Of a stretch of 64,000 nucleotides of DNA, positions 1 through 64,000 are shown one piece after another. The notes beneath the pieces are model-generated. The model was not told where the DNA came from. It worked only from the letters and a program-made list of their open reading frames with translations, and ran no database searches. The position numbers were made by a program, and so were the translations under genes. The stretch comes from a virus: positions 1-64,000 of the IMG/VR virus record IMGVR_UViG_3300045988_145033. The stretch is one strand, 5' to 3'. Numbering within the stretch: the first letter of the stretch is position 1; each line of letters opens with the position of its first letter.

Positions 1-238
1 TAGTTTTTACATTAGTTTCAACTCTAGGTTCAACTCTAGGTTCAACTCTAGGTTCTTCTACAACTTCTCTAGTTTCAACTATTTCAGTAGAACCTTCATC
101 GAAAGTTTCAGTTTTAACTTCTTCCACTTTCTTACCTAAAGCACCTGCTACTAAATCACCAACAGTTCCTGTTTCAGCGTTTCCGCTAGTAACTACCTTT
201 TCCTCGTCGTTTGTTTTGATTGTTCCGAATTTTGCCAT
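1..238 (-). CDS. hypothetical protein, N-terminal 79 codons (gene continues past window start); contains (EPRV)x3 repeat
   Basis: ATG at 238 preceded by TAAGGAGGAATTAAAA RBS; open frame to position 2; translation MAKFGTIKTNDEEKVV...EPRVEPRVEPRV. Confidence 0.5.
   Translation of the reverse strand, partial: MAKFGTIKTNDEEKVVTSGNAETGTVGDLVAGALGKKVEEVKTETFDEGSTEIVETREVVEEPRVEPRVEPRVETNVKT
17..52. repeat. perfect tandem repeat 3 x 12 nt (ttcaactctagg), in-frame inside partial CDS
   Basis: three exact adjacent copies read directly from sequence. Confidence 0.9.
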
Positions 239-245
239 TTTTAAT

Positions 246-295
246 TCCTCCTTAAAATTTTATTTTACCTCTCGGCTACTTATATAATATATAGA
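246..295 (-). promoter_or_regulatory. early-type promoter box (minus-strand TATATATTATATAAGTAG) + conserved leader GCCGAGAGGTAAAATAAAATTTTAAGGAGG (family A)
   Basis: near-identical element recurs at 10796-10848, 39236-39285 and in variant form at 12883-12897, 14895-14908, 35742-35756, 5370-5388. Confidence 0.5.
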
Positions 296-302
296 CAAAA
301 TA

Positions 303-1529
303 TTAAACACGTACAATTTTTAATATATCTTTATCGTATAACATTTCATCGTTATATTCTATTGGTACTATCTTTTCTATAGTTTCCATATCAATTTTTA
401 AATATGGAACGTATGTCGCCTCAGGAAGCAAAGCTTCTGAGCACATACGTAAACTATGCTGTTGTTCGATAATTTGTAAGTCTTTTAAAACCTTCATTTC
501 TGTTATAAGTATTATCTCATATACAGGCTCAAGTATTTCAAACTCACCTGACGATAAATATAAAACTCTTGGAAGTCTATACTCAAGCTCATCTATTTCC
601 TGCATATCTTTTATTATAGTTGCAGGAGATTCCTTTCTTTGAGATATAAGGTTATAACTTTCAGCTATAGATTTTAAGAAAGGTTCTATCATCTTTATAC
701 AAATCTTATGTAGAGTATCTTCTTCCTTTATATCTGTCAAAATATCTCTTATAGCCATAATACATTTTATTTGATTTACCTTATCTAAATCGACCATAGT
801 GAAATCTATACTATCGTAAGCAAGTTTAAGCATTTCCTCTTTCGACATAGCCATATCATACAAAGGGTTATAATCATCATCTTCTTCGTCCTCCTTAATA
901 TCTTCTGGTAATTCGTCTACTGCATTTATTGCATCCCCTATAAGATATATCATCTTTTTAAAATCGGGCTCTCTATCCTTTAAACAAGAGGAACATAGAT
1001 TTTCAATAATATATGAGTAGTTCTTATTTGTTATTATAGTTCTCATAAACATAGAGGAATACTCAACTGATGCGTTTTCTATTATCTCCATAAGTTTATC
1101 ACAAAATGTCATTATATTTGTAGAAGTTATAATATAAGGTACAGTTTCAAAACCTTGTGAACGCATATGCTGAATAGCTATATCGCAAAGCTCTACTATA
1201 TCATCTCTATATTCATCAGCTGTTTCTACATTCATATTATGAACTATAGCCTCTACTGTTTCCATAAGTCCAGAGTATACTTTAAACTCGTCCTTTAGCT
1301 CCATTATAATATACTCTCTTTTAATTTGAGGAGCGTCCTTAAATGTGGCTGGATACTTCTTAGCTAAATTATAAAGTATTACTGCGTTATCTTCCCAAGT
1401 ATAAATATCTGATGCTCTAAAGTTTTCATACATCTCATCAACTATAGCTGGTGATTTAGTTACAAGATATGTATTTGATAGCTGTTCGTATCTTGCAACC
1501 TCACTATTTCCTAGAAATCCTTTTTCCAT
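303..1529 (-). CDS. hypothetical protein (408 aa)
   Basis: long ORF in minus-strand gene array; no recognisable motif. Confidence 0.7.
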   Translation of the reverse strand: MEKGFLGNSEVARYEQLSNTYLVTKSPAIVDEMYENFRASDIYTWEDNAVILYNLAKKYPATFKDAPQIKREYIIMELKDEFKVYSGLMETVEAIVHNMNVETADEYRDDIVELCDIAIQHMRSQGFETVPYIITSTNIMTFCDKLMEIIENASVEYSSMFMRTIITNKNYSYIIENLCSSCLKDREPDFKKMIYLIGDAINAVDELPEDIKEDEEDDDYNPLYDMAMSKEEMLKLAYDSIDFTMVDLDKVNQIKCIMAIRDILTDIKEEDTLHKICIKMIEPFLKSIAESYNLISQRKESPATIIKDMQEIDELEYRLPRVLYLSSGEFEILEPVYEIILITEMKVLKDLQIIEQQHSLRMCSEALLPEATYVPYLKIDMETIEKIVPIEYNDEMLYDKDILKIVRV

Positions 1530-2001
1530 TATCCTTTCCTACCTCCATAACATATTTCTCAATAAGTGGAATACTATCATATAATCCTTTATCACTATAA
1601 AGTATCGAAAGACGAATAGGTATCTTATCGCCATTTGATAATTTAAGAATATAATACTCGTCCATTCTATATAGCATTCCATAAGTTTCATTTTCTTCTC
1701 TCTTTTTAAATTCAACCTCTATTATCTTATTTCCTACAAGTTTTTTCATCTCTTTTATTATATCTTTATATCCATAAGCATCACTCGTTCCCGTGCATGA
1801 TAGTATTATATAATCTGTACACTCTCTTGGTTTTATAAGTGATACCTTTCCTTTTTTATGATATATAACGAAGTTTGTCGTAGACGTATCAATAAGCTTC
1901 TCTTTCATATCTTCAGTATTGTAACCAAATATTCTTCTACCCTTTATAGGCTTATAAATCTTTACAGCTTCTATTGTACGTCCTATAAGTTTTGTAAGCA
2001 T
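1504..2001 (-). CDS. hypothetical protein (165 aa)
   Basis: ORF, 26-nt overlap with downstream gene typical of phage operons. Confidence 0.65.
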   Translation of the reverse strand: MLTKLIGRTIEAVKIYKPIKGRRIFGYNTEDMKEKLIDTSTTNFVIYHKKGKVSLIKPRECTDYIILSCTGTSDAYGYKDIIKEMKKLVGNKIIEVEFKKREENETYGMLYRMDEYYILKLSNGDKIPIRLSILYSDKGLYDSIPLIEKYVMEVGKDNGKRISRK

Positions 2002-2011
2002 ATTGTCCTCC

Positions 2012-2413
2012 CTAAATATTTCTTAGATTATTAAAAGCGTATATCATAGCACCTATTGATTTAGATGTAGGTAAGTTTATTATTTTCTCAGGTTTAAATT
2101 CATAACTTCTTTTACAACCATTTGCAATACATAGTATAAACCATAAATCTACAGATTTATATAAATCAAATGATAATGTCTTAGGAGATGAAGTGTACTT
2201 ATTAATCTCCGTTTCAGAAAGCTCTACCTGCATAGTTTCTAAATACTGTGGTAGTACATCTGTAATTAGACTATTCTCGACATTTTTAAGTCTAAATGTA
2301 TCTATTCTTATATTGTCATTCTGAGACTCTATATAATCACTAAGTGATATAAAACGGGTATTCTTATTAAGCATTATTGTCTCCTTCCACGTATACACAA
2401 AGCTCATTATCAA
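2012..2413 (-). CDS. hypothetical protein (133 aa)
   Basis: ORF in same operon. Confidence 0.6.
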   Translation of the reverse strand: MIMSFVYTWKETIMLNKNTRFISLSDYIESQNDNIRIDTFRLKNVENSLITDVLPQYLETMQVELSETEINKYTSSPKTLSFDLYKSVDLWFILCIANGCKRSYEFKPEKIINLPTSKSIGAMIYAFNNLRNI

Positions 2414-2726
2414 GATTAGAAGTTAGTAGCGTTACTACAACTTCATTATTGAAATTCATGTATATACATTTATAATCGTATCTTATCTTTTCTGATACTG
2501 TAAGTTTAGTTATAACCTTTCTTCTAAGTTTTCGCACAAACTCATCTAAGCCACCATCTATACTTGACGGATACTTAGTTTTAAAGTGAACTACCATATT
2601 ATCATCAAGCTCTAGTGAGAATAAGTCATCGTCGTGTAATCTTCTCTTATTATATTTATTAGGTGATTTATGTATCTTATATATCTTGTACATAGTAATA
2701 CAAGACAAGTCTTCTATCTTAATCAT
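2367..2726 (-). CDS. hypothetical protein (119 aa)
   Basis: ORF in same operon. Confidence 0.55.
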   Translation of the reverse strand: MIKIEDLSCITMYKIYKIHKSPNKYNKRRLHDDDLFSLELDDNMVVHFKTKYPSSIDGGLDEFVRKLRRKVITKLTVSEKIRYDYKCIYMNFNNEVVVTLLTSNLDNELCVYVEGDNNA

Positions 2727-3225
2727 ATACTACCTCACCCCCAATAGGGACTTTATGAGGTATATGCCAAATAACTAGATTTCTTGTATCTCCGTCTAAG
2801 AATATTCCCAAAAGTAAATCCCCAACATTTACAGCTACATCATTTAGATTATAGTAATGTACTTTACGAAGATTAGATTGTCCTATGTGTTTATGAAAGT
2901 GTCCTCCTGATTTTATTATAGGTCCGGGTGGAATAGATGAATACATTTCTTCAATCCACCAATCTTCTGCCGCTTCTGCATCTATATCTCCGTCGTGATA
3001 TATTCTATAATCTGTACCATTTTTAGCCTTTATTTCCATTACGGCTACACCGTCTTTTGTATCGGTGTCTAGTCCCAAAACTGGAACTTTTACATAAAAA
3101 TAGGGGTCTGTGATTTTACCAGCTTTAGTGGCAAAACACGATACCCCTCCTAAAGGTATATTAGTATCCATTTTGTAAATCCCCTGCCTTCTATTAATAT
3201 TTCCTAGTAAAATGTTCCAAAACAC
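2719..3225 (-). CDS. hypothetical protein with H-x-G-D ... G-G-H-F-H-K-H motifs (possible M23/LytM-like or other HxH metalloenzyme)
   Basis: YHDGDID and SGGHFHKH resemble the HxGxD / HxH zinc motifs of M23 peptidases, spacing imperfect. Confidence 0.3.
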   Translation of the reverse strand: MFWNILLGNINRRQGIYKMDTNIPLGGVSCFATKAGKITDPYFYVKVPVLGLDTDTKDGVAVMEIKAKNGTDYRIYHDGDIDAEAAEDWWIEEMYSSIPPGPIIKSGGHFHKHIGQSNLRKVHYYNLNDVAVNVGDLLLGIFLDGDTRNLVIWHIPHKVPIGGEVVYD

Positions 3226-3239
3226 GTCAAAACTTGTGT

Positions 3240-3251
3240 AACAGCCTCATA
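3240..3251 (+). promoter_or_regulatory. AACA-N6-TA late-type promoter motif 23 nt upstream of gene start
   Basis: AACAgcctcaTA; same motif class upstream of six other operon-initial genes. Confidence 0.35.
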
Positions 3252-3273
3252 AATTAATACTATTATGAGGTGA

Positions 3274-4410
3274 TTGAAATTGGATAAAATTACGATAGAT
3301 TTAAAAAAGAAAAGAGTACACTCTATAGGAATATCTCAAGCTGTAAATGTTAGAAAACTTATAGAAGATTATATAAATGAAAACTTTCAAGGACAAGTAA
3401 ATGTATGTAAAATGTATGTAGGATACGATAATGAATATTTTAAAACTTTAGGATTTGATATTAGATTTACAGATGTATTTAAAGGAGAGCTTATATCTCC
3501 AATAAATCTTCGTTATATGCTAAAGGGTGAGATACCAAGCTGTGATATATTATTTGTACTTATAGATACGGTAGTTGATAGAGACTTAACTGATGATATA
3601 CTTGCAAATATTCCTCTAACTACTCATCTTGTATATCTGTATGATAACTTACTTACAGATTTCTCAGATGGTGAGTTTTATAAAAGATTTATTAAATGTG
3701 ACTCGGATATACAGACTTATACAAGAAGAACTGATGTAGTTCCAGCTATTAATATGATACTTAATAAATTAAAGAAATATCAAGTTAAATATCTTGTAGA
3801 CCCTATATTTATGTCACAAGATTTTATAGTAACTCACGAAGCTATAAAAGATGAAGAGATACTTGATTATGATAAAATAATACTTATAAATGGAGAAAAT
3901 ATAGGAGAGTATAATATAAGAATAAGAGAAGCCTTGTCTCGTCCTTTCTCTCCAGTTACAAGAGATAAGATGATATGCTATACTCCAGTAGTTGCTAAAG
4001 TTCTACACCCTGATTATAGTATAACTACTTATGATGTACCGATATATTCGGATTTAGTAATAGTAGATAAAGTACAAGATTCTGATATGTTTAACGCTCC
4101 TATCTATAGAGTAAAACACACACTACCTTCAGGAGAAGATATAGAATTTGAAATTCCTATAAATCTTAACTTTATAGATTTACTAAATGAAGGTGCAGTT
4201 TCAAAAGATGTAGAGTTCACACCAGATACAGGATATAAGTTATATTTCTCATATGCTATTCCATTATATGCTGCTCAGAAAAGATACAATAAAACGCTTC
4301 TTATAGCTGGAGATGATTCTATCATAAATAAGTCAGTTATATATACAGCTATAAGATATGCAAGAAATACGTTTAAGTTAATACACGGTAATAATGTATT
4401 CTTGGAATAA
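3274..4410 (+). CDS. hypothetical protein (378 aa); TTG start (3274 or 3280) after GAGGTGA RBS
   Basis: long ORF; only non-ATG start available downstream of RBS. Confidence 0.65.
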   Translation: MKLDKITIDLKKKRVHSIGISQAVNVRKLIEDYINENFQGQVNVCKMYVGYDNEYFKTLGFDIRFTDVFKGELISPINLRYMLKGEIPSCDILFVLIDTVVDRDLTDDILANIPLTTHLVYLYDNLLTDFSDGEFYKRFIKCDSDIQTYTRRTDVVPAINMILNKLKKYQVKYLVDPIFMSQDFIVTHEAIKDEEILDYDKIILINGENIGEYNIRIREALSRPFSPVTRDKMICYTPVVAKVLHPDYSITTYDVPIYSDLVIVDKVQDSDMFNAPIYRVKHTLPSGEDIEFEIPINLNFIDLLNEGAVSKDVEFTPDTGYKLYFSYAIPLYAAQKRYNKTLLIAGDDSIINKSVIYTAIRYARNTFKLIHGNNVFLE

Positions 4411-4417
4411 AAAAATA

Positions 4418-4508
4418 GAAACAAGTAGAATAGAATAATCTATTAGTATTAGGAATTATAATATGTCAGAGAATGGGAACTCCCGAGTATAATTCTATTC
4501 TACTTGTC
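4418..4508. repeat. long inverted repeat (about 18-bp arms gaaacaagtagaatagaat / attctattctacttgtct) enclosing a 50-nt loop with internal gggaactccc hairpin
   Basis: arms are exact reverse complements; lies between convergent genes. Confidence 0.6.
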
Positions 4509-4534
4509 TAATATTATTGTATTTAATTGAAAAA

Positions 4535-4563
4535 GATAATGGTGGCGTAATGCCACCATTAAT
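4535..4563. terminator. bidirectional intrinsic terminator hairpin aatggtggcGTAAtgccaccatt between convergent genes
   Basis: 9-bp GC-containing stem flanked by A/T runs on both sides; near-identical copy at 46484-46510. Confidence 0.7.
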
Positions 4564-4565
4564 AT

Positions 4566-5333
4566 TTAATCTTTCTTATCGAAGTTCCCTCTTTTATTAA
4601 ATTTACCATATTTAGATAAAGACTTATCTACAAAACCTTTAGAACCTTCTTTCTTTTCAAATGGTTTCTTGAAAGGTTTTTTAACTTCATTTTCATATTG
4701 TACATTATCTCTTTTAGAGATTTTATGTCTTACACCTTTCTTATCAATAGTTGCGTAATCAAAAGTAATACCTGTGAATTTAGTATTAGCTTTAAATTCT
4801 TTACCGTCTATCTTTTCAGGTTTCATAAGTTCTTTATATACTTCTTTCTTTAGTTCTTCATCTTTCACAAGTTCTATTTCTTCCCAGTGTTTGAAATACT
4901 TTAAATTCTTCATATCTTTACCTAATCCGTATACAAGATTAGATAACCCTACAAATCTTTTAAATCCTACTACTATATTATTATAGCAAGGAATAGCAAG
5001 TTTACCGTCTTTATACAAGTATATTGGTAAATAAACTTCAGGCACTTCAGTTTCACTATCTTTAACTCTACCTTTTACTTTAAGTAAGTTCCACCCGTTT
5101 ACTATATCTCCAGCAAGTGTTTTAAATACATATTTAGCTATAGATTTAGCATTTCTTAGTCTATCAGCATATTCGTCTAAAGTTAAGAATTTCCAGTTAT
5201 TAGAATCTTTATATTCTCTTTCTATATCAGACATTCTAAAGAAGTATGCTAAATTACCAAGTATAGCTCTTTCATCTTTCTCCTTTTTTGTAAACTCTCT
5301 TTTTTCATAAGTTTTAAATTCTTTCTTTTCCAT
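4566..5333 (-). CDS. lysine-rich basic protein (about 255 aa; probable start at 5333 MEKKEFK after AAAGGAGA RBS)
   Basis: ORF 4566..5369; internal ATG at 5333 has the proper RBS. Confidence 0.65.
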   Translation of the reverse strand: MEKKEFKTYEKREFTKKEKDERAILGNLAYFFRMSDIEREYKDSNNWKFLTLDEYADRLRNAKSIAKYVFKTLAGDIVNGWNLLKVKGRVKDSETEVPEVYLPIYLYKDGKLAIPCYNNIVVGFKRFVGLSNLVYGLGKDMKNLKYFKHWEEIELVKDEELKKEVYKELMKPEKIDGKEFKANTKFTGITFDYATIDKKGVRHKISKRDNVQYENEVKKPFKKPFEKKEGSKGFVDKSLSKYGKFNKRGNFDKKD

Positions 5334-5388
5334 TTTTAATCTCCTTTTATTTAAGTATTTGGACTCCATAATCCTATATATAAGTTAT

Positions 5389-5424
5389 GTAAAAATAAAT
5401 AAATATGCAGGGTTTCCCCTGCAT
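5389..5424 (-). terminator. intrinsic terminator (atgcagggTTTCccctgcat + T-run on minus strand) after structural gene pair, followed by early-type box at 5370-5388
   Basis: hairpin plus TTTATTTATTTTT on transcribed strand. Confidence 0.65.
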
Positions 5425-5429
5425 AAGTA

Positions 5430-6254
5430 TTATATAGCTGGTTGATTTGCTGGTATTTCAAGTTTATTCTTTTCGTGATAAGCATGTCCAGTAAGTCTTT
5501 GAGCATGTCCTCTTTGACCGTTTAACTTATCAAGATAAGCTTGAGCAGCGTTAAATACGTTTTTGTCTAAGTCTATTGGCATACCTGTGAATTGCAAAGG
5601 AATTTCAGCGTGTTGATATTCCCCTTTAGTAGTGTCAAAGATAGACATTTGTGAGTTCTTAGGTAGCATATTAGTTATATATGCTGAATACACAACGTAT
5701 CTTTCAGTAGGGTCCATTGTAAAGTACATTCCTTCCATACTCATATTAGCCGCTGTAGGAGCTCCTTGGAAGCCATACATATTTGTAACACCGTCACGAA
5801 TAGACAAGCACCCTTCTAGCCAGTGAGCCATATAGAATGTATAGAACGCACCGTCAAGTTCTGCAACCATATTGATTGTGAACTCTCTTGTTAGTCCTGA
5901 TGTTTTTGATATGTAGTCTTGTTGTTGTCCTTCAATACCCGGGTCTTTAGTTCCTATTTCAGCAGTTCTATCTTGAGCGAAGTCAAGTTTATTTGCTCCA
6001 ACCATTATCATTTGCTTAAAGAATTTAGTTTCTTTAGGAAATGCAAATTCCATAAATGCACACATTTTAGTAGGAATAAATATACCACGTCCAGTAGTAT
6101 AGTGATGAAGAGCGTTTAGTGTTCTTCTTGATATAATACCGGGTTTAAGATAATGGAAATCATCTTGTGATATTGTATTCATATGATGTGGTTTTAGGTT
6201 ATTACCGTCAGCTGTAGACGCTGTTATTTTATTTCCAAAATAATCAAAAGCCAT
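5430..6254 (-). CDS. putative virion structural protein (274 aa; tail tube-like by position)
   Basis: immediately downstream of 676-aa gene in same transcription unit; no motif recognised. Confidence 0.35.
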   Translation of the reverse strand: MAFDYFGNKITASTADGNNLKPHHMNTISQDDFHYLKPGIISRRTLNALHHYTTGRGIFIPTKMCAFMEFAFPKETKFFKQMIMVGANKLDFAQDRTAEIGTKDPGIEGQQQDYISKTSGLTREFTINMVAELDGAFYTFYMAHWLEGCLSIRDGVTNMYGFQGAPTAANMSMEGMYFTMDPTERYVVYSAYITNMLPKNSQMSIFDTTKGEYQHAEIPLQFTGMPIDLDKNVFNAAQAYLDKLNGQRGHAQRLTGHAYHEKNKLEIPANQPAI

Positions 6255-6271
6255 TAGTTATCACTCCTTTC

Positions 6272-8302
6272 TTATGCTGATTCCCCAACGTAGTATCTAT
6301 AAACGTTAAGGTCAATGTGGTGAGATTTATTTGAACCGAATAGAGTTAAATCTATACCGTGTGATAATATTCCTTCAACTTGGTCAAATTTATCTTTATA
6401 GTAAGCAGTATATGCTACATTTCCACATTTACTTCTGAATTCTTCTAAGTCCTTATTTACAACTTCTTGAATCTTTGCAACATTTGCATCAGTTTGTAAG
6501 AAGTGTTTATTTCTATTTAATGTATCTGTAATCTTCTTCATAATTCTTCCTATTAAGAAAGCATTGTGATATTCTTGTAGAACTGATACTTTATAAGGGT
6601 TAGTAGAAGCCATCTTTTGTCCGTCTAAGAAATATCCCATTTTAGATGAAGTTACATAGTTCCATCCATTCATAACAAGATAAGTCTTATCTTCGATATC
6701 AGTTAAGATATTGATAACTGGGGTTATAGTTCCAGCTATAGGACCACCTACTATTCTATTTGCAAGAATAGGGTCTGACCAACCGTCGTTTACGAACTCT
6801 ACTTGAGCATTAATCATTAAATATGTCATAGGCACAGTTAATGTCTTTTGTTCATCGGTATCGTAGTAATCACACCAGTTTACTTCTTTTAAGCACATAT
6901 AGTTATTTAGTTTAAATCCTTCATCGAAAGACTTAAGTTCAGCTATAGATGCAATTTTACTTGGACAAATAGTAGCTATAACGTCTCTTCTTTTTGGAAT
7001 AGATGTATAGTTTCCTATCATTTCTTTAACTGGAACTGGATATCCGATATCATATATAACGTCTACTGGAGTTTCGTTAAAGTCAAGTATAGTAGGGTCT
7101 ATCTTTCCTTCATAGAAGTTTTTACACAATTCTTCGTATATCTTTATTTGTCCTAAAGTAGGGTGAGTAACTTTTAAGTTCCAATCGAATTTACCTTTTA
7201 AGATTTCTCCGTTTGTACCTTTATCAAGTCTTACTCTATCAAGATATGTCGCTTTATCTTCAACTAATGAAGAGAAGAAACTAAATCTTGTATTATCTCC
7301 AAATAAAGTACATAAAGCTGTAACTGGTACATCATCTTCTTCTAAAGCTTGCTTAACAACTTTAACTTTTTCAAGCTCACCTTTCATAGCAGTTTCTGCT
7401 ATATTGTGAGAAGATAGCGTTCCTATACAAGTTTCTAAATCTTCTTCAAGTTTTCCTAATGCTCCTACAACTAACTCTTGTAATTTCAAGTGGTTAGCTT
7501 CAGACGAGTGTGCATTTAATTGATAAGATTGTCCCTTTAATACTTGCTTAATATTTAAAGGTACAGTGTCATATCTTGAATCTTCAACAGCATTTATCTT
7601 ATATCTTTCTCTTTGAGTTTCAGATATAGTTACATCCATTTGATAAATATTGTCTTCATTATTAGATACAGTTCTCATCTTTTGGAAGATTACCTCAGTT
7701 TTATTTCCTAGTATTCCAGCACCAGTTCTCATAAGAACATAAACTGGAACTTTGTTAGCGTTACCTACATTAGAAGGAGCTAAAAGTTCAGCATCTTCTT
7801 TTCTTTTTAAGTTTTCGTGATTTTCAGCCACATATGATACTGTAGGTGTCTTAGTTAAAGTAAGTTCAACGTAGTCGACATTTACAACACCTGTAGCTGG
7901 TTGTGTATCTTGCCAAGCAGAAGTCTTTAATACAAAGTATTTCTTTTTAGGACTTGCTGTATCAGCAGGAGTTACAACGGCATTTAGTGATACGTTAGCA
8001 TTCTTAGATTTTTCATCTGTAAGTCTTCTAACATATGACCAACCACCAGCTCTTAAGTTCTTTATTATAGCTTTTCCCATAAGCCCATGTCTTTTGTAAG
8101 TTTGCTTACCAAATAACTCAGTAAACGAAGCTTCCATAGTACATACCATAGTTCTATCGTCAGGTCCCATATCTGCAAATACTCCAGATAATTGTCTACA
8201 AGTATTGTCAAGAGGAAGTGATGGTAGAGTAACTTCACTATAATCGTGAATTTCTAGGTAAGTATGTGGGAACATTTGCTTTGAATAGTAAAATATTGCC
8301 AT
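6272..8302 (-). CDS. putative major virion structural protein (676 aa; sheath- or capsid-sized)
   Basis: large ORF with strong RBS (ATAGGAGGTATAAATAT-ATG), AACA-N6-TA motif 45 nt upstream; function by size/context only. Confidence 0.4.
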   Translation of the reverse strand: MAIFYYSKQMFPHTYLEIHDYSEVTLPSLPLDNTCRQLSGVFADMGPDDRTMVCTMEASFTELFGKQTYKRHGLMGKAIIKNLRAGGWSYVRRLTDEKSKNANVSLNAVVTPADTASPKKKYFVLKTSAWQDTQPATGVVNVDYVELTLTKTPTVSYVAENHENLKRKEDAELLAPSNVGNANKVPVYVLMRTGAGILGNKTEVIFQKMRTVSNNEDNIYQMDVTISETQRERYKINAVEDSRYDTVPLNIKQVLKGQSYQLNAHSSEANHLKLQELVVGALGKLEEDLETCIGTLSSHNIAETAMKGELEKVKVVKQALEEDDVPVTALCTLFGDNTRFSFFSSLVEDKATYLDRVRLDKGTNGEILKGKFDWNLKVTHPTLGQIKIYEELCKNFYEGKIDPTILDFNETPVDVIYDIGYPVPVKEMIGNYTSIPKRRDVIATICPSKIASIAELKSFDEGFKLNNYMCLKEVNWCDYYDTDEQKTLTVPMTYLMINAQVEFVNDGWSDPILANRIVGGPIAGTITPVINILTDIEDKTYLVMNGWNYVTSSKMGYFLDGQKMASTNPYKVSVLQEYHNAFLIGRIMKKITDTLNRNKHFLQTDANVAKIQEVVNKDLEEFRSKCGNVAYTAYYKDKFDQVEGILSHGIDLTLFGSNKSHHIDLNVYRYYVGESA

Positions 8303-8347
8303 ATATTTATACCTCCTATTTTTAATTAATTAATTATCATTTTTCTC

Positions 8348-8361
8348 TAAACAGCTGTTTT
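8348..8361. promoter_or_regulatory. palindromic AAACAGCTGTTT giving AACA-N6-T(A/T) on both strands in divergent intergenic region
   Basis: reads AACAgctgttTA toward 8302 gene and AACAgctgttTT toward 8598 gene. Confidence 0.35.
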
Positions 8362-8438
8362 ATTTGGGTTTTCGATGTAAATAACATATTCTTGGAATAC
8401 TGATTGTCAATAACCTTTTATAGAGGTTTTCATATAAA

Positions 8439-8473
8439 GGGATATGAGTTCTACTTCTTTCATCTCATATCCC
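8439..8473. promoter_or_regulatory. perfect 10-bp inverted repeat gggatatgag / ctcatatccc with 15-nt spacer (hairpin or operator) in divergent control region
   Basis: exact reverse complement arms in an otherwise AT-rich 295-bp intergenic region. Confidence 0.45.
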
Positions 8474-8559
8474 GCTAATTGACAAAATAATTTTTTGCTT
8501 TTTCCTTAAAAGAATTTTTACCTACCCAAAGAGAGTGAGTGCCCGAAAGGGTGCTCACA

Positions 8560-8571
8560 AACATTTTTGTG
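8560..8571 (+). promoter_or_regulatory. AACA-N6-TG late-type promoter motif (AACAtttttgTG) 27 nt upstream of start
   Basis: shares extended similarity AACAnTTTTTGnTA with sites at 39745, 43962, 45274. Confidence 0.4.
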
Positions 8572-8597
8572 TATTAATTACAAAGGAGGTTTTTAAT

Positions 8598-9101
8598 ATG
8601 GCAGAAGAAGTAAAGTTTCAAATGAATGGTGCGTCTGATACATTCAAGAAAAGAATTAAAGGATTACACCCTAAATTACAATTATGGCTTGGGTATATGC
8701 TTGCTACTTGTCCTGTAGATATATTTGTATCTGAAGGAGTAAGAACTCTTGCAAGACAACAAGAAATATTTGCACAAGGAAGAACTAAACCCGGAATAGT
8801 AGTTTCTTGGACAGATGGTGTAAAAAATAAATCTATGCACCAAATTCAAAGAGATGGGTACGGACATGCTGTTGATATATACTACGTTGGTTGGAAGAAC
8901 ACAGATTCACCAGCTGACCCTAGATGGCAAACTATATATGAACACGCAAAACTTTGTGCTAAAATGTTAGGAATTAACTTGGTACACGGAAGAGACTGGA
9001 AAAGAGTTGACTCTCCTCATCATCAACTTGAGGAATTCGACCCAGTTGAAGTTGCTGAATTTCAAAATATGCAAGCAAAAGGTATTGTACAAAGAGGATA
9101 G
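8598..9101 (+). CDS. peptidase M15-family zinc peptidoglycan hydrolase (L-alanyl-D-glutamate peptidase/VanY-like), probable endolysin
   Basis: SEGVRTLARQQEIF, GYGHAVDIY and DSPHH zinc-ligand motifs; start at 8598 behind AAAGGAGG RBS (ORF track start 8535 lacks RBS). Confidence 0.7.
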   Translation: MAEEVKFQMNGASDTFKKRIKGLHPKLQLWLGYMLATCPVDIFVSEGVRTLARQQEIFAQGRTKPGIVVSWTDGVKNKSMHQIQRDGYGHAVDIYYVGWKNTDSPADPRWQTIYEHAKLCAKMLGINLVHGRDWKRVDSPHHQLEEFDPVEVAEFQNMQAKGIVQRG

Positions 9102-9116
9102 TGAATGTATGGAGCA

Positions 9117-9668
9117 TTACGCTCCATACTCACTTTTTATTTCAGTTATTTCTTTATATTTATCTAAGTCTATATTGTGATACTTATCAAGCATAGCATG
9201 ATGCGTAATATTAACCTTAGTATGCTTATCGTATTTTATAACTACTTCATAAGGACAATACTGTTCTTTATAATCTAAAGATATTCTAAATCTAAATGAA
9301 TCTTCTTTATATTTTTTAAGATACTCTTCAATCTTAGTTCTTGCTATAGTTTCAAAATGACATATATATGCAAGTCTTGACCTTACGTTTTCTATTGAAA
9401 TATTATTATCTGAAAATACGATATCGTGAGACATAGCTTGACTTAATATTTCGCCCGAAGGTCCTTCAGCCTCTATTTTGCTTGCACTTACCACATGACA
9501 TTCTGTAAGATTGCGTTCTAAAATATTTGCTATTTCAACTAAAGTTAAATTATAATTACTAACCTTATCTTTCACATGTGCTGGTATGCTATCTTCATTT
9601 TTAATTCTTGTGTATCTGTTCATACCGGATTCTTCTTCTAATGTTCTAAATTTAAAACTGAGTTGCAT
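9117..9668 (-). CDS. hypothetical protein (183 aa)
   Basis: ORF, minus-strand early-type array. Confidence 0.6.
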   Translation of the reverse strand: MQLSFKFRTLEEESGMNRYTRIKNEDSIPAHVKDKVSNYNLTLVEIANILERNLTECHVVSASKIEAEGPSGEILSQAMSHDIVFSDNNISIENVRSRLAYICHFETIARTKIEEYLKKYKEDSFRFRISLDYKEQYCPYEVVIKYDKHTKVNITHHAMLDKYHNIDLDKYKEITEIKSEYGA

Positions 9669-9949
9669 TATTTTTCATCTCCTTTGTATTTTAAGTCGGG
9701 CAAATATAACGTTTCAAGCATAAGTCCTATATCATCAACTTCTGCTTCATATCTATTACCCCACACTTTAGATAGCGATAATGTAGCTAAATATACATAA
9801 TCGTACAATTTATCTATCTTATCATCTGGAATAATAAAGTTTTCTTCTATTATAGTAACAGCGATATTCATTTCATCTCTATTGTCAGCTTCCAGCGAGT
9901 ATAGTCCCTTAGTACGACATTTCTGTATAAGTATTTCTTTTAATCTCAT
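9668..9949 (-). CDS. hypothetical protein (93 aa)
   Basis: ORF coupled (ATGA-type overlap region) to downstream gene. Confidence 0.55.
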   Translation of the reverse strand: MRLKEILIQKCRTKGLYSLEADNRDEMNIAVTIIEENFIIPDDKIDKLYDYVYLATLSLSKVWGNRYEAEVDDIGLMLETLYLPDLKYKGDEK

Positions 9950-10002
9950 TTACTTCATCTCCTTTTATCTTATTAAGCTATCAAGAAGTTAGATAAAATT
10001 AC

Positions 10003-10033
10003 AAAAAAAAAAATGGTGAGGATAAACCCCACC
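10003..10033 (-). terminator. intrinsic terminator ggtggggTTTATcctcacc + U-run (minus strand); same hairpin reused at 35781-35812 and 38449-38479
   Basis: stem has a G.U wobble only when read on the minus strand, supporting orientation. Confidence 0.7.
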
Positions 10034-10040
10034 ACTTATT

Positions 10041-10790
10041 TTACTCCTCTTTCTTATCTTCATAAACTTCAAAGATATTTTCTATCTTATCATCTAGGAT
10101 ATTAGAACCTAGTTCTTTATGAACATCTTTAATTATATCTATAAGAAGTTCTTTAGGTCCATTACTTACAAGAATTGCTAGTTGTCTGTCTATAATTTCT
10201 TCGTCATCTGCTATATAGTTATAAACTTGTCTTGTTAGTTCTCTTATAAGTTTCTTTCTCATATAAGGTTCACCGTAGTTATCTACAATCTTATAATCTA
10301 AGAAATCTAAATCATTACGAAGTTTAAATTCGTCATCAAATAAGGCTTCGTTATCCACACGGTTTCCAAGTATATTTATACCGAACATATCACACATTTC
10401 CATATAAGCTACGTCACCTTGCTTATAGATATATGTATTGTAAACAGCTTTAATTTCCTCTACAGTCTTTTCATCTGTATGCTCATTGGTTTGTACTATA
10501 ATCACTGGGTTATTAAAATAATATCCTATTTCTCCACACATAGCAGCATATAAAGAAGCATCACGAAGTGTATCATATTCACTTTCGACATCGTCACTTC
10601 CAACCATAGTAATTGTATTTAGAATTATTACCGATAAATCCAAGAAATCAAAATCCATTGTATTATTTGGTTCATTCGCATATAGATTTTTATGGTCGTA
10701 ATAATATGATGCTATAACGTTTAATCCTTTCACCCCCTTTAATTCTGCTAATACATTTTCAAATCTTTCCTTTTTAGTTAGATTTTTCAT
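10041..10790 (-). CDS. hypothetical protein (249 aa)
   Basis: ORF with own family-A promoter and terminator. Confidence 0.65.
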   Translation of the reverse strand: MKNLTKKERFENVLAELKGVKGLNVIASYYYDHKNLYANEPNNTMDFDFLDLSVIILNTITMVGSDDVESEYDTLRDASLYAAMCGEIGYYFNNPVIIVQTNEHTDEKTVEEIKAVYNTYIYKQGDVAYMEMCDMFGINILGNRVDNEALFDDEFKLRNDLDFLDYKIVDNYGEPYMRKKLIRELTRQVYNYIADDEEIIDRQLAILVSNGPKELLIDIIKDVHKELGSNILDDKIENIFEVYEDKKEE

Positions 10791-10795
10791 TTTTG

Positions 10796-10848
10796 TTCCT
10801 CCTTAAAATTTTTTATTTTACCTTTCGGCTACTTATATTATATATACT
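10796..10848 (-). promoter_or_regulatory. early-type promoter box + family A leader/RBS
   Basis: TATATATAATATAAGTAGCCGAAAGGTAAAATAAAAAATTTTAAGGAGG on minus strand. Confidence 0.5.
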
Positions 10849-10865
10849 TATATTTTCTCGAATAA

Positions 10866-10901
10866 TAAAAAAAAAAAAATAAAGGCTAGGAAAACCTAGC
10901 C
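10866..10901 (-). terminator. intrinsic terminator ggctaggTTTTcctagcc + 14-nt U-run; identical hairpin at 36591-36623
   Basis: perfect 7-bp stem, long T-run on transcribed strand. Confidence 0.75.
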
Positions 10902-10909
10902 AATATCTT

Positions 10910-11608
10910 TTATCCTATATATGGACCAATAAACGTTGTACTGAATGTGTCTTTCGCTATCTTTCTATCTAGCTCATATTCATGATGATAGAAACCATAT
11001 TTTTCTAAAAGAACTTCAATCTTATCTATTTCATCTCCATATGGTAATTCGTCGTATCTACCATTATGGTGGTTTAAATCCCAAGTATGACACATATAGA
11101 TTTTATCATAGAACTTATCTTCTAACTTTTTCTTATTGAATTCGTCTATAGCATAGATTAAACTGTCATAAGTTTTAGAAGATATTTTAGATTTAATGTC
11201 AGCCAAATCTGCTTCAGTTATTTCCAGTTTTTCTATATCATGAAATAGTCTAGTATAGTTATTTGTAATAACTCTTTTAAGACAATCTTCGTTACTTTCA
11301 AATACTGGTTTTTTGGCATCTTCAGAATAACCACTTTCATAGTATTCTAACTTTCTTCTGTAGTCACTATTCTTAGATTCTAATTCGTATGCTAAACTAT
11401 AAACTGGCGAATAATATCCGCAATATTTAATATCGACTAAATCTTGATATTCTTCTTTATATTGCTCTTTAAGATATCTTTCAAGTCTTTCAGCTTTAGC
11501 CTTAAGTTCGGGATTATCTTCTAAAAATCTTTCAATAAAATTTCCGTAAGCCTTTTGTCTTTCTTTCTTTTCACACATCATTCTTCTTTCAATTTTTTCA
11601 TCTCTCAT
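10910..11608 (-). CDS. hypothetical protein (232 aa)
   Basis: ORF with family-B leader upstream. Confidence 0.65.
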   Translation of the reverse strand: MRDEKIERRMMCEKKERQKAYGNFIERFLEDNPELKAKAERLERYLKEQYKEEYQDLVDIKYCGYYSPVYSLAYELESKNSDYRRKLEYYESGYSEDAKKPVFESNEDCLKRVITNNYTRLFHDIEKLEITEADLADIKSKISSKTYDSLIYAIDEFNKKKLEDKFYDKIYMCHTWDLNHHNGRYDELPYGDEIDKIEVLLEKYGFYHHEYELDRKIAKDTFSTTFIGPYIG

Positions 11609-11614
11609 TTTCGA

Positions 11615-11690
11615 TTCCTCCTAAATGTTTTTAAAATTAAATTTTGGCTTCTCCCCATTGGATTGCCTTTATCTTAGTATATAATATATG
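11615..11690 (-). promoter_or_regulatory. early-type box + family B conserved leader (AAGGCAATCCAATGGGGAGAAGCCAAAATTTAATTTTAAAAACATTTAGGAGG)
   Basis: about 75-nt element repeated at 36492-36563 and 37205-37280 with only 4-5 substitutions. Confidence 0.55.
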
Positions 11691-11721
11691 TATTAAATTA
11701 TAAATGATGTAAGGATAGTAG

Positions 11722-11751
11722 AAAAAAAAAAATGTGGGAGTTATCCCACAT
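11722..11751 (-). terminator. intrinsic terminator atgtgggaTAACtcccacat + 11-nt U-run
   Basis: hairpin overlaps stop codon of gene 11751..11987. Confidence 0.7.
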
Positions 11752-11987
11752 TAATCTTCATCATCTTCTTCGTCGAGTATCTCGTATATTCTATCATGAA
11801 ATAAGTATACGTTATCGTTAGACATATATTCATGATACGCTCTTTCTAAAAGCTCTTCATCATCACAGCATCTTTCATAACTAAATAAAGCCTTTATAAA
11901 CGTTTTATAATTCGGTCCGTCTGCAAGTCTTGCTATTTCATGTTTCATTTCTTCTACGGTATATTTTGGTTCTGTTGCTTTCTTCAT
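11751..11987 (-). CDS. small acidic protein (78 aa)
   Basis: ORF; C-terminal EEDDED tail. Confidence 0.55.
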   Translation of the reverse strand: MKKATEPKYTVEEMKHEIARLADGPNYKTFIKALFSYERCCDDEELLERAYHEYMSNDNVYLFHDRIYEILDEEDDED

Positions 11988-12007
11988 ATTAATCTCCTTT
12001 CAAACTT

Positions 12008-12036
12008 AAAAAAGAAAGGCGAGGAAACCCCGCCAA
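12008..12036 (-). terminator. intrinsic terminator ggcggggTTTcctcgcc + U-rich tract
   Basis: hairpin with G.U wobble on minus strand. Confidence 0.6.
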
Positions 12037-12070
12037 TCCTTTCCAATATATTTCAAATTTTAAGTAAGGA

Positions 12071-12826
12071 CTACTTTTTACCAAATCCTAATCCTATTCC
12101 ACCTCTTTGTCCGAAGCTTCCTAATACACTTTCAGGGTAGTTACCTCTTACATACGGATGGTCTCCACATCTGTAAGCTTCAGATAAGATAACTGGACCT
12201 TGTAATACACTCTCAACAACCATTTCTGCCTTTTGTTGTTTTATGAATTTCAAGATTTGATACATATTCCAATAGCACACTTTGTTATGTGCAACTCCTC
12301 TTAAGAAATCTTGACATCCAGCAATTTGTCTTAAGAATGAGTTATATATGAAATAGAAGTTATTAACTACATGCTTTTGAATTATTCCTTGTTCGCAAGC
12401 GAGTGCTAAGAATGATTCATAATCATCATAAACTATTACATGCTCAGCAGCGTTATTTTCTTTAACGACTCCTGTAACACCAGTTGATATAGCTGATATA
12501 AATTTCACATCAGCGTAATCATTTATTTCTCCAATCTTTTCTTTAAGTTCTCCCATTTCTTTATCTATTATAGGAAGACCTTGTACTATCTTGTCTTTAG
12601 GTACTCCTATAATGATTGTATCAAAATGATTGAAATTATGACAGTCAGCAAAGCTATAAGCTTCTATAGCTCTTCTTACTGGGTCAACTTCAATTTCCCA
12701 AGATAGGTCAGTGTTGACCAATACTAATAATAATCTCTTATTACTTTCTTTACAGTTCTTTTGTAAAGCATAGTAACCTCTTTCTTCAAAAATTCCCTTT
12801 ACTGTGTTGATTGTTTGTTTGTTCAT
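12071..12826 (-). CDS. hypothetical protein (251 aa)
   Basis: ORF; own promoter box at 12883-12897. Confidence 0.65.
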   Translation of the reverse strand: MNKQTINTVKGIFEERGYYALQKNCKESNKRLLLVLVNTDLSWEIEVDPVRRAIEAYSFADCHNFNHFDTIIIGVPKDKIVQGLPIIDKEMGELKEKIGEINDYADVKFISAISTGVTGVVKENNAAEHVIVYDDYESFLALACEQGIIQKHVVNNFYFIYNSFLRQIAGCQDFLRGVAHNKVCYWNMYQILKFIKQQKAEMVVESVLQGPVILSEAYRCGDHPYVRGNYPESVLGSFGQRGGIGLGFGKK

Positions 12827-12918
12827 AATATGAACCTCCTTTAAATTTTTATTTGACTTCGGGTTATTTCCCTTGTCTTACTCTTATAATATATGTATCA
12901 AAATATGAATGCTGCAAG

Positions 12919-13641
12919 TTATTCAGTTATATCCTTTATAGCCTTTTCTATAGCCGCAAGATACATAACTGACTTAATACTTAAAGCCTTTATGACGTTA
13001 TCTATTTTAACTGTGTAGTTATTAATATATCCACTATTCATTAAACTAATCTTCACGTCAGTTACATTCTTATCTATTAGTGCCTTTATATCTTCTAAAC
13101 CATTTAAGAACTCTTCTTTATTAAAGCTTTCTATAGGTTCAGTAGCTTTCTTTCTGTATATATTTATTCTACCTTGTAAGCTTACTAGATATTGATTCAT
13201 ATGAGCTCTTTGGTCTTCCATATAACTAAGCTCTTCTGGCGAAACATTCTTGACTTTATCGCTAGTTAAGAAAGCATCCAGTTTATCATATTTTATTTGT
13301 AATTCCTTTTCTTCAAGCATTGCTCTTCTTATATAGTCTGGACACTCAAATCCTATATAAACCATCGGCAGTTCTTCAGGTTTAAATAGCTTTTCAAATC
13401 TATCTAAATAGATATTAAATTGCTCATCTCCATCACCGGTACTTTGAATAAGTATTTCATTTACTATAGTTACAAGTTGTGATGCTTTAATTGGGTCTCC
13501 TATATACCAATTATTCTTATAAAGAATATCAGATATAAGGTTGTAGAATTCTGTCATCTTATTTAGTGGTATAACTCTAGTTTCTCCATACTTTTCTTTA
13601 ACCTCTTTAATTACTAATTCTCTTAATTCATGATTTGTCAT
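12919..13641 (-). CDS. hypothetical protein (240 aa)
   Basis: ORF. Confidence 0.65.
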   Translation of the reverse strand: MTNHELRELVIKEVKEKYGETRVIPLNKMTEFYNLISDILYKNNWYIGDPIKASQLVTIVNEILIQSTGDGDEQFNIYLDRFEKLFKPEELPMVYIGFECPDYIRRAMLEEKELQIKYDKLDAFLTSDKVKNVSPEELSYMEDQRAHMNQYLVSLQGRINIYRKKATEPIESFNKEEFLNGLEDIKALIDKNVTDVKISLMNSGYINNYTVKIDNVIKALSIKSVMYLAAIEKAIKDITE

Positions 13642-13643
13642 TT

Positions 13644-14261
13644 TTAATCCTCCTTATTTTCTATATATTCTGTAAGTTTAAAATACATTACAGTTATTAC
13701 TTTAAATTTACTCGCTTCAGCTATAGACATAGTATCAGTTGATATAAATTCTATATCAAATTTATACTCTGATAATGTCTTATCATTTAATATTTTATTC
13801 ACTTCTTTAGTAATATCATTAAACCATTCCCAATCATAACGTGCTGGATATGTTGGATATTCAAAAACTCCACTTTGAACAACTCTTGATATTATCTTTG
13901 AAACTTTATTAAAAGTTTTAGGTTTATCTTCTTTAATTTCATCTATTATTTCTTTATGATTTTTGTCTATAAATTTAAGAACGTCTATAAGTTTACTATA
14001 ATAATTATCAAAATCATCACACATCTTATTTATATTATATTTAGTTTCTACAACCTCTAGTGTACCTGTAACCATAGTGGTATTTTTAGCAACTATATCT
14101 TCTAAGCTCTTTTCTACCAATGGCGGTATTTTGTGGATTCCATCGTCCTTAAATCTTTCCTTTATAGACTTCATGAGTATATTCACAAACCCTTGCATTT
14201 CAGCATTATCCGTTTCTGAATAAAATCGTAACTTAAATTTTAAATCCTCTTTATTATACAT
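13644..14261 (-). CDS. hypothetical protein (205 aa)
   Basis: ORF. Confidence 0.65.
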   Translation of the reverse strand: MYNKEDLKFKLRFYSETDNAEMQGFVNILMKSIKERFKDDGIHKIPPLVEKSLEDIVAKNTTMVTGTLEVVETKYNINKMCDDFDNYYSKLIDVLKFIDKNHKEIIDEIKEDKPKTFNKVSKIISRVVQSGVFEYPTYPARYDWEWFNDITKEVNKILNDKTLSEYKFDIEFISTDTMSIAEASKFKVITVMYFKLTEYIENKED

Positions 14262-14273
14262 ATAATCACTCCT

Positions 14274-14855
14274 TTACATTTTTAAATCTTGTTTCATAAA
14301 TTCATCAAGAGAACCGTATAGTTTTTCTATTCCATATTTTTCACAACCTACTATAGATATAAGCGATTCGTGATACAAAGCATAATATAAAGGCTTTACG
14401 AACTTATCTTTAGTTAGGCTCATAGAAATTTCAGTGAAAAACTCATCAGGTGTATCTATCATCTTTTGATGAACGAATGGGAAATCTTTCGATGATAAGA
14501 AATGAGAACCGTTTAAGACATACCAATATATCTCATTTTCTTTATCCGATTTAAGATAAGTAGTTTCAATATTTCTAATCTTATCAAGAATATCCTTATC
14601 CTTTATCTTTTCAGATTTATAAATAAGTATATAGTTCTGATTGTTAATTTTAGAAATATACTTAATCACAATCATCATAGATACAAACTTTCTGTATTCT
14701 ATAGTATGGTCCTCAAAGGAAGCTTTATCATAAAATACGATATTAAGCCTTCCTTTTCCATTTGAGCTTTCTAAAAAGTTAAGTATTGGCGGAATCGTTT
14801 CATCTTCCGTCCTTAAGTTTAAATACTCCTCTTTAAATTTTTGAAAATCGTTCAT
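14274..14855 (-). CDS. hypothetical protein (193 aa)
   Basis: ORF; promoter box 14895-14908. Confidence 0.65.
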   Translation of the reverse strand: MNDFQKFKEEYLNLRTEDETIPPILNFLESSNGKGRLNIVFYDKASFEDHTIEYRKFVSMMIVIKYISKINNQNYILIYKSEKIKDKDILDKIRNIETTYLKSDKENEIYWYVLNGSHFLSSKDFPFVHQKMIDTPDEFFTEISMSLTKDKFVKPLYYALYHESLISIVGCEKYGIEKLYGSLDEFMKQDLKM

Positions 14856-14915
14856 TTTAATTCCTCCTTAAAATTTTATTATTGTGCCGCTTCATTTATA
14901 ATATATAGCTGAGTA

Positions 14916-15335
14916 TTATAAAGGTGAATCTCTTTGTGGTTCTATATCTATAACTTCATCTAAATCACATTCAGGTTCACATTCATCAAATAACACACTC
15001 TCAGGTTCATCAAAAGCTAATTCGTGACAAAGCTTCGTAAAATCTATAGTGTCTATCTTTCTTGAAAGTTCGCAAGCTTCAAGCTCGTCCATTAGAAGTT
15101 CTAAAGCGTCCTTTTTGATAGGTTCTTTCTTTTGAAAATAGAGATTAAGTCCTGCCTTAAATCCCTTATTATATCCTTCGTTATACCCTTTGTCATATCT
15201 ATCAGTAACTGCTTTTTTACCAGAATAATAACCATCATCATAACCTCTACTGTAGTTACTAGAACCTACTTCCGATACAGTGCCATAATAATATTCGGCA
15301 TCGTCATCTTTCCAGCTATTAAAGAACATTCCCAT
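14916..15335 (-). CDS. hypothetical protein with GY-x-x-GY repeats (139 aa)
   Basis: ORF; YDDGYYSGKK / YDKGYNEGYNKGFKAG repeats. Confidence 0.55.
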   Translation of the reverse strand: MGMFFNSWKDDDAEYYYGTVSEVGSSNYSRGYDDGYYSGKKAVTDRYDKGYNEGYNKGFKAGLNLYFQKKEPIKKDALELLMDELEACELSRKIDTIDFTKLCHELAFDEPESVLFDECEPECDLDEVIDIEPQRDSPL

Positions 15336-15374
15336 TTATATCACTCTCCTTTATTATATTGCTTTTCGGATTGT

Positions 15375-15407
15375 AAAAAAAAAAAAGAAAATGGAGATTA
15401 AATCTCC
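15375..15407 (-). terminator. intrinsic terminator atggagatTTAatctccat + 15-nt U-run
   Basis: hairpin + T-run on minus strand. Confidence 0.7.
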
Positions 15408-15748
15408 ATAAGTTCCTTTTTATTAGAAGTATATGCTGTGAACCCACGGTTTAGCATAACTTCTATTGATTGAAAATTGTCGAGAGACTTAAATACATAA
15501 GACCCTCTTTCCATTTTTTCTTTATCAATTTTCCACGCTGAAAAACTATTTAGATTAAAATCCTTTTTGTAATATAGAAGTTCTATCATTCTAATCAGTT
15601 TCTCATCCTGACTAGATTTGTAATACTCTATAGCTTTTCTCATAAGCTTTTCTTTTTCAGATTTAGTCAATTCAACTAAACCTTTTGTAGAAAGAATTTC
15701 ATAAAAGTTTTCAATCTTCTTTCTAGTATTTTTTAATTCTTGTAGCAT
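15398..15748 (-). CDS. hypothetical protein (116 aa)
   Basis: ORF; promoter box 15796-15810. Confidence 0.6.
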   Translation of the reverse strand: MLQELKNTRKKIENFYEILSTKGLVELTKSEKEKLMRKAIEYYKSSQDEKLIRMIELLYYKKDFNLNSFSAWKIDKEKMERGSYVFKSLDNFQSIEVMLNRGFTAYTSNKKELMEI

Positions 15749-15838
15749 GGTTATTCCTCCTTAGTATTCTTAAGTTTACCTTTGTCTTCTTCTATTACAA
15801 TATATAATCAAAAAAAAAAACTAGCAGGAACATTCAAA

Positions 15839-15850
15839 AACACCCCTTTA
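15839..15850 (+). promoter_or_regulatory. AACA-N6-TA late-type promoter motif (AACAccccttTA) 25 nt upstream of first gene of plus-strand operon
   Basis: position relative to operon start. Confidence 0.4.
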
Positions 15851-15874
15851 GAATAATTTTAAGGAGGTTTTAAA

Positions 15875-16495
15875 ATGAACACATTGAAACGTAACCTTGA
15901 CCTTGCACCTCATAATGAGAAAGGAAACCCTCATAGACTTGGGAAAGCTTGGGAACAAATAGCTCAACTTCAATTCCTTTTAGGTTCGGTTCTTGGTGTA
16001 GATGTAGGTTCTAATGACGGAACTGTACTACATATTCAAGACAGTGGTAATAAGGAAAAAGGTAGATTATATATTGATAAAAACAATGGAAAGCTTTATA
16101 TGTGCCTTAAAAATACAACAAGACTTTCTAATATAGAAACTGAATTTGAAGAATTTACTTTAAATTCAACTTATAAATCTGATGTAGTTGATAGAGGTTC
16201 AGTATACTTCTTAAATGGTACAAGCGAATATTCAAATATTATACCAGCTGGTACTAGAATAGAAGTTGTAAACTTATCTGACTTGGTAGGAGTTTTAAAT
16301 CTATCTATAAAGGCTAAAAGCAAAGATAATGAAGATGTACTAACTTATAAGCTTTTCATAGAAGATAGAGAATCTCGTGCATATACTTTCGCTCAACCTA
16401 CTTTAAAGAAAAGAATAGGAGAGAAGGTATATGTTATATTTGATAAAGATGTTAAGAAGAATAGTTGCAGAGTTGACTATTACTTATATAGGTAA
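15875..16495 (+). CDS. putative virion structural protein (206 aa)
   Basis: first gene of 5-gene plus operon with GGAGG RBSs. Confidence 0.5.
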   Translation: MNTLKRNLDLAPHNEKGNPHRLGKAWEQIAQLQFLLGSVLGVDVGSNDGTVLHIQDSGNKEKGRLYIDKNNGKLYMCLKNTTRLSNIETEFEEFTLNSTYKSDVVDRGSVYFLNGTSEYSNIIPAGTRIEVVNLSDLVGVLNLSIKAKSKDNEDVLTYKLFIEDRESRAYTFAQPTLKKRIGEKVYVIFDKDVKKNSCRVDYYLYR

Positions 16496-16504
16496 GGTGA
16501 TAAT

Positions 16505-18682
16505 ATGAGTATATTTGGGAGAGGATATCCTTGGACAGAATCTAATAAACAGGGTTTACTAGACACAAATGATATACCTTCTAATTTAAAATTGAAAAAT
16601 ATATTAGAATATAAAAATGTGCTCTCAAGAGCACATTTACAAACGATACTTCAAGATACAAGTTCTGAACTTGCTCTTATCTTGTCAGCTATAATAGGAA
16701 TAGATATATCTGGTATAGTTCTTTTTAGTGAAGACCAAAACTTGATAAGATACACGAATGGTGAAGCTGTGGCGGAAGAAGGAGGCTTAAGAATATTTAT
16801 AAATATACAAGATTTAAGAATGTATTTGTCTTTAGGAAAAGATACATTTTTATATCCATTCTCTTTAGCTACAGAAGCTGTAAACCATTTAAGAAAATCA
16901 GAAAGAGAATCTGTATTTTACTGTAAATTCGATGAAACTCCAATAACTTCAGCATCACCTATACGTAAAAGAGGAACTAAAGGGATTTACGAGATATTAA
17001 AAGATAATGGTTGGGTTGAAGCATATTTAAGAATGTGCTTAAATAGAGGCTTAGATAATAGTCTGAATATGGCAGAATATAACAATTTCCCAATACTTGA
17101 CATATTCTATAACTCTAAAGACTTACTAGGTAGGACTTCTCTAGCTAATGAGTTTTACATTAAGCAATTTGCAAATCCTCAACTTGGAAGGGGTACAATA
17201 TGTAATAACGAAGACGGTGTGAGTATACCGAATGTTAGAGTTAATGAATGGAGAATTCCTATATATACAAATCAATTTATGAATTCTCAAATGTATATAG
17301 AAAATTTAGATGTACAAATAGATTTTATAACAAATCCATTTAAGCATTTAGATGAATCTAATATAGACATAATGGAAGGTCCTAAAGATAATAGTATTTC
17401 TGGTAAGCCTTATGTTAGACATAAACATACTCTAAGTCGTATGTGGGCTACTCAATTTTCGGCGAATACAACAAAATGGGCAGTAGGACATTACCATACG
17501 TCAGCTCCACTGTATCCTTCAACTTGGAGTCCGGAATATTCAAATACAAACTATGAATCTAATAGTATACAAACTATAAGCTTTAATAAAAGACCTGATA
17601 GACATATGAGATATAGAGTTTCTGCGGCTACTTGCTTTAGAACGAATGATGAACAAGTAAGACTCGCTGATTATTTGGAAGTGAATAAGATTTATGATAG
17701 TGAAGCTGACATTCCTATGTCATCTGGTATGACATACCATACAGCTGGAAACCAGCAAAATATGACATCAATCACTACTATGCCTAGAGCTGAAGGAATA
17801 CACCCTGACCCAGAAGATTTAACTAATCCTATGGATTTATCTATAGATTTTGAATTTAGAAAATGTGAAAGTGAAGAAAATATTTATAGCGGTGGCGGAC
17901 TTAGTGCGATATACCCTAGACATAATAGAATAATAAATAATAAAGCTTGTACGCTTTTAGGTTTCCTAGTAATAAGAGGATACTCAGGACTTGTCGGTTC
18001 GACTCTTCTTAATGGTAGCTTTAAATCGACAGATTTAAAACCTGATAATTCTAATCAGAATGCTAAGACATCATATTCTAATGCTACTCGTCCACACGAT
18101 ACGCTTTTTAAAGTAACTATAAGAACTTTAAAGGGTATAACACAAGCTGGGGGAAATTATGAAGAGCCTGATAAAAAGATAAGTGCGGGTGGAACACCTT
18201 GGGACGAAAGAGTTAAACCGTATTATTCTAAAGCTGTAACAGTATCAGCTGATATATTCTCTATACCTACAGCACTTGTAACAAGTCCTTTTGATGATAC
18301 TGGACTTGAGGGTATAACTGGTGGAATATACCCAGATTTAGATAATGGTGGTAAAGTAGGAGCTTCTGTATATCCTTATGATTATTCAGACGGTAAAAAC
18401 TATCACGTGTCTCCAGATTTACAATGGGGAACTACTGATTTTTATAGATATAGAATAAAGGATAAAGGTGGATTTTTGAGAATGCCTATTAAAGATTATA
18501 TTTGGATGTATTATGGTTGGACACATAAAAACTTATTAAGTATTATGGATAAGAAACTAACTTTCAGCGGATATGTACACCCATTAACATCTATGCTTGA
18601 CTGGTATTATTATCCTACTAAAGACGGTAAAAATATAGGCGGAATATATATGGGTAAAACCACAAATAAATTTTATCAGTGA
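16505..18682 (+). CDS. putative virion structural protein (725 aa)
   Basis: large ORF, Gly/Tyr/Asn-rich C-terminal half typical of fibre/baseplate proteins. Confidence 0.5.
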   Translation: MSIFGRGYPWTESNKQGLLDTNDIPSNLKLKNILEYKNVLSRAHLQTILQDTSSELALILSAIIGIDISGIVLFSEDQNLIRYTNGEAVAEEGGLRIFINIQDLRMYLSLGKDTFLYPFSLATEAVNHLRKSERESVFYCKFDETPITSASPIRKRGTKGIYEILKDNGWVEAYLRMCLNRGLDNSLNMAEYNNFPILDIFYNSKDLLGRTSLANEFYIKQFANPQLGRGTICNNEDGVSIPNVRVNEWRIPIYTNQFMNSQMYIENLDVQIDFITNPFKHLDESNIDIMEGPKDNSISGKPYVRHKHTLSRMWATQFSANTTKWAVGHYHTSAPLYPSTWSPEYSNTNYESNSIQTISFNKRPDRHMRYRVSAATCFRTNDEQVRLADYLEVNKIYDSEADIPMSSGMTYHTAGNQQNMTSITTMPRAEGIHPDPEDLTNPMDLSIDFEFRKCESEENIYSGGGLSAIYPRHNRIINNKACTLLGFLVIRGYSGLVGSTLLNGSFKSTDLKPDNSNQNAKTSYSNATRPHDTLFKVTIRTLKGITQAGGNYEEPDKKISAGGTPWDERVKPYYSKAVTVSADIFSIPTALVTSPFDDTGLEGITGGIYPDLDNGGKVGASVYPYDYSDGKNYHVSPDLQWGTTDFYRYRIKDKGGFLRMPIKDYIWMYYGWTHKNLLSIMDKKLTFSGYVHPLTSMLDWYYYPTKDGKNIGGIYMGKTTNKFYQ

Positions 18683-18695
18683 GGTGATATGAGTA

Positions 18696-20015
18696 ATGGA
18701 AGATTTTGAAAATAAAATTATAAAAAATATTAATACAAAAATGGAAGTTGGTACATATGCTCATCCTATATTACATTCGATGATAGGTGAGCATATGGTA
18801 AATCACGGTAAAGATATAATTAAAAAATATAGTGAAAGTAATGCTATATTTAAGACAGCACCATTTAAGATAGATGCAAATAATGCTTATACTGGTGAAA
18901 CTGGTATAATGATACGTTATATAAAACCGAATAAAGAATCAACTGATGCTAATTTGGTAAAAGTGCCTGTATCTGTTGTAAAAACTGCACAAGAATATGG
19001 ATATGTAGCAAATAGTGAATATAAGTTTAAATTGCACGCGGATATAGCACCTATACAAGTAATGCAGATAGAAAGCTATTTATGTGTAAATGAATTTAGA
19101 ATACCTTTATATGTAGAGTCAAATAACGATATATCTATTAGTAATGCAAGAAAGGTTTCTATAAATGGTATAGATTTAAGAATAGATAATACATTTGCTG
19201 ATAACTTCTATAATGATTCACTACATAAGGCTGAGAAATATTTAGATTTCATAGAAGATACCGCCGATAGTAAATATGCTAATATAAAAGATACGTCAGT
19301 TATAAATAAATGTACGGGAAGACATTTAAGATATTTAGTATCGTGCTTTATCGAAAATGGTAGAAAGATAAACTACTCTTCAATGATATGGGATACGCTG
19401 TGTTTATCTAATAGAAATTTATCAAGACATTTAACTTGGAATGAATGGAATGATATGAGAAGATGTATATCGCCGTTTTATCCTCTACCTATTCAAGTGG
19501 ATTTTGAGTATGAACGTGTAGAACCTGTAAGGAATGAGATTTTAAAAGGAATGAATTATAAACCTGTAGTAAATATGGTTATAAGAACATTTAGAGGTTC
19601 TAGTTTCTTTCAAAGACCGGGATATGATAACTCTGGTATACAAAGTCCTATTCAAACAGCAATATCAGTTCACGATATGCAAAATGATGACTATTTAAGA
19701 GCATTTTATTTGACAGTAAGTATACCAAGAAACTTACCGTCTATAATAATTACCGATGGTAGTGGCGTCACTAAAAAGTATGAGCTTAAACTTGCTCCTA
19801 CTAAATGGAAAAGTGGCGATATAAAACTTTCGTTGGCTGAAAATAGTATCGACATATATCCTAAAACTGACGGTGTTTCTTGTACATCTATGAAGATAAA
19901 AGAAACTGATAGAGAAAAAGGAATAACGAACTATATGAAAAATATTGATATGAATGCGTTTTTATTACCTTCTGAACGTTCTGTAATGGAATGGCATGAA
20001 GACGATTTAATGTAG
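18696..20015 (+). CDS. hypothetical (structural?) protein (439 aa)
   Basis: ORF in same operon. Confidence 0.55.
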   Translation: MEDFENKIIKNINTKMEVGTYAHPILHSMIGEHMVNHGKDIIKKYSESNAIFKTAPFKIDANNAYTGETGIMIRYIKPNKESTDANLVKVPVSVVKTAQEYGYVANSEYKFKLHADIAPIQVMQIESYLCVNEFRIPLYVESNNDISISNARKVSINGIDLRIDNTFADNFYNDSLHKAEKYLDFIEDTADSKYANIKDTSVINKCTGRHLRYLVSCFIENGRKINYSSMIWDTLCLSNRNLSRHLTWNEWNDMRRCISPFYPLPIQVDFEYERVEPVRNEILKGMNYKPVVNMVIRTFRGSSFFQRPGYDNSGIQSPIQTAISVHDMQNDDYLRAFYLTVSIPRNLPSIIITDGSGVTKKYELKLAPTKWKSGDIKLSLAENSIDIYPKTDGVSCTSMKIKETDREKGITNYMKNIDMNAFLLPSERSVMEWHEDDLM

Positions 20016-20028
20016 GAGGTGAATGTAA

Positions 20029-21774
20029 ATGAATGATGAAAGATATAAAAAGTCTTTCGATGTATTCTTAAGAAAAGTATCGGACAATTCTACATATAAT
20101 ATAGTGTCCAATATGATTGGACTAAATTTAGGAATTGGTAAGTTTATAGATGATACGTACAAAGATAATGATTATTATAAGTTTAGAAGTTATGATAATA
20201 CGGAGCTACAAAATGAAATGATTGACAGAGTTGGTGAAGCTAAATACTTTGACGGCTCAATTATGTATACAAATAAAATTTTAGAAAAATCATATAAGAC
20301 AAAGATATCAATGCTTGAAAATTTCAAGGTATCACAAACTATAGAGAATGATGAATATACATTCTTCTGTGAACCTAATTTAGAAGGTTTAAATGATGCT
20401 TTAGATAAAGAAGATACTAGAAAACCCGGATATAATCCTGCTAATATACCTTATAATAAAGTACGCCTTCATAAGTTCTTATTTCCTGTATACAGCAACT
20501 CAAATAATAGTTTTTCTGACTATACTTTAATACGTGATTTTGAAATAGAAATTAATTTCGGGAGAGACAGAATAAAAACATTGGAAGATTTTAAAATTGG
20601 ATATAGCTTTGAGTCTCAAAATCATAGATTTGCGAAATATAAGACACAAAGTGGTTTTGAGTTGTCACCATCTGTTGGTAGAACATTTGATTTCTTTAAA
20701 AGAGAGAATATGTCTTTAGATAAAATGATGAGAGTGAATACTACAATTAACGGTAAGTATAGTGAATGGTCAAGATGTAGAACTTCTAGGGGAAATAGAG
20801 CATATAAATTTAAAGTTACTGGTGGTAGATATGGTGATATGTACAGTTCCAATCAATATGCTGATTCACGAGATGAAAATTTTGATACTATGAGAAATTA
20901 TAAGATGCACACAGATATGATATACGGCTTCGGTAGTGAGTGCGTTCATCCTATGTACGCACCAGATGAGTTCGTCTCTAATTTCTACCTACCAACAACT
21001 GTAGAGTATCCTCTATTTTTTAGTAATGCTTTACTTCCGATGTTTCCTACAGTTTATGTAGATTTTGTCGAAAAACAAAATGCACCTAATCTTAATGATA
21101 AAGTATATGATGATTTAAAACTTGTAGGGTTTATAAGACTTTATATGATATCTTATATGGATATGGAAATAAATTCTGGAGTATTACAAAAATATTATGG
21201 TGATAATAAAGTAGAAATGAAGCATGTCGATTACAATAAGAATAGAATAACTGAGCCATATAATGGGTGGAATTCTTTTAGCTCTGAGCTATCTAATTCA
21301 GAGGGATTTACTGTGAAATTTATTTTTCCTAAAAGACGTCCACTCTTGCAGTATGTAAGAAACGAATATACTGGAAGTTCAATATATATGCTACCACCTA
21401 GTGTATTTACTTCTTATATGAATAAAGACTCTGATATTGATATAGCTAGTAATGTTACTAAAAATAAAGGAGTTCTGTATAACTATGTCGATTTTGATTC
21501 TTATTGGCAAGGAACAGATTACGCTAAACTAGCATTTGGTGGTAGAGTTCTATTTAGTCTTTTAGGAGGATGGCTTTTTCCACCATTGCGTACAAGTATG
21601 ATATCTATGACAACTAATATAGCATACAAAGATTATATATCGAATTCATTTTTTCAAAATAATGGAAATCTTGCAAGTCGTGTTAGAGTCAATGACCCGT
21701 TTTTCTCTGGTCAAATACGTAGAGACAAAGAAGCTATATTCTCAAAAATAGGATACTGGTATCAATTAATGTAA
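20029..21774 (+). CDS. hypothetical (structural?) protein (581 aa)
   Basis: ORF in same operon. Confidence 0.55.
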   Translation: MNDERYKKSFDVFLRKVSDNSTYNIVSNMIGLNLGIGKFIDDTYKDNDYYKFRSYDNTELQNEMIDRVGEAKYFDGSIMYTNKILEKSYKTKISMLENFKVSQTIENDEYTFFCEPNLEGLNDALDKEDTRKPGYNPANIPYNKVRLHKFLFPVYSNSNNSFSDYTLIRDFEIEINFGRDRIKTLEDFKIGYSFESQNHRFAKYKTQSGFELSPSVGRTFDFFKRENMSLDKMMRVNTTINGKYSEWSRCRTSRGNRAYKFKVTGGRYGDMYSSNQYADSRDENFDTMRNYKMHTDMIYGFGSECVHPMYAPDEFVSNFYLPTTVEYPLFFSNALLPMFPTVYVDFVEKQNAPNLNDKVYDDLKLVGFIRLYMISYMDMEINSGVLQKYYGDNKVEMKHVDYNKNRITEPYNGWNSFSSELSNSEGFTVKFIFPKRRPLLQYVRNEYTGSSIYMLPPSVFTSYMNKDSDIDIASNVTKNKGVLYNYVDFDSYWQGTDYAKLAFGGRVLFSLLGGWLFPPLRTSMISMTTNIAYKDYISNSFFQNNGNLASRVRVNDPFFSGQIRRDKEAIFSKIGYWYQLM

Positions 21775-21786
21775 TAGGAGGCATAT

Positions 21787-22428
21787 ATGGATTTTAAAGA
21801 ATACATAAAATTTAATGACAAAGATGATAACTGGTACGTTGTAAAACCTTTTCTTTTTCATACTCCTAAAAGATGTCTTGTAGACCCTTACACAAATCCA
21901 ATAGTCATGCTATTTGGAAAGATATATGCAGGGTCTGATACATTTGACATTATACAATGTATATCTTCTAAAACTAAATTTACAAGATTTAGGGAAGAAG
22001 ATGACAGATATATAATAGAATATAATCCCGGAGATTTATTCTGTTCTAATAATATGACATCATCTATATCAAATCAGGAAATGATGAATACACTATTTAC
22101 ACAAGGACAAATACTTGAAGATATAGAATATCAGCACGTTTATGATGCTCTTATGAACGCTTCAAGAAATAATGTTCCTATAAAAGTTCCTGATTACTAT
22201 TATGAGTATACTGTAGCTGCTATGCTTCGTGACCCAAAGGATAAATCTAAAATGGTTAGACTTACAAATCCTGAGCACTTCTTATCTTTGTCTGTAAAGC
22301 AGATAAATATGAGAGCTGATAGTTTCACAGCACTTACTACAAATGATATAGAAACGATGATAGTATCGTCTTTAAATGAAAAGAAAGATGCACCAACAAC
22401 ACCAATTAAAAAGACTTTCTTAATGTAA
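21787..22428 (+). CDS. hypothetical protein (213 aa)
   Basis: last ORF of operon, followed by bidirectional terminator. Confidence 0.55.
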   Translation: MDFKEYIKFNDKDDNWYVVKPFLFHTPKRCLVDPYTNPIVMLFGKIYAGSDTFDIIQCISSKTKFTRFREEDDRYIIEYNPGDLFCSNNMTSSISNQEMMNTLFTQGQILEDIEYQHVYDALMNASRNNVPIKVPDYYYEYTVAAMLRDPKDKSKMVRLTNPEHFLSLSVKQINMRADSFTALTTNDIETMIVSSLNEKKDAPTTPIKKTFLM

Positions 22429-22434
22429 GAATAT

Positions 22435-22453
22435 AACGGGCGTAATGCCCGTT
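22435..22453. terminator. bidirectional terminator aacgggcGTAATgcccgtt between convergent genes
   Basis: GC-rich 7-bp stem, A/T runs both sides. Confidence 0.65.
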
Positions 22454-22457
22454 ATAT

Positions 22458-22958
22458 TTAATTTCTATTATTCCAATCGAACTTTTCATCAAGTTCTATT
22501 ACTTTTACTTTAAATGCTTTATCAAAATCTTTGTTTAGTTTTTGATGAGATTCATTCATCATATAGAACGCATCATTTACAATACATATAGTAGTTCCAA
22601 ATACATCTTTAGTAAGTTTCTTTTCCTTTTCAAGTTTTGACATAGTCCAAGCGTTTGATATACACATAGTAAAATATTCAAGTGACTTAATATTAGCTAG
22701 TTCATCAAAATTGTATTCTGAATCACTTAATATAAGTGTAACTTCTTCTCCTTTGAGAAATGCTTTAAACTCATACTGCTTTCCTGTTACATTACGCTTT
22801 ACTTTATATGGTGATACCATATCACATTCATAAAACTCTGATATATCTTTCATTTGTTTTTCGTATTGCTCTTTTAAGAAATCAGTTATATCTATTGTAA
22901 CTTCTTTAGGCGTCGTTAGTTTATTGTATTTTTCTATCAAATCTTCTATCTCTTTCAT
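22458..22958 (-). CDS. hypothetical protein (166 aa), paralog of 23853..24296
   Basis: shared blocks GEEVTLILSDSEYNFD / KSLEYFTMCISNAWTMSKLEKEKKL. Confidence 0.6.
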   Translation of the reverse strand: MKEIEDLIEKYNKLTTPKEVTIDITDFLKEQYEKQMKDISEFYECDMVSPYKVKRNVTGKQYEFKAFLKGEEVTLILSDSEYNFDELANIKSLEYFTMCISNAWTMSKLEKEKKLTKDVFGTTICIVNDAFYMMNESHQKLNKDFDKAFKVKVIELDEKFDWNNRN

Positions 22959-22959
22959 T

Positions 22960-23253
22960 TTAATTCTCCTTAGTTAATCTATTATAAAAATCTATAATAT
23001 CTTCTATTGAACTCTTTACAGGTTCTGTAGATTTAAAGTTGTAATTCTTTTCAAATTCATCTAAGAACTTGAACATCATATGAAGTCCTTTTTGGTTCTT
23101 CTTTTTATACTCCTTCGACAGTTTATTATATAGCTTATCTATTCTATCCTTTTTCTTTTGATAATCTTTAAGCTTGAGTCCCTTCGTATAACCTACACCT
23201 TGTATCTGTCCTATATATTTTAGTATCTCTTTCTCTATATACTCATCACTCAT
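22960..23253 (-). CDS. hypothetical protein (97 aa)
   Basis: ORF. Confidence 0.55.
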   Translation of the reverse strand: MSDEYIEKEILKYIGQIQGVGYTKGLKLKDYQKKKDRIDKLYNKLSKEYKKKNQKGLHMMFKFLDEFEKNYNFKSTEPVKSSIEDIIDFYNRLTKEN

Positions 23254-23263
23254 AATATACTCC

Positions 23264-23851
23264 TTAAAATCTCAACTCTTCTTCTAATATAGAATGATAT
23301 TTCCATTTCCAATTATTTGCATAAAATGTATCATATGGTGATTTAGCTACATCTTTTATTTCTTCTACTATAATATTTAAGTCTTTCCTATTTCTTTCAT
23401 ATATTATCTTATCATCAGTTCTTACAAGTACATTAACTTCATCAAAGAACCATCTGTCAAAAAATATACGAGATAAGTATAAACCTGAATTCATATTATT
23501 ACATTTTACGAATATATTTTCTACGTCTAAATTCGCTCTAAGAATATTAAGTTTATACTCTACACCTTTACATATATCTCTTATAACGGGATTTTCACTA
23601 TTAGTTAATTTCTTAAATATTATAAAGCATTTTTCTAAATATCTGAATACACTGTAGTCTACTACATCTTTATTATCATATGTCATTATTCCAAACATAG
23701 CATCTAAATATTCAGTAAGCCTTTTATATACGTCCCTTTGATATATTTTATTTAATAAGAATATAGCTCTTGAAATAGCTCTTTCTCCAAAGAAATCATA
23801 ACCGCAATAATCTTCTACTTTCTTTTCTCTTATTTTTACTTTTCTTGACAT
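23264..23851 (-). CDS. hypothetical protein (195 aa)
   Basis: ORF. Confidence 0.6.
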   Translation of the reverse strand: MSRKVKIREKKVEDYCGYDFFGERAISRAIFLLNKIYQRDVYKRLTEYLDAMFGIMTYDNKDVVDYSVFRYLEKCFIIFKKLTNSENPVIRDICKGVEYKLNILRANLDVENIFVKCNNMNSGLYLSRIFFDRWFFDEVNVLVRTDDKIIYERNRKDLNIIVEEIKDVAKSPYDTFYANNWKWKYHSILEEELRF

Positions 23852-23852
23852 A

Positions 23853-24296
23853 TTATTGACCTCTCTTTATGAACTTAAGGAAGCTATCATTTAGTGGCTT
23901 TAATAAATCTTTATGCGTATCATTCATATCTTCAAATGCGTTTTTGAATATTTCACATTTTTCTTTAGTTTCTAAACCACTAAGTTTATTATCTTCCATA
24001 AGTTTTATTGACGCCCACGCACACATAATACAAGTTGAATAGTTTTCTAAAGATTTATCGTCGTCCAGTAAATCTCCAGAATCAAAATTATCAGCAGGTA
24101 ATACAAGTGTAGCTTCTTGTCCGTTTATAAATGTATTTACTCCATATCTTAATATTCTTCCTTTATCTGCTACAATATGTATCGAAAATAAATCCGGTAT
24201 ATAAATACCAAAGAATTCTGATATTTCTTTTACTTTCTTTCTATTTAGTTCTACACATTCACTTTCTTCTCTTTTTCTTTTTTCTCCTCTTTCCAT
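23853..24296 (-). CDS. hypothetical protein (147 aa), paralog of 22458..22958
   Basis: GQEATLVLPADNFD / KSLENYSTCIMCAWASIKLMEDNKL. Confidence 0.6.
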   Translation of the reverse strand: MERGEKRKREESECVELNRKKVKEISEFFGIYIPDLFSIHIVADKGRILRYGVNTFINGQEATLVLPADNFDSGDLLDDDKSLENYSTCIMCAWASIKLMEDNKLSGLETKEKCEIFKNAFEDMNDTHKDLLKPLNDSFLKFIKRGQ

Positions 24297-24425
24297 TATC
24301 TTTCACCTTATCCTTATCATCTGTAGATATTGTATTTCTTTCCCTTTGTAAACTCTCTCTTATACTTTTAAGCCTTCTACGTATATCTTCATGAAAGTCC
24401 ATATATCTCCTTTATATAAGTAATT

Positions 24426-24442
24426 AAAGGGCATAAAGCCCT
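24426..24442 (-). terminator. terminator hairpin aagggcTTTATgccctt after 585-aa gene
   Basis: stem-loop immediately downstream of stop. Confidence 0.5.
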
Positions 24443-24446
24443 TCAA

Positions 24447-26204
24447 TTAATATTCTTCTGATTTATCTTGAGGAACTATTACTGTATTCTCTGTAACTTG
24501 TACAGCGTTGCCTTTATCTAGTTCTTCTGAAGGATTACATTTACCTGAAACTACGTCAATTCCTGTAAGTTTAAAGTTACCTTTGCTGTCTTCATATCCT
24601 CTTGGAGCTAAGTTTAAATCTCCACTTTCTAAACCTTTTTCTATTTCTTTTAGATTATTCGGAATAGTTTTAGTTATAGCTTCCTTTACTTCTTCTGTAG
24701 AATAATCTTTTATTTTGATATTTGCAAGTTTTTCATATTCTTCTACTATAGCTTCGTCTACATTAAAGTCTATAGCATTTATAACTTCGTCTAATTTCTT
24801 AGCAAATGCTTCCCAAGTAACAGACGTTATTTCTAAAAATCCACTAAATATAACTTCTATTCCTCTTAAGAAATCAGGGATGTGTAAAAGTCTATCTATG
24901 AATAATAAAGTTATAATAGAAGCTATGCACATTTTAGTATTAAGTTTAACTTTAGATACTTTCTTTATTTCTTCTTCTCCTTTATCGTTATAAACCTTTT
25001 CTTCCATTTCTACTTTGTCTCCATAGTTACATACAATTCTATCGTGTAGCTCTTTTATAGACGGTACAGCAATTTTAATATATGTATCTAAGTATCCATC
25101 AAATGTATCAGCGATAGGAGTTACTAAATCTATACCGTCCTTTTCAACTGGTACATTTCTATTGAATTTCTTAAATCTTCTTAAGATAGGAGTAAGAGTT
25201 TCTTTTCTCAAATCATTTACTATATACTTTTGAGCTGTGTCTAAAAGTTTAAGTAAAGTATCAGCATCTTTTATAGATTGTATATTTGTATCTACTCCTT
25301 CGACATTGAAGTTTTCTTTTGATAAATCAAGAATTTTTATTTGTCCCTCTAGTATAGCGTGAGCTATATCTACAGTATTTGCAAGGTCATATCCGTTCCA
25401 TATAAATATGAATTGAGATGCAAGACCTTCTATTCCTGATTGTATATCTTCTAAAGCAATAAGTTTTTCTCTTACTAAGTATAGAGCTAAATTAATTAGT
25501 TTACTTATTTCTAGTGTAGTTTTAAAATGTCCATTTTCGTCCATATATATGTCAAATGGTTCATCAGCATACTCTTTATTTAAAAGCTCAAGATGATGCT
25601 GAACGTCAGGAGCATCATATATAGCTTTCTTTTCTTCATCTGTCTTACCTTCAGTTATAGTAAGTCCTGTGAATACTTTAGCTTCTATGATTCTATATAC
25701 GTCAGCCATAGTTAGAGCTACTTCATTTTTATCACATTCAGTTTGATTTCCTAAATAGAACAACACTTCTACAAGTTTCCTCATTTTTGGAATTATTGAA
25801 TTTTCATGTTCTTTTTGTATAGATTTAATAGCTTTATAGTTTGAATATAAAGTCTTAAGTCCAGAGTTATCCATTTCTGCTGGAGTTTCAAACTCAGAAG
25901 TTGCAAGTCTTATTAAATCTACGAATACATAGTTTGCCTTTCTTTTAGCAAGTTTTCTATCGTATTCTAAAGAGCTTTTACTCATAGCAAGAATAGCGTT
26001 AGTGTCTACTATACATAGTTTTCTTTCTACGTCTATTTTTACATCGTATGCTTCTTTTTCTTTTTTCTCTGCTGTAAGTTTATTTATCTTATCATTCGCA
26101 TTATCTATAGTAGTTGCCCACATAAGTGGTCCTATTCCAACCTTCTTTCTCCATTCAATCATTTTTTGTTTATCAAAGTTCTTTGTGTCAATTTTCTTAC
26201 TCAT
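24447..26204 (-). CDS. hypothetical protein (585 aa); N-terminal KLCIVDTNAILA segment faintly PIN/FEN-like
   Basis: long ORF; motif resemblance weak. Confidence 0.6.
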   Translation of the reverse strand: MSKKIDTKNFDKQKMIEWRKKVGIGPLMWATTIDNANDKINKLTAEKKEKEAYDVKIDVERKLCIVDTNAILAMSKSSLEYDRKLAKRKANYVFVDLIRLATSEFETPAEMDNSGLKTLYSNYKAIKSIQKEHENSIIPKMRKLVEVLFYLGNQTECDKNEVALTMADVYRIIEAKVFTGLTITEGKTDEEKKAIYDAPDVQHHLELLNKEYADEPFDIYMDENGHFKTTLEISKLINLALYLVREKLIALEDIQSGIEGLASQFIFIWNGYDLANTVDIAHAILEGQIKILDLSKENFNVEGVDTNIQSIKDADTLLKLLDTAQKYIVNDLRKETLTPILRRFKKFNRNVPVEKDGIDLVTPIADTFDGYLDTYIKIAVPSIKELHDRIVCNYGDKVEMEEKVYNDKGEEEIKKVSKVKLNTKMCIASIITLLFIDRLLHIPDFLRGIEVIFSGFLEITSVTWEAFAKKLDEVINAIDFNVDEAIVEEYEKLANIKIKDYSTEEVKEAITKTIPNNLKEIEKGLESGDLNLAPRGYEDSKGNFKLTGIDVVSGKCNPSEELDKGNAVQVTENTVIVPQDKSEEY

Positions 26205-26216
26205 TTTTAATCCTCC

Positions 26217-26891
26217 TTATTTATTCTTCTCTTGTTGTATTTTAAGTCTCATATTAATTATATGAGATTTTATGTAACTTATAATAGTTTCATTTTCTGT
26301 AAATTCTTCTATCTCATGTGGCGTATTATAGAAAAAACTTTCAAAAAAGTTTTGTCTTGGTGTTTCGAAAAATACATTATCATGAAACCCTCTACATTTA
26401 TCTAAGTACCAATCATCAAAAGCTTCTTCTAAGTTTATATTATCTTTTATCTTAGAAAGCAAATCTTTTGCTAAATCTTCAGCTTTTATCTTAGGCTTAT
26501 TAATCTCATCAAATGTGAACTTCTCACTCATATAATGAATAAGAACTCTTGCTATAGTATCGTATCTTCTTATAACGTATAGCTCGTATACTCTCCATAG
26601 CTCATATATATCATCAGGTCTTAATTCAATGAAAAAATAATCGGATATTAATTCATTTAGAGAAGCTAAGAAATCTTGACAAAACCCTTGTCTTGTCAAG
26701 AAGTCTTCCTGCTTCATATAATCTAAGAACTGAATGATATTGCCTGTTGCGTATCCATTTAATGTATTCTTAAAAGCTCTATAGTTAGCTATTTCTATAT
26801 TGTCAGTTGCGGACCTAACACTATCGAAACTTTGCTTAACTTCTTCCATGAATCCATCTTTTAACTCATCAAACTCCATCAAGTCGTCCAT
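26217..26891 (-). CDS. hypothetical protein (224 aa)
   Basis: ORF. Confidence 0.6.
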   Translation of the reverse strand: MDDLMEFDELKDGFMEEVKQSFDSVRSATDNIEIANYRAFKNTLNGYATGNIIQFLDYMKQEDFLTRQGFCQDFLASLNELISDYFFIELRPDDIYELWRVYELYVIRRYDTIARVLIHYMSEKFTFDEINKPKIKAEDLAKDLLSKIKDNINLEEAFDDWYLDKCRGFHDNVFFETPRQNFFESFFYNTPHEIEEFTENETIISYIKSHIINMRLKIQQEKNK

Positions 26892-26916
26892 TAGTTCAAA
26901 CCCCCTTTAAATCGTT

Positions 26917-28455
26917 CTAAAGTGGTGTTTTTGGGATTTCTCTTATAATCTTACATCTTCTCTTGCTATAAGGCTTTAAAGCAACCTTTAGTTCCTTTAT
27001 TATATTTATGATATAGCCATCTATATCTTTAAGATTTAGGTTTATTTCTTTAACTTCAGCCTTTAGTATTTTTCTTTCTTCTTTTATAGAATCACCCTTA
27101 TTTACAAGAGATACAAGTTTAGTATCTAAGATAGCTGCGGCTTGCTTCTCATCTATCTTGTATTTCTTTACAAGAGCTTCTATTGAAGATTCTTTATCTT
27201 TAGACTTTCTTATTATACTTATTACGCCATCGTAATTAGTAATTGCTAATTCAAGTCCATCTAATATATGTATTCTTTCTTCCTTTTTCCCTCTTAAAGC
27301 TTCTAAGTGTCTTTCAGACGAGGCTCTATTGGCTTTATGGAATCTTTTCATCATTTCCATAATTCCTATTTTCATAGGTCTACCTTCGTCTATTACTCTC
27401 ATAGATATAGTGAAACTATCGTAGCAAAATCTTGCGGCTATTAGTGCTTCGATAGCATCTTCTACTTTAATATCTTTCTTTATAACTACAACTATTCTTA
27501 TACCTTCTTTAGACGATTCATCTGCGATATCAGCGACCATTTGAGATAGCGGATTTCTCTGGTCACGACACTTATCAACTAAAGAACGTATATCGTTATC
27601 TTTATATCTATTTGGTAATACCGAAGTAAATACTATCTTCTTTTTACCTCTGGTATCGTCTTCTATATGATAGTAACTCATACAGTGATACTTTCCCGAA
27701 CCTGTTTTATAAGCTCTATCTATTCCGTCCCTATCTATAACATAGCAAGGAATTACTGGGTCCGGGGCTTTTAAATACTTTCTTATATTGTCATTTTTAA
27801 GCTCACATTTTATATATGCTTCATAAGCGTTTATAACTTCATATGGGTTATGAGTCGGTATATAAGTTGCCATACCTACTGCAATTCCTATAGCTCCATT
27901 TACAAGTAGCATAGGTATTGGTGGTGCAAGACATATAGGCTCTTTCATCGTATCGTCATAATTAGCTTTATATCGTAGTCCTAGTTGATTGTAGGTTCTG
28001 AATATTAGCTCACTTATCTCGTCCTTATCTACTTCTGTATACCTATAAGCTGCAACGGCATCATCAGCGTCTAAAGAGCCATAATTTCCTTGTCCTACCA
28101 TATAAGGAACGTACATTTTAAAAGGCTGTATAAGCCTTACCATAGCGTCATATACACTTTTGTCTCCATGTGCATGATATTTACCTAATACTTCACCTAC
28201 AAGTCTTGCTGACTTTCTTTTATACGATACATCTTTCATAGCATATAGTATTCTTCTTTGTACTGGCTTTAGTCCGTCTTGAAGTTTTGGTATTGCTCTA
28301 TCAAGTATCACTGACATAGAGTAATCTAGTACGTTATCTTTAAGCTCATCTTCTATTGCTCTTATTCTTATATTCTCTTTTATTTCGGTGTGCTTTACTG
28401 GGTATTTCTCCCTAAGCTTAGCACGGGTTTCTTTACTTAATATCACACGTTTCAT
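26917..28455 (-). CDS. type II DNA topoisomerase, A (breakage-reunion) subunit, phage gp52/GyrA-N-terminal-like
   Basis: GLKPVQRRILYAM, YHAHGD, catalytic AAYRYTE motifs. Confidence 0.8.
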   Translation of the reverse strand: MKRVILSKETRAKLREKYPVKHTEIKENIRIRAIEDELKDNVLDYSMSVILDRAIPKLQDGLKPVQRRILYAMKDVSYKRKSARLVGEVLGKYHAHGDKSVYDAMVRLIQPFKMYVPYMVGQGNYGSLDADDAVAAYRYTEVDKDEISELIFRTYNQLGLRYKANYDDTMKEPICLAPPIPMLLVNGAIGIAVGMATYIPTHNPYEVINAYEAYIKCELKNDNIRKYLKAPDPVIPCYVIDRDGIDRAYKTGSGKYHCMSYYHIEDDTRGKKKIVFTSVLPNRYKDNDIRSLVDKCRDQRNPLSQMVADIADESSKEGIRIVVVIKKDIKVEDAIEALIAARFCYDSFTISMRVIDEGRPMKIGIMEMMKRFHKANRASSERHLEALRGKKEERIHILDGLELAITNYDGVISIIRKSKDKESSIEALVKKYKIDEKQAAAILDTKLVSLVNKGDSIKEERKILKAEVKEINLNLKDIDGYIINIIKELKVALKPYSKRRCKIIREIPKTPL

Positions 28456-28498
28456 TATGATTTCCTCCTAGTTTCTTAATCATCTCGTGTGTTAAATG

Positions 28499-28519
28499 AA
28501 ATGGGGGAATAACCCCCAT
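28499..28519 (-). promoter_or_regulatory. GC hairpin aatgggggTTATTcccccatt 40 nt upstream of topoisomerase RBS (terminator/attenuator)
   Basis: 8-bp G/C stem, weak U-run. Confidence 0.4.
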
Positions 28520-28522
28520 TTC

Positions 28523-29056
28523 TTATATTAGTTTTATTCCTGTTATTTTCATAAACGTTCTAAATGTATTATCTGACATAGTATCAAATATTACATCTTT
28601 GTGGTCTATATATAAAGCTATATTATCGCTATTTACTTCAATAGCATCAGCTTCATCGTTCATGTAAGCTATAGTGAAGTTATATAGTTCTCTGAATGCT
28701 TTTTCTATAACATCATCTAAACGCTTTATATGGAATATCTCTTCAAGTAAGAAATTAGTAGCTTTTCTATAGTTTTCCACCATAAGAGTATTTAAGATTA
28801 TAAGCGTTCTTTTATTTAACTCATTTTTCTTTTCAAGGTTTTCAAGTTCCTTTCTTATGAACAGAAACATCATGTTTATGTCATCTGAGTCAATACATTT
28901 AGCAGAGATATAACTACGCATATGGTCTATCTCTTCTTTAGTCATTGGAGTTTCTAAAGACTTTGCCTTTTCTTCAGAATCGTCCTCTAAATCAAATATA
29001 GCATTATAAGTTTCCTTTAAAGCTTTCTTATGAATATAATCTAATACACCTTTCAT
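28523..29056 (-). CDS. hypothetical protein (177 aa), paralog of 29058..29648
   Basis: KKALKETYNAIFDLEDD..TKEE vs KKILKHTFYDICDLEDE..TKEE. Confidence 0.6.
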   Translation of the reverse strand: MKGVLDYIHKKALKETYNAIFDLEDDSEEKAKSLETPMTKEEIDHMRSYISAKCIDSDDINMMFLFIRKELENLEKKNELNKRTLIILNTLMVENYRKATNFLLEEIFHIKRLDDVIEKAFRELYNFTIAYMNDEADAIEVNSDNIALYIDHKDVIFDTMSDNTFRTFMKITGIKLI

Positions 29057-29057
29057 A

Positions 29058-29648
29058 TTATTTTTCCTCCTTTTTAGATTTATTAAAACCTATTATTCTT
29101 TTAAGAATTATTGCATTTTTATTAGAAAGTACAGATGCTATATCTTTTATGAACATAGCTGTTTTGTCTCTCACTTCCGGATTTAAAGTTTCTCCATACT
29201 TTATAGCGTCTTCATCTGTAAGCTTATAATGTTCTATAAAGTCATGTAGTATTCTAAATCCATTATAATACACATCATATGTGTATCTAGCTTGTAGCAT
29301 TTCTTGTAATATGTAGTTTGCTAGATATTCATAGGACATAATTTTACATTCGTGCAAAAGTATCAAATCCTTATCAGTTAGAGAATTTTCTTCTTTAAGT
29401 TTAGCACCTTCACTTATAAGCATATAAGATACAGCTTCTTCAGTCATATCCTCTTTAACCATCGGATATCTTTCTAAAAGATTATTAAAATATTCATTCA
29501 CTTCTTCCTTTGTAACAGTTATACCAGCTTTTGTCATACGCTCTTTATTCTCATCTTCTAAGTCACAAATGTCGTAGAAAGTATGCTTTAAAATCTTTTT
29601 GTTCAAAAATGGTAAAGTTCCTCTTAGTATCAAATTCTTATTTATCAT
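29058..29648 (-). CDS. hypothetical protein (196 aa), paralog of 28523..29056
   Basis: see paralog alignment. Confidence 0.6.
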   Translation of the reverse strand: MINKNLILRGTLPFLNKKILKHTFYDICDLEDENKERMTKAGITVTKEEVNEYFNNLLERYPMVKEDMTEEAVSYMLISEGAKLKEENSLTDKDLILLHECKIMSYEYLANYILQEMLQARYTYDVYYNGFRILHDFIEHYKLTDEDAIKYGETLNPEVRDKTAMFIKDIASVLSNKNAIILKRIIGFNKSKKEEK

Positions 29649-29660
29649 ATTTATTCCTCC

Positions 29661-31514
29661 TTATTCTTCTTCTCTAAACTCATCTAAACCATCATCATCA
29701 ATTTCTTCAGCGTGTTCATTATCATAAATTGAGTTTACCCATTCTGTAGCTGATTCTATGAAGTCTTCGCTGTACATATCATTTTCTGGTTTATTTGGAT
29801 TAGTAACTATATTAATTAGTATATCATATATTAGTTGTCCTTCTTCCTCATCGCTTACTGAGTTTTCGTCCATTTTAGACACTTCCCCATTTCCCACAAA
29901 TAGTATATCAGGATTTACAAGAACGAACGCTTCATAGTTATTATCATATGTAGGTTTACCATATTTCTTTATAAATGGTATTAATTTCTTATTTGCTCTA
30001 TCAATATACCATAGATTTTCTATATCTTCTTTTACAATTTCTTCTTCTCCATCAACCTTAGTAAAATCTACTACATTTGGTGCAGTTTCTACTTTCGGTT
30101 CTCCAGCTGATGTATTGAATACTCTCATTATTTCATCACCGAATGGAGTTCCTAACTTTTCTCCAGTTGCTGTATTGTGAGTATACGCTTCTTTAGGGAA
30201 GATTGTATCATTTATTCTTTTCATATCATCAGCTTTCATAGGTTCAGCATACATCTTGCCGTCTTCCCCTTTAACCATTCTAACGCTTCCGCCTCTTAGG
30301 TTATGTGCATCTTTTGCTACATCATTTAGAGCAAACATTGCAGGTATTCCTTCTATTGGTGAAGGTGTATCAGCTGACGCTGTAAGTGTAGCTTTAGAGA
30401 AATCTGGCTTCTTATTTAGAACTCCTTTATCTCCAGCTTTCTTTAAAGTTACTGTAGGCTTTCCATTCTTACCAAATGTACTAACTGGTTTTTCTTCTTT
30501 CTTTTCCTCTTTAAGTTTTGCACCTTCTGGTATAAGAGAAGACTCAGGTGATTTAGCAAATTCAGCTACTTGTCTTTTCATTTCAGTAATAGCTGGGTCT
30601 TCCCCTTCTTTATTCTCAGCTTCTATTTCTTCCTTAGTAGGAGCATTTACTATCTTGACTTCAACTTCCTTACCGTCTATGAAAGTTTTAGTTTTACCAT
30701 CAGTTTGAATAATACCAGCAAGTCTTTCTAATTCTTCATCTGACATAGCATTTACTTCTTCAGCTGTATATTTCTTAGATTTAATTAAAGTCTTTTTCTT
30801 TTCTAGTTCCTCAGCTGATTTCATAGCACGAGCTACTACATCATCTGCAAGAAGTGCACCGTTTTCATCTTCTTCATAATCCCCACCAAGTTTAGCTATA
30901 TCACTTTCGTTTATAGTATATGGTCTTCCATTAACTCTAACGTCTGAGTTCTCGCCTTCTTTTGTAGGGTGGAACATGGAAGCTACTTTTTCTAAATCTG
31001 CTTTTGTATTAGCTTCGTTATTTAGTTCTATTACAACTTTTCTTAATGAGCTTATAAACTCGTCTAATCTCTTTATAAGATTGTATAAATCTACACCCCA
31101 AGTTCTACCACATTCTAATTCGCTCTTTTCATCAAATGTGTCACAAGCTAGCATATAATTTAGTAGGTTTATGCTACCATTATATAGAGAAGTCTCTACT
31201 GAATTTTCATTCATTGTATCCATATCTATTACTTTGTATTCATCATCGCTACAAGTTATCTTAAATTTACCTGTATCTAAAATACCATTAGGTCCTATTA
31301 TTAATAGATTAGATTTTTTAATTCTTTTCTTTTCATCTTCTTGTATCGCCAAGAAACTGCTTCCGTTACTCTTTATAAATCTATCACAAGCTATATCTGT
31401 AATAAAAGATACAACTGTGTGAAGATGCTCATTTATCTTATTTCTTTTCACAAGTTTTTCTTTACTGCTTTCTAAAAAGTTCATATATTCATTTACATTA
31501 TTTATTAAGTTCAT
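29661..31514 (-). CDS. hypothetical protein (about 617 aa; ATG 31514 behind AAAGGAGG RBS)
   Basis: long ORF; no GHKL/Toprim motifs. Confidence 0.6.
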   Translation of the reverse strand: MNLINNVNEYMNFLESSKEKLVKRNKINEHLHTVVSFITDIACDRFIKSNGSSFLAIQEDEKKRIKKSNLLIIGPNGILDTGKFKITCSDDEYKVIDMDTMNENSVETSLYNGSINLLNYMLACDTFDEKSELECGRTWGVDLYNLIKRLDEFISSLRKVVIELNNEANTKADLEKVASMFHPTKEGENSDVRVNGRPYTINESDIAKLGGDYEEDENGALLADDVVARAMKSAEELEKKKTLIKSKKYTAEEVNAMSDEELERLAGIIQTDGKTKTFIDGKEVEVKIVNAPTKEEIEAENKEGEDPAITEMKRQVAEFAKSPESSLIPEGAKLKEEKKEEKPVSTFGKNGKPTVTLKKAGDKGVLNKKPDFSKATLTASADTPSPIEGIPAMFALNDVAKDAHNLRGGSVRMVKGEDGKMYAEPMKADDMKRINDTIFPKEAYTHNTATGEKLGTPFGDEIMRVFNTSAGEPKVETAPNVVDFTKVDGEEEIVKEDIENLWYIDRANKKLIPFIKKYGKPTYDNNYEAFVLVNPDILFVGNGEVSKMDENSVSDEEEGQLIYDILINIVTNPNKPENDMYSEDFIESATEWVNSIYDNEHAEEIDDDGLDEFREEE

Positions 31515-32046
31515 TTTCAAATGCCTCCTTTATAATAGTTACTCCAAAAATATTAAGATTATGTATTCTTTCTTGTAAGTCAAACAATTCTTCTCCGAAC
31601 AATAACCCATTTTTCATACCATTTTTACCTATACTCGTTTTATACACATAATCGCAGAAAGCTATTGCACCTTTATGCTCAAGCTCATCTTGATGTGCTA
31701 AACCACCACTTAAATATAAAACTGTATATAATCCAGTCTTATCGACTTTAATATGTTTATTCATAAATACATCTTTAGGTCCTAGCAGTACAAGAGTTAT
31801 ATTACTATTCTTTTCATCGTCACGAATATTTATAATACTATTTCCACCACTTTCTAAATGCTTCTTAGCTAGTATATTTGTAAGAATATTCTGTATAGCT
31901 CTCATTCTAAATCCTAGAGTATCTTCCTTTACATACTTGTCTCTATTCCTTTCTACATCTTCAACTTTCTCTCTCAAGTTCTCAATAGTGTGTCCTTTTA
32001 TTAAAGATTCACCGTTATTAACTTTTCTTTTTGCTTTTCTACCCAT
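31498..32046 (-). CDS. hypothetical protein (182 aa)
   Basis: ORF; 17-nt overlap with downstream gene. Confidence 0.6.
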   Translation of the reverse strand: MGRKAKRKVNNGESLIKGHTIENLREKVEDVERNRDKYVKEDTLGFRMRAIQNILTNILAKKHLESGGNSIINIRDDEKNSNITLVLLGPKDVFMNKHIKVDKTGLYTVLYLSGGLAHQDELEHKGAIAFCDYVYKTSIGKNGMKNGLLFGEELFDLQERIHNLNIFGVTIIKEAFENELNK

Positions 32047-32118
32047 TTTCTTCCTCCTTAAAATTTTAAATATATTGGGTAGGTTTCCCTACCCAATTCT
32101 TAGTTTATAATATATAAG
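32047..32118 (-). promoter_or_regulatory. promoter-like box TTATATATTATAAAC followed by leader hairpin ttgggtaggGAAAcctacccaa and extended RBS
   Basis: unusual order box-hairpin-RBS (elsewhere hairpin precedes box). Confidence 0.35.
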
Positions 32119-32760
32119 TTATTTTTTATCCTTTGCTTCAGCCTTTTCTTTAGGTGGTTCTATCTTTTCAATTAAAGACTTAATTTCAGCTTCGATAGTC
32201 TTTACATTAGGAAGATTTTCTTTAAATAGACTTTGTAAAATTCTTGCATAAATCTTCATTTCTTTTAGTTTTCTTACTAAGTCTTTCTTATCATCTTCTG
32301 ATAAGTCTTTTAATGATTTGTCTGATTGTAAACTATCAGAAACTTCAGTTATGAGTTTGATATTAAGAGATGCTCCTTGTAGTTCAGATAAGTAGTAATC
32401 TATCTTACCAAACTCAGATGCAACTTTAGGTTCTTCAGGAATAACTCCTTTTAAACCATTCTTTAAACCTTCAATCATAGAAATAATTTTATCTCCTCTT
32501 CTTTTAGATAAAACCTTTTCTTTAACCGGACCTATTAAATATTGAGAAACATAGTCAGCAAGTATTTTCGCTGTTTTCTTTTCTTCAATATCATTAAGCA
32601 TCTCCATAACTGCTTCAGGTTCATGTTTTAATACATCTTCCTTTTTACCTTCTTTTGAAAGTAACTTATCTAGCATTAGTTTTGCAAACATTACTAAACC
32701 TACTTTCATATTCACTTCTCTTGGTGTTAATTCCTTCTTTTCTTTTAATTCTTTAGACAT
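32119..32760 (-). CDS. hypothetical lysine/glutamate-rich protein (213 aa)
   Basis: ORF. Confidence 0.6.
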   Translation of the reverse strand: MSKELKEKKELTPREVNMKVGLVMFAKLMLDKLLSKEGKKEDVLKHEPEAVMEMLNDIEEKKTAKILADYVSQYLIGPVKEKVLSKRRGDKIISMIEGLKNGLKGVIPEEPKVASEFGKIDYYLSELQGASLNIKLITEVSDSLQSDKSLKDLSEDDKKDLVRKLKEMKIYARILQSLFKENLPNVKTIEAEIKSLIEKIEPPKEKAEAKDKK

Positions 32761-32790
32761 TTTTAATTCCTCCTTATTTATTTTATAATC

Positions 32791-33060
32791 TTATCTGTCT
32801 TTATATCTTTTTAGAAATCTCGTAAGCTTTTCTTCGTAAGCGTCAAGAATAGAATCTTTAGTCTCATCAGAAAGCTTCTCAAATCTCAATCTACTTTTTA
32901 GTTTACTAAAATCTTCGATTAAGTATTCTAAATCTTCCACAAATGGTGTTTTAGGTTTAGAAACTAATATACTTCCTACTGGAAGTTTATTATCGGTTTC
33001 ATCAACTACTTTAAGTCCATATCTGTCTCCAATGTTTAAAAATGTAGCGTTTTCTTTCAT
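32791..33060 (-). CDS. hypothetical protein (89 aa)
   Basis: ORF. Confidence 0.5.
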   Translation of the reverse strand: MKENATFLNIGDRYGLKVVDETDNKLPVGSILVSKPKTPFVEDLEYLIEDFSKLKSRLRFEKLSDETKDSILDAYEEKLTRFLKRYKDR

Positions 33061-33200
33061 TTTTGTTCCTCCTTTTTATTCTTATCTATTAAAACCATAG
33101 TTAAAAACTTTGCCATTTCCTTTATAGGAATTTTATCTTTACCTTCCCTTGCTGCTTCTCCTGTATAGGTATTTAGTCTTGGAATTCTGTGTAGGTTCAT
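33057..33200 (-). CDS. small ORF (47 aa), ATGA-coupled to downstream gene
   Basis: AAGAGGTGATATTCT-ATG RBS; below ORF-track cutoff. Confidence 0.35.
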   Translation of the reverse strand: MNLHRIPRLNTYTGEAAREGKDKIPIKEMAKFLTMVLIDKNKKEEQK

Positions 33201-33538
33201 AGAATATCACCTCTTATTGATTGTGTATAATATTCTCTTAATATTTCTGAATCGCTTTTACCATCGTCCTTTCTACCTTGCTTAAGTTCTTCTATTAAAT
33301 CTTTATGAATAACTCTTACTATATCATCTTCTATTGTAGGTGGTCTAAATACCACCTCATCTTTCTTGGGTTCTTTATACCCAATATATTCCTTTACAGC
33401 TTCCCCTTGTTCTATCCATTTTTGAGCAAGTTCACCTTCAGGGTGTGTTATGAATTCCATTATATTTTCTTCATTTTCTACCATAAATTTATTTATCAAA
33501 CTCATTACTAATTTATTACTCATTTCTGTTACCTCCAT
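33197..33538 (-). CDS. hypothetical protein (113 aa)
   Basis: ORF. Confidence 0.55.
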   Translation of the reverse strand: MEVTEMSNKLVMSLINKFMVENEENIMEFITHPEGELAQKWIEQGEAVKEYIGYKEPKKDEVVFRPPTIEDDIVRVIHKDLIEELKQGRKDDGKSDSEILREYYTQSIRGDIL

Positions 33539-35444
33539 TTTTCTTATTATCTTCTTCTATTTCCTTTTTGTATTTTTCTTCATAAGCTTTCTTGTATGCT
33601 TCATGGTTACTTCTATCGGCATATAATACATCATAGTTCATATGTGATACAGGTTTAAAGTTATCAGGAGATGTCATAACCTCATCAAAGTATCCATAAC
33701 ATAACTTATTTACTATTCCTGTATTATTAACTATACCCTTTTTGTATCCTACAAATGTATAAGACTCATCATCTCTTAAATCTCTTGACCAATCAGGCTT
33801 ATACATTTCTTTGTCTTTATTAGTCACAAATAGACAGTTCTTTAATACAGTTTCTCCAACTATGTATGGAGATTTTAAAAGCTTATTAAGTTCAGCTACT
33901 GGGTCTTTAAACTTAGCTGGATTTTCAAATATAGCCTTTATTTCATTGTATACTTTAGACTTTCTTTTGTTCTTATATACAACGTGCAAGAAGTTATCAT
34001 CTCTTAGCTCAAGTACACCGTCAGTTTCTACAGGGTACACCATTCCATTTACTTCTACGTCAAATCCGTTATAGCATACTCTTTGACTGTCTTTTCTTGG
34101 GTCATCTATTCTATACTTTTCATTTATCACAATAGTACCATTACAGTATATAATATCTGTGTGCTTAACTTGGACATCGATAGTATTATCGTGTCTAAAT
34201 ATTATATTTTCTATAATAGTTATCATATTGTGCTTAGATGATAGATAGTTTTGACCCTCTGGTGCAATGTACTGCTTTACAAACTGAACTCCTAAATTCA
34301 TATTAGCACCAAGTGGTCCTTTTACATTATCAAAATATGTATGCTCTCCTGTACAGTATCTACATATACCTTCTTTAGAATTACAAGTAAAAGGACTTCT
34401 AACCTTAATAGTTTTCCCAATTAAGTCAGTTCTATCTTTAGTTATAAGCTCGATATCTCTTGGGTGATTACTGTCGTGTATCATATATCTATCATTTAGC
34501 TTATCAAGAACTTCTTGTGATTCTACAAAGTATTCTACATATGCTTTTGAATCACACATATAATCTGGATTAGGATTTAAGTAGTTTGGATTGTTAAGAT
34601 ATGATATAGTCTTTTGAAATGCACCCGGGTCTTTTATCTCAAGTTTAGTTATTATAGTTGCACATCTTGAGATATATGATTCATAATAGAAGCTCTCAGG
34701 TGTTGATATTCCACGAAGCCAAGACTCTTTCTCTATATTAGGTATAACTTCATCTTGGTCGGGACGAGAACCTATCATAAACAGACAGTCAACAAACTGT
34801 GCAAGACGAAGTCCAGTTCCTGCTTTTACAAGAGAACGCAAAGGTTGTATATCTTTTTCTTCGACTACTTTTGATATGTAATCAAGTGTGTGCTTTTTAA
34901 GTTCTTCCACTTCAAATAAACTCATATCGTCTCTTTTAACTGGACCGTTTATAATCCAGTCTTTAAGGGTTTCATCAGCATCACAAAGTTCAAATATATC
35001 AAGCATTGATATATCTATCATCTTTTTATTATCGACTACCCAAGCAAACTGAACAAACGCTTCTTTTATTTCACCTACGATAGATGCTACGTCAAAGAAC
35101 TTCATATTCATTCTATTAAAGCACTCATCTTTCACCATTTCCACATATTCATTTTGACTATCAACATTACCAGAACCCGTGAATATAAAATCCTCAAGTC
35201 TTTGCTCTTGTCCGTCGAGTATATGGTGCTTATCAAGAGTTGTAAATAAAAGCCAGTTCATAATAGCTTTAGCAAACTTCATTTTAGCTATCTTCTCACC
35301 TTTATAAGTTACAGTAACTCTAGTTTCAAGCTTTCCTATATCCCAGTAATCATCAACAAACAACTTTGGTGAAAACTCTGCAATAAGTGGTAAACCTAGT
35401 TCATTTACCTTACTCCAGACATCTGCCATTACTTCATTCTTCAT
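33516..35444 (-). CDS. multisubunit RNA polymerase beta'-like subunit, C-terminal fragment (bridge-helix and trigger-loop region) - split phage RNAP subunit
   Basis: KVRSPFTCNSKEGICRYCTG matches RpoC VRSVVSCDTDFGVCAHCYG; TPESFYYESYISR aligns with bridge-helix TALKTANSGYLTR; no NADFDGD motif, so N-terminal half is elsewhere. Confidence 0.55.
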   Translation of the reverse strand: MKNEVMADVWSKVNELGLPLIAEFSPKLFVDDYWDIGKLETRVTVTYKGEKIAKMKFAKAIMNWLLFTTLDKHHILDGQEQRLEDFIFTGSGNVDSQNEYVEMVKDECFNRMNMKFFDVASIVGEIKEAFVQFAWVVDNKKMIDISMLDIFELCDADETLKDWIINGPVKRDDMSLFEVEELKKHTLDYISKVVEEKDIQPLRSLVKAGTGLRLAQFVDCLFMIGSRPDQDEVIPNIEKESWLRGISTPESFYYESYISRCATIITKLEIKDPGAFQKTISYLNNPNYLNPNPDYMCDSKAYVEYFVESQEVLDKLNDRYMIHDSNHPRDIELITKDRTDLIGKTIKVRSPFTCNSKEGICRYCTGEHTYFDNVKGPLGANMNLGVQFVKQYIAPEGQNYLSSKHNMITIIENIIFRHDNTIDVQVKHTDIIYCNGTIVINEKYRIDDPRKDSQRVCYNGFDVEVNGMVYPVETDGVLELRDDNFLHVVYKNKRKSKVYNEIKAIFENPAKFKDPVAELNKLLKSPYIVGETVLKNCLFVTNKDKEMYKPDWSRDLRDDESYTFVGYKKGIVNNTGIVNKLCYGYFDEVMTSPDNFKPVSHMNYDVLYADRSNHEAYKKAYEEKYKKEIEEDNKKNGGNRNE

Positions 35445-35697
35445 TTGAATCCTCCCAATTATTAAATATTACTCTTTTTATAATCTTACTAAGCTTTTGA
35501 TTAAAAGCCTTTTTAACAAGATTATTCTCCGATAGAAGCTCTTTTCTATACTTTACAAAAGCTTCTCTTTCATATTCAGACTCCTCAGCCTGAATATCCT
35601 TCCAATCTTTCATAAACTCATCATAATCCTTTTCAATATCAAGGTTCATAATTCTCTCATTGAATTTCCTTACAATTTCTTTAGTTACTTTCTTCAT
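35434..35697 (-). CDS. hypothetical protein (87 aa)
   Basis: first ORF of early-type unit, promoter box 35742-35756. Confidence 0.5.
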   Translation of the reverse strand: MKKVTKEIVRKFNERIMNLDIEKDYDEFMKDWKDIQAEESEYEREAFVKYRKELLSENNLVKKAFNQKLSKIIKRVIFNNWEDSNEE

Positions 35698-35780
35698 TTT
35701 AATTCCTCCTTAAAATTTGTATTATTTAATCGTTTGCTACATTTATAATATATATGTCAAATATTGTTATTTTGGAACAT

Positions 35781-35812
35781 AAAAAAAAATAAAGGTGAGG
35801 ATAAACCCCACC
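35781..35812 (-). terminator. intrinsic terminator ggtggggTTTATcctcacc + U-run (copy 2)
   Basis: identical to 10015-10033. Confidence 0.7.
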
Positions 35813-35819
35813 AATATCT

Positions 35820-36479
35820 TTATTCTTCTTCAATATCATCTTCATCATCACAACCAAAGAAATCATCAAAGAAGTATTGAGGCTCTATATATTCATACCC
35901 TCTTTTGATTTCTCTAGTCAGTCTATGACTATCTTTGATTGTGAACCAGTACACATTGCCCACATCAAATACTTGTCCATTTGAAAGGACTATAAGTTCG
36001 TCCCATTCTCCAGAACCATATCTGATTTTCTTATGTCCATTAGGCATGTAGAAATAATGTTCAGTACCATCACTGAAAGTGTACTTTTCCCACTTCTTTG
36101 AATTGTGTGGGTTGTACAAACCTCTTATAGTTTTCCAGATGTACTTACTATTAATAATACAATAGTCATCTGGATGATTTGTATATTTCAACTTTTCTGC
36201 ACCACTTAATATCTTGCCATAGTCTCCAATCCATAGATACGGACTTAATACTGTGATTGCAGAAATATTGAATTTTTCACATTCCTTTATTATTAAAGAA
36301 ACGTACTTCATATTTCTGCTGTGATATTTCTTTAGAGAAGCTCTGTACTTTCTATCTCTGTCTGATATAACTTCTCCAAAGTAACTTACATCGAATCCAG
36401 CAATCTTTGCGATTTTTCTGAATTCTTTAACTAATTTTTCATCTTCCCATTTTTCTTTTAAGTTTGCAAATTTGTTCAT
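35820..36479 (-). CDS. hypothetical protein (219 aa)
   Basis: ORF with family-B leader. Confidence 0.6.
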   Translation of the reverse strand: MNKFANLKEKWEDEKLVKEFRKIAKIAGFDVSYFGEVISDRDRKYRASLKKYHSRNMKYVSLIIKECEKFNISAITVLSPYLWIGDYGKILSGAEKLKYTNHPDDYCIINSKYIWKTIRGLYNPHNSKKWEKYTFSDGTEHYFYMPNGHKKIRYGSGEWDELIVLSNGQVFDVGNVYWFTIKDSHRLTREIKRGYEYIEPQYFFDDFFGCDDEDDIEEE

Positions 36480-36491
36480 AATTAAAACCTC

Positions 36492-36563
36492 CTAAGTTTT
36501 ATTAAAATTAAATTATGGCTTCTCCCCGTTGGATTGCCTTATCTACGAATATAATATATAAAC
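36492..36563 (-). promoter_or_regulatory. early-type box + family B leader (copy 2)
   Basis: see 11615-11690. Confidence 0.55.
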
Positions 36564-36590
36564 AAAAAAAAAATAACGTGAATAGGATAA

Positions 36591-36623
36591 TAAAAAAAAA
36601 ATAAAGGCTAGGAAAACCTAGCC
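36591..36623 (-). terminator. intrinsic terminator ggctaggTTTTcctagcc + U-run (copy 2)
   Basis: identical to 10884-10901. Confidence 0.75.
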
Positions 36624-36630
36624 AATATCT

Positions 36631-37197
36631 TTACTTATTTGGTATTAGATTGCTGTGTCTCTTTTTGTGTCTAAGAGACTTATAAAGAATAAGAAAGCTT
36701 GATAACTTAACTTTAACCTTCTTATTCTTTTTAAAGCAAATTTTAGCACTATTTAAGCCTTGAGGGATTTTTGTAAGAATATACCCCTTTCCAGCTTTAT
36801 ATTCTAAAGTTTCCCAGTCAGGAACAGCCTTTTCAACTTTGTTCCCGATTTTAAAAGTTTCTGTGAAGTTAGTAGCAACTCCACGTTTCAAATCTACAGA
36901 ATAGTAACCACCGTGTTGCCATAGTGATACTATGTCGGCAGTTTTTAATTCTTTCTCAAAATATTTTATATCACGAATGTACCCGTCCCAAACCATTTGA
37001 AATGGTCCTTCGTAGTAGATACAATCGTAGTCTTGATAACAAGTTTCAGGCTTGCCTCTGTATATACAAGACTTTTTGCTGTGTCTTATACTTCTTTTAC
37101 CGAAGTATAAATCGAATGTAGGCTCAACCCTTGTAGCCTCATCGAACATGATTTTCCCTAACTTTCTCATTTTTGCAACCAATTTAATATTTCTCAT
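36631..37197 (-). CDS. hypothetical protein (188 aa)
   Basis: ORF with family-B leader. Confidence 0.6.
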   Translation of the reverse strand: MRNIKLVAKMRKLGKIMFDEATRVEPTFDLYFGKRSIRHSKKSCIYRGKPETCYQDYDCIYYEGPFQMVWDGYIRDIKYFEKELKTADIVSLWQHGGYYSVDLKRGVATNFTETFKIGNKVEKAVPDWETLEYKAGKGYILTKIPQGLNSAKICFKKNKKVKVKLSSFLILYKSLRHKKRHSNLIPNK

Positions 37198-37204
37198 TTC
37201 TAAA

Positions 37205-37280
37205 ACCTCCTAAAGTTTTTAAATTAAATTATGGCTTCTCCCCATTGGATTGCCTTTGTCTTAGTATATAATATATAAAC
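37205..37280 (-). promoter_or_regulatory. early-type box + family B leader (copy 3)
   Basis: see 11615-11690. Confidence 0.55.
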
Positions 37281-37309
37281 AAAAAAAAAAATACTGTAAG
37301 AATAATAAA

Positions 37310-37349
37310 TAAAAAAAAAAAATAAGAGGACGGGCGTAGCAAACCCGTC
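37310..37349 (-). terminator. intrinsic terminator gacgggTTTGCTACGcccgtc + 15-nt U-run
   Basis: hairpin + T-run on minus strand. Confidence 0.7.
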
Positions 37350-37359
37350 GTTATTTATA

Positions 37360-38112
37360 TTAGAAGATTTCGAAACCACCTTTCCAGTAGTTTCTAGTCC
37401 CTATCTTAAGAGTAGGAAACTCTTCCTTTATCGCTTGTGCGATATGAGTAACATCGTCCATTTCGGGCACGGGGAAATCACACCCTTGGACTTTATTATA
37501 CTTTCTAAGCGTCCAGAATACATTATCGAACTTAGATATGACACTTGCGATTTCTCTAAGTTCGTCAAGGCTTGTGTCTCCGAATACTGGAGTTCTTATA
37601 TCAACTAAAACTCCATTTTCTTGACACAATTTAATAATTCTTTCTTGGTCCATAACTGGTTTGGCAACTCCAGTTATTTTAACCAATCTGTCACTATAGA
37701 ATGCCTTGAAATCTATAGCAACATAGTCTAGGTATTTTACTAGACTTTTAACTAGCCCATAACTGCTACCATTATGAGCTATTGATATTTTTTGTCCAAA
37801 TTTGTTCATTACATATTGGGCTATATGTAATGATTCAGAAGGATAAGCCGCGGGGTCTCCCCCGCTTAATCTAATCCTTCTTCCTTTAGAAGCTTCAATA
37901 TCTATCAAAGCTTCTAAGTCACTCATTTTAATGTCGTGAGTGTTGATGACGTTGCCAGCATCATCGTAGAATTGACAGTCCCTTTTACAGTAAGGACAAC
38001 TGTAATTACAATCACCAAAAGAAACGATTGCCATTTCTTCTGGTGTTCTATTGAATGCTTGTAGGAAGTAAGCCTTTCTCACTTCCAAATTTTTTCTTTT
38101 AATTAATTTCAT
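37360..38112 (-). CDS. radical SAM activating enzyme, NrdG-like (anaerobic ribonucleotide reductase / glycyl-radical enzyme activase family)
   Basis: CNYSCPYC (CxxxCxxC) cluster and RIRLSGGDPAAYP matching NrdG GISLSGGDPLHP. Confidence 0.6.
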   Translation of the reverse strand: MKLIKRKNLEVRKAYFLQAFNRTPEEMAIVSFGDCNYSCPYCKRDCQFYDDAGNVINTHDIKMSDLEALIDIEASKGRRIRLSGGDPAAYPSESLHIAQYVMNKFGQKISIAHNGSSYGLVKSLVKYLDYVAIDFKAFYSDRLVKITGVAKPVMDQERIIKLCQENGVLVDIRTPVFGDTSLDELREIASVISKFDNVFWTLRKYNKVQGCDFPVPEMDDVTHIAQAIKEEFPTLKIGTRNYWKGGFEIF

Positions 38113-38119
38113 TTTGTTA

Positions 38120-38204
38120 CCTCCTCAGGTATATTAAATTTAGACGGTGAGCTCTTAAGCCTTCTTAAGTTTACTCTTGTCCCTACATTTATTATATATA
38201 ATTG
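38120..38204 (-). promoter_or_regulatory. early-type box + family C conserved leader containing hairpin CUUAAGAAGGCUUAAG
   Basis: homologous about 85-nt element at 51075-51160 with compensatory C/G swap in hairpin closing pair. Confidence 0.55.
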
Positions 38205-38257
38205 AAAAAAAAACGTAGAAATTACAGCTAATGATTAAAGGAACATAGAAAAAATAA

Positions 38258-38305
38258 GAGAAAGTATACTCTTATATCACCTCCTTGAGTATCTTTCTCT
38301 TAAAA
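38258..38305 (-). terminator. intrinsic terminator (14-bp stem agagaaagatactc / gagtatactttctct) + U-run after micropeptide ORF
   Basis: long near-perfect inverted repeat followed by TATTTTTTCT on minus strand. Confidence 0.6.
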
Positions 38306-38307
38306 AG

Positions 38308-38376
38308 TTAAAGCCTAGTAATTGTCCAAATTGCCGCTATGGCGTAAGCCGCCAACATTAATACTAATGCGAACAT
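38308..38376 (-). CDS. 22-aa hydrophobic micropeptide MFALVLMLAAYAIAAIWTITRL with own promoter, RBS and terminator
   Basis: AAAGGAGGTGCCAT-ATG RBS, early-type box 38419-38438, terminator downstream. Confidence 0.45.
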   Translation of the reverse strand: MFALVLMLAAYAIAAIWTITRL

Positions 38377-38448
38377 ATGGCACCTCCTTTAAATTATCCC
38401 GGTGGAACTTTCATTCCGTGGGTTCTACATTTATTATATATAATTAAA

Positions 38449-38479
38449 ATAAAAAATAAAGGTGAGGATAAACCCCACC
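38449..38479 (-). terminator. intrinsic terminator ggtggggTTTATcctcacc + U-run (copy 3)
   Basis: identical to 10015-10033. Confidence 0.7.
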
Positions 38480-38488
38480 AATATTTCT

Positions 38489-39229
38489 TTATTCTATACA
38501 ATACATCTTCGCACAAATATCTAAAATTGTTGCAATCATTTCTATGAAGTAGTCTTCCTTATCTAATAAGTAATCATCTACTAATGTCTCAAGGTCTTCA
38601 CTATCATAACTGTGTCCAAAATAGCTATCAACTACCTTATCTCTTATTTCGTAGATATTTTGCTCTGATATTCTTTCAGTAAATAATCCAAACCATATTC
38701 TTTCAGCTTGAGCTTTAATATCACTATAACCATATTTATCTCTTAAATCTTTATTAGATGTGTAATCACGTTCACAGAATTCTTTATACATCCTCTTAGC
38801 ATTTACTATAAGTGTAGTATCTATATCCCAAGGTTTCTTGTTAAGTTTTGCTACAGTTTGTTTATCTTTCCAAGGTTCGCAGATATTACATACAGTTTGT
38901 AAAAGAGCAAGTCCAACAACAGCAGATGTTGAATATATCTCAGTTTCTCCATTATCAAAATAATTCTTTGAGTATCTCTCTAAATCTGAAGCTTGTAAAT
39001 AATCATCTCTGATTTCATTGTCGATTACTTCATTACATATATAGCTTATAGCATTACTATCTAATCCTCTAAATAAAGAATTCCATAAATAATGTACCTC
39101 ATCTCTAAATTCTTCAAACTCGTGTGCACATTCTACCCAAGCTACTTCATTATTTGGTTTATCCCATACTCCAAATAGATACATTCCTTTTTCAAATAAC
39201 TCCTTCTTTAACACTGCTTTAATTTTCAT
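38489..39229 (-). CDS. hypothetical protein (246 aa)
   Basis: ORF; family-A-like promoter 39236-39285. Confidence 0.6.
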   Translation of the reverse strand: MKIKAVLKKELFEKGMYLFGVWDKPNNEVAWVECAHEFEEFRDEVHYLWNSLFRGLDSNAISYICNEVIDNEIRDDYLQASDLERYSKNYFDNGETEIYSTSAVVGLALLQTVCNICEPWKDKQTVAKLNKKPWDIDTTLIVNAKRMYKEFCERDYTSNKDLRDKYGYSDIKAQAERIWFGLFTERISEQNIYEIRDKVVDSYFGHSYDSEDLETLVDDYLLDKEDYFIEMIATILDICAKMYCIE

Positions 39230-39284
39230 TTCAATTCCTCCTTAAAAATTTTAATATGACTTTCGTCTACTTATATAATATATA

Positions 39285-39316
39285 GAAGAAAAGAATAATG
39301 GTGGCTAAGCCACCAT
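39285..39316 (-). terminator. terminator hairpin atggtggcTAAgccaccat
   Basis: 8-bp stem downstream of 124-aa gene. Confidence 0.55.
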
Positions 39317-39321
39317 CTTAA

Positions 39322-39696
39322 TTATTCTGGATTTTTAAGTTTATTAATAGTTTCTTGAATATTAACTCTTAAGTCTGCGACCTCAGCTCCAAACTTATCT
39401 TTCAGCTTTTGAATTGAGTTTGTGTAAAGCATATAGTATTTAGACGCATCTTTTAAATCATCATCATCTATATCTTTACCTTTAGCAACTGCTACAGCAA
39501 GAGTTGTATCAACCCCGTAATCAAGCGTTTTCTTTACATCTTCCCTAGCTTCTTCCATTATTTGCTTTACTATATTAGATGGTGTATTATATAAGTTACA
39601 TAAAGTTTCTAATTTGTCAAGTGACAAAGGAACACCTGTTTCTCTTTCATCAGCAAGAACTATAGTAGCTACAACAAGAGCATTATTTTGTGCCAT
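39322..39696 (-). CDS. hypothetical protein (124 aa)
   Basis: ORF. Confidence 0.55.
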   Translation of the reverse strand: MAQNNALVVATIVLADERETGVPLSLDKLETLCNLYNTPSNIVKQIMEEAREDVKKTLDYGVDTTLAVAVAKGKDIDDDDLKDASKYYMLYTNSIQKLKDKFGAEVADLRVNIQETINKLKNPE

Positions 39697-39744
39697 ATTA
39701 AAACCTCCTACATTTATATTAAAATCTATAATCGTGTTTTGAAA

Positions 39745-39756
39745 AACACCTTTTTG
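39745..39756 (+). promoter_or_regulatory. AACA-N6-TG late-type promoter motif (AACAccttttTG)
   Basis: 29 nt upstream of ATG 39785. Confidence 0.4.
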
Positions 39757-39784
39757 ATATCTAAATAAGGGGGTTTTGGTAAAA

Positions 39785-42001
39785 ATGGAACTTAAAAATA
39801 CATATACATCTCAGATAGCTGAGATATTTAAAAGTAAAGAAACTTTAAAAGAAAACTGGATAAAATCAATAAAAAATAAGATAAGACTTGATGATATTAA
39901 ATCGCAAGAGTTATCAAGTATTTTTGATAAAGCATTCAAAGAAACTCGTATACAATATACAAACTCAGTACAAGGAAAGACAAGAACTCTAGGTGCACTA
40001 GAGTTTATTTATAATACATATAAAGACGAAAAGATACTTGTAGAAAACGGAGTAATATTTCGTAACTCAAGAGAAGTATTTGCTCCTACTGTGGAGTCTG
40101 AGATATATCTTTTCAAAAGAAGAAAGACAGTTAAGAAATTAGGTAACTATTGGCTTACAGAAGGGAATGACCCAATAGTTGGAGCGATATATGATAACTT
40201 GCAAAAGAATATAAAGATACTTATGAATACGTACTATGGGGTACTCACAAATCCATATTCGAGATTTTACAATAGAGATTTAGGAGATAGTATTACTATG
40301 CGTGGACGTTCATCTATATCAGTATCAGCTCTTTCTATGGAAGGAGCATTTGCTAAGAAGATACCACAAGAAACTGAAGCACTTCTTGCTTATTTTGATA
40401 GATGCTCGAAATCTCAGATAGATAAAGATATAATGTGTGATATGAGTTTTCTATATATGAATATTATGAAAGATAAAGATGAAATAGAAGAACTTTTAAA
40501 AGAGTTTCATTTAGAAAATCATTACGACAGAGAGCTTCTTGTAAGAATACTATGTGAATATACTACTCAAGATAGATGTAAGATATACTTTAAAAATAAC
40601 TTTAAAAGAATATCAGAACTTCACATATTTAAAAAGAATGTAATAGATTTCATGAAAGATAGTATAGAACTTAAGACACCGTTTCTTGACCCTAATGAAA
40701 TACCATTTGATAATGCTAAGGGTTATATAGAAGATTTAAGAAGAATAGTGTCTCAAGGACTTACAGGAATGTATTGGTATGGTGGAGATTATATCCAAGA
40801 AAGAGAGATACTTGTTAAGAACTCACAAGATGTAATACAAAGTATAGATAGAAAGGTTATACCGGTAATAGACACGGACTCTAACTTCTTATCTTATGAA
40901 ACTGAATATAATATATTATATGATATACTTAAAAATTCTATATCTTGTATGCCAGCAAAAGATGATGACAATACTTTCTACACTATATCTAATATATGTG
41001 CTATTGTGATGACAGAGGTTATAGATAGTGCTCTTGCGAGATATAAGACTTATGTAAATATACTTCCTGAGAAGAATGGTTGCTTGAAATTAAAGAATGA
41101 ATTTTTATATTTAAAACTTCTTATAACTTCAAGAAAGAAAAACTATATAGGACTTATATCATTAAAAGAGGGTAAACCTTATCCTAAACCTAAACTAGAT
41201 GTAAAAGGATTGGTATTTAAGAAATCGTCAGTAAACTCAAATATCGGTGAAGAGGTTGAATCTATTGTATCTAAACTTCTAAAAGATGATACTCTTAATA
41301 TAAATGATATACTTGCAAGAACTAGAGCAACTACAAATATGATACTAGATGCTCATAAAAACCAAAAGCTTTTAGATTACTGTGTAGCACTAAAGCTTAA
41401 GACTAAACTTGAAGAAACTGATATATCTGATTATAGATGCAAAATGGTAACTTTATGGAATGCTCTTGCTGAAAACGAAAGAGATATAATTATAACACCT
41501 GCAACTTTTTACTCTATTCCTATAAAGATTACAGATAAGTTTAGAAATAAATACCCAGAAATATATGGAAAAATTAAAGCGTGGCTTGACGAACGAAACA
41601 CAATTTTGATTAAAACTCAGATAAATGAGATACTTTCGGACTCTAAGAATAAGAAGTTTCGATTCCTTTCCTTTATGGACCAAAACTTTGACTTGTCTAC
41701 TATAGACTCAGCAGACTCGTGGGTACAAATGCGAAAAGACGCAATGAAACTTAAAAGAGATAAAGGTATAAAGATGCCTTCCGAAGATGTATCTTACTGG
41801 AGTGAAGACGATATATCAAAGATAGCATACCCTATAACGTCAGAAGTAGTTCCAGAATTTATCTTAGATTTAGTGAACGCCGACAATTCATTAGTTCTTG
41901 TCAATTCCCTTTTAGCACCTGTAATTCAAGAGCTTCATGTTTTATGTCCAAGAAATAGTGATGGTAAAAGACTTGTAACTAATATTGTCGAAAGATACTA
42001 G
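39785..42001 (+). CDS. family B DNA polymerase, C-terminal portion only (motifs B, C and KKRY; motif A and exonuclease domain absent)
   Basis: KILMNTYYGVLTNPYSRFY (KxxxNSxYG), VIPVIDTDSNF (YGDTDS-like), SRKKNYIGL (KKRY); ATG 39785 behind AAGGGGG; ORF track TTG 39776 less likely. Confidence 0.7.
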   Translation: MELKNTYTSQIAEIFKSKETLKENWIKSIKNKIRLDDIKSQELSSIFDKAFKETRIQYTNSVQGKTRTLGALEFIYNTYKDEKILVENGVIFRNSREVFAPTVESEIYLFKRRKTVKKLGNYWLTEGNDPIVGAIYDNLQKNIKILMNTYYGVLTNPYSRFYNRDLGDSITMRGRSSISVSALSMEGAFAKKIPQETEALLAYFDRCSKSQIDKDIMCDMSFLYMNIMKDKDEIEELLKEFHLENHYDRELLVRILCEYTTQDRCKIYFKNNFKRISELHIFKKNVIDFMKDSIELKTPFLDPNEIPFDNAKGYIEDLRRIVSQGLTGMYWYGGDYIQEREILVKNSQDVIQSIDRKVIPVIDTDSNFLSYETEYNILYDILKNSISCMPAKDDDNTFYTISNICAIVMTEVIDSALARYKTYVNILPEKNGCLKLKNEFLYLKLLITSRKKNYIGLISLKEGKPYPKPKLDVKGLVFKKSSVNSNIGEEVESIVSKLLKDDTLNINDILARTRATTNMILDAHKNQKLLDYCVALKLKTKLEETDISDYRCKMVTLWNALAENERDIIITPATFYSIPIKITDKFRNKYPEIYGKIKAWLDERNTILIKTQINEILSDSKNKKFRFLSFMDQNFDLSTIDSADSWVQMRKDAMKLKRDKGIKMPSEDVSYWSEDDISKIAYPITSEVVPEFILDLVNADNSLVLVNSLLAPVIQELHVLCPRNSDGKRLVTNIVERY

Positions 42002-42004
42002 GAG

Positions 42005-42433
42005 GTGATAATTATGACAGGTATGAAAGACTTTATTGTACATACAGTAAAAGAGATTAAGGATATATTCGGAAGCATACTAGCTAAAGTTCTATTCTTC
42101 TACATATCGTATAAAGCGAAGAAGCTTTTATCTCTTATATCGACTGTATATATAGACGGAGTTAAATATCTCATCGAGTCAAGAGACACGATAAATGGTA
42201 AATTAAAGCTTTTCTCTAAAGATAAAGGATATTTAAACTTAGAACAAGATATCCTTTTAAGTGCTATAAAAGGAGCATTAGAAAAGCAAACTAATCCATT
42301 TGTCCTCAATGACAAAGATGTTCAGCTAACGTCCCTTAATATAATAAAAGAAAAAGTATCAAAACCGTTAGCTGATTTTATAAATATAAAGAATAAAAGA
42401 GTTACTCTTGATTTCAAGAGTATAGATAAATAA
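42005..42433 (+). CDS. hypothetical protein (142 aa)
   Basis: ORF. Confidence 0.55.
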   Translation: MIIMTGMKDFIVHTVKEIKDIFGSILAKVLFFYISYKAKKLLSLISTVYIDGVKYLIESRDTINGKLKLFSKDKGYLNLEQDILLSAIKGALEKQTNPFVLNDKDVQLTSLNIIKEKVSKPLADFINIKNKRVTLDFKSIDK

Positions 42434-42445
42434 GGAGGCTTTAAA

Positions 42446-43324
42446 ATGAAAGGTGCAATGAAAGAAAACTTTTTTGGGGATATAATGGAATTTATAAATG
42501 GTTCGAAAGAACCATTTATAAATCTTTCAGATTACAATAAAAAGGATAAACTATTCTTTTTTGATATGTCTTTATATCTTTTTATATCAAATAAACTTAA
42601 TTCATCATTTAAAGAAAAGGGACAAGATAAGATTGAGTTTACAAAAAATAGTCCTGAGAAAGATTGGTTTAAATCAAATAATATAAATTCTTGGATAGAG
42701 TTTGTATTCTTTATGAAAGAATGGAGAGAAAAGAATAATAATACTAAGAGTGTAATAGATATGGAAGAAGTATCTCATATAGGTTTATTTAAAGGATACT
42801 ATGATGAGTTCTTCTTGCTTTACAAGAAGTTCCCTAAGATACTATGGGTTACAGCTCTTAGTAATCATAAGATAGAAAATATAGACGGAACTCAATACTA
42901 CTTCATAGATGAACTAGAAGAAATTACAGTTCTTATAGCTATGAATGCTTGGGTGAGACACTTAATGGATAAACACGATAGATACTTTGCTGAGCTTATA
43001 AATACAGAATCTGAGGGACAAGAAAGATTTATAGAATACATAAAAGACTATGTTAAAAATGGATTACCTGAAAATCACGATAGTATTTTAGATTATATAG
43101 GTTACGCTATCTTTATGTCGGGAGTTCAATATTCTAATAAGTTCTTAAGTGAGAATAAGGATTTAATAGGAATGAAACTAGATAAGTATTCAAATAAGGC
43201 TATATCTAAAAGGCTTATAAACGTATTTAAAGAATATATGTGTAATATGCCTAAAGAAGATAACCCTACAAGACCTCGTGAGCTTATAGATAAAATAAAA
43301 GAAATAGAGCATAATGTAAAGTAA
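42446..43324 (+). CDS. hypothetical protein (292 aa)
   Basis: ORF with AAGGAGG RBS. Confidence 0.6.
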   Translation: MKGAMKENFFGDIMEFINGSKEPFINLSDYNKKDKLFFFDMSLYLFISNKLNSSFKEKGQDKIEFTKNSPEKDWFKSNNINSWIEFVFFMKEWREKNNNTKSVIDMEEVSHIGLFKGYYDEFFLLYKKFPKILWVTALSNHKIENIDGTQYYFIDELEEITVLIAMNAWVRHLMDKHDRYFAELINTESEGQERFIEYIKDYVKNGLPENHDSILDYIGYAIFMSGVQYSNKFLSENKDLIGMKLDKYSNKAISKRLINVFKEYMCNMPKEDNPTRPRELIDKIKEIEHNVK

Positions 43325-43331
43325 AGAGATA

Positions 43332-43349
43332 TGGTAGGCTTTCGCCTAC
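43332..43349. repeat. hairpin ggtaggcTTTCgcctacc, copy 1 of 21-nt exact repeat atggtaggctttcgcctacca (copy 2 at 43631-43651)
   Basis: exact duplicate 300 bp apart, no U-run. Confidence 0.7.
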
Positions 43350-43380
43350 CATAAAACTGATATTTATTGCGATAAATAAA

Positions 43381-43392
43381 GGACGCCTGAAA
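43381..43392. repeat. GC-rich motif GGACGCCTRAAA, copy 1 of 3 (others 43703-43714, 43825-43836)
   Basis: 12-mer thrice in 455 bp of a 29% GC genome. Confidence 0.6.
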
Positions 43393-43448
43393 TATATCCG
43401 AAAGGATTTCTATAGCAAATTAAAAGCAGTACCAAATCTTTGTTGTTA

Positions 43449-43482
43449 GATTATGGCTGGGCTCCATGCCCCAACCATAATC
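43449..43482. ncRNA. stable composite hairpin gattatgg-ct-gggcTCCATgccc-caa-ccataatc (possible structured RNA or protein-binding site)
   Basis: 8-bp outer and 4-bp inner perfect stems. Confidence 0.3.
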
Positions 43483-43961
43483 CGTCCTTACATGATTAAT
43501 GTTATGAAAGTAATATCTCTGAAAAAATAGAATTTTCATGAATATTTCAAAAAATGCAACGGGACACCCAAAATAATGAATAATATTCAAATTAGTTACA
43601 CCATAGTGTTCTGTAAAAATGCAAAGACTTATGGTAGGCTTTCGCCTACCACTTGTCACCTCTTAATTTGTATAAAGATTAATCATACAATAGCTTACAA
43701 TAGGACGCCTAAAATGTATATTACAATCAATACACTTTTGTGTTACGTATTTAATTAAAAATGTGAGTGTAGTTGATGTATCTATAACGATGAACTTAAC
43801 TATCAATATCATTAGTTTGGTAAAGGACGCCTAAAAGCAGTAACCAAAAATATACTTTGCGTAGCGATACTACGCCTATTAGCCATATCTATTTACTGAA
43901 AGGAGAAAATACAATACACACTCACATTCAAGAAAGTGTTGTGTAATTTGTCAATATTTGG

Positions 43962-43973
43962 AACAATTTTTTG
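43962..43973 (+). promoter_or_regulatory. AACA-N6-TG late-type promoter motif (AACAatttttTG)
   Basis: 20 nt upstream of ATG 43993. Confidence 0.4.
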
Positions 43974-43992
43974 ATAAATGGAGGTGAACTTA

Positions 43993-44748
43993 ATGGTTAC
44001 TAATGAAGAATATGAACATAAAGCACATTATAATACTATGGATTTTTATACAAAAGCTGATGCGGCTCATATGGGAGACCATGTAGAGCTTGTAAAGCAA
44101 AGAGCTCTTGATATGTATAATTGGTTAAAGGAAAAGAAAGGAATAGAAGCTGACCTCAAATGTGTAATACTTGCGGCTTCATTTCATGATACAGGTTCTG
44201 CTATACAAAGAGAAGACCATAATGTAATATCTTATAACTTATTTAAAGCTGGTAAATTAACTGACGGTATTGAGCTTACAGATGATGAAAAGATTATTAT
44301 AGCAAATGCTATACTTCAGCATTCGTCTCATTTTAAAGGAAACTATTATTCTATAGAAGCTGAGATAGTAGCATCAGCTGATAGAGATGAACCTGACATA
44401 TATGCGATACTTTCTCGTAGTGTAGACTATGCTAGAAAACATAATCCAGATGATATAATAGATAGTGTAGCTGAATATAATATCAAAAGATATGCTAGTT
44501 TTCCGAGCTCTGACTATAGAGTTCCTGATTGGCACTTCGAGTATTGGAATGATATAATGCCGAATTGTTTTACATATATTAATAAATTTTTCCAAAACGA
44601 AGATATAGTTAAAAAGGTTGTGAATTCTATAGCAGACGATAATACTGAAAGATATGTACGAGAGATGATAGATAGCTATATACACAGTGATACTAAACCA
44701 AATTTATTCTCCGAAAGTGTATTCAGGAGATTTAAAGGAGAGATGTAA
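43993..44748 (+). CDS. HD-domain metal-dependent phosphohydrolase (252 aa)
   Basis: H..HD..H..D pattern (AAHMGDH, ASFHDTGS, LQHSSH, ASADRDE); start 43993 behind GGAGGTG. Confidence 0.55.
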   Translation: MVTNEEYEHKAHYNTMDFYTKADAAHMGDHVELVKQRALDMYNWLKEKKGIEADLKCVILAASFHDTGSAIQREDHNVISYNLFKAGKLTDGIELTDDEKIIIANAILQHSSHFKGNYYSIEAEIVASADRDEPDIYAILSRSVDYARKHNPDDIIDSVAEYNIKRYASFPSSDYRVPDWHFEYWNDIMPNCFTYINKFFQNEDIVKKVVNSIADDNTERYVREMIDSYIHSDTKPNLFSESVFRRFKGEM

Positions 44749-44750
44749 TT

Positions 44751-45260
44751 ATGAAAGAAATTTTAAAAACTGAAGACGGAAGAACTATTGAAAACGATAC
44801 AGTTAAATCTGGTAAACCAGTTTATGAAGCTCATAAGTATAACTGCCTTATGAGAGATAAGCATATGGGAAAACTTATAAGAGATACTAAGATACCTAAG
44901 TGTACTATATCTAAGAAGTTCTATAGAGAGCTTGTATATAATAAGACTGGAGATTGTATGTATGAAAGGCTTGTAGACTGGAAGACAGGAAGAACTTTGC
45001 ATTCAGAAGGTTCTATAACACAAGAACCTATAGGATATAGAGTTAGACTTACCTGTCCTAATAATGATACAAAACTTTCATATCAAGTTAATTATTCTAA
45101 ATGGTGGTCATCAGAAGAATATTATATGGATTTATTCAAGATAGATAAAGTTACAGAAAATCTATACTTTGATGACTTCTACGTATACGATTACTATGGT
45201 AAAGTATGTAAGGTTTTATGTGTAAGAAAAGAGTACGGAAAACAATATTCACGTGGGTAA
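44751..45260 (+). CDS. hypothetical protein (169 aa)
   Basis: ORF. Confidence 0.55.
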   Translation: MKEILKTEDGRTIENDTVKSGKPVYEAHKYNCLMRDKHMGKLIRDTKIPKCTISKKFYRELVYNKTGDCMYERLVDWKTGRTLHSEGSITQEPIGYRVRLTCPNNDTKLSYQVNYSKWWSSEEYYMDLFKIDKVTENLYFDDFYVYDYYGKVCKVLCVRKEYGKQYSRG

Positions 45261-45270
45261 TACCCACGTG
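45250..45270 (+). terminator. hairpin cacgtgggTAATAcccacgtg overlapping stop codon
   Basis: 8-bp stem; U-run only after 10 nt. Confidence 0.4.
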
Positions 45271-45273
45271 AAA

Positions 45274-45285
45274 AACAATTTTTTG
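45274..45285 (+). promoter_or_regulatory. AACA-N6-TG late-type promoter motif (AACAatttttTG)
   Basis: 29 nt upstream of ATG 45315. Confidence 0.4.
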
Positions 45286-45314
45286 GATAATTTAATAATA
45301 AAAGGAGGCAAGTA

Positions 45315-46481
45315 ATGATTAATGATAGCAGAATAATAAGACCTTTTATAACTGATGCTGATGATATGTACTCATTTGATGATTTAGACCAAATGAAATC
45401 AGAGATACAATCTATACTAGGTTTTGATTTAAAAAAGATAATAAGAGTTAATAGATTTTCAAATGCTGATACTAAAGGTAGAATACATTGGAGATACTTA
45501 AGTGATACTCAAGATGATACTTCTGTAGAAGTTAGAGTGAATCTATCAAATGATATAGTACACCCAAATAAAGTTAAAAAATATGCAAATGTTGTAGTAG
45601 GTATACCTTTTATGAATAACGACGGTACAGCACTTCAATATTGGAATGGTTCAGCTTATGAAACTGTGCCTAAGAAACTACAAATAGGAAGACAGTTTGT
45701 AGCATCAGGAGATAACATAGAATGGACTAAAATACCAGTTCTTTTAAAGACAGAAGATGAATTAAAAGCACTCGATAATATAGTATCAGGAGATATATTT
45801 ATAATTCCTAATATGCCAACAGCAACGACAGCTGGTTCTATATCTATGTATTTTGCATCTGTAAAAGAATCAACAGAATTTCCATATAATACAGAGATAG
45901 AAACAGCTACGACTGGTATACACGTTTACAGAATATCATCGTTGGATTTTAGCTACATATCAGACGGTGAAGAAAATAATACTACTGGAAAGCTTACAAT
46001 AGAAGATACAGCAGTTGCAAGCGGTAAAGCTTTAACTTATGTACAAGATAATGTAGTTAATAAGAAAGCTATAATATCTGTAGTATCACAAGCATCGGCT
46101 GATACCGTACATTCATCTGAAGTTACTAAAATGATAGATGATAAGGCAACTCTTGCTTTAAAGAATAGAAGAATAATTTATGATACTGGCAATGGTAAAC
46201 CTAAGAGCTACATATATACAGAAAGAACTTTATACAAAAGACAGCTACAAGCTGGTACTAATACGTTCGTATTTAAAATAGAAGATAGTGCAGAATCGGT
46301 TGCTATACTTGCAGATATATGCTCTTGGACTATAAATAGAGATGTAAGTGCTACATCTAAATATGAATTTACTTTTGATACTACTAAGAAAGAATTAAAG
46401 CTTACTTATGTAAAAGATGCAAGTGATACAAATACTCATATAAAGGTAAATCTATTCCATGGATATAAAGTAGTTGAATAA
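45315..46481 (+). CDS. hypothetical (structural?) protein (388 aa)
   Basis: ORF with AAAGGAGG RBS. Confidence 0.6.
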   Translation: MINDSRIIRPFITDADDMYSFDDLDQMKSEIQSILGFDLKKIIRVNRFSNADTKGRIHWRYLSDTQDDTSVEVRVNLSNDIVHPNKVKKYANVVVGIPFMNNDGTALQYWNGSAYETVPKKLQIGRQFVASGDNIEWTKIPVLLKTEDELKALDNIVSGDIFIIPNMPTATTAGSISMYFASVKESTEFPYNTEIETATTGIHVYRISSLDFSYISDGEENNTTGKLTIEDTAVASGKALTYVQDNVVNKKAIISVVSQASADTVHSSEVTKMIDDKATLALKNRRIIYDTGNGKPKSYIYTERTLYKRQLQAGTNTFVFKIEDSAESVAILADICSWTINRDVSATSKYEFTFDTTKKELKLTYVKDASDTNTHIKVNLFHGYKVVE

Positions 46482-46483
46482 AG

Positions 46484-46510
46484 ATAATGGTGGCACAACG
46501 CCACCATTAT
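46484..46510. terminator. bidirectional terminator ataatggtggcACAAcgccaccattat (second copy of 4538-4560 element)
   Basis: between convergent genes. Confidence 0.7.
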
Positions 46511-46512
46511 CT

Positions 46513-48426
46513 TTATAATTGTCCGTTTTTAAAGCTTTCTACATCGTATTGGTCCGGCATAGTTATTTGGTTAGTACCAAGTAGTGCTATAACTGCTCCA
46601 GTTGCCGCATCAAGTATTTTCTTTTCAGCGTCAATAGAGTTAAGTACCTTAAATGTAGTTATGTCTTTTAAAGTGCAAGTTTCACCTTTATATAACTTAT
46701 CAAGTAACACTCTTAAATCAAATGATTCTCTTATAATAAGTTTAGGGTCTTTATCTTCCATTCTATCAAAGTATTCGTTAAGTTGAGACGTTTCGTGGTT
46801 TTCAGATTCATACACTGCTTCGGTTAGATTAAATCCTACACTTTCAAATAGTATTTCTACTAAGTGAATATAAGCCATATTGATTCTATTAGCTATAGCT
46901 CTTTTTATCTTATCCATTGAATTTCCTGTCATTTTATATTTTAGATATACTTCTAAATAAGTTTTAGGAATTATAGTAGACATACCACCACAAACTCCTG
47001 AAGCTACAGCTGATTTTATAGCTCCTACCGCATCATCAACAGCTCCTAGTTTTCTATCTACTTCCCAAGAGTTATCAGCTCCAACTACTATTTCAGCATA
47101 CTTTCCATTTATTCTTCTTATTCTTGCTTTTATAGCATCAGCTCTTCCTTTATCATCTTTTACAAGAGCTAATTCTTCTTCAAGCTCTTTTACGTGTCCC
47201 TCGGCTCTTACTTTATCAAAACCAAATAAAGTAACTTGAGTTTTACTCATAATAGCATCTACTGGATTTATTGCTCCAACTTTTAATAGATTTTCTACAT
47301 ATGAAGAAACTGTGAAATCTAACTCTTCTTCTGTAAATTCTTCTATATTATCAGGGAATATATCTCTAAGTTTCTTATCAAGTTCATATGCTTGTGGTTG
47401 TCCTATCAAATATTCAAAGTCTTTATGTTCTTCTTGCGATAGTATTGTTCCAGTATAAGCATACTCGAGTATATAGATAGGTAAGAAGTCTACATTATAT
47501 TTAGTCTTATACCAATTTCTAACTTGTAGTATTTCTCTTTCAACTACATCTTTATATTGAAGATTATAAGTTATAAATACAACTGGAGACATATTTTCAA
47601 TACCAACACCGTGACCATTCATAAACTCTATCATATTATAAGCAACTTTAGCATATAGTTTCATAAGAGCTCTTATACTATCAGCCGATGCAATATTATT
47701 ATCAACTATAACTGGTATTATCTTCTTTCTTAAAACTGCTTTAGGAAATCCTAAAGGTCCTTGTTGTATAGTATATCCTTCTTTTACAGAATAGTTAGTT
47801 TTAGCTTGAGTTCCGTCTGCTTTATAAGTTACAGAGATATTAGATAAGTCTTCTCCGTCTCTTGTAATCTCTTTTAAAGCTCCTATTAAAGCATCTTTAA
47901 GTTCTGTATCATTATTTACAGAAGTTTCTATAATACCTATTAAATCACTTAAATCAGCTTGAGCAAACACTTTATGGTCGTCCATTTCTTTTTTGAAAGA
48001 TTCCACTACATCTTTAATTAAATCATTAAAGAATTGTGCTGGTAAGTTACTTTTATCTCTAAGCTCAGCTAAAGACTTATATAAATCAGCTATAAGTATT
48101 GTAGTAGTTGTAGTACCGTCTCCAGCTGTTGATAGAACTCCTAGCATAGATGATAATACAAGTTGCTTTAAAGCTTGTGCTACAGGGTGAAAGTATTTAG
48201 TTTTAGATAAAAGAGTATATCCGTCTTTTGTAATAGATGCAAGCACTGCACCATTATCTCCTGATTTTTGTATCATAAGAGTTGAAGCACCTATTGGACC
48301 ATAACTCTTTTTAACTACATCTGCCATATCATCAAGTATATGAGATATGTGCTCACTATTCATCACTGTGTGATTTGTCTCCAAAAGTATTTTCTTCGGT
48401 TGTTCCACTTTCTCTGTCATGTTCAT
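46513..48426 (-). CDS. GroEL-like chaperonin (phage-encoded, 637 aa)
   Basis: AGDGTTTTTILIADL (GroEL GDGTTTATVLA), DDAVGAIKSAVASGVCGGMS (GroEL DALxATRAAVEEGxVxGGG); RBS AAGGAGGA. Confidence 0.75.
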   Translation of the reverse strand: MNMTEKVEQPKKILLETNHTVMNSEHISHILDDMADVVKKSYGPIGASTLMIQKSGDNGAVLASITKDGYTLLSKTKYFHPVAQALKQLVLSSMLGVLSTAGDGTTTTTILIADLYKSLAELRDKSNLPAQFFNDLIKDVVESFKKEMDDHKVFAQADLSDLIGIIETSVNNDTELKDALIGALKEITRDGEDLSNISVTYKADGTQAKTNYSVKEGYTIQQGPLGFPKAVLRKKIIPVIVDNNIASADSIRALMKLYAKVAYNMIEFMNGHGVGIENMSPVVFITYNLQYKDVVEREILQVRNWYKTKYNVDFLPIYILEYAYTGTILSQEEHKDFEYLIGQPQAYELDKKLRDIFPDNIEEFTEEELDFTVSSYVENLLKVGAINPVDAIMSKTQVTLFGFDKVRAEGHVKELEEELALVKDDKGRADAIKARIRRINGKYAEIVVGADNSWEVDRKLGAVDDAVGAIKSAVASGVCGGMSTIIPKTYLEVYLKYKMTGNSMDKIKRAIANRINMAYIHLVEILFESVGFNLTEAVYESENHETSQLNEYFDRMEDKDPKLIIRESFDLRVLLDKLYKGETCTLKDITTFKVLNSIDAEKKILDAATGAVIALLGTNQITMPDQYDVESFKNGQL

Positions 48427-49102
48427 TTTTAAATTCCTCCTTATTTTTATCTTCTTCTTTAGGTTTATCTAGCACCCAAGTTTCTACAGCAACAACAGCT
48501 TTATCCTTTATCCAAGGAAAGTTAATAGGTGCAAGCATTACAAAGTCATCATGCAAGGCATCTAAAAGTAGTTCATTTGCTGTAAATATAGAAGAACGTT
48601 CTTCTTTGGTACTATATTGTAGTTTCTCTCTTTTTAATCTATTTCCCATTTCTTCATCAGTTATAAGATTAGGTAAAACTCCTAATAAGTTTAGTTTCTT
48701 TAATACTAAAAGCTCTACTGTATTTGTAGGTTGATAAACGCATAAAACTTCGGGTACTCCTATTATAGCCATTATTCCCGAAACTCTTACAGGAATATCT
48801 TCTATATTTGTAAATTTAGAAAGTAACCAGTTTAAAAACTCATCATCTACATTAAGATACGCCCACATAAATCTTGTCATAAAAGCATTAAATAATGAGT
48901 ATCTATCAAGATTACGTTCGTCTTTTAATGTTATCTCAAGTAAAGCCTTACAAACTAAGAAGTTTTCTTTATCTTCTTCAGTTACCATTTTATCAGGGTT
49001 CTCACACCAATCGACATATAGCTTCCCCATAAGCTCAGCTATAACAAGCTGAGTTGAGTAGCATACGTCGTCGAGAATTAAATATTTAGTATTAGATGCC
49101 AT
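48356..49102 (-). CDS. hypothetical protein (248 aa)
   Basis: ORF overlapping chaperonin start by 71 nt. Confidence 0.55.
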   Translation of the reverse strand: MASNTKYLILDDVCYSTQLVIAELMGKLYVDWCENPDKMVTEEDKENFLVCKALLEITLKDERNLDRYSLFNAFMTRFMWAYLNVDDEFLNWLLSKFTNIEDIPVRVSGIMAIIGVPEVLCVYQPTNTVELLVLKKLNLLGVLPNLITDEEMGNRLKREKLQYSTKEERSSIFTANELLLDALHDDFVMLAPINFPWIKDKAVVAVETWVLDKPKEEDKNKEEFKNEHDRESGTTEENTFGDKSHSDE

Positions 49103-49105
49103 ATA

Positions 49106-49339
49106 CTATACCCTCCACATACTCATCATATACATTAAAGCAACAATAGAAAAACCTATTACAAATGCTATTCCTCTTGCTTTTCTTTTATTACCTTTTT
49201 TGATATGCTTTTTGTATCTTTTTATATTAAGTAGTACAGCATATTGTAGCATCACCATAAATATACCTGTCTTCATAATAGACGTGAATATAGTAGCGAT
49301 AACGTATTTTAAATAAGCATCACTCATTATCTTCATCAT
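49106..49339 (-). CDS. small membrane protein, 2 predicted TM helices (77 aa; holin-like?)
   Basis: hydrophobic segments + basic linker. Confidence 0.45.
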   Translation of the reverse strand: MMKIMSDAYLKYVIATIFTSIMKTGIFMVMLQYAVLLNIKRYKKHIKKGNKRKARGIAFVIGFSIVALMYMMSMWRV

Positions 49340-50822
49340 AATTAGAACCTCCTTTTTTATGAGTTATATCTATTTCTTTCCAGTCTTTGAATTCTTCATC
49401 AAAGAACTTATAAAGCTTTCTATAATATCTTTTAGTTTCAGAAAAACTCTTATCCACAGCTTTAATGTATATTCCAGTTTCTCCACCAACCCGTCCGTTT
49501 CTTCCTGTAGCTTGTTTAAATATCGAGCCCCCTGCATAAGTTTCCATATCTATTGTAAGTTTAATCTTAGATATATCAAGTCCTCTACCAATACTGTCAG
49601 TAATTGATATTATAAAAGGTTTTGTAAGAGCATTCGCTCTTTCTCCTTTTGGGAGTTCTGAATGAAACTCAGATACATGCTTTGCTGGGATATTAAACTT
49701 ATCCATTACCCATTCCTTTATAAGCTTACAATTTTCTATCTTACCTGTCATTATAACTATCTTATATCCCTTGTCCATTTCATATATAGGTATAGCGTGA
49801 GTTTTTATTATCTTCTCTAGTATATTAAAATACCCTTCCGATGCTATAGCTACAGCCATATGCTTATCAGGAACAAACTGTCCTTTGAAATTATAACAAG
49901 ATTGTCTTACTTTTTGTAAAGGTTTTGACTCCCAACCATAAACGTAAGCTATTCTATTTGGCTTTTCTGTATAAAACTCTTTACCATATTTTGGTATAGT
50001 TTTAATCATCTTTTGAAAAGCACTATCATCAAACTGTCCATTTTTAAATGTAGTTGCTGATAAATATAAGTTATATCTCACAGAAGTTGTAAAGTCTAGC
50101 TTTAGCATACTGTCTACTTCTGTATCAAACTCATCAAATATCTTAAGTCCTATTTTATTTTTAATACACCATTCAGCAACGAATGGAGAACCTTTTTGCT
50201 CTATTATAGAACGTAGAGTTGCGTGAGTGGTTACAAATACTTTATATCCTAAATCTTCTTCATAGGTAGATAAAAACCATTTAGAACCATTCATAGCACA
50301 CACGTATCTTTGACGAAGCTTTGTATGATTAGCAAATGAACCTTTCTCTCCTGCCCATTGATTTAAAAGAGTATTTGTCTTAACTAGAACCAGTATATTA
50401 CAACCAAGTTCTGATGCTATAGCAGTTGCTGTAAATGTCTTACCTCTTCCTGTAGGCATATCTATTATAACTTGAGTTTCCCCACGTCTAAATTCCTTTA
50501 AAGCTAGAGTTATAACTTTCATTTGCTCAGGAAACGGCTTTTTATTAACATTAAAGAATTTCTTATTATCACAAGGGAATGCAAGTCCTTTATGAATACT
50601 TCCATATACATTCAATTTATTCATAAGAAATGTATCTCCTATACCTCTTGGAACTCTTAAGTTATCAGGAGATAATAGATAACAAAATGGTTCTTTTTCT
50701 TCTGTGATATAGTTTACTGTCGATAAAGAATCCATTAAATCTTGAGCATAAAACATTTCTCTTTTCTTATTATTTTTATCAAATTCTATTTTATAAAAAG
50801 TGGTAAATTTAGTAATCTTCAT
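49320..50822 (-). CDS. SF2 (DEAD/DExH-like) helicase (500 aa)
   Basis: MPTGRGKT (motif I), FDEFD (II), SAT (III), QATGRNGR (VI). Confidence 0.75.
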   Translation of the reverse strand: MKITKFTTFYKIEFDKNNKKREMFYAQDLMDSLSTVNYITEEKEPFCYLLSPDNLRVPRGIGDTFLMNKLNVYGSIHKGLAFPCDNKKFFNVNKKPFPEQMKVITLALKEFRRGETQVIIDMPTGRGKTFTATAIASELGCNILVLVKTNTLLNQWAGEKGSFANHTKLRQRYVCAMNGSKWFLSTYEEDLGYKVFVTTHATLRSIIEQKGSPFVAEWCIKNKIGLKIFDEFDTEVDSMLKLDFTTSVRYNLYLSATTFKNGQFDDSAFQKMIKTIPKYGKEFYTEKPNRIAYVYGWESKPLQKVRQSCYNFKGQFVPDKHMAVAIASEGYFNILEKIIKTHAIPIYEMDKGYKIVIMTGKIENCKLIKEWVMDKFNIPAKHVSEFHSELPKGERANALTKPFIISITDSIGRGLDISKIKLTIDMETYAGGSIFKQATGRNGRVGGETGIYIKAVDKSFSETKRYYRKLYKFFDEEFKDWKEIDITHKKGGSNYDEDNE

Positions 50823-50833
50823 TTATTTCACCT

Positions 50834-50845
50834 CAAAAGGCTGTT
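50834..50845 (-). promoter_or_regulatory. AACA-N6-TG motif (AACAgcctttTG) abutting helicase RBS
   Basis: minus strand; would give near-leaderless transcript. Confidence 0.25.
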
Positions 50846-50879
50846 TTTCACAATTTTAAAACAAAAAAAAAAGAGGAAC

Positions 50880-51068
50880 TTAATCCCCTTTGTGTTTGTT
50901 GAAGTAGTACCATGCGTCTGCCCACATAGTAAGCAGAGCACCACTCCATCTTAGACTAGCTAAGACTTTGATTCCGGCGATTGCTGTCGCCAAAGTTATA
51001 ATACCGAAATATATCACAGTCATTATAGTGGCTGCGATAAGCATAGCAATGATTTGTAGATTTTTCAT
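50880..51068 (-). CDS. small membrane protein, 2 TM (62 aa) with own family-C promoter/leader
   Basis: ORF + leader 51075-51160. Confidence 0.5.
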   Translation of the reverse strand: MKNLQIIAMLIAATIMTVIYFGIITLATAIAGIKVLASLRWSGALLTMWADAWYYFNKHKGD

Positions 51069-51074
51069 ATTGTA

Positions 51075-51160
51075 CCTCCTTAAGGTATTAAATTAAGACT
51101 GTAAGCTCTTAACCCTTGTTAAGTTTACTCTTGTCTTCTACTATTATTATATATAATTGA
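51075..51160 (-). promoter_or_regulatory. early-type box + family C leader (copy 2, hairpin CUUAACAAGGGUUAAG)
   Basis: see 38120-38204. Confidence 0.55.
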
Positions 51161-51202
51161 AATGAAAAATTAAGGAACGTAGATAAAAAAAATAGAATAT
51201 CT

Positions 51203-51463
51203 TTACGGGCAGAAGATATCTATTATATCGTCCAAGCAGTCAAGAATAACCGCAGCTATCTTTCCGATGAACGATTTCTTTTGAAGTTTCTTTATCACCC
51301 TGTCCTTTCTTGCGTCCATTTTGTCTATATAATTGAAGATAAACCTAGCCAATGGACTCCATCTAAGTCTCTTCTTTAAAACCTTGTACGCGTAACTCTT
51401 AACAATGTCGCCCGCAGCATATGTCAGAGCTTTACGTACGAATAAACCGAATAGATACCACAT
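51203..51463 (-). CDS. hypothetical protein (86 aa)
   Basis: ORF with box 51497-51514. Confidence 0.5.
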   Translation of the reverse strand: MWYLFGLFVRKALTYAAGDIVKSYAYKVLKKRLRWSPLARFIFNYIDKMDARKDRVIKKLQKKSFIGKIAAVILDCLDDIIDIFCP

Positions 51464-51517
51464 GATATCACCTCCTTTTAACTCGGCTATTCCTATTATT
51501 ATTATATATAATTGAAA

Positions 51518-51557
51518 GAAAAAATTGCGAATTTTATATACTCCCCGAAGGGAGTAT
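51518..51557 (-). terminator. intrinsic terminator tatactcccTTCGgggagtata + U-rich tract
   Basis: 9-bp stem. Confidence 0.6.
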
Positions 51558-51562
51558 AATAT

Positions 51563-51910
51563 TTAACTTATAGTAACTGTGCCATCTAGCTTAATTTTAA
51601 CTGTTGCTATAACACCAGTTGAACCGTCGAATTTACCCACAAATGTTAAGTGCTCAGAATCTGATAGTTTAAAATCATAAGCGACACCAGCACCAGTATA
51701 TACAGAAGTAGTACCTTTTAAAGTTACAACTTCATATATCGGCATACCGTCCGAATCTGTTCCAGTTCTTCTTCTTTCATTTGTATCAAACGCTGTTCTT
51801 GCACAACCGTTTATTTGTAAAACTGATACCATTTCTACTTTCTTATCTTCGATTGAACCATCAGTTTTCATATTCTTAACCATAGCTTCTCTTAGAACTT
51901 TTATAAGCAT
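51563..51910 (-). CDS. hypothetical beta-rich protein (115 aa; structural?)
   Basis: ORF. Confidence 0.55.
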   Translation of the reverse strand: MLIKVLREAMVKNMKTDGSIEDKKVEMVSVLQINGCARTAFDTNERRRTGTDSDGMPIYEVVTLKGTTSVYTGAGVAYDFKLSDSEHLTFVGKFDGSTGVIATVKIKLDGTVTIS

Positions 51911-52956
51911 TATAAATCACCTTCCCCTGAAGAAGAATACGAAAGTACCGCTTCGCATCTTTTTGAAAATTCTTCTATAGGATACATATCAAAGTCATCA
52001 AGTAAATATCCAAAAGTTATAATACCATAAGTTGCAACTCCTAAGAATGCTTTAGTAGTATCATTAACTTCTTGTCCATCTTTTAAAGACTCAAATACAT
52101 ACTTAGAAACTGAGTTCTTAATTCTGTATACGAAGTTCTTATAAAGTTCTTGTGCATATTTTACTCGAACGGACTCTGCGTAAACTTCTCCGTCGTCTCC
52201 TGCGATTGCTGATTTATCGTCTGGTTCATCTTTTGGGACTTCTTCTCCCTCATTCGTGCTATTATCTTCCGTTTTATTTTCTTCGCCACTATCTTTATTA
52301 TCGTCTTTATTGCCATCTTCACCAGAAACTGTATCGCCATCGCTAGAGCCGCCAGTATCACCGGCATTTTCGTCTCCAGTGTCCGTATCATCATCTTCAT
52401 TGTCATTATAAACTGCATTATCATCATCACCTGTTGCTGTGTTTATAAGGTTAGTTTCATTTTGTTCAATTTTCTCAAGTTGTTCATTTGACTTTTTAAC
52501 CTCTCCTTGAACTTTAGCTGCTATAGCCTTTAATATATTAGGTACAGCGTCTTTATTTAAAATATCAGTTAAATCCTTAGTTGTGTCTTTAACTTCTTCT
52601 TCAGTTTCAGCCTCAGCAATAAGTTTTATATTTTCTTCTTTAACTACCTCTTTTATAGACTCTACTGTCAGAATATCATATAATTCTTGCATATCTGATT
52701 GTCTAGCATTTATAGCGTCAGATAACCTTTTTGAAAACTCATCTTCTCCTACAAATTTAGGTAGTATATCTTTTAAAATATCTAAAACTTTTACATCATC
52801 AAGAAGCACTGTACCGTTTGCGTCTTGTGTTAGCTTAGCTTTGATATTTTGTGGTATCGCTTTCCATACAAGAGTTGCTAGAAATACAGAGTATGATTCA
52901 GCATCAGCATTCTTATAAGCTATCTCTTTTAAATCTTCTAATTTATTTACATCCAC
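51910..52956 (-). CDS. acidic low-complexity protein (348 aa; central D/E/G/N-rich tract)
   Basis: DDDTDTGDENAGDTGGSSDGDTVSGEDGNKDDNKDSGEENKTEDNSTNEGEE. Confidence 0.6.
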   Translation of the reverse strand: MDVNKLEDLKEIAYKNADAESYSVFLATLVWKAIPQNIKAKLTQDANGTVLLDDVKVLDILKDILPKFVGEDEFSKRLSDAINARQSDMQELYDILTVESIKEVVKEENIKLIAEAETEEEVKDTTKDLTDILNKDAVPNILKAIAAKVQGEVKKSNEQLEKIEQNETNLINTATGDDDNAVYNDNEDDDTDTGDENAGDTGGSSDGDTVSGEDGNKDDNKDSGEENKTEDNSTNEGEEVPKDEPDDKSAIAGDDGEVYAESVRVKYAQELYKNFVYRIKNSVSKYVFESLKDGQEVNDTTKAFLGVATYGIITFGYLLDDFDMYPIEEFSKRCEAVLSYSSSGEGDL

Positions 52957-52967
52957 TTTGTAACCTC

Positions 52968-53240
52968 CTATCCATATAATTTTATATTTTTTACTATTGT
53001 TGATAATTGATTTTTAAATACCTCTTCAAAGTATTTACTGTCCTCTATATACTTTATAGTCTCATTATCTTTTATTACTGGTATATTTGCTAGTAATAGT
53101 CCTCTTTTAATAACAGCCTTATTTAAAAGGGATTTGACATTTTTACTCTCAACAGCAGATATCGCATCAGCAGGATTTTCATTTGCAATGAAAGATGCTA
53201 TGTGACACGCTATGAGATGTAATTTATCGTGCTCCATCAT
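52968..53240 (-). CDS. hypothetical protein (90 aa)
   Basis: ORF. Confidence 0.5.
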   Translation of the reverse strand: MMEHDKLHLIACHIASFIANENPADAISAVESKNVKSLLNKAVIKRGLLLANIPVIKDNETIKYIEDSKYFEEVFKNQLSTIVKNIKLYG

Positions 53241-54133
53241 TTAAGCCTCCTTGGTCTTTTCTTAGACATATAGAAATCTCCACGTATCACAGCTTCTCTT
53301 ATAGTGAGAGTATTATCAACTCTTGTCTTAACTGGTTCTTTAAGATAAGCAGTTAAAAGTTTTATATCCTCAGCACTATATAAAGATAATATACTTTCTA
53401 CCTGCTTACCAGTTAAATCACATTTTCCTATATTATCGAAAAATACTTGTGGAAATTTGGCTCTCGATATACCCTTTATATTAAAGATATACTTAGGATA
53501 TATTCTTGCCTTTCTATACGTTGCTAATTTTTTAATATGCTCCATATACGGAGCAAAATATTTACTTTCTTTTGATAGCATAGTATCACTTGGGTAATGC
53601 ACTTCTATAACTATTCTTGGGTCTATAGAATACATTTGTATAGTTTCATTGAATGAGACAAGTCTATCATCTAAAATGACAGCGTATTTCTCATCTTGCA
53701 GAACGTCCCAGTGCACTTTTTCTATGTTATCGTTATCTTTTTGTTTTATAGAGATTGATAACTCGTCTAAAATAGCCTCTCCTATAGCCTTTTTTACTTT
53801 GTTTTCTGGTGTTACAAACGAACGTATTCTCATACCCAAAGGTCTTTCTATAAGAGTAGATTGTAAAAGTTTATCTTGCTCATAAACTGGTTTAAATACT
53901 CTCATAAGAAATGCTTTGTGAGGATTGTAAGTTCCATCTCTTTCCTTTAAATATCTTGGACGACTATCAGCTATAGGCTCTCCATATACAGTTATTACAA
54001 GTCTTTCATCAAAGAATTTAAAAAGCTTCTCATCTTCTGGTACTTTTTCTATATAAGCAGGAGTATATCTCTCTTTTGTGTATTCAACTCTTGCTTTAGC
54101 TTTCGCTCCACTAAATTTAAGCAAACTTATCAT
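53237..54133 (-). CDS. hypothetical protein (298 aa)
   Basis: ORF. Confidence 0.6.
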   Translation of the reverse strand: MISLLKFSGAKAKARVEYTKERYTPAYIEKVPEDEKLFKFFDERLVITVYGEPIADSRPRYLKERDGTYNPHKAFLMRVFKPVYEQDKLLQSTLIERPLGMRIRSFVTPENKVKKAIGEAILDELSISIKQKDNDNIEKVHWDVLQDEKYAVILDDRLVSFNETIQMYSIDPRIVIEVHYPSDTMLSKESKYFAPYMEHIKKLATYRKARIYPKYIFNIKGISRAKFPQVFFDNIGKCDLTGKQVESILSLYSAEDIKLLTAYLKEPVKTRVDNTLTIREAVIRGDFYMSKKRPRRLK

Positions 54134-54137
54134 CTCC

Positions 54138-55886
54138 TTATAGCATATTAACTATGTACGCTTTCATTTGTCCTGCACTATCCATAAATCTACGTCTTAT
54201 CCCAGCCCAGTTTCTTGTAGGTGAAATCATATTCTTAAGTGATGCTAGCACATTAGGACCTGCAAATTTAGTCCAGTCAAGAAGCACAGCATTTGCTCCA
54301 GCAAGTCCACCAAGAATAGACATATATCCTACAGCGTTTAAAGGTGCAAGTCCATTATTGTGATGTGGTAGTGCTACAACTGGTGTCATATCTCTTACAG
54401 TTACAGTAAGTGTCATATCTGTCATAAGTCCCATACCTGTCATAGTCTTAGGGTCTACAGTAGCAGATAAGGAAGTTATCATACCTACGTCCATACTAGG
54501 TAAACCTTTTGAGTACATTCTACATAGAAATGGTGCAGAAAATCCAAAGTTACCCACAGAGTGTATAGGAAGTGCCATAGGTAATATATGAGCTAGAGGC
54601 TTTAATACGTGGAAAGCATAACCTTCGGGAGTCCCTTCAGCTGTTGCGAGTCTAAATTGAAGCTGGTGCTCTCTTGCATTAGATGAAGCATCTTTCCATA
54701 TATCAGGAACTATGGTTTTAATTCCCCATCTTTTTGATTTTAAGAAATTACTCCCTGTCATCTTTTGGTCTTTATTTGATACATCTTCTTCAGCATTTAT
54801 AGTTTCATAAGATTTACCAGTTAAGAATGCTAGTTCTCTTCCTAAATCTCCAAGTCCTCCAAATGTATTAAGTTTTGCTCCAAGTTCAGACTCTCCTGCT
54901 TGGTTATCAACACCTATCGCACTTTGAACAGGACCGTCGTGATAAAATGGTACAAATGATTGGAAACTTATTTGCTCTGTAAGCATAAGTTCAACCTCTG
55001 GGTTTCCTATAGCTCTATATAAAAGCTTACCTAAAGTATCTCCAGCTGACACCTTATCCCAATATATATCAAGAAGTGTAGAACCGGGTTTTCCAGTGTA
55101 AGCTGATGCCACCCTTGATTTATACGACTGAAGTCCCGCAAGAATTATAAGATGTTGCCATATAGCATTTACATATTTCCAATAAGTATTATTAGAGGGT
55201 CTAAATTCATAAAATCTCCCTTCTCCTTTTTCACCTATTTCTCCTTGTAGTTCAGCTGTTTTTTGCTCTGCATCTTCTGCATTATTAACAGCCGCATTTA
55301 AAAACGCATCTGATATCTTAGATGATATTCCGGGTAAAAGCATAGCTATACCGGGAGTAAATGTAACTATTTGTCCATTTGATAAGAAGTTATCAAGATA
55401 GGTTCTACCGAATGAAGCATTTGTATACGGTGGGTCATCAGTTACTGAATATTTAAAAGGTTCAGCCATAAGCCCATGAATACTAAAATTCGTTTCAGTT
55501 GGATTTTGTCCTTTACCTGATAAATCATCTACCGTTGAACGCTTTAAAGCTGTGTATAAATCTCCTCCACCAATTTGTGCTTTAAAAATCTTTGTAAAAT
55601 CACTTTGTGCTATTCCGGATAAGTTTTTAAATCCGTCTGTTGCTGTTGCCATTGCCGCAGTTACATTAGCTACAGCGGCTACGGCTGGACCACCAAGTAA
55701 ACCAGCCGCTTGAAGTCCTCCACTCATAGCTTGTGGTGATATACCACCAGCACTATTTGTATTATTATTTTTTCTTACAGATTTACCTAAAGATGAAGTA
55801 GCCGCTTTAACTCCACCTGCTATAGCACCCATAGGTTTATTTGCTCCGCCAGATTTATTTTTTAAACTAGAACCTTCGTCTAACAT
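54138..55886 (-). CDS. hypothetical virion-associated protein (582 aa), immediately downstream of giant gene
   Basis: Gly/Ala-rich N-terminus; RBS AAAGGAGG. Confidence 0.6.
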   Translation of the reverse strand: MLDEGSSLKNKSGGANKPMGAIAGGVKAATSSLGKSVRKNNNTNSAGGISPQAMSGGLQAAGLLGGPAVAAVANVTAAMATATDGFKNLSGIAQSDFTKIFKAQIGGGDLYTALKRSTVDDLSGKGQNPTETNFSIHGLMAEPFKYSVTDDPPYTNASFGRTYLDNFLSNGQIVTFTPGIAMLLPGISSKISDAFLNAAVNNAEDAEQKTAELQGEIGEKGEGRFYEFRPSNNTYWKYVNAIWQHLIILAGLQSYKSRVASAYTGKPGSTLLDIYWDKVSAGDTLGKLLYRAIGNPEVELMLTEQISFQSFVPFYHDGPVQSAIGVDNQAGESELGAKLNTFGGLGDLGRELAFLTGKSYETINAEEDVSNKDQKMTGSNFLKSKRWGIKTIVPDIWKDASSNAREHQLQFRLATAEGTPEGYAFHVLKPLAHILPMALPIHSVGNFGFSAPFLCRMYSKGLPSMDVGMITSLSATVDPKTMTGMGLMTDMTLTVTVRDMTPVVALPHHNNGLAPLNAVGYMSILGGLAGANAVLLDWTKFAGPNVLASLKNMISPTRNWAGIRRRFMDSAGQMKAYIVNML

Positions 55887-55919
55887 ATTTAAACCTCCTT
55901 TATTTATGTATTAAAATAC

Positions 55920-55939
55920 GGAGTGGGAAACCCCACTCC
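55920..55939 (-). terminator. hairpin ggagtgggGTTTcccactcc after giant gene (terminator/attenuator)
   Basis: 8-bp stem, modest U-run. Confidence 0.45.
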
Positions 55940-55945
55940 AATATA

Positions 55946-58900
55946 TTATATAGATTTTCCTTTACAAATTCTATCAATAAGTTTATAAAAGTCATCATTA
56001 GAATTCATACCAGAACTTCCCATTGTAACTGGAGTAGGGTTACCATTGACCGTAGTCATTACATTGTATCCATTTAGTGCAAGATTTGTCTTCTTACCAG
56101 TTACAGCTTCTATGAATGTAGCAAATAGCTTATTCATATTACGTAACTCTCCTAAAATAGCTTCAAGTAATTTAGTTTCACCATTTTGTTCCATACCTTG
56201 AGAACGATTTATGAATTTTACCAAGTTTTCATTTATTTCATTTAAAATACCAGTCTGAGTTTGACTATGTTTTGCTGATGCTTGTATACCAGCTTTTATC
56301 TTATCTGTAGATAAAGCAATAGAGTTTGATGATTTAGCAACACCATCATCACTACCTTTTCCAGATAAGTTCATAGTCTTTGTATATTGCTCTGCCGCAT
56401 TATATGTCATATCACGAGATACACGTCCATATCCTGCAAGAACTGGCTCAACCACTTTTTCTTTAAATGTACCATAAGCTCCTTTTATGATATCTACCAT
56501 AGAAGCAGTTTTCTTTGCAAGTTTTACAGATGCTTTTTCTTTGTATATCAAAATTGCTTTTGCCATACGAAGACGTTTGTCATTTACTGAAACTTGCTCA
56601 GATGAGTTCTTTTCCGGGTCATTTATATAAATCTTACCATTTACCATCTCTTTACCTATTATGAAATGTGGTGCACCAGTTGATGATACTGTAAGAAGTA
56701 TAGGAGAACGTCCGGCACGTAGTTCACTTACAAATCTTGCAAGTACCTTATCATTAAATATAACAGAACGTATTTTATGCTCAGCTAGTATATTTACGAA
56801 ATACTTCATAGGCGTACCAGCTTTAGGTGATGATTTCATAGCAACAGCTTTACGTACTAAATCTTCCATATTGTATCTTATCTTTAACTTATCAAGAAGC
56901 ATAGCCATAACAGCAGGACCACAACCAGCTTCTCTAAATCTAAGTCCTCCACCCATTCCAAGTTTATTCCACTTTCCTGAGTTTTGTGATACGTGTTTCA
57001 TAGGTCCAAAACCTTCGTTACCAGCTTTTAATCCTTCTTGTTGCTTTGCTGACGTTTTAACTTTTTGAGTTACGCTATATGGGTCAAAGGCATCAACAAC
57101 ATATCCGTCAAACCCCATAAATTGTGCTGCTTCTTTTGTAGACGGATATTTAGATGCTGAGAAATTAGCAACTTCTCTTCCTCTTACGTGTCCATCTCCA
57201 TCTTTGTCCATTCCGTGATTTGCTTTATATTCCGCTGAACCACGCGAATAAACTGGCTTATCTGGATGATATCCTAAAGACTTAGGATAATGTAAGTAAG
57301 AATATAAGTTATATAGGTTAGGAGGATATTTACCCAAGCCTTTTATCCATCTAGGTCCAACTCTTTTTAATTGCTCAAGTGGCGTGAAACTTCCCGGAAG
57401 TTCATTAGGTGCAAACCCCCAACCTTTTCTGTAACTCTTCATTACTTGGAAAAGTCCAGATGCTCCACCGTTACTATTATATGCGTCAGGTTGCCAAGTT
57501 GACTCAGAATAAGATACAGCTAACATATTTCTCGCAACATCTACTCCCCATTGAGAAACAGCATAATCCCACATTTCTTTCATTTGCTTCCTATATTGTG
57601 GGTTCTTAGCTTTTTGCATAAGCCCCATATTCTTAGTGACTCCAGTTATAACATTTCCACCACTAAAATCTCCTGAACTTGAATCTTCTGCTACAACATT
57701 GCCGTTTTCATCTAGGTTAAATCCTAAAGATGTTGCTAAATTTTTCACAGTAGCACCTATATCGAAGTTTTTGATAAATTCATATCTATCTCCAAATTTA
57801 GAAGCATTGTCATCATCTATCATAGCTTGCATATCAGATTTAGCTTTTGTAGCTTCTTGAGTTGTTGTATCAACTTTTGTAAGCTTACCGTCTGGAGTTA
57901 CAGGTCCAAATCCTTGATAAGCTCCATATCCGTCACTATCAGTTTTATATTTATCATACAACTTACTATTCTTTTTAGCTATGTCTTCTTTTTCTTTTTT
58001 ATCTTTCTCTTCTTGTTGCTTTTTAAGTTTTTCTTGATTTTCTTTTCTCTTCTTTGCATCTTCGTCACGTTTCTTCCAATAATCTGGGTCTTTTAAATCA
58101 TAATCGCTATCAGCATCTGGGTCATATCCATAATCAGTCTTATCAACATCACCATTTGCTTCTTCTTCACGCTTAGCTTTATATTCTTCATATTTGCTCT
58201 TACCCCATTCTTTTAATTCTTCTTCTTCTCTCTTCTTAGCTTCTTCTTTATCACTTTCTTCTTTATTAAAAGCTTCTAGTGCTTCTTTTGATTTCCATTC
58301 GGATTCATCAACACCAGATACCCATTCGTAGAACCACACAACCATATCATCTATAGGGATAGCAGCAAGCCACCATACTTTAGATGATGCTAGTCCCCAT
58401 AATAGTTCCACAAAACCTGATGCAAATTTCATACCAGTAGTTATGTAATCAGAACCTACGTTGAAATAATCTCTTGCGTGTCTCCAACCATGAATAAAAT
58501 CATATATTGCAAATATTCCGTCTACTATAGCTCCTACTGGTGGTAATGCGTAAGATGCAGAACGAGTAACATTTTTAGCTGTCTTCTTAGCGGCTTTCTT
58601 TGCAGCCTTTTTACTCATCTTTTTAGCAACAACTTCTATTCCGCCTTTCTTTAAAAGTTTTTCAGCAAATGCTTTAGTAAGCTTATAATTAAGAAGTTTT
58701 CTTAACATCTTTTCTATAAACTCTTTAAACCATTTACCAATAGCGGTTTCTGTTATTTGCTTTACTCCACGTTCAGCCAGATTTTGAGCACCTTTTCTAA
58801 ACGCTTCGTTTTTAAATAAACCATTTTTAGCTATTCTAAGTCCAGTTTGTTGAATATTATGAGTTACAGTTTCTCCAGTTCTTCCAGTAGAGTTTATAAA

Positions 58901-61900
58901 GTTTTCGTATTGTTGTCCATAAGAAGAATTAGCAAACGCAACAAGTGCTCCACCACCAACAAGTGCTCCTATTGCCGGAAGTGCTTTTACTATAGCTCCA
59001 CCCATAATCTTAGAACCAAGTCCTTGCATTCCAAGTTTTGTGAATATATTACCTAAGAATTTAGAACCTCCACCACCAGAACCAAACATAGATGCCGCTG
59101 CTCCAGCTATAGTTCCTAATACACCATTATCTTTCACTTGTTGTACTAAAGTTACCTTACCATCTTTATCCTTTTTCTCCTTATCTTTTTTGTCTTGTCT
59201 TTTATCAATGTCAGCATATTCTGCACCGTCTTTCATCTTAGGTGATTTACCTTTTCTTCTCTTTCCAGACATAGCAGATTTGAAGTCTTCTTTATATCCA
59301 AGCTTATTATACATAGATTCAGCATATTCTAAATCTACTGCACCAACAGCTTTTACAACTTCAACTACTCTTACATTATCTATTATACCGCCTTCAACCC
59401 AAACTTTATTAGTTCTATTCTTTCTACCAAATAGAATATTCCATACACCGGTTACTAAGTCTTTACCTCTTTGATATATCCAGTCAAATACCTTACCAAC
59501 TGAAGTTACAAGCCAAGTAATACCTCTACCTATCTTATCAAGACCTTTATCTATGATAGTTCCTATTCTATCAGCCGCACCCATAACTATAGCAGGAAAA
59601 TTAGATATAAGTTTCCAAGCAAGTCCAAAAGTAGCATTCCATAAAGTTCTACCGAATATCTTAATACCACCCCATATCTTGCCAGCAAACATTCTAAGTC
59701 CTAAAAGCATTTGAGTTCCCCAATACTTAATAGATGAGAATACCCCTTTTACGAACCCACCTATTCTTGAAAGCACTGGTAGTGCCATATGTTTCCATAT
59801 AGATTTAGCTATCCATAAAGGAAACTTAATAAACATAAGCTTCATAGCACCTAATGTTTGCATAGTTGCTGATACGACAGGTCTTACAAGTTTATTATAA
59901 AGTCCAGAAAGTAGAGCTCCCGGTAAAGCCTTAAGTCTTCTCCAACCGTTTTTGAATTTTTGTCCAAGCCAAGAGAAGTGCTTATTCTTTACATTCTTCG
60001 CACCAAAGCCGGGAATAGGTCCATATTTACGAACAAGAATTCTTTTAATATACTCAGCATTATATGCAAGAGATGAGGTTTGAAGATTTATAGTATCACG
60101 AAGTTTTTCAGCTTCTTCTAAATACTTCTTTCTCCAATTCTTTATAAGGATATAAAGTTCGGAACGTTTACCTAAATACTTAGCAAGAGCCGACCTTTGT
60201 GTCATATTCTTGTCAAAGGCTTGTATACCACCTTTTATCTTTTGAGCAACATTTACAACACCATCTCTCATCTTCTTAATCATAGATACCTTTATTGGAT
60301 TTCCATTCTCATCTAAAACTTCAGGTTCGTCTTCATTTGGGTCTTTTTTTCCAAATTTAGATTTAAGCCAACCTTTTATAGCGTTGACATAACCTTTCTT
60401 TCCTTCTTCTACATTTATACCTTCTTTGTGAAGAAATTCTTCAGTAGTTTCACCTTTCTTCAAAGCCTCGGCTTCAGGCATAGTTTTACCTATGACTTCT
60501 CCTATTTTATTTACATATGCTTTCTTTCCTTTTTCTAGCATATCCTTTATATTCTCATCTGTAGTAGATGAAACTACAGCTTCTTTAGGACCTACTTCCT
60601 CAGCTTTAGCCCCAGCTAACATAGTTCCAATAGTTATCTTTTCTTCATTTGTTAATGTCTTCCATTGTTTTTCTTTAAAGAATATCGCTTGCTTTGCGTG
60701 TGCTTCTAAAGTAGCAATATCCACTGTCATATCAGGTTTTCTATCAGGGTCTGCATATTCTACAGTTCCTTGAGAAGATATAAAGTATACCACAATATAA
60801 TGAAGATTATCAGTTTCAAAATCTGATAACTCTACTATTACACAATTTCCAGAAAAAGCACCTTTCATAAATGACATAAATGTACCAGCTTTAGGATTTA
60901 CAACATGGGTTGCATCTATTCCAAATTTTCTAGCGACGCTCATTATATATGAAGCTGGAACTCCATTTGTAGAACCTGTCCAACCAAATGATTTCTTAGT
61001 TAGATATTCAGGTTTTATAGAAAATCCTGTAGCACGAGATAAAGCCGTTGCAAGAGCTGATAGTCCACATAAAGTTCCATCTCCACCAATATTTGGTATG
61101 ACTTTACTTTTTATAGATTTCGCTATATCTTTTGCAACTCCTTTTAGATTAAGTGCTCCACTTCTTCCTTTTATACCCTTTCCTGATTGCCCTTCTTCTT
61201 CTTTAGCTTTGGCTTTTTGAGCTTCATCGACTTTAGCATCCGCTTCAGCTTTCTTCTTAAGATAATCAGCTTGAATTTCTTTACCTCTTTTCTTAAGTCT
61301 AAAAGCTTCGAGTCTTTCATCTAAAGTTTTATCTTTTACTTCTTGTACGTCTTGACCTTCCATACGTTTAGCAATAGCAGCCTTTTTAGCATCTTTTGCT
61401 CTCATCTTAAGTAAAAGCTTTTTATCACTTTCAGAAAACTCTGAAGCTTCTTGTACGTCTTTATCTGTCATACCTTCAGAACGCATATAAAGGTCTTCTT
61501 TACGTCTTGTAGCATTTTCATAAGCTTCAACATTTTTAACACCTTCTGGAGTTTTAGCTGTATGAGAAGCACTAAATGAAGCTCTTCTATCAGCTATATC
61601 GTCAGCGTCCGTTCTTCCAGTTACTAGAGTTCTAAACATTTTAAACGGAGCCGCAATTATTCTACCTATGAATTTAAACATTCCACCGAATATCTTTTTA
61701 AATACTCCAGCAATAGGGTCTATTACCTTTTCTTTCATAGTTTTAAAGAATGGTTTTACAAAGTCATTTGTAAATGAACCCGTAAGTTCTCCTTTTATAC
61801 CAGTTATAGTTTTAAATATACCAGAAGCTGTATTTGACATAAATTCCTTAATAGGAGTAAATGTTTGCGAAAGTGGCTTCCATATATCTTTTCTAAACCA

Positions 61901-63949
61901 TATAGCCATCTTTCTAGGAGCTTCTTTTATAAATCCAGTAAATCCTTTTGTAGCTTTTGTAAGTATTCCTTCTTTACCAGACTCTTTATCTCCTATAAGC
62001 CAAGTCTTTAAGTTTCCTAAGAAAGTTCCTTCTTCAGTTCCAAAAAGCATTTTTCTAAAACCTTTAGATTCCCCAGCTATAGATACAGCAAGTCCAGCAA
62101 GAGCCGCATTAACTGGTCCTATAAAACCAAGAGGTGTTGCAGCCGCAAGTATTCCAGAAAGTCCAGCAATAGCTCCACCTGTAACAAGTGCTCCTTTTGT
62201 AATTCTCATCATCTTAGCACGTGCTTCTTTAGCTTTTTCACTATTTCCAAATAATCTTTCAAATAAGTTAGACTTATAAGCATACACTCCAACTCCTAGA
62301 GCGAGAGCACCTAAAGCTAGAGGAGATGCAAGTCCTGTAAGTCCTATTATTGGACCAAACATTGACTTCTTCAAGAACTTGAAAGCTCCTATACCTGCCG
62401 CACCTATCATTGCGGCTTTTGATGCTTTCCATATAGTATCTTTATTATCTTCGTAAAAGTTCTTAGCTTTATCTTTCATATCTCCCATTTTTTCTTTAAA
62501 AGACTTAGCTGTATTTTCTACTCTTTCTTTCATTCTATCGACAGCTTCTGATTTACCAGATTCTATACCGTCAACAGTTCCATCATCTTTTAATTTAATA
62601 GAAGAAGCAACTGATGATACTGAATTTTTAGCATCTTTCCAAACAGACTTCGCTTTATCTATTTTTCCGTCAACGTTAATATCAGACCTTACTTGAAATC
62701 TATCTTTTAACTCAACTATCTTCTTTTTAAACCAGTTAGACGAATATATTATATCTTTAATTTCTTTTCTTATATCTTCGTCTTTCTTTTCTGGGTCTGT
62801 AAGTATTTCAAGTATTCTATCTTTATCTTTATCAGTCACATCGAATTTATCAAGTTCCATTTTAATAGATTCTATTTCTAAATTTCCGCCTATTATAGCA
62901 TCTATTGTAGCTTGGTGTCCTAGAATAGTATCAATAGAAAATACATCTGTATCCATCATATTTTTAAACCACTCTTTATCTTGAACTCCTATTCTTTCTC
63001 CAAGTTTAGTATTTCCTATATCAACTATAAAGTCCTTTATCTTATTTTTGAACATAGTTCCAGCTCTTCTATTATCTTTATAGAATTCATCTATAGATTT
63101 AATAGCATCTGGAGTTAGAGTTTCTCCTAATATATTTCCAACAAGTCCATCTTTATTCTTAAGAGATACCTTACCTTCATTCTTTAAAAGATATTCATAC
63201 TTAAACCCTAAAGATTCAAGTATCTTTTTCTTATCTTCTTCCGATACATTGCTACCGCCTCCAACTCCACCAGTTAGAAGTTGTTGAAATATAGCTTTAA
63301 GTCCTACGGCAGAACCTTCGTCTATAGAACCTGAGTTATTTAAAAGATGGATAACTCCATTATTTCTTGACTCTAAACTTTGCTCTCTAAAGAAATTATT
63401 AGAATCTCTTATCCAAGTTTCCATAGATTTATCAAGTGATGCGAACTGGTCGGCTCTATTTTTCTCAGCTTTATTCATCAAATCCACGAACTTATAAAAA
63501 TCTGATTTTGAAAGTTCATCAGACGATAAATTAAGATTTGATAGCAGTTGTCCGTAATCGTGTTCCTTGAAGTTAGTTAAAGTGTAACCCTTTTTAGATA
63601 GTTCTTCCATTACGATTTTAGTAAAATCATTAAGTCTTTGCTCATCTAAATTCTTCTTATCACCATCAGACATTTGAGATTTGAGCATTTCAGCTAGTTG
63701 TCTGTATTCGTACTTCATTGTAGGTCTATTATCTTCAAATTCTTTACGAACTGTAGATAATGTCTTAAACTGTCCTTTATTATAATCATACGTAGTTCTC
63801 TCATTTCCAGTTAAAGCTGAAGCAATAGATGATAGATATGTAGGAATTACTGTAACTATAGCTTCTCTTGTTATGCCATCGAAAAATACATGCTTTGATT
63901 TATCATACTTATCTGTACGAAGATTAGATTCAACGTCAGGTTTTATCAT
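55946..63949 (-). CDS. giant virion protein (at least 2667 aa), tape-measure-like, with two C39-like cysteine peptidase domains and a lytic transglycosylase (SLT) domain; frame open to window end so N-terminus may extend beyond 64000
   Basis: glycine-zipper TM segments; GTLCGLSALATAL...HYIVVYF and AGCGPAVMAMLL...PHFIIG (C39-like); SYSESTWQPDAYNSNGGASGLFQVMKSY (SLT). Confidence 0.5.
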   Translation of the reverse strand: MIKPDVESNLRTDKYDKSKHVFFDGITREAIVTVIPTYLSSIASALTGNERTTYDYNKGQFKTLSTVRKEFEDNRPTMKYEYRQLAEMLKSQMSDGDKKNLDEQRLNDFTKIVMEELSKKGYTLTNFKEHDYGQLLSNLNLSSDELSKSDFYKFVDLMNKAEKNRADQFASLDKSMETWIRDSNNFFREQSLESRNNGVIHLLNNSGSIDEGSAVGLKAIFQQLLTGGVGGGSNVSEEDKKKILESLGFKYEYLLKNEGKVSLKNKDGLVGNILGETLTPDAIKSIDEFYKDNRRAGTMFKNKIKDFIVDIGNTKLGERIGVQDKEWFKNMMDTDVFSIDTILGHQATIDAIIGGNLEIESIKMELDKFDVTDKDKDRILEILTDPEKKDEDIRKEIKDIIYSSNWFKKKIVELKDRFQVRSDINVDGKIDKAKSVWKDAKNSVSSVASSIKLKDDGTVDGIESGKSEAVDRMKERVENTAKSFKEKMGDMKDKAKNFYEDNKDTIWKASKAAMIGAAGIGAFKFLKKSMFGPIIGLTGLASPLALGALALGVGVYAYKSNLFERLFGNSEKAKEARAKMMRITKGALVTGGAIAGLSGILAAATPLGFIGPVNAALAGLAVSIAGESKGFRKMLFGTEEGTFLGNLKTWLIGDKESGKEGILTKATKGFTGFIKEAPRKMAIWFRKDIWKPLSQTFTPIKEFMSNTASGIFKTITGIKGELTGSFTNDFVKPFFKTMKEKVIDPIAGVFKKIFGGMFKFIGRIIAAPFKMFRTLVTGRTDADDIADRRASFSASHTAKTPEGVKNVEAYENATRRKEDLYMRSEGMTDKDVQEASEFSESDKKLLLKMRAKDAKKAAIAKRMEGQDVQEVKDKTLDERLEAFRLKKRGKEIQADYLKKKAEADAKVDEAQKAKAKEEEGQSGKGIKGRSGALNLKGVAKDIAKSIKSKVIPNIGGDGTLCGLSALATALSRATGFSIKPEYLTKKSFGWTGSTNGVPASYIMSVARKFGIDATHVVNPKAGTFMSFMKGAFSGNCVIVELSDFETDNLHYIVVYFISSQGTVEYADPDRKPDMTVDIATLEAHAKQAIFFKEKQWKTLTNEEKITIGTMLAGAKAEEVGPKEAVVSSTTDENIKDMLEKGKKAYVNKIGEVIGKTMPEAEALKKGETTEEFLHKEGINVEEGKKGYVNAIKGWLKSKFGKKDPNEDEPEVLDENGNPIKVSMIKKMRDGVVNVAQKIKGGIQAFDKNMTQRSALAKYLGKRSELYILIKNWRKKYLEEAEKLRDTINLQTSSLAYNAEYIKRILVRKYGPIPGFGAKNVKNKHFSWLGQKFKNGWRRLKALPGALLSGLYNKLVRPVVSATMQTLGAMKLMFIKFPLWIAKSIWKHMALPVLSRIGGFVKGVFSSIKYWGTQMLLGLRMFAGKIWGGIKIFGRTLWNATFGLAWKLISNFPAIVMGAADRIGTIIDKGLDKIGRGITWLVTSVGKVFDWIYQRGKDLVTGVWNILFGRKNRTNKVWVEGGIIDNVRVVEVVKAVGAVDLEYAESMYNKLGYKEDFKSAMSGKRRKGKSPKMKDGAEYADIDKRQDKKDKEKKDKDGKVTLVQQVKDNGVLGTIAGAAASMFGSGGGGSKFLGNIFTKLGMQGLGSKIMGGAIVKALPAIGALVGGGALVAFANSSYGQQYENFINSTGRTGETVTHNIQQTGLRIAKNGLFKNEAFRKGAQNLAERGVKQITETAIGKWFKEFIEKMLRKLLNYKLTKAFAEKLLKKGGIEVVAKKMSKKAAKKAAKKTAKNVTRSASYALPPVGAIVDGIFAIYDFIHGWRHARDYFNVGSDYITTGMKFASGFVELLWGLASSKVWWLAAIPIDDMVVWFYEWVSGVDESEWKSKEALEAFNKEESDKEEAKKREEEELKEWGKSKYEEYKAKREEEANGDVDKTDYGYDPDADSDYDLKDPDYWKKRDEDAKKRKENQEKLKKQQEEKDKKEKEDIAKKNSKLYDKYKTDSDGYGAYQGFGPVTPDGKLTKVDTTTQEATKAKSDMQAMIDDDNASKFGDRYEFIKNFDIGATVKNLATSLGFNLDENGNVVAEDSSSGDFSGGNVITGVTKNMGLMQKAKNPQYRKQMKEMWDYAVSQWGVDVARNMLAVSYSESTWQPDAYNSNGGASGLFQVMKSYRKGWGFAPNELPGSFTPLEQLKRVGPRWIKGLGKYPPNLYNLYSYLHYPKSLGYHPDKPVYSRGSAEYKANHGMDKDGDGHVRGREVANFSASKYPSTKEAAQFMGFDGYVVDAFDPYSVTQKVKTSAKQQEGLKAGNEGFGPMKHVSQNSGKWNKLGMGGGLRFREAGCGPAVMAMLLDKLKIRYNMEDLVRKAVAMKSSPKAGTPMKYFVNILAEHKIRSVIFNDKVLARFVSELRAGRSPILLTVSSTGAPHFIIGKEMVNGKIYINDPEKNSSEQVSVNDKRLRMAKAILIYKEKASVKLAKKTASMVDIIKGAYGTFKEKVVEPVLAGYGRVSRDMTYNAAEQYTKTMNLSGKGSDDGVAKSSNSIALSTDKIKAGIQASAKHSQTQTGILNEINENLVKFINRSQGMEQNGETKLLEAILGELRNMNKLFATFIEAVTGKKTNLALNGYNVMTTVNGNPTPVTMGSSGMNSNDDFYKLIDRICKGKSI

Positions 63950-64000
63950 AACAGACCTACCGAAAGTAGATAAAGTTGCATTAGATGATAAAGATGCAGT

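Follow-up and report, generated by a model that had tools for sequence, protein, structure and literature searches.

The window analysed here, a 64,000-nucleotide stretch of viral DNA, is identical in sequence to ENA contig ERZ989422 k127_13743, a 178.7-kb phage contig from a human oral metagenome, and is ~90% identical to the Fusobacterium phages JD-Fnp1, JD-Fnp4, JD-Fnp6 and JD-Fnp7. On its plus strand, a reading frame that opens with an ATG at 39785 and closes with a stop codon ending at 42001 encodes a 738-aa protein, which Pfam (PF20286/PF00136), PHROG, hhalign, tblastn and AF2 modelling mark as the C-terminal subunit of a family B DNA polymerase (DNAP-C). A ribosome-binding site read from the sequence, AAGGGGG (39767..39773, plus strand), lies 11 nt 5' of this ATG, and the same start is used in the JD-Fnp1 annotation and in the ENA gene call. 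An alternative TTG start at 39776, which appeared in the ORF-tool listing, was rejected; it sits right at the ribosome-binding site, and neither in JD-Fnp1 nor on the source contig is the gene annotated from it. The upstream neighbour is divergent, as the initial annotation had it: 39322..39696 on the minus strand encodes 124 aa with no family match, in a conserved position, the gene being present also in a 48%-identical relative (L016) and its place being taken in AR9 by g153. Downstream, two plus-strand genes of 139 and 292 aa (42014..43324, from the source-contig gene calls), of unknown function and with no PHROG match, are probably co-transcribed with the DNAP-C gene, and a hairpin (43330-43353) lies 3' of them. 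Further, a minus-strand gene at 33516..35444 encodes a 642-aa subunit of a phage multisubunit RNA polymerase (PHROG 3015, 'RNA polymerase beta subunit', 5e-27). JD-Fnp1, in which its counterpart bears the annotation RNA polymerase beta', has several annotated RNAP subunit genes, and the phage falls in group 1 of Iyer et al., whose members have multisubunit RNA polymerases. The jumbo phages of group 1 have a divergent PolB (PMC7824862).

In a Pfam profile search the 39785-42001 ORF matched PF20286, "divergent family B DNA polymerase", at 72.9 bits (E 2e-20; curated cut-off 25.7 bits) and PF00136 at 49.9 bits (E 3e-13), and its matches to PHROG DNA-polymerase families reached E values down to 5e-34. 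Judged on sequence, the polymerase match is far above chance. Alignment to phiKZ gp50 by hhalign gave 99.5% probability (E 8e-23) over 556 columns, collinear across phiKZ residues 85-724, and tblastn against AR9 g152 gave 24% identity over aa 5-601 (E 4e-25). Alignment to archaeal PolB chains in the PDB was confined to their residues ~460-580, and the AF2 model of the C half found its best PDB match in RB69 gp43 (E 6e-5). The three motifs that the initial annotation called clear are all in place on the plus strand: motif B (KILMNTYYGVLT, aa 144-155, nt 40214-40249), located by motif scan; motif C (VIDTDS, aa 361-366, nt 40865-40882), with the catalytic D363/D365 aligned to the DTDS of phiKZ gp50; and the KKxY motif (KKNYIG, aa 451-456, nt 41135-41152), the palm strand that binds the primer terminus. 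Within a 24-sequence family alignment K144, N148, Y151 and G152 of motif B, D363, T364, D365 and S366 of motif C, and K451, K452 and Y454 of KKxY are invariant.

Equally characteristic is what the protein lacks. The motif A pattern D..[ST][LMIV][YF]P is absent from the ORF, PF03104 finds no match in it and exonuclease motifs are missing, all in agreement with the initial annotation; in the 24-sequence alignment, no acidic residue N-terminal of D363 is invariant. The relatives of the C half that were recovered (575-750 aa) are built the same way, with PF20286 in 25/25, PF00136 also in 24/25 and an exonuclease domain in 0/25. In 12 relatives, with identities as low as 46%, the frame is uninterrupted and 738-750 aa long, and the catalytic residues are all invariant. 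The claim that the ORF comprises the C-terminal half of a family B polymerase and nothing more is borne out by the PF20286 match and by the collinearity with phiKZ gp50.

The domain layout of the C half can be followed along phiKZ gp50, and its two palm-insertion segments, one N-terminal and one between fingers and motif C, are collinear with those of that protein. The palm-insertion domain is used here as defined in the phiKZ polymerase (PMC13648687). Its first, helical segment would occupy aa 1-100 (39785..40084, plus strand; boundaries approximate), by analogy with phiKZ DNAP-C residues 1-98, and is predicted to be the docking surface for the N subunit; AF2 places helices at 7-50, a hairpin at 55-70 and a helix at 71-80, and it is by helical prediction only that the first ~70 residues are assigned to this domain. 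The fingers helices, including motif B, follow at aa ~103-190 (40091..40354, plus strand), corresponding to PF00136 profile positions 127-201 and to archaeal PolB residues 460-545. The second palm-insertion segment, at aa ~192-355 (40358..40849, plus strand; boundaries approximate), is a helical insert of ~160 aa between fingers and motif C that hhalign aligns to phiKZ gp50 221-419 and in which AF2 predicts helices over 197-325; motifs B and C are ~205 aa apart in the C half as against ~50 in archaeal PolB. The thumb, whose start is approximate, extends over aa ~480-738 (41222..41998, plus strand), with AF2 helices at 485-715 (pLDDT ~85-93), and the alignment of this region to PF20286 and phiKZ gp50 runs through to residue 724.

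A Pfam search of the ten largest other ORFs of the window returned a topoisomerase, a chaperonin and a helicase and no PolB, tblastn of AR9 g132 and JD-Fnp1 gp178 against the window gave nothing below E 1, and a six-frame scan of the window for DxxS[LM]YP was empty. Given that Pfam, tblastn and the motif A scan all find no N half in the window, the partner lies outside it. The initial annotation had proposed a genome-wide search for a reading frame with Exo I-III and motif A, and such a gene of 805 aa is indeed present in the relatives: gene 178 of JD-Fnp1 carries Exo I-III as YYDIETD, FNAVYD and YNMIDV and motif A as DADALSMYP. In the relatives the N-half gene lies beside the portal gene, ~25 kb from the C-half gene and on the opposite strand. 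Both halves occur in 4/4 of the JD-Fnp1/4/6/7 genomes and in a 169-kb contig of ~48-50% identity, there on opposite strands with 25.8 kb between them, and in two IMG/VR contigs the N half adjoins the same flank as in JD-Fnp. A giant gene (product 3029 aa) runs off the end of the window and is followed on ERZ989422 k127_13743 by the portal gene, in exactly the order of JD-Fnp1, so that DNAP-N would be expected ~3.6 kb beyond the window end. That every relative has an N half, and that gene order is conserved as far as the portal gene, makes one probable in the window's own genome as well. Gene 60 of JD-Fnp1, near the primase gene, proved a false lead, its weak match to AR9 g132 finding no support in Pfam.

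The N half of JD-Fnp1 is 23% identical to AR9 g132 (E 3e-18), collinear through all four motifs, and matches PHROG 3011 (E 3e-21). Against phiKZ gp82, Exo II, Exo III and motif A are in register in a pairwise match that is weak (E 0.011). Across 12 homologues, the most distant at 30% identity, no change occurs at D153/E155, N275/D279, Y390/D394 and D522/D524/S527/Y529/P530. The AF2 model again has RB69 gp43 as its best PDB match (E 4e-12, ~450 columns); over the motif A region (407-553) pLDDT is <50, which is as expected for an isolated half and is not positive evidence. The chain continues ~280 residues past motif A, compared with ~73-75 in AR9 and phiKZ, and AF2 folds this C-terminal extension confidently into a ~200-aa beta-rich domain, conserved down to 44% identity. 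Whole-chain Foldseek of the N half returned RB69 matches only, from the exonuclease part, and none for the extension.

We consider it very likely (a probability of roughly 0.93) that the ORF encodes the DNAP-C of a two-subunit replicative family B polymerase of the phiKZ/AR9 type, the DNAP-N being encoded separately and the two joining in a non-covalent heterodimer. DNAP-C would supply part of the palm (the motif C Asp pair and the KKxY strand), the fingers with motif B and the thumb, along with the palm-insertion segments at aa 1-100 and ~192-355, and the separate 805-aa DNAP-N would carry the N-terminal domain, the 3'-5' exonuclease (Exo I-III) and the motif A palm strand with the other catalytic Asp. 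Translated independently, the two would assemble non-covalently at 1:1, and with the active site thus composite, neither half would be expected to polymerise alone. Both halves are homologous to their phiKZ/AR9 counterparts in sequence and fold, their catalytic residues are conserved and the two co-occur in all relatives. The formation of the heterodimer, its interface at the palm insertion and its activity may be expected from the cryo-EM and biochemistry of phiKZ, where gp82 and gp50 were seen in a 2026 preprint to form a 1:1 non-covalent heterodimer that is split inside the palm-insertion domain and active in vitro, with the catalytic Asp of motif A (D562) on the N subunit and that of motif C (D426) on the C subunit (PMC13648687). 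The term 'Split subunit DNA polymerase' has likewise been applied to phiKZ (PMC5105663). In AR9, g132 is annotated as 'exonuclease + partial catalytic domain' and ends in DFDLSSLYPS, g152 is annotated as 'catalytic subunit', and PF00136 is divided between them (positions 45-91 on g132, 103-211 on g152), which places the split just after motif A.

The composite active site also bears on the suggestion that the ORF is a self-sufficient polymerase without an exonuclease, for which a stand-alone exonuclease would provide proofreading loosely in trans. Iyer et al. (2021) indeed report that no exonuclease is fused to the group 1 polymerase and that a separate gene encodes one (PMC7824862). Yet the C half has no motif A and none of its acidic positions ahead of D363 is invariant, the Asp of motif A is invariant in the N subunit, and the PF00136 profile is shared out between the two AR9 proteins. 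Similarly, the active site is composite in the phiKZ structure, and D562A of the phiKZ N subunit was designed as a polymerase-dead mutant; the double pol/exo mutant neither polymerises nor degrades (PMC13648687). A self-sufficient C half is, on this evidence, very improbable.

The initial annotation had left two routes open, separately encoded polypeptides or trans-splicing. The first has held, with a partner gene in every sequenced relative; the second, in which a split intein would join the halves post-translationally into one chain, has largely been refuted already, and we regard it as highly implausible. In its favour are the distance between the two genes, the ~280 residues after motif A in the N half where AR9 and phiKZ have ~75, and the intein- or intron-interrupted polymerase genes of related Staphylococcus jumbo phages (bioRxiv 10.1101/2020.12.14.422802). 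Against this, neither half matches an intein/Hint family (E<=1 for the C half, E<=0.1 for the N half), and HN[CST] is absent from the whole C half, whose first Cys is residue 207. AF2 predicts helices, and not the beta fold of an Int-C, for the first 100 aa of the C half, whose N-terminus is homologous to phiKZ DNAP-C 1-98, residues kept in the mature complex (PMC13648687); the extension of the N half is a conserved, confidently folded domain. A gene split by a group I or II intron was also rejected, Rfam matching no intron RNA across the whole window at gathering score or in 39000-42700 at E<=1, and the check for intron and intein signatures came back empty. Decay of a once complete PolB gene to this ORF, in a phage replicated by another polymerase, might be suggested by the missing half of the canonical domains but has next to no probability: the frame is intact in the 12 relatives, the catalytic residues are invariant, no pseudogene signature was found and the only JD-Fnp1 genes annotated as DNA polymerase are gene 160 (the C half) and its partner, gene 178. 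The complete polymerase elsewhere with which the initial annotation would have been overturned is not among the JD-Fnp1 annotations.

Compared with known systems, the two-subunit polymerase proposed here shares with phiKZ gp82 and gp50 (Chimalliviridae, PF20286) the partition of N-terminal domain, exonuclease and motif A from fingers, motif C, KKxY and thumb. The C subunits are alike in length (738 aa here, 731 aa in phiKZ), the two polymerase genes are distant in the genome, and multisubunit RNA polymerase subunits are encoded in both. Identity to phiKZ is, however, ~17% at profile level, and the genome, at ~179 kb, is under the 200-kb threshold for jumbo phages, unlike those of phiKZ-type phages. 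Chimallin, the protein of the nuclear shell, and, usually, the tubulin PhuZ define the Chimalliviridae; tblastn with phiKZ gp54 (chimallin) and gp39 (PhuZ) found neither in the JD-Fnp1 genome or the window at E<0.1, a weak negative from a pairwise search. The RNase H-clamp Rhc, as a possible third subunit, was likewise sought by tblastn with phiKZ gp155 and an approximate E. coli RnhA sequence, and nothing was found, again weak negatives. Among isolates, both halves have their closest homologues in g132 and g152 of AR9/PBS1 and in the Staphylococcus jumbo phages (S6 and the MarsHill group). AR9 has the same split point just after motif A and the same synteny, the C half being divergent from a small gene and next to an RNA polymerase beta'-like gene (g154, next to g152, is annotated as non-virion RNAP beta') and the N half being near the portal gene. 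Its g132 differs in ending ~73 aa past the motif A Asp and in matching PF03104 and PF00136, whereas the Fusobacterium-phage N half continues for ~280 aa and matches no Pfam family; the MarsHill group differs in its introns and inteins (bioRxiv 10.1101/2020.12.14.422802), none of which were found here.

The comparison with T4-like gp43A/gp43B made by the initial annotation survives as an analogy only. Aeromonas phages 25 and 44RR also make a family B replicase as two polypeptides, which co-purify and are active, from adjacent cistrons with an intercistronic insert or a seg homing endonuclease gene between them (PMC2988022). In those phages a T4-type gp43, classical in other respects, was split recently, whereas here ~25 kb separate the two halves, which lie on opposite strands and belong to another PolB clade, the C half being PF20286 and not T4-type, and the split is seen in 25/25 of the C-half relatives recovered; membership in the gp43A/gp43B group was accordingly rejected. 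RB69/T4 gp43 itself shares the catalytic motifs and is the best structural match for each half separately, but is a single chain of 898-903 aa without a palm-insertion domain and works with a ring sliding clamp.

The C half is an ordinary further case of the two-piece family B polymerase known from phiKZ- and AR9-type giant phages, and beyond correct annotation the finding matters little. A suitable label is "DNA polymerase, C-terminal subunit", paired with the 805-aa N-terminal subunit beside the portal gene. More broadly, the phiKZ/AR9-type split replicase is extended to ~179-kb Fusobacterium nucleatum phages of the human mouth, and the lack of a detectable chimallin in these phages is consistent with a split older than the nucleus-forming lineage. 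It is conceivable, if unlikely, that the extra domain of the N subunit, absent from phiKZ gp82 and AR9 g132, is a built-in DNA-binding or processivity module doing the job of Rhc in phiKZ; the split replicase would then be organised differently here, in a phage of less than 200 kb for which a pairwise search found no chimallin. The domain is, in any case, a feature specific to this lineage, with a candidate role in DNA binding.

The gene at 39785-42001 of the window (plus strand, ATG start) encodes a 738-aa product, here DNAP-C, the C-terminal subunit of a split family B DNA polymerase. The ORF tool lists this frame as 39776-42001; the true start is the ATG at 39785, which is also the start in the annotation of the related Fusobacterium nucleatum phage JD-Fnp1 and in the metagenome gene call, and which on reading the sequence is preceded by AAGGGGG 11 nt ahead. 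On sequence comparison the significance of the family B DNA polymerase match is not in doubt. DNAP-C scores 72.9 bits against Pfam PF20286, "Divergent Family B DNA polymerase" (cut-off 25.7), and 49.9 bits against PF00136 in the Pfam search, and PHROG DNA-polymerase families match it with a best value of 5e-34. Motif B (KILMNTYYGVLT, aa 144-155), motif C (VIDTDS, aa 361-366) and KKNYIG (aa 451-456) lie where the initial annotation placed them, and an alignment of 24 members has no invariant acidic residue ahead of the invariant D363. The ORF lacks both motif A and an exonuclease domain, and alignment of PDB archaeal PolB and Pol alpha chains to DNAP-C begins only at their residue ~460. A six-frame scan of the whole 64-kb window for DxxS[LM]YP is likewise empty. 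The claimed absence of these elements is borne out, as is the claim of a divergent upstream gene (39322-39696, opposite strand). Terminator-like hairpins are over-represented at 39200-42600 (7 seen, 0.8 expected). Among them are a two-way hairpin that separates two minus-strand genes (39297-39317) and others located 5' within the polymerase gene (39806-39827 and 39984-40006).

The missing elements are found on a second gene in relatives. Bacillus phage AR9 is annotated with two polymerase genes, g152 ("catalytic subunit") and g132 (exonuclease with part of the catalytic domain), the latter ending C-terminally in IDFDLSSLYPSII, i.e. motif A; the PF00136 profile is divided between them (positions 45-91 on g132, 103-211 on g152), and the break therefore falls just after motif A. 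JD-Fnp1 gene 178 (177568-179985, minus strand), the second in that genome to be annotated "DNA polymerase" and directly adjoining the portal gene, encodes the 805-aa partner, DNAP-N, with YYDIETD (Exo I), FNAVYD (Exo II), YNMIDV (Exo III) and DADALSMYPMIV (motif A). A Pfam search of this product gives no match. Its N-terminal part, up to and including motif A, aligns with AR9 g132 (E 3e-18), it matches PHROG 3011 "DNA polymerase" (3e-21), and in an alignment with phiKZ gp82 the positions of Exo II, Exo III and motif A coincide. Its exonuclease and motif A catalytic residues are all invariant in 12 homologues, down to 30% identity. Both halves are present in all four related genomes (JD-Fnp1, 4, 6 and 7), ~25 kb apart on opposite strands, and a 169-kb metagenome contig also carries both, each only ~48-50% identical. 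The distance there is 25.8 kb and the neighbours are unchanged: the N half is followed by the portal gene and then the giant gene, and the C half is preceded by a divergent 124-aa gene. The two halves are thus homologous to known ones, divide the motifs between them and co-occur; the finding is real, and the reading of separately encoded halves put forward in the initial annotation is right.

In two IMG/VR contigs the N half adjoins the same flank. The window's own contig has the giant gene (3029 aa, continuing beyond the window) with the portal gene next to it, exactly in the order of JD-Fnp1, and its DNAP-N gene is consequently expected ~3.6 kb beyond position 64000. The giant gene (55946-64000, minus strand) runs off the window, with the portal gene and the expected DNAP-N gene to follow; the ORF tool gives it 2667 aa from an internal ATG, against 3029 aa on the source contig, where it has faint Peptidase_C39 matches. 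Its JD-Fnp1 counterpart is annotated as a papain-like cysteine protease (3026 aa), and a distant relative has 3407 aa.

By tblastn, DNAP-C is 98-98.5% identical to proteins of JD-Fnp1, 4, 6 and 7, whose genomes are 174-180 kb, and at nucleotide level the window aligns collinearly with JD-Fnp1 (78-94% identity). It is identical to ENA contig ERZ989422 k127_13743 (human oral metagenome, 178,673 bp), as judged on two stretches matching at 19,863/19,863 and 22,217/22,218 nt. The next relative is the AR9/PBS1 "DNA-polymerase catalytic subunit" (24% identity, aa 5-601, E 4e-25), after which come the Staphylococcus jumbo phages and, further off, phiKZ-like phages (SPN3US, for example). All 25 family members from a large protein search are 575-750 aa long and without an exonuclease domain; the split therefore holds in every relative recovered.

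In a 2026 preprint, cryo-EM at 2.1 Å shows phiKZ gp82 (DNAP-N, 638 aa) and gp50 (DNAP-C, 731 aa) as a stable 1:1 heterodimer of RB69-like architecture, and the complex is reported to polymerise and proofread in vitro (PMC13648687). The break falls within a large helical "palm insertion" domain composed of DNAP-N 589-638 and DNAP-C 1-98 and 221-419, and the motif A aspartate (D562) and motif C aspartate (D426) lie on the N and C subunits, respectively (PMC13648687). A profile built on DNAP-C and related proteins matches gp50 residues 85-724 with 99.5% probability (E 8e-23), with motif B, DTDS and KKxY in register. The AF2 model of DNAP-C (pLDDT 78.5) comprises ~100 helical residues at the N-terminus, long helices of the fingers with motif B, a ~160-aa helical insert, a motif C hairpin, the KKxY sheet and a thumb predicted with confidence. 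RB69 and T4 gp43 are the PDB folds that it matches best, and the N-half model matches RB69 gp43 over ~450 columns (E 4e-12). From the phiKZ structure, together with the homology and fold of DNAP-C, we conclude that the window gene product is probably a subunit catalytically incomplete alone, which would dock non-covalently on DNAP-N via the palm insertion common to both, giving a composite active site. For the window lineage itself, we infer such a complex and its activity from phiKZ.

Other ways of accounting for two genes fare less well. The initial annotation also allowed for a trans-spliced polymerase, in which an intein would join the halves into one chain; neither half has an intein/Hint family match, the C half has HN[CST] nowhere and no Cys before residue 207, and the helical N-terminus of the C half corresponds by homology to a segment kept in the phiKZ complex. 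The statement that no adjacent N-terminal exon or intein exists stands, there being no such match and the upstream gene lying on the other strand. Splicing at the RNA level is similarly countered, as Rfam finds no family in the window and none at E<=1 around the polymerase gene, and each half has its own start, stop and strand. The trans-splicing claim is not supported. Against a pseudogene stand an intact reading frame of 738-750 aa and invariant catalytic residues, down to 46% identity. A 2021 reading, of a self-sufficient polymerase with a loosely associated exonuclease (PMC7824862), fails because motif A is located on the other protein.

Elsewhere in the window, the polymerase operon is followed by 650 nt without an ORF (43325-43977), and this gap is internally structured. 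A 34-nt repeat containing the perfect hairpin TATGGTAGGC-TTTC-GCCTACCATA is present twice (43330-43353 and 43629-43651), and AGGACGCCTRAAA is present three times (43380, 43702, 43824) and absent from the rest of the 64 kb (0.08 occurrences expected); folding of 43393-43655 gives z = -3.6. The gap has no Rfam or tRNA match, and may hold one or more small RNA genes with their own promoter motif and terminator. The minus strand also encodes a GroEL-like chaperonin (46513-48426; PF00118, 2e-21; 60 kDa chaperonin in JD-Fnp1), a stand-alone gyrase/topoisomerase IV subunit A-like protein (26917-28455; PF00521, 1e-105), with a second "gyrase subunit A" gene elsewhere in JD-Fnp1, and a radical SAM protein (CNYSCPYC; 37360-38112; precomputed Pfam Radical_SAM match) with weak PHROG matches to QueE-like and anaerobic RNR families. 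An SF2 helicase (ResIII/DEAD/Helicase_C; 49320-50822, minus strand) is homologous to phiKZ gp75 (tblastn 2e-6), and its JD-Fnp1 label, "Cas system-associated protein", looks like a misnomer.

The kind of enzyme is already known, and its split has been on record for some time. In phiKZ, the "split subunit DNA polymerase" was recognised roughly a decade after the first sequencing of the phage (PMC5105663), and its structure is now in the 2026 preprint (PMC13648687); the split is already in the GenBank annotation of AR9, the Staphylococcus relatives are annotated "exonuclease subunit" and "catalytic subunit", and the C half is a Pfam family, PF20286. The comparison with T4-like 43A/43B drawn in the initial annotation holds as to a two-polypeptide split, but those are adjacent cistrons and a separate case (PMC2988022), whereas the halves in the JD-Fnp phages are ~25 kb apart. 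What is specific to the window lineage is, first, its Fusobacterium host; DNA polymerase, jumbo phages, phiKZ and AR9 all go unmentioned in the paper that describes JD-Fnp1. Second, its DNAP-N carries an extra C-terminal domain compared with phiKZ and AR9 (gene 178 aa ~590-805; L006:5569-6219 of the JD-Fnp1 genome, outside the window), with ~280 residues after motif A versus ~75 in AR9 and phiKZ. The last ~200 aa form a confidently predicted beta-rich domain (pLDDT 75-90), conserved within the clade down to 44% identity; no homologue was found outside the clade, and a structure search with the DNAP-N model gave no fold match for it. Third, the genome is below 200 kb (~179 kb). Finally, no tblastn homologue of phiKZ chimallin (gp54), PhuZ (gp39) or Rhc (gp155) occurs in the whole JD-Fnp1 genome or the window, and JD-Fnp1 has multisubunit RNA polymerase genes as well as the split polymerase. 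The JD-Fnp1-type phage, of only ~179 kb, thus seems to be of the AR9 kind and not a nucleus-forming one.

Follow-up and report, generated by a model that had tools for sequence, protein, structure and literature searches.

From its sequence we infer that a 668-bp island (positions 43325-43992) in a phage genome probably holds four small non-coding RNA genes in tandem, all on the minus strand and with a promoter and an end hairpin for each. The DNA analysed, here called the window, is a stretch of 64,000 nt from a Fusobacterium nucleatum phage of the JD-Fnp type, with a genome of ~180 kb. The island is flanked by a gene for a 292-aa protein and an HD-hydrolase gene, with PolB 1.3 kb upstream; all three genes are on the plus strand, and the synteny is unchanged in all relatives. 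Apart from HD, the proteins neighbouring the island show no informative domain. The initial annotation had described the island as gene-free, with no ORF having a credible ribosome-binding site, and this holds: its ORFs of 35-79 aa have no Shine-Dalgarno sequence, and their frame and length are kept in no close relative. When ORFs of 110 aa or more are taken as a crude gene map, only one gap in the window, 50823-51562, is larger than the island. It is unannotated in every GenBank record of these F. nucleatum phages, and the JD-Fnp isolation paper makes no mention of tRNA, termini, packaging, RNA polymerase, intergenic regions or promoters. Among the roles initially offered for it, a cluster of small RNAs is the one that fits the evidence; the RNAs would be antisense to the flanking genes, each with an apparent AR9-type promoter and an end hairpin.

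Late promoters of phage AR9 have the consensus AACA-(6N)-T(A/G), the last base of which is the transcription start (PMC5312081). This motif occurs 24 times in the window, on both strands. For 11 of the 20 copies that are not part of the array, a Shine-Dalgarno sequence and the start codon of an ORF of 124 aa or more follow after 12-46 nt. The island has four minus-strand boxes with no ORF behind them (0.125 expected; Poisson P = 9e-6), and these four, within 520 bp, form the densest box cluster of the window. Their AACA starts are at 43940, 43744, 43610 and 43444; a further one, at 43962, is on the plus strand. The latter belongs to the late-class promoter motif that had been noticed just downstream: it is AACA-N6-TG at 43962-43973, with the HD start codon following after 20 nt, and is back-to-back with the minus-strand box P-A (Table 1). 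We read the box as the putative promoter of a phage multisubunit RNA polymerase of the AR9 non-virion ('late') class. An ORF on the minus strand (33516-35444) matches phrog_3015, a jumbo-phage RNAP beta family labelled 'RNA polymerase beta subunit' (5e-27), and its sole PDB match (E = 1e-22) is chain D of 7S00/7S01/7UM0/7UM1, the AR9 non-virion RNA polymerase (nvRNAP; PMC9209446). Judged by these matches the ORF is a homologue of an AR9 nvRNAP subunit, and it is the one subunit identified. Promoter recognition in AR9 involves deoxyuridine in the template strand (PMC9209446). An 'AAAATT-N5-AACA' box was also considered as the promoter and dropped as too rare in the window; AACA-N6-TR was adopted after upstream regions had been listed.

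Relatives of the locus form a window clade and a sister clade, the latter from metagenomes only, with L011 (on a truncated contig) as the sole intermediate; relatives found via the HD protein were again members of the two clades, or loci without the island. The islands of both clades bear only such boxes on the minus strand, with four per island in the seven window-clade islands scanned and three, four or five in the sister clade. P-A reads AACA-N6-T-G in all seven; in the wider alignment its last two positions are T-A in L038, and TACA replaces AACA in L041. At P-D, L011 has AACA with another spacing, not N6.

All four units follow the same plan on the minus strand: an AACA-N6-T-G box is followed by 110-175 nt and a terminal helix, and spacers of ~10 nt separate the units. 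Since the next promoter comes within ~10 nt of each end, the 668 bp are fully used. In the scheme we propose, the phage AR9-class polymerase would initiate at each box with the G as +1, and the GC-rich end helix of each unit would act as terminator and/or as 3' protection. These ends would be hairpin 2 for RNA-B, hairpin 1 for RNA-D, the 13-bp hairpin after GGACGG for RNA-C, and a panhandle of 5' and 3' arms plus a U-run for RNA-A. The production of the RNAs, their ends and their timing we infer from these signals.

Table 1. Promoter boxes and predicted RNAs of the island, with positions in the window.
Feature	Position	Strand	Details
HD-hydrolase promoter box	43962..43973	+	predicted +1 G43973, SD, start codon 43993, 251-aa ORF; kept in all relatives
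P-A box AACACTTTCTTG	43929..43940	-	predicted +1 = G43929
Predicted RNA-A, ~175 nt	43755..43929	-	arms AAUGUGAGUGU (43928-43918) and ACACUCACAUU (43770-43760), then U-run
P-B box AACACAAAAGTG	43733..43744	-	predicted +1 = G43733; kept in all window-clade sequences
Predicted RNA-B, ~115 nt	43620..43733	-	3' end: hairpin 2 (43651-43631; second copy of the 21-nt repeat), then tail AAGUCUUUGC
P-C box AACACTATGGTG	43599..43610	-	predicted +1 = G43599; kept in the clade
Predicted RNA-C, ~155 nt	43446..43599	-	GGACGG (43487-43482) running into 13-bp hairpin 43482-43449
P-D box AACAAAGATTTG	43433..43444	-	predicted +1 = G43433; kept in the window clade
Predicted RNA-D, ~115 nt	43320..43433	-	3' end: hairpin 1 (43353-43330; first copy of the 21-nt repeat), then U-rich tail

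The panhandle of RNA-A (MFE -41.1 kcal/mol, z -2.75) has 11-nt arms that are 100% complementary, begins 1 nt past the predicted +1 and is followed by UUU. Its interior holds a hairpin, GCGUAG-UAUCG-CUACGC (43875-43859), and the mini-hairpin AGG-CGU-CCU (43832-43824); the former, GCGTAG-CGATA-CTACGC at 43859-43875 on the plus strand, is the hairpin that had been reported near 43859. RNA-B (MFE -30.3 kcal/mol, z -3.7) carries the same mini-hairpin, AGG-CGU-CCU, at 43710-43702, 27 nt from +1, and RNA-C (MFE -39.0 kcal/mol, z -3.65) carries GGG-UGU-CCC at 43569-43561, 34 nt from +1. The hairpin at 43449-43482, likewise in the initial annotation, is present with 13-nt arms that are 92% complementary; as the long hairpin of RNA-C it is 94% paired across three clades, with 5 of its 13 pairs changed on both sides, and the adjoining GGACGG is invariant in 12/12 sequences. 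RNA-D contains AUCC-UUUC-GGAU (43407-43396), AUUUAU-CGCA-AUAAAU (43377-43362) and the mini-hairpin AGG-CGU-CCU (43388-43380), and its tail overlaps the stop codon of the 292-aa gene. A plus-strand T-loop reading of the 43449-43482 hairpin (loop TTCAATC in JD-Fnp4) was rejected, as the loop is not conserved within the clade. The 21-mer ATGGTAGGCTTTCGCCTACCA does occur twice, exactly, at 43331 and 43631, where no repeat would be expected even with 3 mismatches; it is a member of hairpin families that recur at many further gene ends of the window. A simple terminator scan of the minus strand called hairpin 1 alone (10 pairs, tail TCTCTTTACT) and passed over the long hairpin (tail TAACAAC) and hairpin 2 (tail AAGTCTTTGC).

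The 12-mer GGACGCCTRAAA was found at its three reported places (43381, 43703, 43825) and nowhere else in the 64 kb (0.2 expected); three copies were reached in 0/100 shuffles. With the core generalised to RGGYGTCCY a fourth copy appears at 43561-43569, and all four copies are on the minus strand and in the island, against 0.58 expected for the whole window. The GGACGCC motif of the initial annotation is a covarying G-YGU-C triloop hairpin: in 23 distinct instances the three inner positions of its stem pair in 100% of cases, alternating GC/AU/GU and GC/CG/UA, and the loop bases G and U are invariant. Exactly one such mini-hairpin is present per unit, from RNA-A to RNA-D. Conceivably a single protein or RNA partner docks on it in all four RNAs, which would then be a set of ribonucleoprotein or decoy RNAs of late infection; we put this forward tentatively, as a possibility more doubtful than not.

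Several other roles for these motifs were considered and rejected. The promoter hairpins of phage N4 have a 5-bp stem and a 3-nt loop with a central G, as do the mini-hairpins. An N4-type DNA hairpin promoter was discarded for the mini-hairpins because no N4-like virion RNAP was found (the 2,666-aa ORF has SLT and C39 peptidase domains instead) and because the mini-hairpins lie 27-101 nt inside the predicted transcripts. Pairing of GGACG with the CGUCC of the GGCGUCC motifs is possible in the window clade only; mini-hairpins of the sister clade (GUGCG-UGU-CGCAU) are unable to pair with GGACGG. A CsrA-type GGA sponge on the plus strand would have its GGA in the stem, not the loop, and the plus strand is disfavoured (see below). 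Finally, mimicry of a host repeat, or an RNA anti-CRISPR with a solitary repeat unit, was set aside for want of a Fusobacterium match to GGTAGGCGAAAGCCTACC: in 185,579 species genomes there were 24 scattered matches, single-copy in all contigs but one, and 0 in Fusobacterium. Between the island and the rest of the window no complementarity exceeded chance (best, 14 nt, E = 0.13). The covariance-model scan that had been suggested as a check identified nothing: Rfam 15 gave no match at gathering score in the 64 kb, and at E up to 10 chance-level matches only, e.g. PK-HAV at 25 bits vs 50 and Ref1C at 22 vs 90.

The sister clade has the same array as the window clade. Two of its slots are occupied by tRNA-shaped RNAs of the minus strand, RNA-c and RNA-d, which show strong covariation. 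Both comprise acceptor, D, anticodon, variable and T arms, and the T-arms read GGTTCRANTCC on that strand. The RNA-c cloverleaf pairs throughout (100%), and of its 28 pairs 21 have changed on both sides, a level reached by 0/500 shuffles; in every variant the predicted +1 coincides with its first acceptor base. For RNA-d there are 17 compensatory pairs, and the terminal helix begins at +1. The RNA-c loop holds a self-complementary hexamer in 10/10 variants (R-UUGCAA-A, R-UCAUGA-A, R-UCGCGA-A), which differ by paired double changes that retain the self-complementarity. Such sites are found in the sister clade in the anticodon-position loop, in the variable loop and at the tip of a 13-14-bp arm, and are always self-complementary (UUGCAA, UCAUGA, UCGCGA, GUCGAC, GUAC, GUAUAC, AAGCUU and AUGAUCAU). 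Loops of the RNA-c type are absent from the window clade. Model R1, which represents the sister-clade cloverleaf, had its best score in the window (13.9 bits, E = 0.12) outside the island, i.e. the best-proven RNAs are absent from the window. Position, boxes, the mini-hairpin and GGACGG plus hairpin suggest that the window RNAs are homologous to the sister array. The sister loci likewise gave no Rfam match at or near gathering score; weak hits, e.g. a mascRNA-like one on L009 (23 bits), were dismissed as a reflection of the tRNA-like T-arm.

We then considered whether the window clade keeps only a decaying, functionless remnant of a tRNA or tRNA-like cluster, having lost the cloverleaves of the sister clade. 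The window has no tRNA gene (0 by ARAGORN) and no cloverleaf, and its segments C and D are roughly at the positions of RNA-c and RNA-d, as a remnant would have it. Conservation speaks otherwise: the identity of the island to five relatives is 85.5-94.4%, vs 76-88.5% at third codon positions of the flanking genes, and in 5/5 comparisons it exceeds the third-position identity of both neighbours. Across 11-13 window-clade genomes none of the four boxes, four mini-hairpins or end hairpins has been lost. Moreover, differences between RNA-D and L011, read by eye, keep the pairing of the mini-hairpin (AGG/CCU to GGG/CCC), the putative terminator (GGC/GCC to GGG/CCC) and the AU hairpin (AUUUAU/AUAAAU to UAUAUU/AAUAUA). 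With these compensatory changes preserving the hairpins, a remnant is highly improbable, and four RNA genes remain the preferred reading.

The strand was assigned as follows. RNAalifold on the window clade gave -119.7 kcal/mol for the minus and -108.2 for the plus strand, with 1-2 compensatory pairs on either; real covariation within this clade is out of reach because the sequences are too similar, and the choice of strand by this method was abandoned as indecisive. Where pairs vary in the long hairpin, the mini-hairpins and the RNA-A panhandle, they read as G-U on the minus strand and would be A-C mismatches on the plus strand; in seven sequences (L001, L002, L003, L013, L028, L029, L039), for example, one pair of the panhandle is U-G in the minus-strand reading and would be C-A in the plus-strand one. 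We also weighed a plus-strand reading in which hairpin 1 terminates the 292-aa gene and the remainder is a structured leader of the HD mRNA, such as a riboswitch or attenuator. Hairpin 1 starts 6 nt past the stop codon of that gene, the flanking genes are all on the plus strand, and the island as a whole folds with z = -6.3 relative to shuffles on the plus strand and z = -5.0 on the minus strand, in keeping with the stable hairpins first noted. The accompanying remark that the repeat hairpin has no U-run is correct for the plus strand of this phage and fails elsewhere: on the minus strand hairpin 1 is called as a terminator, and most relatives have a plus-strand T5 behind hairpin 2, which would suit the leader. 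However, the HD gene has its own box, the sole plus-strand box of the island, with a +1 merely 20 nt before the start codon; the G-U pairs favour the minus strand, the sister-clade RNAs are unambiguously on it, and no Rfam cis-regulatory match was obtained. We therefore regard the leader as very unlikely.

A replication origin with iterons had been another candidate and finds no support. Iteron origins are recognised by several direct repeats of ~17-22 bp that serve as initiator sites, an AT-rich element for unwinding and a nearby initiator gene; here the repeated core is 9-12 nt, and no initiator is recognised among the neighbours. The 9-nt core differs between copies in one genome yet pairs, unlike iterons, and its hairpin covaries, with G-U tolerated on one strand only. 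The 21-nt repeat, too, belongs to the hairpin families of many gene ends, and the cumulative GC skew, proposed as a check, turns at ~39-40 kb, at a switch in gene orientation, not at the island. These results bear equally on an origin activated by transcription. Phage promoters act as replication origins in the T7 primary origin and in T4 oriF/oriG, which the island resembles in its tandem phage-polymerase promoters, AT-rich DNA and nearby replication genes. Here the four promoters would open AT-rich DNA or give primer RNA, and the hairpins and GGACGCC would be origin structure or initiator sites. The position 1.3 kb downstream of PolB with conserved synteny, the four same-strand promoters within 520 bp and the short motif repeated four times in the same orientation are all consistent with this idea. 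Since minus-strand ssDNA could form the hairpins as well as RNA, the G-U argument does not separate an origin from RNA genes. Set against it is the anatomy of the array, in which, unlike in the T7 and T4 origins, a conserved structured segment and hairpin stand behind each promoter; the corresponding sister-clade segments are RNAs proven by covariation and selected for cloverleaves with T-loops, which an origin would not need. Together with the skew, the gene-end hairpins and the missing initiator, this makes such an origin unlikely.

A pac/cos packaging region or genome terminus, the remaining candidate of the initial annotation, gains some weight from five contigs that end 0-9 kb from the locus, more than random breakpoints suggest (L022, L028 and L032, about 175-179 kb; L037, 176 kb, where no more than residues 1-88 of the flanking protein are matched, with 34% identity; L035, 114 kb). 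Yet these ends are scattered over ~13 kb, from roughly 4.5 kb upstream to 9 kb downstream, no terminase is recognised beside the locus, and the four GenBank records place it mid-genome, three of the four being circular assemblies. As the proposed anatomy of promoter, RNA and hairpin explains every element without a packaging role, we consider such a site very unlikely.

We also compared the predicted RNA genes with known phage RNAs. The stable RNAs 'species 1 and 2' (rnaC/rnaD) of T4, whose function is unknown, are encoded in its tRNA region. Like these and phage tRNA clusters generally, the array is a compact cluster of small structured RNAs in a large lytic phage, and some members are tRNA-shaped yet non-decoding (here the sister-clade RNA-c and RNA-d). 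Unlike them, the window RNAs have no cloverleaf, share a YGU triloop hairpin and show no sequence or Rfam similarity, and each mature 5' end would have its own predicted promoter, as opposed to RNase P processing of a polycistronic precursor. ROOL and GOLLD are large phage-associated non-coding RNAs that form homo-oligomeric cages. With these and phi29 pRNA the array has in common that structured RNAs are borne by a phage, and loop-loop self-association is a possible parallel for the sister-clade RNAs; it differs in that no Rfam match was seen at E = 10 and several short transcripts are predicted instead of one RNA of 600-800 nt, and from phi29 pRNA also in the absence of a phi29-type packaging context. 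The HIV-1 DIS kissing loop resembles the sister-clade loops alone, in having a 6-nt self-complementary loop sequence flanked by unpaired purines; the sister-clade loop has 8 nt vs 9 and occupies the anticodon position of a tRNA-shaped RNA, and its dimerisation is putative. A wider reading, for which we see a small chance only, is that large Fusobacterium phages with AR9-type polymerases share a conserved cassette array of late-promoter RNAs built to assemble mutually or with a common partner: kissing-loop dimers or chains in the sister clade, and in the window clade four RNAs swapped in as cargo, with the shared G-YGU-C triloop hairpin as their docking element. If true, it would mean a class of phage RNA assemblies or decoys not described before.

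At a more practical level, the analysis turns an unannotated gap of F. nucleatum phages that are therapeutic candidates into four predicted RNA genes with predicted ends, and brings to light a sister-clade family of tRNA-shaped RNAs with self-complementary loops. Should the triloop hairpin recruit a protein of the host or of the phage, such an array may give phages a new route to manipulate RNA metabolism or defence. The closest parallel to its promoters is the Bacillus jumbo phage AR9, with an identical late consensus whose last base is +1, located just ahead of gene starts, and with the nvRNAP of which the window shares a subunit homologue. The single tRNA gene of AR9 is of the late class (PMC5312081; PMC9209446). 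Here, in contrast, the host is Fusobacterium, the genome is ~180 kb, the starts are predicted from sequence, and four such promoters would drive a tandem array of non-tRNA small RNAs, for which no comparable array was found in the literature searched, the AR9 papers included. The findings on the island suggest that the AR9-type two-polymerase programme extends to ~180-kb Fusobacterium phages, in which AACA-N6-TR would be a simple rule for locating promoters and further non-coding genes. The AR9 early-type motif ATATATTAT-N6-R is also enriched in the window, with 11 copies vs 3.6 expected.

The 668-bp gap at 43325-43992 (the island) lies in a region, 43000-44300, that matches four Fusobacterium nucleatum phages (JD-Fnp1, 4, 6 and 7; 174–180 kb) at 86–89% identity. 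The annotated records show nothing in the gap itself; on its two sides they place a hypothetical 292-aa gene and an "HD superfamily hydrolase", with DNA polymerase B (PolB) further upstream. Relatives gathered through the flanking 292-aa protein comprised further contigs of the window clade (the window and its JD-Fnp-type relatives), a single intermediate (L011, whose contig is truncated and whose protein is 52% identical), and a sister clade of ~175-kb contigs, from metagenomes only, with 37–41% identity in that protein. For the sister clade itself, the deposited phage records that were searched contained no match. All relatives retain a gap of 650–1000 bp at the same place. Island identity to five relatives was 85.5–94.4%, vs 76–88.5% at third codon positions of the flanking genes; because it exceeded the third-position identity of both neighbours in every comparison, the island is under constraint. 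Its small ORFs all lack a ribosome-binding site, as the initial annotation had it, and none keeps its frame in close relatives. Folding was far stronger than in shuffles, with z = -6.3 for the plus strand and -5.0 for the minus strand. An Rfam scan gave no match, at gathering score or at E up to 10, and ARAGORN found no tRNA gene in the window. Every element listed in the initial annotation was recovered in place: the 21-nt repeat (two occurrences, none expected), GGACGCCTRAAA (three occurrences, confined to the island; 0.2 expected in 64 kb), a 13-bp hairpin (43449-43482) and a GCGTAG hairpin (43859-43875). Separately, five contigs (L022, L028, L032, L035 and L037) end 0–9 kb from the locus, two of them within the homologue of the 292-aa gene; four are near full length (~175–179 kb) and L035 is 114 kb. 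As these contigs do not all break at one point, the locus has no single terminus, although the ends do cluster.

Listing the upstream regions of all window genes brought out two recurrent motifs, which match the published early (AAATATATATTAT-(6N)-G) and late (AACA-(6N)-T(A/G), the last base being the start site) promoters of Bacillus phage AR9 (PMC5312081). The first, ATATATTAT-N6-R, is enriched in the window (11 copies vs 3.6 expected) and has no copy in the island. The second, AACA-N6-T[AG], occurs 24 times. Of the 20 that lie outside the array, 11 precede the Shine-Dalgarno sequence and start codon of a substantial ORF by 12–46 nt, PolB and the HD gene among them; the other four are on the minus strand within the island, with no ORF behind (0.125 expected, P = 9e-6). 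A 641-aa ORF at 33516-35444 (-), without a Pfam match, hit phrog_3015 (5e-27) and PDB 7S00 chain D (E = 1e-22). The PDB entries matched are the AR9 non-virion RNA polymerase (nvRNAP), and on these matches the ORF is a homologue of a subunit of that enzyme. Five large ORFs with no match in the libraries tried (16505-18682, 18696-20015, 20029-21774, 24447-26204 and 29661-31520) could be further polymerase subunits. The phage family appears to use AR9-type transcription, and the early and late motifs ahead of phage genes suggest an AR9/phiKZ-like two-polymerase scheme in a ~180-kb Fusobacterium phage, of which we found no report in the literature searched.

The island is likely to consist of four small RNA genes in tandem on the minus strand, each with a promoter of its own; the table lists the predicted anatomy. 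Spacers between the predicted units are ~10 nt, and the U-rich tail of hairpin 1 (the 21-nt repeat copy at 43331) overlaps the stop codon of the 292-aa gene.

Coordinates of the predicted RNAs (RNA-A to RNA-D), their promoter boxes (P-A to P-D) and related elements in the window and in relatives (L numbers, contigs or records)
Feature	Position	Strand	Remark
P-A	43940-43929	-	box of predicted RNA-A
RNA-A (predicted)	43929 to ~43755	-	closed by 11-bp 5'/3' helix plus U-run
P-B	43744-43733	-	box of predicted RNA-B
RNA-B (predicted)	43733 to ~43620	-	hairpin 2 at end
P-C	43610-43599	-	box of predicted RNA-C
RNA-C (predicted)	43599 to ~43446	-	GGACGG plus 13-bp hairpin at end
P-D	43444-43433	-	box of predicted RNA-D
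RNA-D (predicted)	43433 to ~43320	-	hairpin 1 at end
HD-gene box	43962-43973	+	own AACA-N6-TG box, back-to-back with P-A
AACA-N6-TR, examples	15839 (+), 26929 (-), 39738 (-), 39745 (+), 45274 (+), 50845 (-)
ATATATTAT-N6-R, examples	11689, 12894, 14906, 32115, 36559, 37276 and 39283 (-)
GC hairpin ATGGTGGC..GCCACCAT	4536-4561, 39297-39316, 46477-46516		gene ends; stem related to 21-nt repeat
GC hairpin GGCTAGG-AAAA-CCTAGCC	10883-10901, 36605-36623		gene ends
GC hairpin GGGTAGG..CCTACCC (ATTGGGTAGG..CCTACCCAAT)	32073-32097		gene end; stem related to 21-nt repeat
RNA-c (~95 nt)	L009:6000-6094	-	fully covarying cloverleaf
RNA-c, other copies	L015:2276-2373, L017:4362-4458, L025:4141-4237, L031:4141-4237, L042:1688-1782, L049:2477-2574
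RNA-d	L009:5775-5934, L017:4147-4306, L025:3917-4078, L042:1477-1632	-	tRNA-like topology

In the sister clade ARAGORN returned an odd minus-strand "tRNA-???", here RNA-c, which Rfam does not recognise. Its alignment folds into a perfect cloverleaf: pairing holds in 100% of cells, and 21 of the 28 pairs have double-sided changes, a level of covariation reached in 0 of 500 shuffles. RNA-d (152–162 nt) shares this topology, with a very long acceptor (a 15–16-bp helix) and anticodon-type arm (13–14 bp), 17 compensatory pairs, the T-arm GGUUCGACUCC and the conserved 3' end CCACCGGU; a paralogue, RNA-e, occurs in the L017 group only, downstream of a fifth AACA box. Judged by the covariation of RNA-c and RNA-d, the sister-clade locus certainly encodes structured RNAs on the minus strand. 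A covariance model of RNA-c found no counterpart in the window, so the cargo differs in the window clade. Among the side results the most striking is that the apical loops of these tRNA-shaped RNAs are always self-complementary despite differing sequences. The 8-nt anticodon-position loop of RNA-c is a purine, a 6-nt palindrome and A (R-UUGCAA-A, R-UCAUGA-A or R-UCGCGA-A), the variants being related through paired double changes; its long variable arm has the loop GUCGAC in 9 of 10 variants; and in RNA-d the tip of the arm is a palindrome in every case (GUAC, GUAUAC, AAGCUU, UAAGCUUA or AUGAUCAU). We suspect kissing-loop self-association, of which this pattern is expected; the palindromes may instead form at the DNA level.

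In the islands of both clades, minus-strand box matches are limited to a colinear set. The window-clade islands scanned have four boxes apiece, and those of the sister clade have three, four or five. In the sister clade the predicted +1 coincides with the first acceptor-stem base of RNA-c and with the first base of the RNA-d terminal helix; in the window, the closing helix of RNA-A begins 1 nt past it. The sister-clade RNAs fix the strand in their own clade as minus. Direct evidence in the window clade is thinner. Where pairs vary in the long hairpin, the mini-hairpins and the RNA-A helix, a minus-strand reading gives G-U and a plus-strand reading would give A-C. The four promoter boxes all lie on the minus strand, and RNAalifold on the nearly identical window-clade sequences slightly favoured minus.

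Each predicted window RNA carries one such mini-hairpin, a triloop hairpin (A/G)GG-YGU-CC(U/C) whose plus-strand image is the GGACGCC motif noted initially. The core RGGYGTCCY has four copies in 64 kb, all on the minus strand; sister-clade islands hold two of the element each, as GUGCG-UGU-CGCAU. Pairing at the inner three positions holds in each of the 23 distinct instances, with alternation of GC/AU/GU and GC/CG/UA, and the loop G and U are invariant. The 13-bp hairpin, always preceded by an invariant GGACGG, is conserved across all three clades and covaries: 94% of it is paired, and both partners have changed in 5 of the 13 pairs. As a GC hairpin, the 21-nt repeat belongs to a type found at many other gene ends of the window, and hairpin 1 scores as a terminator on the minus strand in a terminator scan; the best reading of the repeat is an ordinary terminator or 3'-end hairpin. 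Such gene-end stems are homogenised within one genome and vary from clade to clade (the sister clade has GCTGGGG..CCCCAGC), a pattern suggestive of gene conversion or of a sequence-specific factor. In JD-Fnp7 and JD-Fnp4 (L002 and L003) the tetraloop of hairpin 2, the repeat copy at 43631, reads GAAA for TTTC on the plus strand with the same stem, a small loop inversion homologous to window 43640-43643; in L013 it is GAGA (minus strand).

As to function, no complementarity was found between the island and the rest of the window, nor any similarity of its hairpin repeat to a host repeat, and the neighbouring proteins gave no informative domain besides HD. In our working model, of low confidence, the RNAs would build up along with transcripts of the AR9-type late class and would work by way of one common partner, which would recognise their triloop hairpin. 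As the main rival, the island, situated near PolB, may be a transcription-activated replication origin; this reading leaves unaccounted for why cloverleaf RNAs are under selection in the sister clade, and it gets no support from cumulative GC skew. Among the candidates first proposed (an origin with iterons, a pac/cos region or a small-RNA cluster), the small-RNA cluster was right in kind.

Three minor observations concern the rest of the window. The genes 10910-11608, 35820-36479 and 36631-37197 (-) share a nearly identical ~70-nt leader after an early-type promoter, containing ..TATATATTATAT..AAGGCAATCCAAYGGGGAGAAGCCAWAATTTAATTT..., a repeated 5' UTR element. A second gap, 50823-51562, exceeds the island in size, since no ORF reaches 110 aa over ~740 bp, and it carries a GC hairpin (51536-51558) and an AACA-N6-TG box at 50845 (-). 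Finally, a giant 2,666-aa ORF at 55946-63949 (-), with an SLT lytic-transglycosylase match at residues ~2129-2174 and a C39 peptidase domain at ~2338-2448, is probably a virion or ejection protein.

Follow-up and report, generated by a model that had tools for sequence, protein, structure and literature searches.

Reading frame and full length

At one end of the 64,000-nt stretch of viral DNA analysed here (the window; IMG/VR record IMGVR_UViG_3300045988_145033), a giant gene combines two C39-like peptidase modules, a lytic transglycosylase module and hydrophobic segments, which raises the question of what role such a protein plays in the phage. We consider this protein, with a probability of about 75%, to be at once tail tape measure and tail lysin of a contractile-tailed Fusobacterium phage of ~179 kb. 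The ORF list of the window gives a minus-strand ORF at 55946..63949, corresponding to 2,667 aa counted from the first ATG. The same frame has no stop up to nt 64000, so that the C-terminal 2,684 codons plus stop (55946..64000, minus strand) are present, as judged by the frame and by alignment to the full-length protein P0001. Given 34% GC, where each codon has a probability of 0.0845 of being a stop, an open frame of this length has a chance probability of ~1e-103, and no other frame in this region is listed with more than 203 aa.

According to a preliminary description made from the window, the ORF is open to the window edge and the protein may be larger still, and extension of the contig was suggested. 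Both points hold: a contig of 178.7 kb from a human oral metagenome has the identical gene, and there the frame runs on past nt 64000. L007:11036-11336 matches the window end at 100% identity and the gene begins at L007:10001, 1,035 nt beyond the window edge, preceded by the canonical RBS AAAGGAGG. The full-length protein (P0001) is therefore 3,029 aa long, with 100% identity to the window ORF, and its first 345 codons fall outside the window. The ATG at 63949 is an internal Met and not the start; thus, the frame is not closed by a stop just past the window with a start at 63949. Window residues are counted from nt 64000, with the full-length residue being the window residue + 345.

Proteins of the window phage share 75–78% amino acid identity with those of the Fusobacterium nucleatum myophages JD-Fnp1/4/6/7. 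The equally similar (75–78%) JD-Fnp1/4 homologue of the giant protein was deposited under the name 'papain-like cysteine protease'.

Domain organisation

The N-terminal ~425–430 aa are homologous to Yersinia phage phiR1-37 g083 (alignment E=9e-15). The best-conserved core of this module (HVFFDGITREAIVTVIPTYLSSIASALTG..TTYDYNKGQF; full-length 361–440; 63716..63955, minus strand) matches phrog_26249 at E=3e-11, and its core motif aligns with the 'tail tape measure protein' gp203 of Bacillus phage AR9. This signature is common to phiR1-37 g083, AR9 gp203, Madawaska gp086 and the metagenomic proteins P0105–P0107, while the link to PhiPA3 gp213 is transitive.

Gly/Ala-rich hydrophobic segments are found at window residues 551–569, 603–642, 1665–1687 and 1818–1836, with small-xxx-small zipper patterns clustering in 540–650. 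The first two form the glycine-zipper TM-like part of a conserved block (full-length 841–1140; 61616..62515, minus strand) that continues as an amphipathic F/K/G-rich region and is 65–86% identical in clades sharing only ~38% identity overall. A W/F/K/G-rich amphipathic hydrophobic block follows further on (full-length ~1660–1870; 59426..60058, minus strand), with weak matches to 'tail length tape measure protein' PHROGs (phrog_991, E=2.7e-4; phrog_58, E=4.9e-3; phrog_1272, E=0.011); the relative P0105 matches phrog_58 at E=2.5e-7. Family alignment next shows a short, strongly conserved motif, KVWVEGGIIDNVRVVEVVKAVGAVD (full-length ~1875–1905; 59321..59413, minus strand). The last two Gly/Ala-rich segments lie in a second hydrophobic, Gly/Ala- and Trp-rich region (window residues ~1620–1870; 58391..59143, minus strand), followed by a highly charged, little conserved linker (K/R/D/E = 62%; 58001..58363, minus strand).

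The first C39-like module (full-length ~1310–1445; 60701..61108, minus strand) scores 24.5 bits against PF03412 (cut-off 22 bits). Its motifs are CGLSALATAL (window residues 978–987, nt 61040–61069), HYIVVYF (1067–1073) and ADPD (1083–1086), and its triad is Cys1323 (nt 61067–61069), His1412 and Asp1429. The second (full-length ~2690–2840; 56516..56968, minus strand; 28.6 bits), conserved better than any other enzymatic part, carries CGPAVMAMLL (window residues 2360–2369, nt 56894–56923), PHFIIG (2444–2449) and INDP (2459–2462), with Cys2705, His2790 and Asp2806, and a conserved SQ upstream. Its Gln lies ~22 residues upstream; in the Fusobacterium clade the first module lacks the upstream Gln that other clades have. 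Modelled C39 modules resemble the ComA/PCAT1 peptidase domains, with a TM-score of ~0.7 to ComA-PEP.

Between them lies an SLT-type lytic transglycosylase module (full-length ~2470–2660; 57056..57628, minus strand; PF01464, 24.7 bits, cut-off 21.3 bits). It includes the motif ESTWQPDAYNSNGGASGLFQV (window residues 2166–2186, nt 57443–57505) with the catalytic Glu2511 (nt 57503–57505) and an EF-hand-type loop, DKDGDGHVRGRE (nt 57173–57208), and its model has a TM-score of 0.71 to the phage lytic transglycosidase 9udh. The Glu-Ser ('ES') motif and the Cys/His/Asp of both C39 modules are invariant in 17 family members with identities down to ~29%. The layout in the preliminary description, with several glycine-zipper segments and an SLT module between a mid-protein and a near-C-terminal C39-like module, is thus confirmed by segment positions, the profile searches it had proposed, invariant catalytic residues and modelled folds; peptidase segments devoid of the Cys/His dyad, its stated counter-case, were not encountered in these family members. 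The protein ends in a ~189-aa tail (55949..56515, minus strand; family alignment) after the conserved site MVDIIKGA/YGTF, which is expected at the tail-tip end by analogy.

Role of the C39-like modules

As judged by fold and catalytic residues, the C39-like modules most likely cleave peptide stems or cross-links of the cell wall. Together with the SLT module they would form a two-activity virion lysin, comparable to actinophage lysin A with its C39-like domains; such domains are recognised lysin modules (PMC3314691; PMC12821328). Counting against a wall substrate, the first module misses the upstream Gln, and the nearest solved structures belong to proteases of leader peptides and to protein toxins, with no wall hydrolases among them. 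Moreover, the C39 modules adjoin NlpC/P60 or M23 wall peptidases in many relatives and may therefore have a different job.

One such job would be maturation: the modules would be built-in proteases that act not on the cell wall but on the giant precursor, in cis or in trans, dividing it at tail assembly or upon ejection into separate functional parts (ruler, pore-forming segments, lysin). This concerns the C39 role only and is compatible with a tape-measure identity. Proteolytic trimming of the tape measure occurs in other phages, such as lambda (gpH to H*) and T5 (Pb2). ComA, PCAT1 and LahT, the nearest solved folds, process peptides; C39 is the constant enzyme of this superfamily branch while wall hydrolases are swapped, and it often occurs together with dedicated wall peptidases. 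Among the few conserved G-[GAS] dipeptides of the family, a G-A site lies directly after the second module, and three more G-G/G-A sites are conserved. However, none of them shows the canonical C39 leader context (hydrophobic -4/-7/-12), and the C39-less AR9 gp203, phiR1-37 g083, PhiPA3 gp213 and Kc263 proteins appear functional. Precursor maturation is thus considered rather unlikely as the role of the modules.

Gene neighbourhood and probable tape-measure identity

Downstream of the giant gene lies a conserved partner of 582 aa (54138..55886, minus strand), homologous to phiR1-37 g085, SPN3US gp238 and PhiPA3 gp214 (search E values of 1e-12, 9e-16 and 1e-9). Of these, g085 is a virion structural protein, gp238 is essential and tail-associated, and gp214 corresponds to phiKZ gp182; in SPN3US and phiKZ, gp238/gp182 is the tail protein gene after the giant tape-measure gene. 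A RusA-family resolvase gene (298 aa; 53237..54133, minus strand) comes third in the conserved order. The whole order is also found in AR9, phiR1-37 and two metagenomic contigs of ~240–265 kb, and its first two genes in PhiPA3, Kc263, SPN3US and Madawaska. The giant protein belongs to a superfamily of giant tail proteins from large, RNA-polymerase-encoding phages, with AR9 gp203 and phiR1-37 g083 as homologues and phiKZ gp181 and SPN3US gp239 as positional equivalents. SPN3US gp239, a 'tape measure protein', and gp238 are absent from tailless particles (PMC5105663), and muralytic activity has been measured for the virion protein gp181 of phiKZ (PMC5380687).

The JD-Fnp phages are myoviruses with tails of 335 and 300 nm (PMC9670143). 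In JD-Fnp1 the homologue has 3,026 aa, all other ORFs have at most 1,484 aa, and among the long ORFs only the homologue has several TM-like segments. No other ORF of such a genome has the length needed to measure a tail of 300–335 nm. During assembly, as the family and tail length suggest, copies of the protein would fill the tail-tube lumen, the long, mostly non-globular stretches setting the ~300–335 nm length and the C-terminus lying at the baseplate end, adjoining the gp238-like protein.

Several observations speak against a tape measure. Whole-protein PHROG scoring gave no tape-measure match, the best block-level match being E=2.7e-4. BLAST found no direct sequence similarity of the Fusobacterium protein to the phiKZ-type giant protein. 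phiR1-37 g083 lacks the 'phage structural protein' note that its neighbours carry. Upstream of the giant gene, where a DNA polymerase gene and one annotated as portal are located, no chaperone pair and hence no canonical tape-measure context is found. Tail length was also compared with protein length. With a 383 nm tail (PMC13030884), the 2,553 aa of g083 correspond to 0.150 nm per residue, and JD-Fnp1/4 give 0.10–0.11 nm/aa, or ~0.13 once ~480 aa of enzyme domains are removed. Since this ratio varies across the family, a ruler role is consistent with the data rather than demonstrated.

The varying ratio would also suit a tail- or baseplate-associated lysin acting as a cell-puncturing device, with tail length fixed by another mechanism. 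phiKZ gp181 was originally described as such a device, of needle-like form (PMC5380687), and in Staphylococcus phage Madawaska one of two paralogues arranged in tandem is annotated as 'tape measure protein' and the other as 'tail lysin'. Nevertheless, both paralogues carry the N-terminal region, JD-Fnp1 has a single such gene and no other ORF that could span 300 nm, and phiR1-37 comes out at exactly 0.150 nm/aa. Furthermore, protein length stays at 2,900–3,090 aa across clades sharing only 29–40% identity, as a ruler predicts. We therefore regard a lysin without a measuring function as improbable.

Proposed mechanism

For the tape-measure and tail-lysin protein favoured here, sheath contraction would expel the protein with its C-terminus leading, by analogy with T5 Pb2, TM4 Tmp and phiKZ gp181. 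The SLT module, as its domain identity suggests, would then cut the glycan strands of the peptidoglycan, and the glycine-zipper and amphipathic blocks may insert in membranes and line a DNA conduit.

Delivery before the DNA could also serve one or both C39 modules as effector proteases that act on host proteins, e.g. defence or envelope proteins, in the periplasm or cytoplasm. The fold neighbours 9l5u (papain-like protease toxin), 8ssk/8ssm (CdiA-CT toxin domain) and 6hqz (AvrRpt2) and a weak Pfam C70 match, with Peptidase_C70 matching 5 of 13 relatives, fit this idea. We nonetheless hold it to be decidedly improbable, as these fold matches reflect generic clan-CA similarity at 10–18% identity, the modules are always set among cell-wall hydrolase domains, and there is neither an immunity gene nor target information.

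T7 gp16, a head-packaged ejection protein, has an SLT domain too. That the giant protein likewise leaves the capsid with the DNA, as an ejection or MuF-type 'polyvalent' protein, is most improbable: a portal-annotated gene precedes it in Fusobacterium phages and large multidomain injected proteins are known (PMC7824862), but the portal annotation has no PHROG support, its adjacency is not kept in AR9, phiR1-37, PhiPA3, SPN3US or metagenomic relatives while that of the gp238/gp182 tail protein is, the Pfam scan detects no MuF or other head-protein domain, and tailless SPN3US particles lack gp239. Of the 'tape measure or ejection protein' suggested earlier, the tape measure is thus favoured, by homology, gene order and the JD-Fnp tails, and head-packaged ejection is disfavoured.

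Comparison with known systems

The architecture had been called unusual, which does not stand. In hundreds of representative clusters that hold giant proteins of large phages, the N-terminal module is likewise combined with hydrophobic blocks, with C39 modules (one or two) and with a C-proximal cell-wall glycosidase, and the homologue of the isolated phages JD-Fnp1/4 had already been deposited. Among the best 150 representative clusters with this C39 module, 141 have at least 2,000 aa, 128 have the N-terminal module and 92 have at least two C39 modules. In large phages this is a common design. The N-terminal module, glycine-rich hydrophobic blocks and a glycosidase also recur in P0105, P0107, P0110 and ~800 representative clusters, where one or two C39_2 domains lie in the C-terminal part and the gene neighbourhood is the same. 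However, they mostly have a Phage_lysozyme2 or VgrG3-like glycosidase (this SLT type in 7/150), often NlpC/P60 or M23 in addition, and usually both C39 modules in the last third, whereas the first lies at ~43% of the length in the Fusobacterium clade.

phiR1-37, a long-tailed myovirus, encodes g083 ('putative tape measure tail fibre protein'), which besides its homologous N-terminal ~425 aa has repeated amphipathic F/K/G-rich stretches and an SLT domain at ~85% of its length, and is followed by the homologous virion structural protein and RusA. In contrast, it lacks C39 and is ~480 aa shorter, and an endolysin gene is inserted between g083 and the g085 homologue. AR9 gp203/PBS1 gp95 ('tail tape measure protein'/'lysis domain protein'; 1,925 aa; phrog_26249) shares the N-terminal core motif, a C-proximal cell-wall glycosidase and, in AR9, the order giant protein, virion structural protein, RusA, but has a VgrG3-like lysozyme instead of SLT, no C39, 1,100 aa less and a Gram-positive host. 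phiKZ gp181, PhiPA3 gp213 and SPN3US gp239 (2,237–2,372 aa) lie directly upstream of the gp182/gp214/gp238 homologue, bear a lytic domain close to the C-terminus (SLT in the case of PhiPA3) and are tail-located and muralytic according to the literature (PMC5105663; PMC5380687), yet lack C39 and have only transitive N-terminal links via P0107 and AR9.

T5 Pb2, TM4 Tmp and the TMP of S. aureus phage phiIPLA35 likewise join a ruler with wall-degrading and membrane-active parts. They are much shorter, use M23, Rpf-like or muramidase enzymes and follow the canonical chaperone–tape measure–tip gene order, the likeness seen being one of principle. With the C39 domains of ComA, PCAT1 and LahT, the present modules share the papain-like fold and Cys/His/Asp triad, but not an ABC transporter fusion or an evident double-glycine leader substrate. 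Identity to these domains and to the C39-like 'N5' of mycobacteriophage lysin A is only 12–22%, and the Gln of the first module is absent in the Fusobacterium clade; N5 and Gordonia phage lysin A are cases in which C39-like domains serve in phage wall lysins (PMC3314691; PMC12821328).

Extent of the giant gene and its relatives

The minus strand of 55946-64000 is a single unbroken reading frame, which upon translation gives 2,684 codons from nt 64000 with one terminal stop; in the ORF listing it appears as 55946..63949 (-), being 2,667 aa when counted from the first ATG. Since a stop is expected every ~12 codons at 34% GC, the probability that a frame of this length arises by chance is ~1e-103, and none of the other frames of this region exceeds 203 aa. 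As proposed in the preliminary description, the frame of at least 2667 aa is open at the window edge and the protein is indeed larger. In a large protein database it is identical (100% over the window part) to P0001, a protein of 3,029 aa (full-length mass 340 kDa) encoded on L007, a contig of 178,673 bp of human oral metagenomic origin. Identity is complete between the final 301 nt of the window and L007:11036-11336, and the giant gene begins at L007:10001, 3' of a hairpin and eight bases after AAAGGAGG; therefore, 345 codons (1,035 nt) are absent from the window. Instead of a stop just past the edge and a start with a ribosome binding site at 63949, the gene continues for these 345 codons. 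The ATG at 63949 is an internal Met, and the in-frame residues 5' of it (TASLSS...) align from residue ~343 of the homologue in Fusobacterium phage JD-Fnp1. Full-length residue numbers used below equal window residue numbers plus 345.

At L007:9927-9945, in the gap that separates the giant gene from the 805-aa gene 5' of it, a GC-rich hairpin (ggtaggcgaaagcctacc) is located, with a T-rich stretch after it. This suggests a terminator, and the tail gene pair might therefore form a separate transcription unit.

A tblastn search against deposited phages matched only four records, the Fusobacterium phages JD-Fnp1, 4, 6 and 7 (174-180 kb), with an identity of 75-78% across the whole protein. The giant protein is already known, both as P0001 in public databases and as a homologue in published isolated phages. 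In the JD-Fnp records, the gene is annotated as 'papain-like cysteine protease'. Several other JD-Fnp1 annotations also look wrong, e.g. the 'Cas system-associated protein', which is a ResIII/DEAD helicase (window 49320-50822), and the 'RNA polymerase subunit alpha', whose product appears to consist of beta/beta' fragments. A partial 2,403-aa protein from a Fusobacteriaceae MAG (P0104), named 'C39 family peptidase, partial', contains two Cys motifs of the C39 type (residues 1328 and 2342). The match covers no more than 11% of the query, at 26% identity, and P0104 is probably the tape measure of a related phage or prophage that was binned with its host.

Domain content

All motifs quoted in the preliminary description were retrieved from the translation at their positions, including two C39-like peptidase modules (C39-1 and C39-2) with a lytic transglycosylase (SLT) module between them. 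The predicted glycine-zipper hydrophobic segments are present as Gly/Ala-rich, TM-like hydrophobic segments, with small-xxx-small patterns being densest at window residues 540-650.

Using Pfam, Peptidase_C39 is found in the whole protein with 41.8 bits over two stretches. On isolated segments, PF03412 scores 24.5 bits for C39-1 and 28.6 bits for C39-2 (cut-off 22), while PF13529 is under its cut-off in the window protein and strong in relatives. A profile of C39-1 gave no match to PDB sequences. Compared by hhalign, C39-1 and C39-2 are homologous along the entire domain (probability 97.4%, E=1.5e-11, 18% identity), with their catalytic columns aligned. The Cys (full-length Cys1323 and Cys2705), His and Asp of both are invariant in 17 aligned family members, and those of C39-2 are also kept in distant relatives; within the giant protein, conservation is highest in C39-2 and the N-terminal core. 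AlphaFold (AF2) models reached a pLDDT of 72 for SLT plus C39-2 and 77 for C39-1 (pTM 0.76). The best matches of the C39 models are ComA-PEP 5xe8 (TM 0.72-0.73, target-normalised), PCAT1, LahT and the C39-like domain of HlyB, with papain-like toxins, staphopain and AvrRpt2 as remoter fold matches. In a viral structure library, the matches were lytic transglycosylases, peptidases, lysins and a tail tape measure. The profile matches above cut-off, the modelled fold and the catalytic residues, with the Cys/His dyad in place, thus bear out the claim of two C39-like modules and establish their identity and conservation.

The oxyanion-hole Gln of C39 peptidases is expected a short distance before the Cys. 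In C39-2, an invariant (S/N)Q precedes the Cys by ~22 residues. For C39-1 (60701-61108, minus strand), other clades carry N/T-Q-N ~19 residues before the Cys, which is replaced without a Gln in the JD-Fnp-like clade. C39-1 of this clade keeps its Cys, His and Asp; it may be catalytically altered in the clade of the window. Directly after C39-2, at 56480-56515 (minus strand; full-length 2840-2853), the family-wide conserved motif ...MVDIIKGA|YGTF is found with a predicted helix before the site. As a speculation, cleavage in cis could take place here, which would release the last ~177 aa. The double-glycine sites by the catalytic cysteines (IGGDGTLC and GMGGGL) were dropped as cleavage sites, as they are not conserved in other clades.

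For the SLT module, PF01464 gives 24.7 bits as a segment (cut-off 21.3) and a borderline 21.0 in the whole protein. Its Glu-Ser is invariant in the same 17 members. Among PDB sequences it matches 9udh, a phage lytic transglycosidase (E=3.7e-8), and its fold matches 9udh (TM 0.71) and MltF. The SLT transglycosylase read from the motif is accordingly confirmed by the PF01464 match, the invariant E-S and the lysozyme-like fold. Inside the module, an EF-hand-type loop, DKDGDGHVRGRE (DxDxDGxVxxxE), is located at 57173-57208 (minus strand; window residues 2265-2276). The loop pattern is invariant across all family clades and is found in 9udh too, and a profile search of the SLT loop stretch picks up calcium-binding proteins. 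Between the last hydrophobic block and the SLT lies a charged linker (58001-58363, minus strand; window residues ~1880-2000) of 62% K/R/D/E, which is poorly conserved in sequence. Charged stretches of low conservation include full-length 440-840 and 2215-2350. A similar kind of stretch, acidic and Ser-rich, is present near the N-terminus, beyond the window.

Family membership and genomic context

The full-length protein has an N-terminal module of ~430 aa with the core FDG(I/V)TR..(V)IP.YL....L(S/T)G....YDY.KG.F. BLASTP links it to g083 of Yersinia phage phiR1-37 (E=9e-15 over 425 N-terminal residues) and, over the core motif, to gp203 of Bacillus phage AR9 (E=7e-10); the N-terminal segment also matches phrog_26249 (E=3e-11). 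The first 480 aa of P0107, a distant metagenomic relative, match the same PHROG, and its N-terminus retrieves AR9 gp203, PBS1 gp95, phiR1-37 g083 and Vibrio BONAISHI. In the databases, AR9 gp203 is named 'tail tape measure protein' and phiR1-37 g083 'putative tape measure tail fibre protein'. All three features of this family are present here, namely the N-terminal module, a downstream gp182/gp238-like gene with RusA, and a C-proximal glycosidase. The family's peptidoglycan glycosidase is expected at ~75-90% of the length, and the SLT occupies residues 2470-2660 of 3,029. The giant protein therefore belongs to the jumbo-phage giant tail protein family of AR9 gp203 and phiR1-37 g083. By BLASTP, the phiKZ-type giant protein PhiPA3 gp213 showed no direct similarity to the Fusobacterium protein; in a 10-sequence comparison, the link is transitive, N-terminal and of low significance.

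Downstream, a 582-aa gene (54138-55886) encodes a homologue of the phiR1-37 g085 / SPN3US gp238 family, with E-values of 1e-12 to phiR1-37 g085 (a virion structural protein), 9e-16 to the ORF after P0105 and 1e-9 to SPN3US gp238. This family is spread across phiKZ-like phages, including PhiPA3 gp214 (= phiKZ gp182), and in those phages the gene directly follows a giant gene of 1,900-2,400 aa with a C-proximal lytic domain. Next is a RusA-family gene (53237-54133, minus strand; 298 aa) in which the RusA domain covers residues 51-178 only. RusA follows the giant gene and its partner alike in the window, AR9, phiR1-37 and two metagenomic jumbo contigs. From virions of Bacillus phage BpSp, a Holliday-junction resolvase has been reported (PMC4870245). 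The same gene neighbourhood is present around the metagenomic giant proteins P0105 (3,463 aa, 236.6 kb contig) and P0110 (4,305 aa, 264.5 kb contig). The locus is thus orthologous across these phages, with the 582-aa gene as the conserved tail partner of the giant gene. The window edge truncates the giant gene.

In Staphylococcus phage Madawaska (L013:1733-13626), two tandem genes of ~2,000 aa, 'tape measure protein' 087 and 'tail lysin' 086, are located 5' of the gp182-like gene. The two have the N-terminal region in common and are 96% identical over a stretch of 55 aa; they seem to have arisen by duplication of the giant tail gene, not by a split. The idea that the 3,029-aa protein is a fusion of two such genes was rejected, because both are tandem paralogues carrying the N-terminal region.

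The genomes of JD-Fnp1 and JD-Fnp4 have in common with the window split genes for a multisubunit RNA polymerase, a prohead core protease, a GroEL-like chaperonin, a tail sheath and a scatter of structural genes, which is how large RNA polymerase-encoding phages are organised. At ~179 kb, the Fusobacterium phages are under the usual 200 kb 'jumbo' threshold, yet have the AR9/phiKZ-type hallmark gene set (split multisubunit RNA polymerase genes, prohead core protease, chaperonin and the tape measure-gp182-like pair). These ~180 kb Fusobacterium phages are tied to the AR9 / phiR1-37 / phiKZ group of RNA polymerase-encoding large phages by a common gene set, which comprises the giant tail protein, the gp238/gp182-like protein and RusA.

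A probable tail tape-measure and lysin protein

Based on these comparisons, the giant gene product can be considered, with a probability of about 0.75, the tail tape-measure and lysin protein of a Fusobacterium phage. Tape measures with lytic domains are well known. JD-Fnp1 and JD-Fnp4 are reported to be myoviruses, the tail measuring 335 ± 5 nm in the former and 300 ± 4 nm in the latter (PMC9670143). With the classical yardstick of ~0.15 nm of tail per residue, a tail of 300-335 nm needs ~2,000-2,230 aa. In the reassembled JD-Fnp1 genome, the 3,026-aa homologue is the only frame longer than 1,484 aa (that of 1,484 aa being an RNA polymerase subunit) and the sole long ORF with several TM-like segments. 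According to PMC13030884, the tail of phiR1-37 measures 383 nm, giving 0.150 nm per residue for g083 (2,553 aa). The ratios for JD-Fnp1 and JD-Fnp4, 0.111 and 0.101 nm/aa, or ~0.13 after subtracting ~480 aa of enzyme domains, are below that of phiR1-37, the tails having been measured in different laboratories. The length is kept at 2,900-3,090 aa among family clades that are just 29-40% identical. Scanned as an isolated segment, the amphipathic block at full-length 1660-1960 is matched weakly by several tape-measure PHROGs (best E=2.7e-4), and the corresponding part of P0105 matches phrog_58 (E=2.5e-7); the whole protein gave no PHROG match at E≤0.01.

A canonical tape measure gene is located after a frameshifted chaperone pair and before tail-tip or baseplate-hub genes. 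At the giant gene, only the downstream half of this context is found, as the tail-associated gp238 homologue; on its 5' side lie a DNA polymerase gene and a gene annotated as portal. The giant gp239 of SPN3US has been called a tape measure protein and, like the essential gp238, is not present in tailless particles (PMC5105663). For the analogous domain of phiKZ gp181, a virion protein, muralytic activity was measured (PMC5380687). By analogy with these relatives, the giant protein may lie in the tail-tube lumen and be ejected at infection. That the protein is instead packaged in the head as an ejection or polyvalent protein (MuF-type or T7 gp16-type) is highly improbable: the giant gene adjoins the annotated portal gene, but this adjacency is not kept in other phages and a PHROG search gave no support for the portal annotation, no MuF or other head-protein domain was found by Pfam in the window protein or the JD-Fnp1 N-terminus, and the positional equivalent in SPN3US is tail-associated. 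The earlier wording 'tape measure or ejection protein' is therefore kept in its first part, on homology, locus and size, and disfavoured as far as head-packaged ejection goes, given the lack of a MuF or head domain and the tail-associated SPN3US equivalent.

As a tape measure, the giant protein would fill the tube lumen and set the tail length. Upon contraction it would exit C-terminus first, after which the SLT would cut glycan strands and the hydrophobic blocks would insert into membranes. The JD-Fnp annotation 'papain-like cysteine protease' should then probably be corrected to tail tape-measure and lysin protein.

Role of the C39-like modules

The most likely role of the C39-like modules is that of peptidoglycan peptidases, at roughly even odds. 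This role is favoured because C39-like domains are recognised lysin modules of actinophage lysin A proteins (PMC3314691; PMC12821328), because no further wall peptidase that could complement the SLT is present in the Fusobacterium protein, and because the C39 modules are always found among wall hydrolases in 13 diverse representatives. The main rival, self-processing of the tape measure, is possible but doubtful. It would fit with the closest folds being peptide-processing domains, with C39 staying constant while the wall hydrolases are swapped, and with the conserved G-A site directly after C39-2. No transporter domain, as in an ABC exporter fusion, was detected in the giant protein by Pfam, and the canonical leader context is absent at the conserved G-[GAS] sites, of which the G-G/G-A ones are at full-length 1117/1118, 1882/1883, 1898/1899 and 2852/2853; therefore, the modules are named 'C39-like' and not ComA-type processing peptidases. 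More broadly, it seems unlikely that the modules are not wall hydrolases and cut either a tape-measure polyprotein (into ruler, pore pieces and free lysin, upon assembly or ejection) or host envelope or defence proteins ahead of the DNA, and host-directed proteases taken by themselves are a minor, rather improbable possibility. The SLT and C39 modules are, moreover, candidates for enzymes directed at F. nucleatum, which is of clinical interest and whose peptidoglycan is of the lanthionine type.

Distribution and comparison with known giant tail proteins

A C39-2 profile was searched (HMMER) against 1.84 billion representatives, resulting in 2,924 matches at E≤1e-3 and 795 at E≤1e-10. Among the best 150 matches, 141 are ≥2,000 aa (median 3,580, maximum 6,056), 128 have the N-terminal core at residues ~1-500 (local HMM), and at least two C39 regions are present in 92. 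From these counts and the gene neighbourhoods of P0105 and P0110, the dual-C39 giant tail protein can be considered a widespread, largely metagenomic class. The architecture had been thought unusual, which does not hold in view of the 141 and 92 of 150. We found no paper mentioning C39 modules in tape measures or jumbo-phage tail proteins. The 'C39' in the Jabs mycobacteriophage preprint denotes cysteine residue numbers and not the peptidase, and the 'gp203' of the Goslar cryo-EM preprint is a numbering coincidence, the tape measure not being discussed there.

Most of this very large superfamily of giant tail proteins carries C39 modules, often two, which may act on the wall, on the giant protein itself or on proteins of the host. 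Within the 13 representatives, C39_2 is present in 12 and NlpC/P60 in six, and the glycosidase is Phage_lysozyme2 (six), VgrG3-like (three), a T4-type lysozyme, a glucosaminidase or SLT (one each). SLT of the present type occurs in only seven of the best 150 C39-2 matches. Compared to the wider dual-C39 class, the Fusobacterium clade is distinguished by SLT as its glycosidase and by the placement of C39-1 in the middle of the protein.
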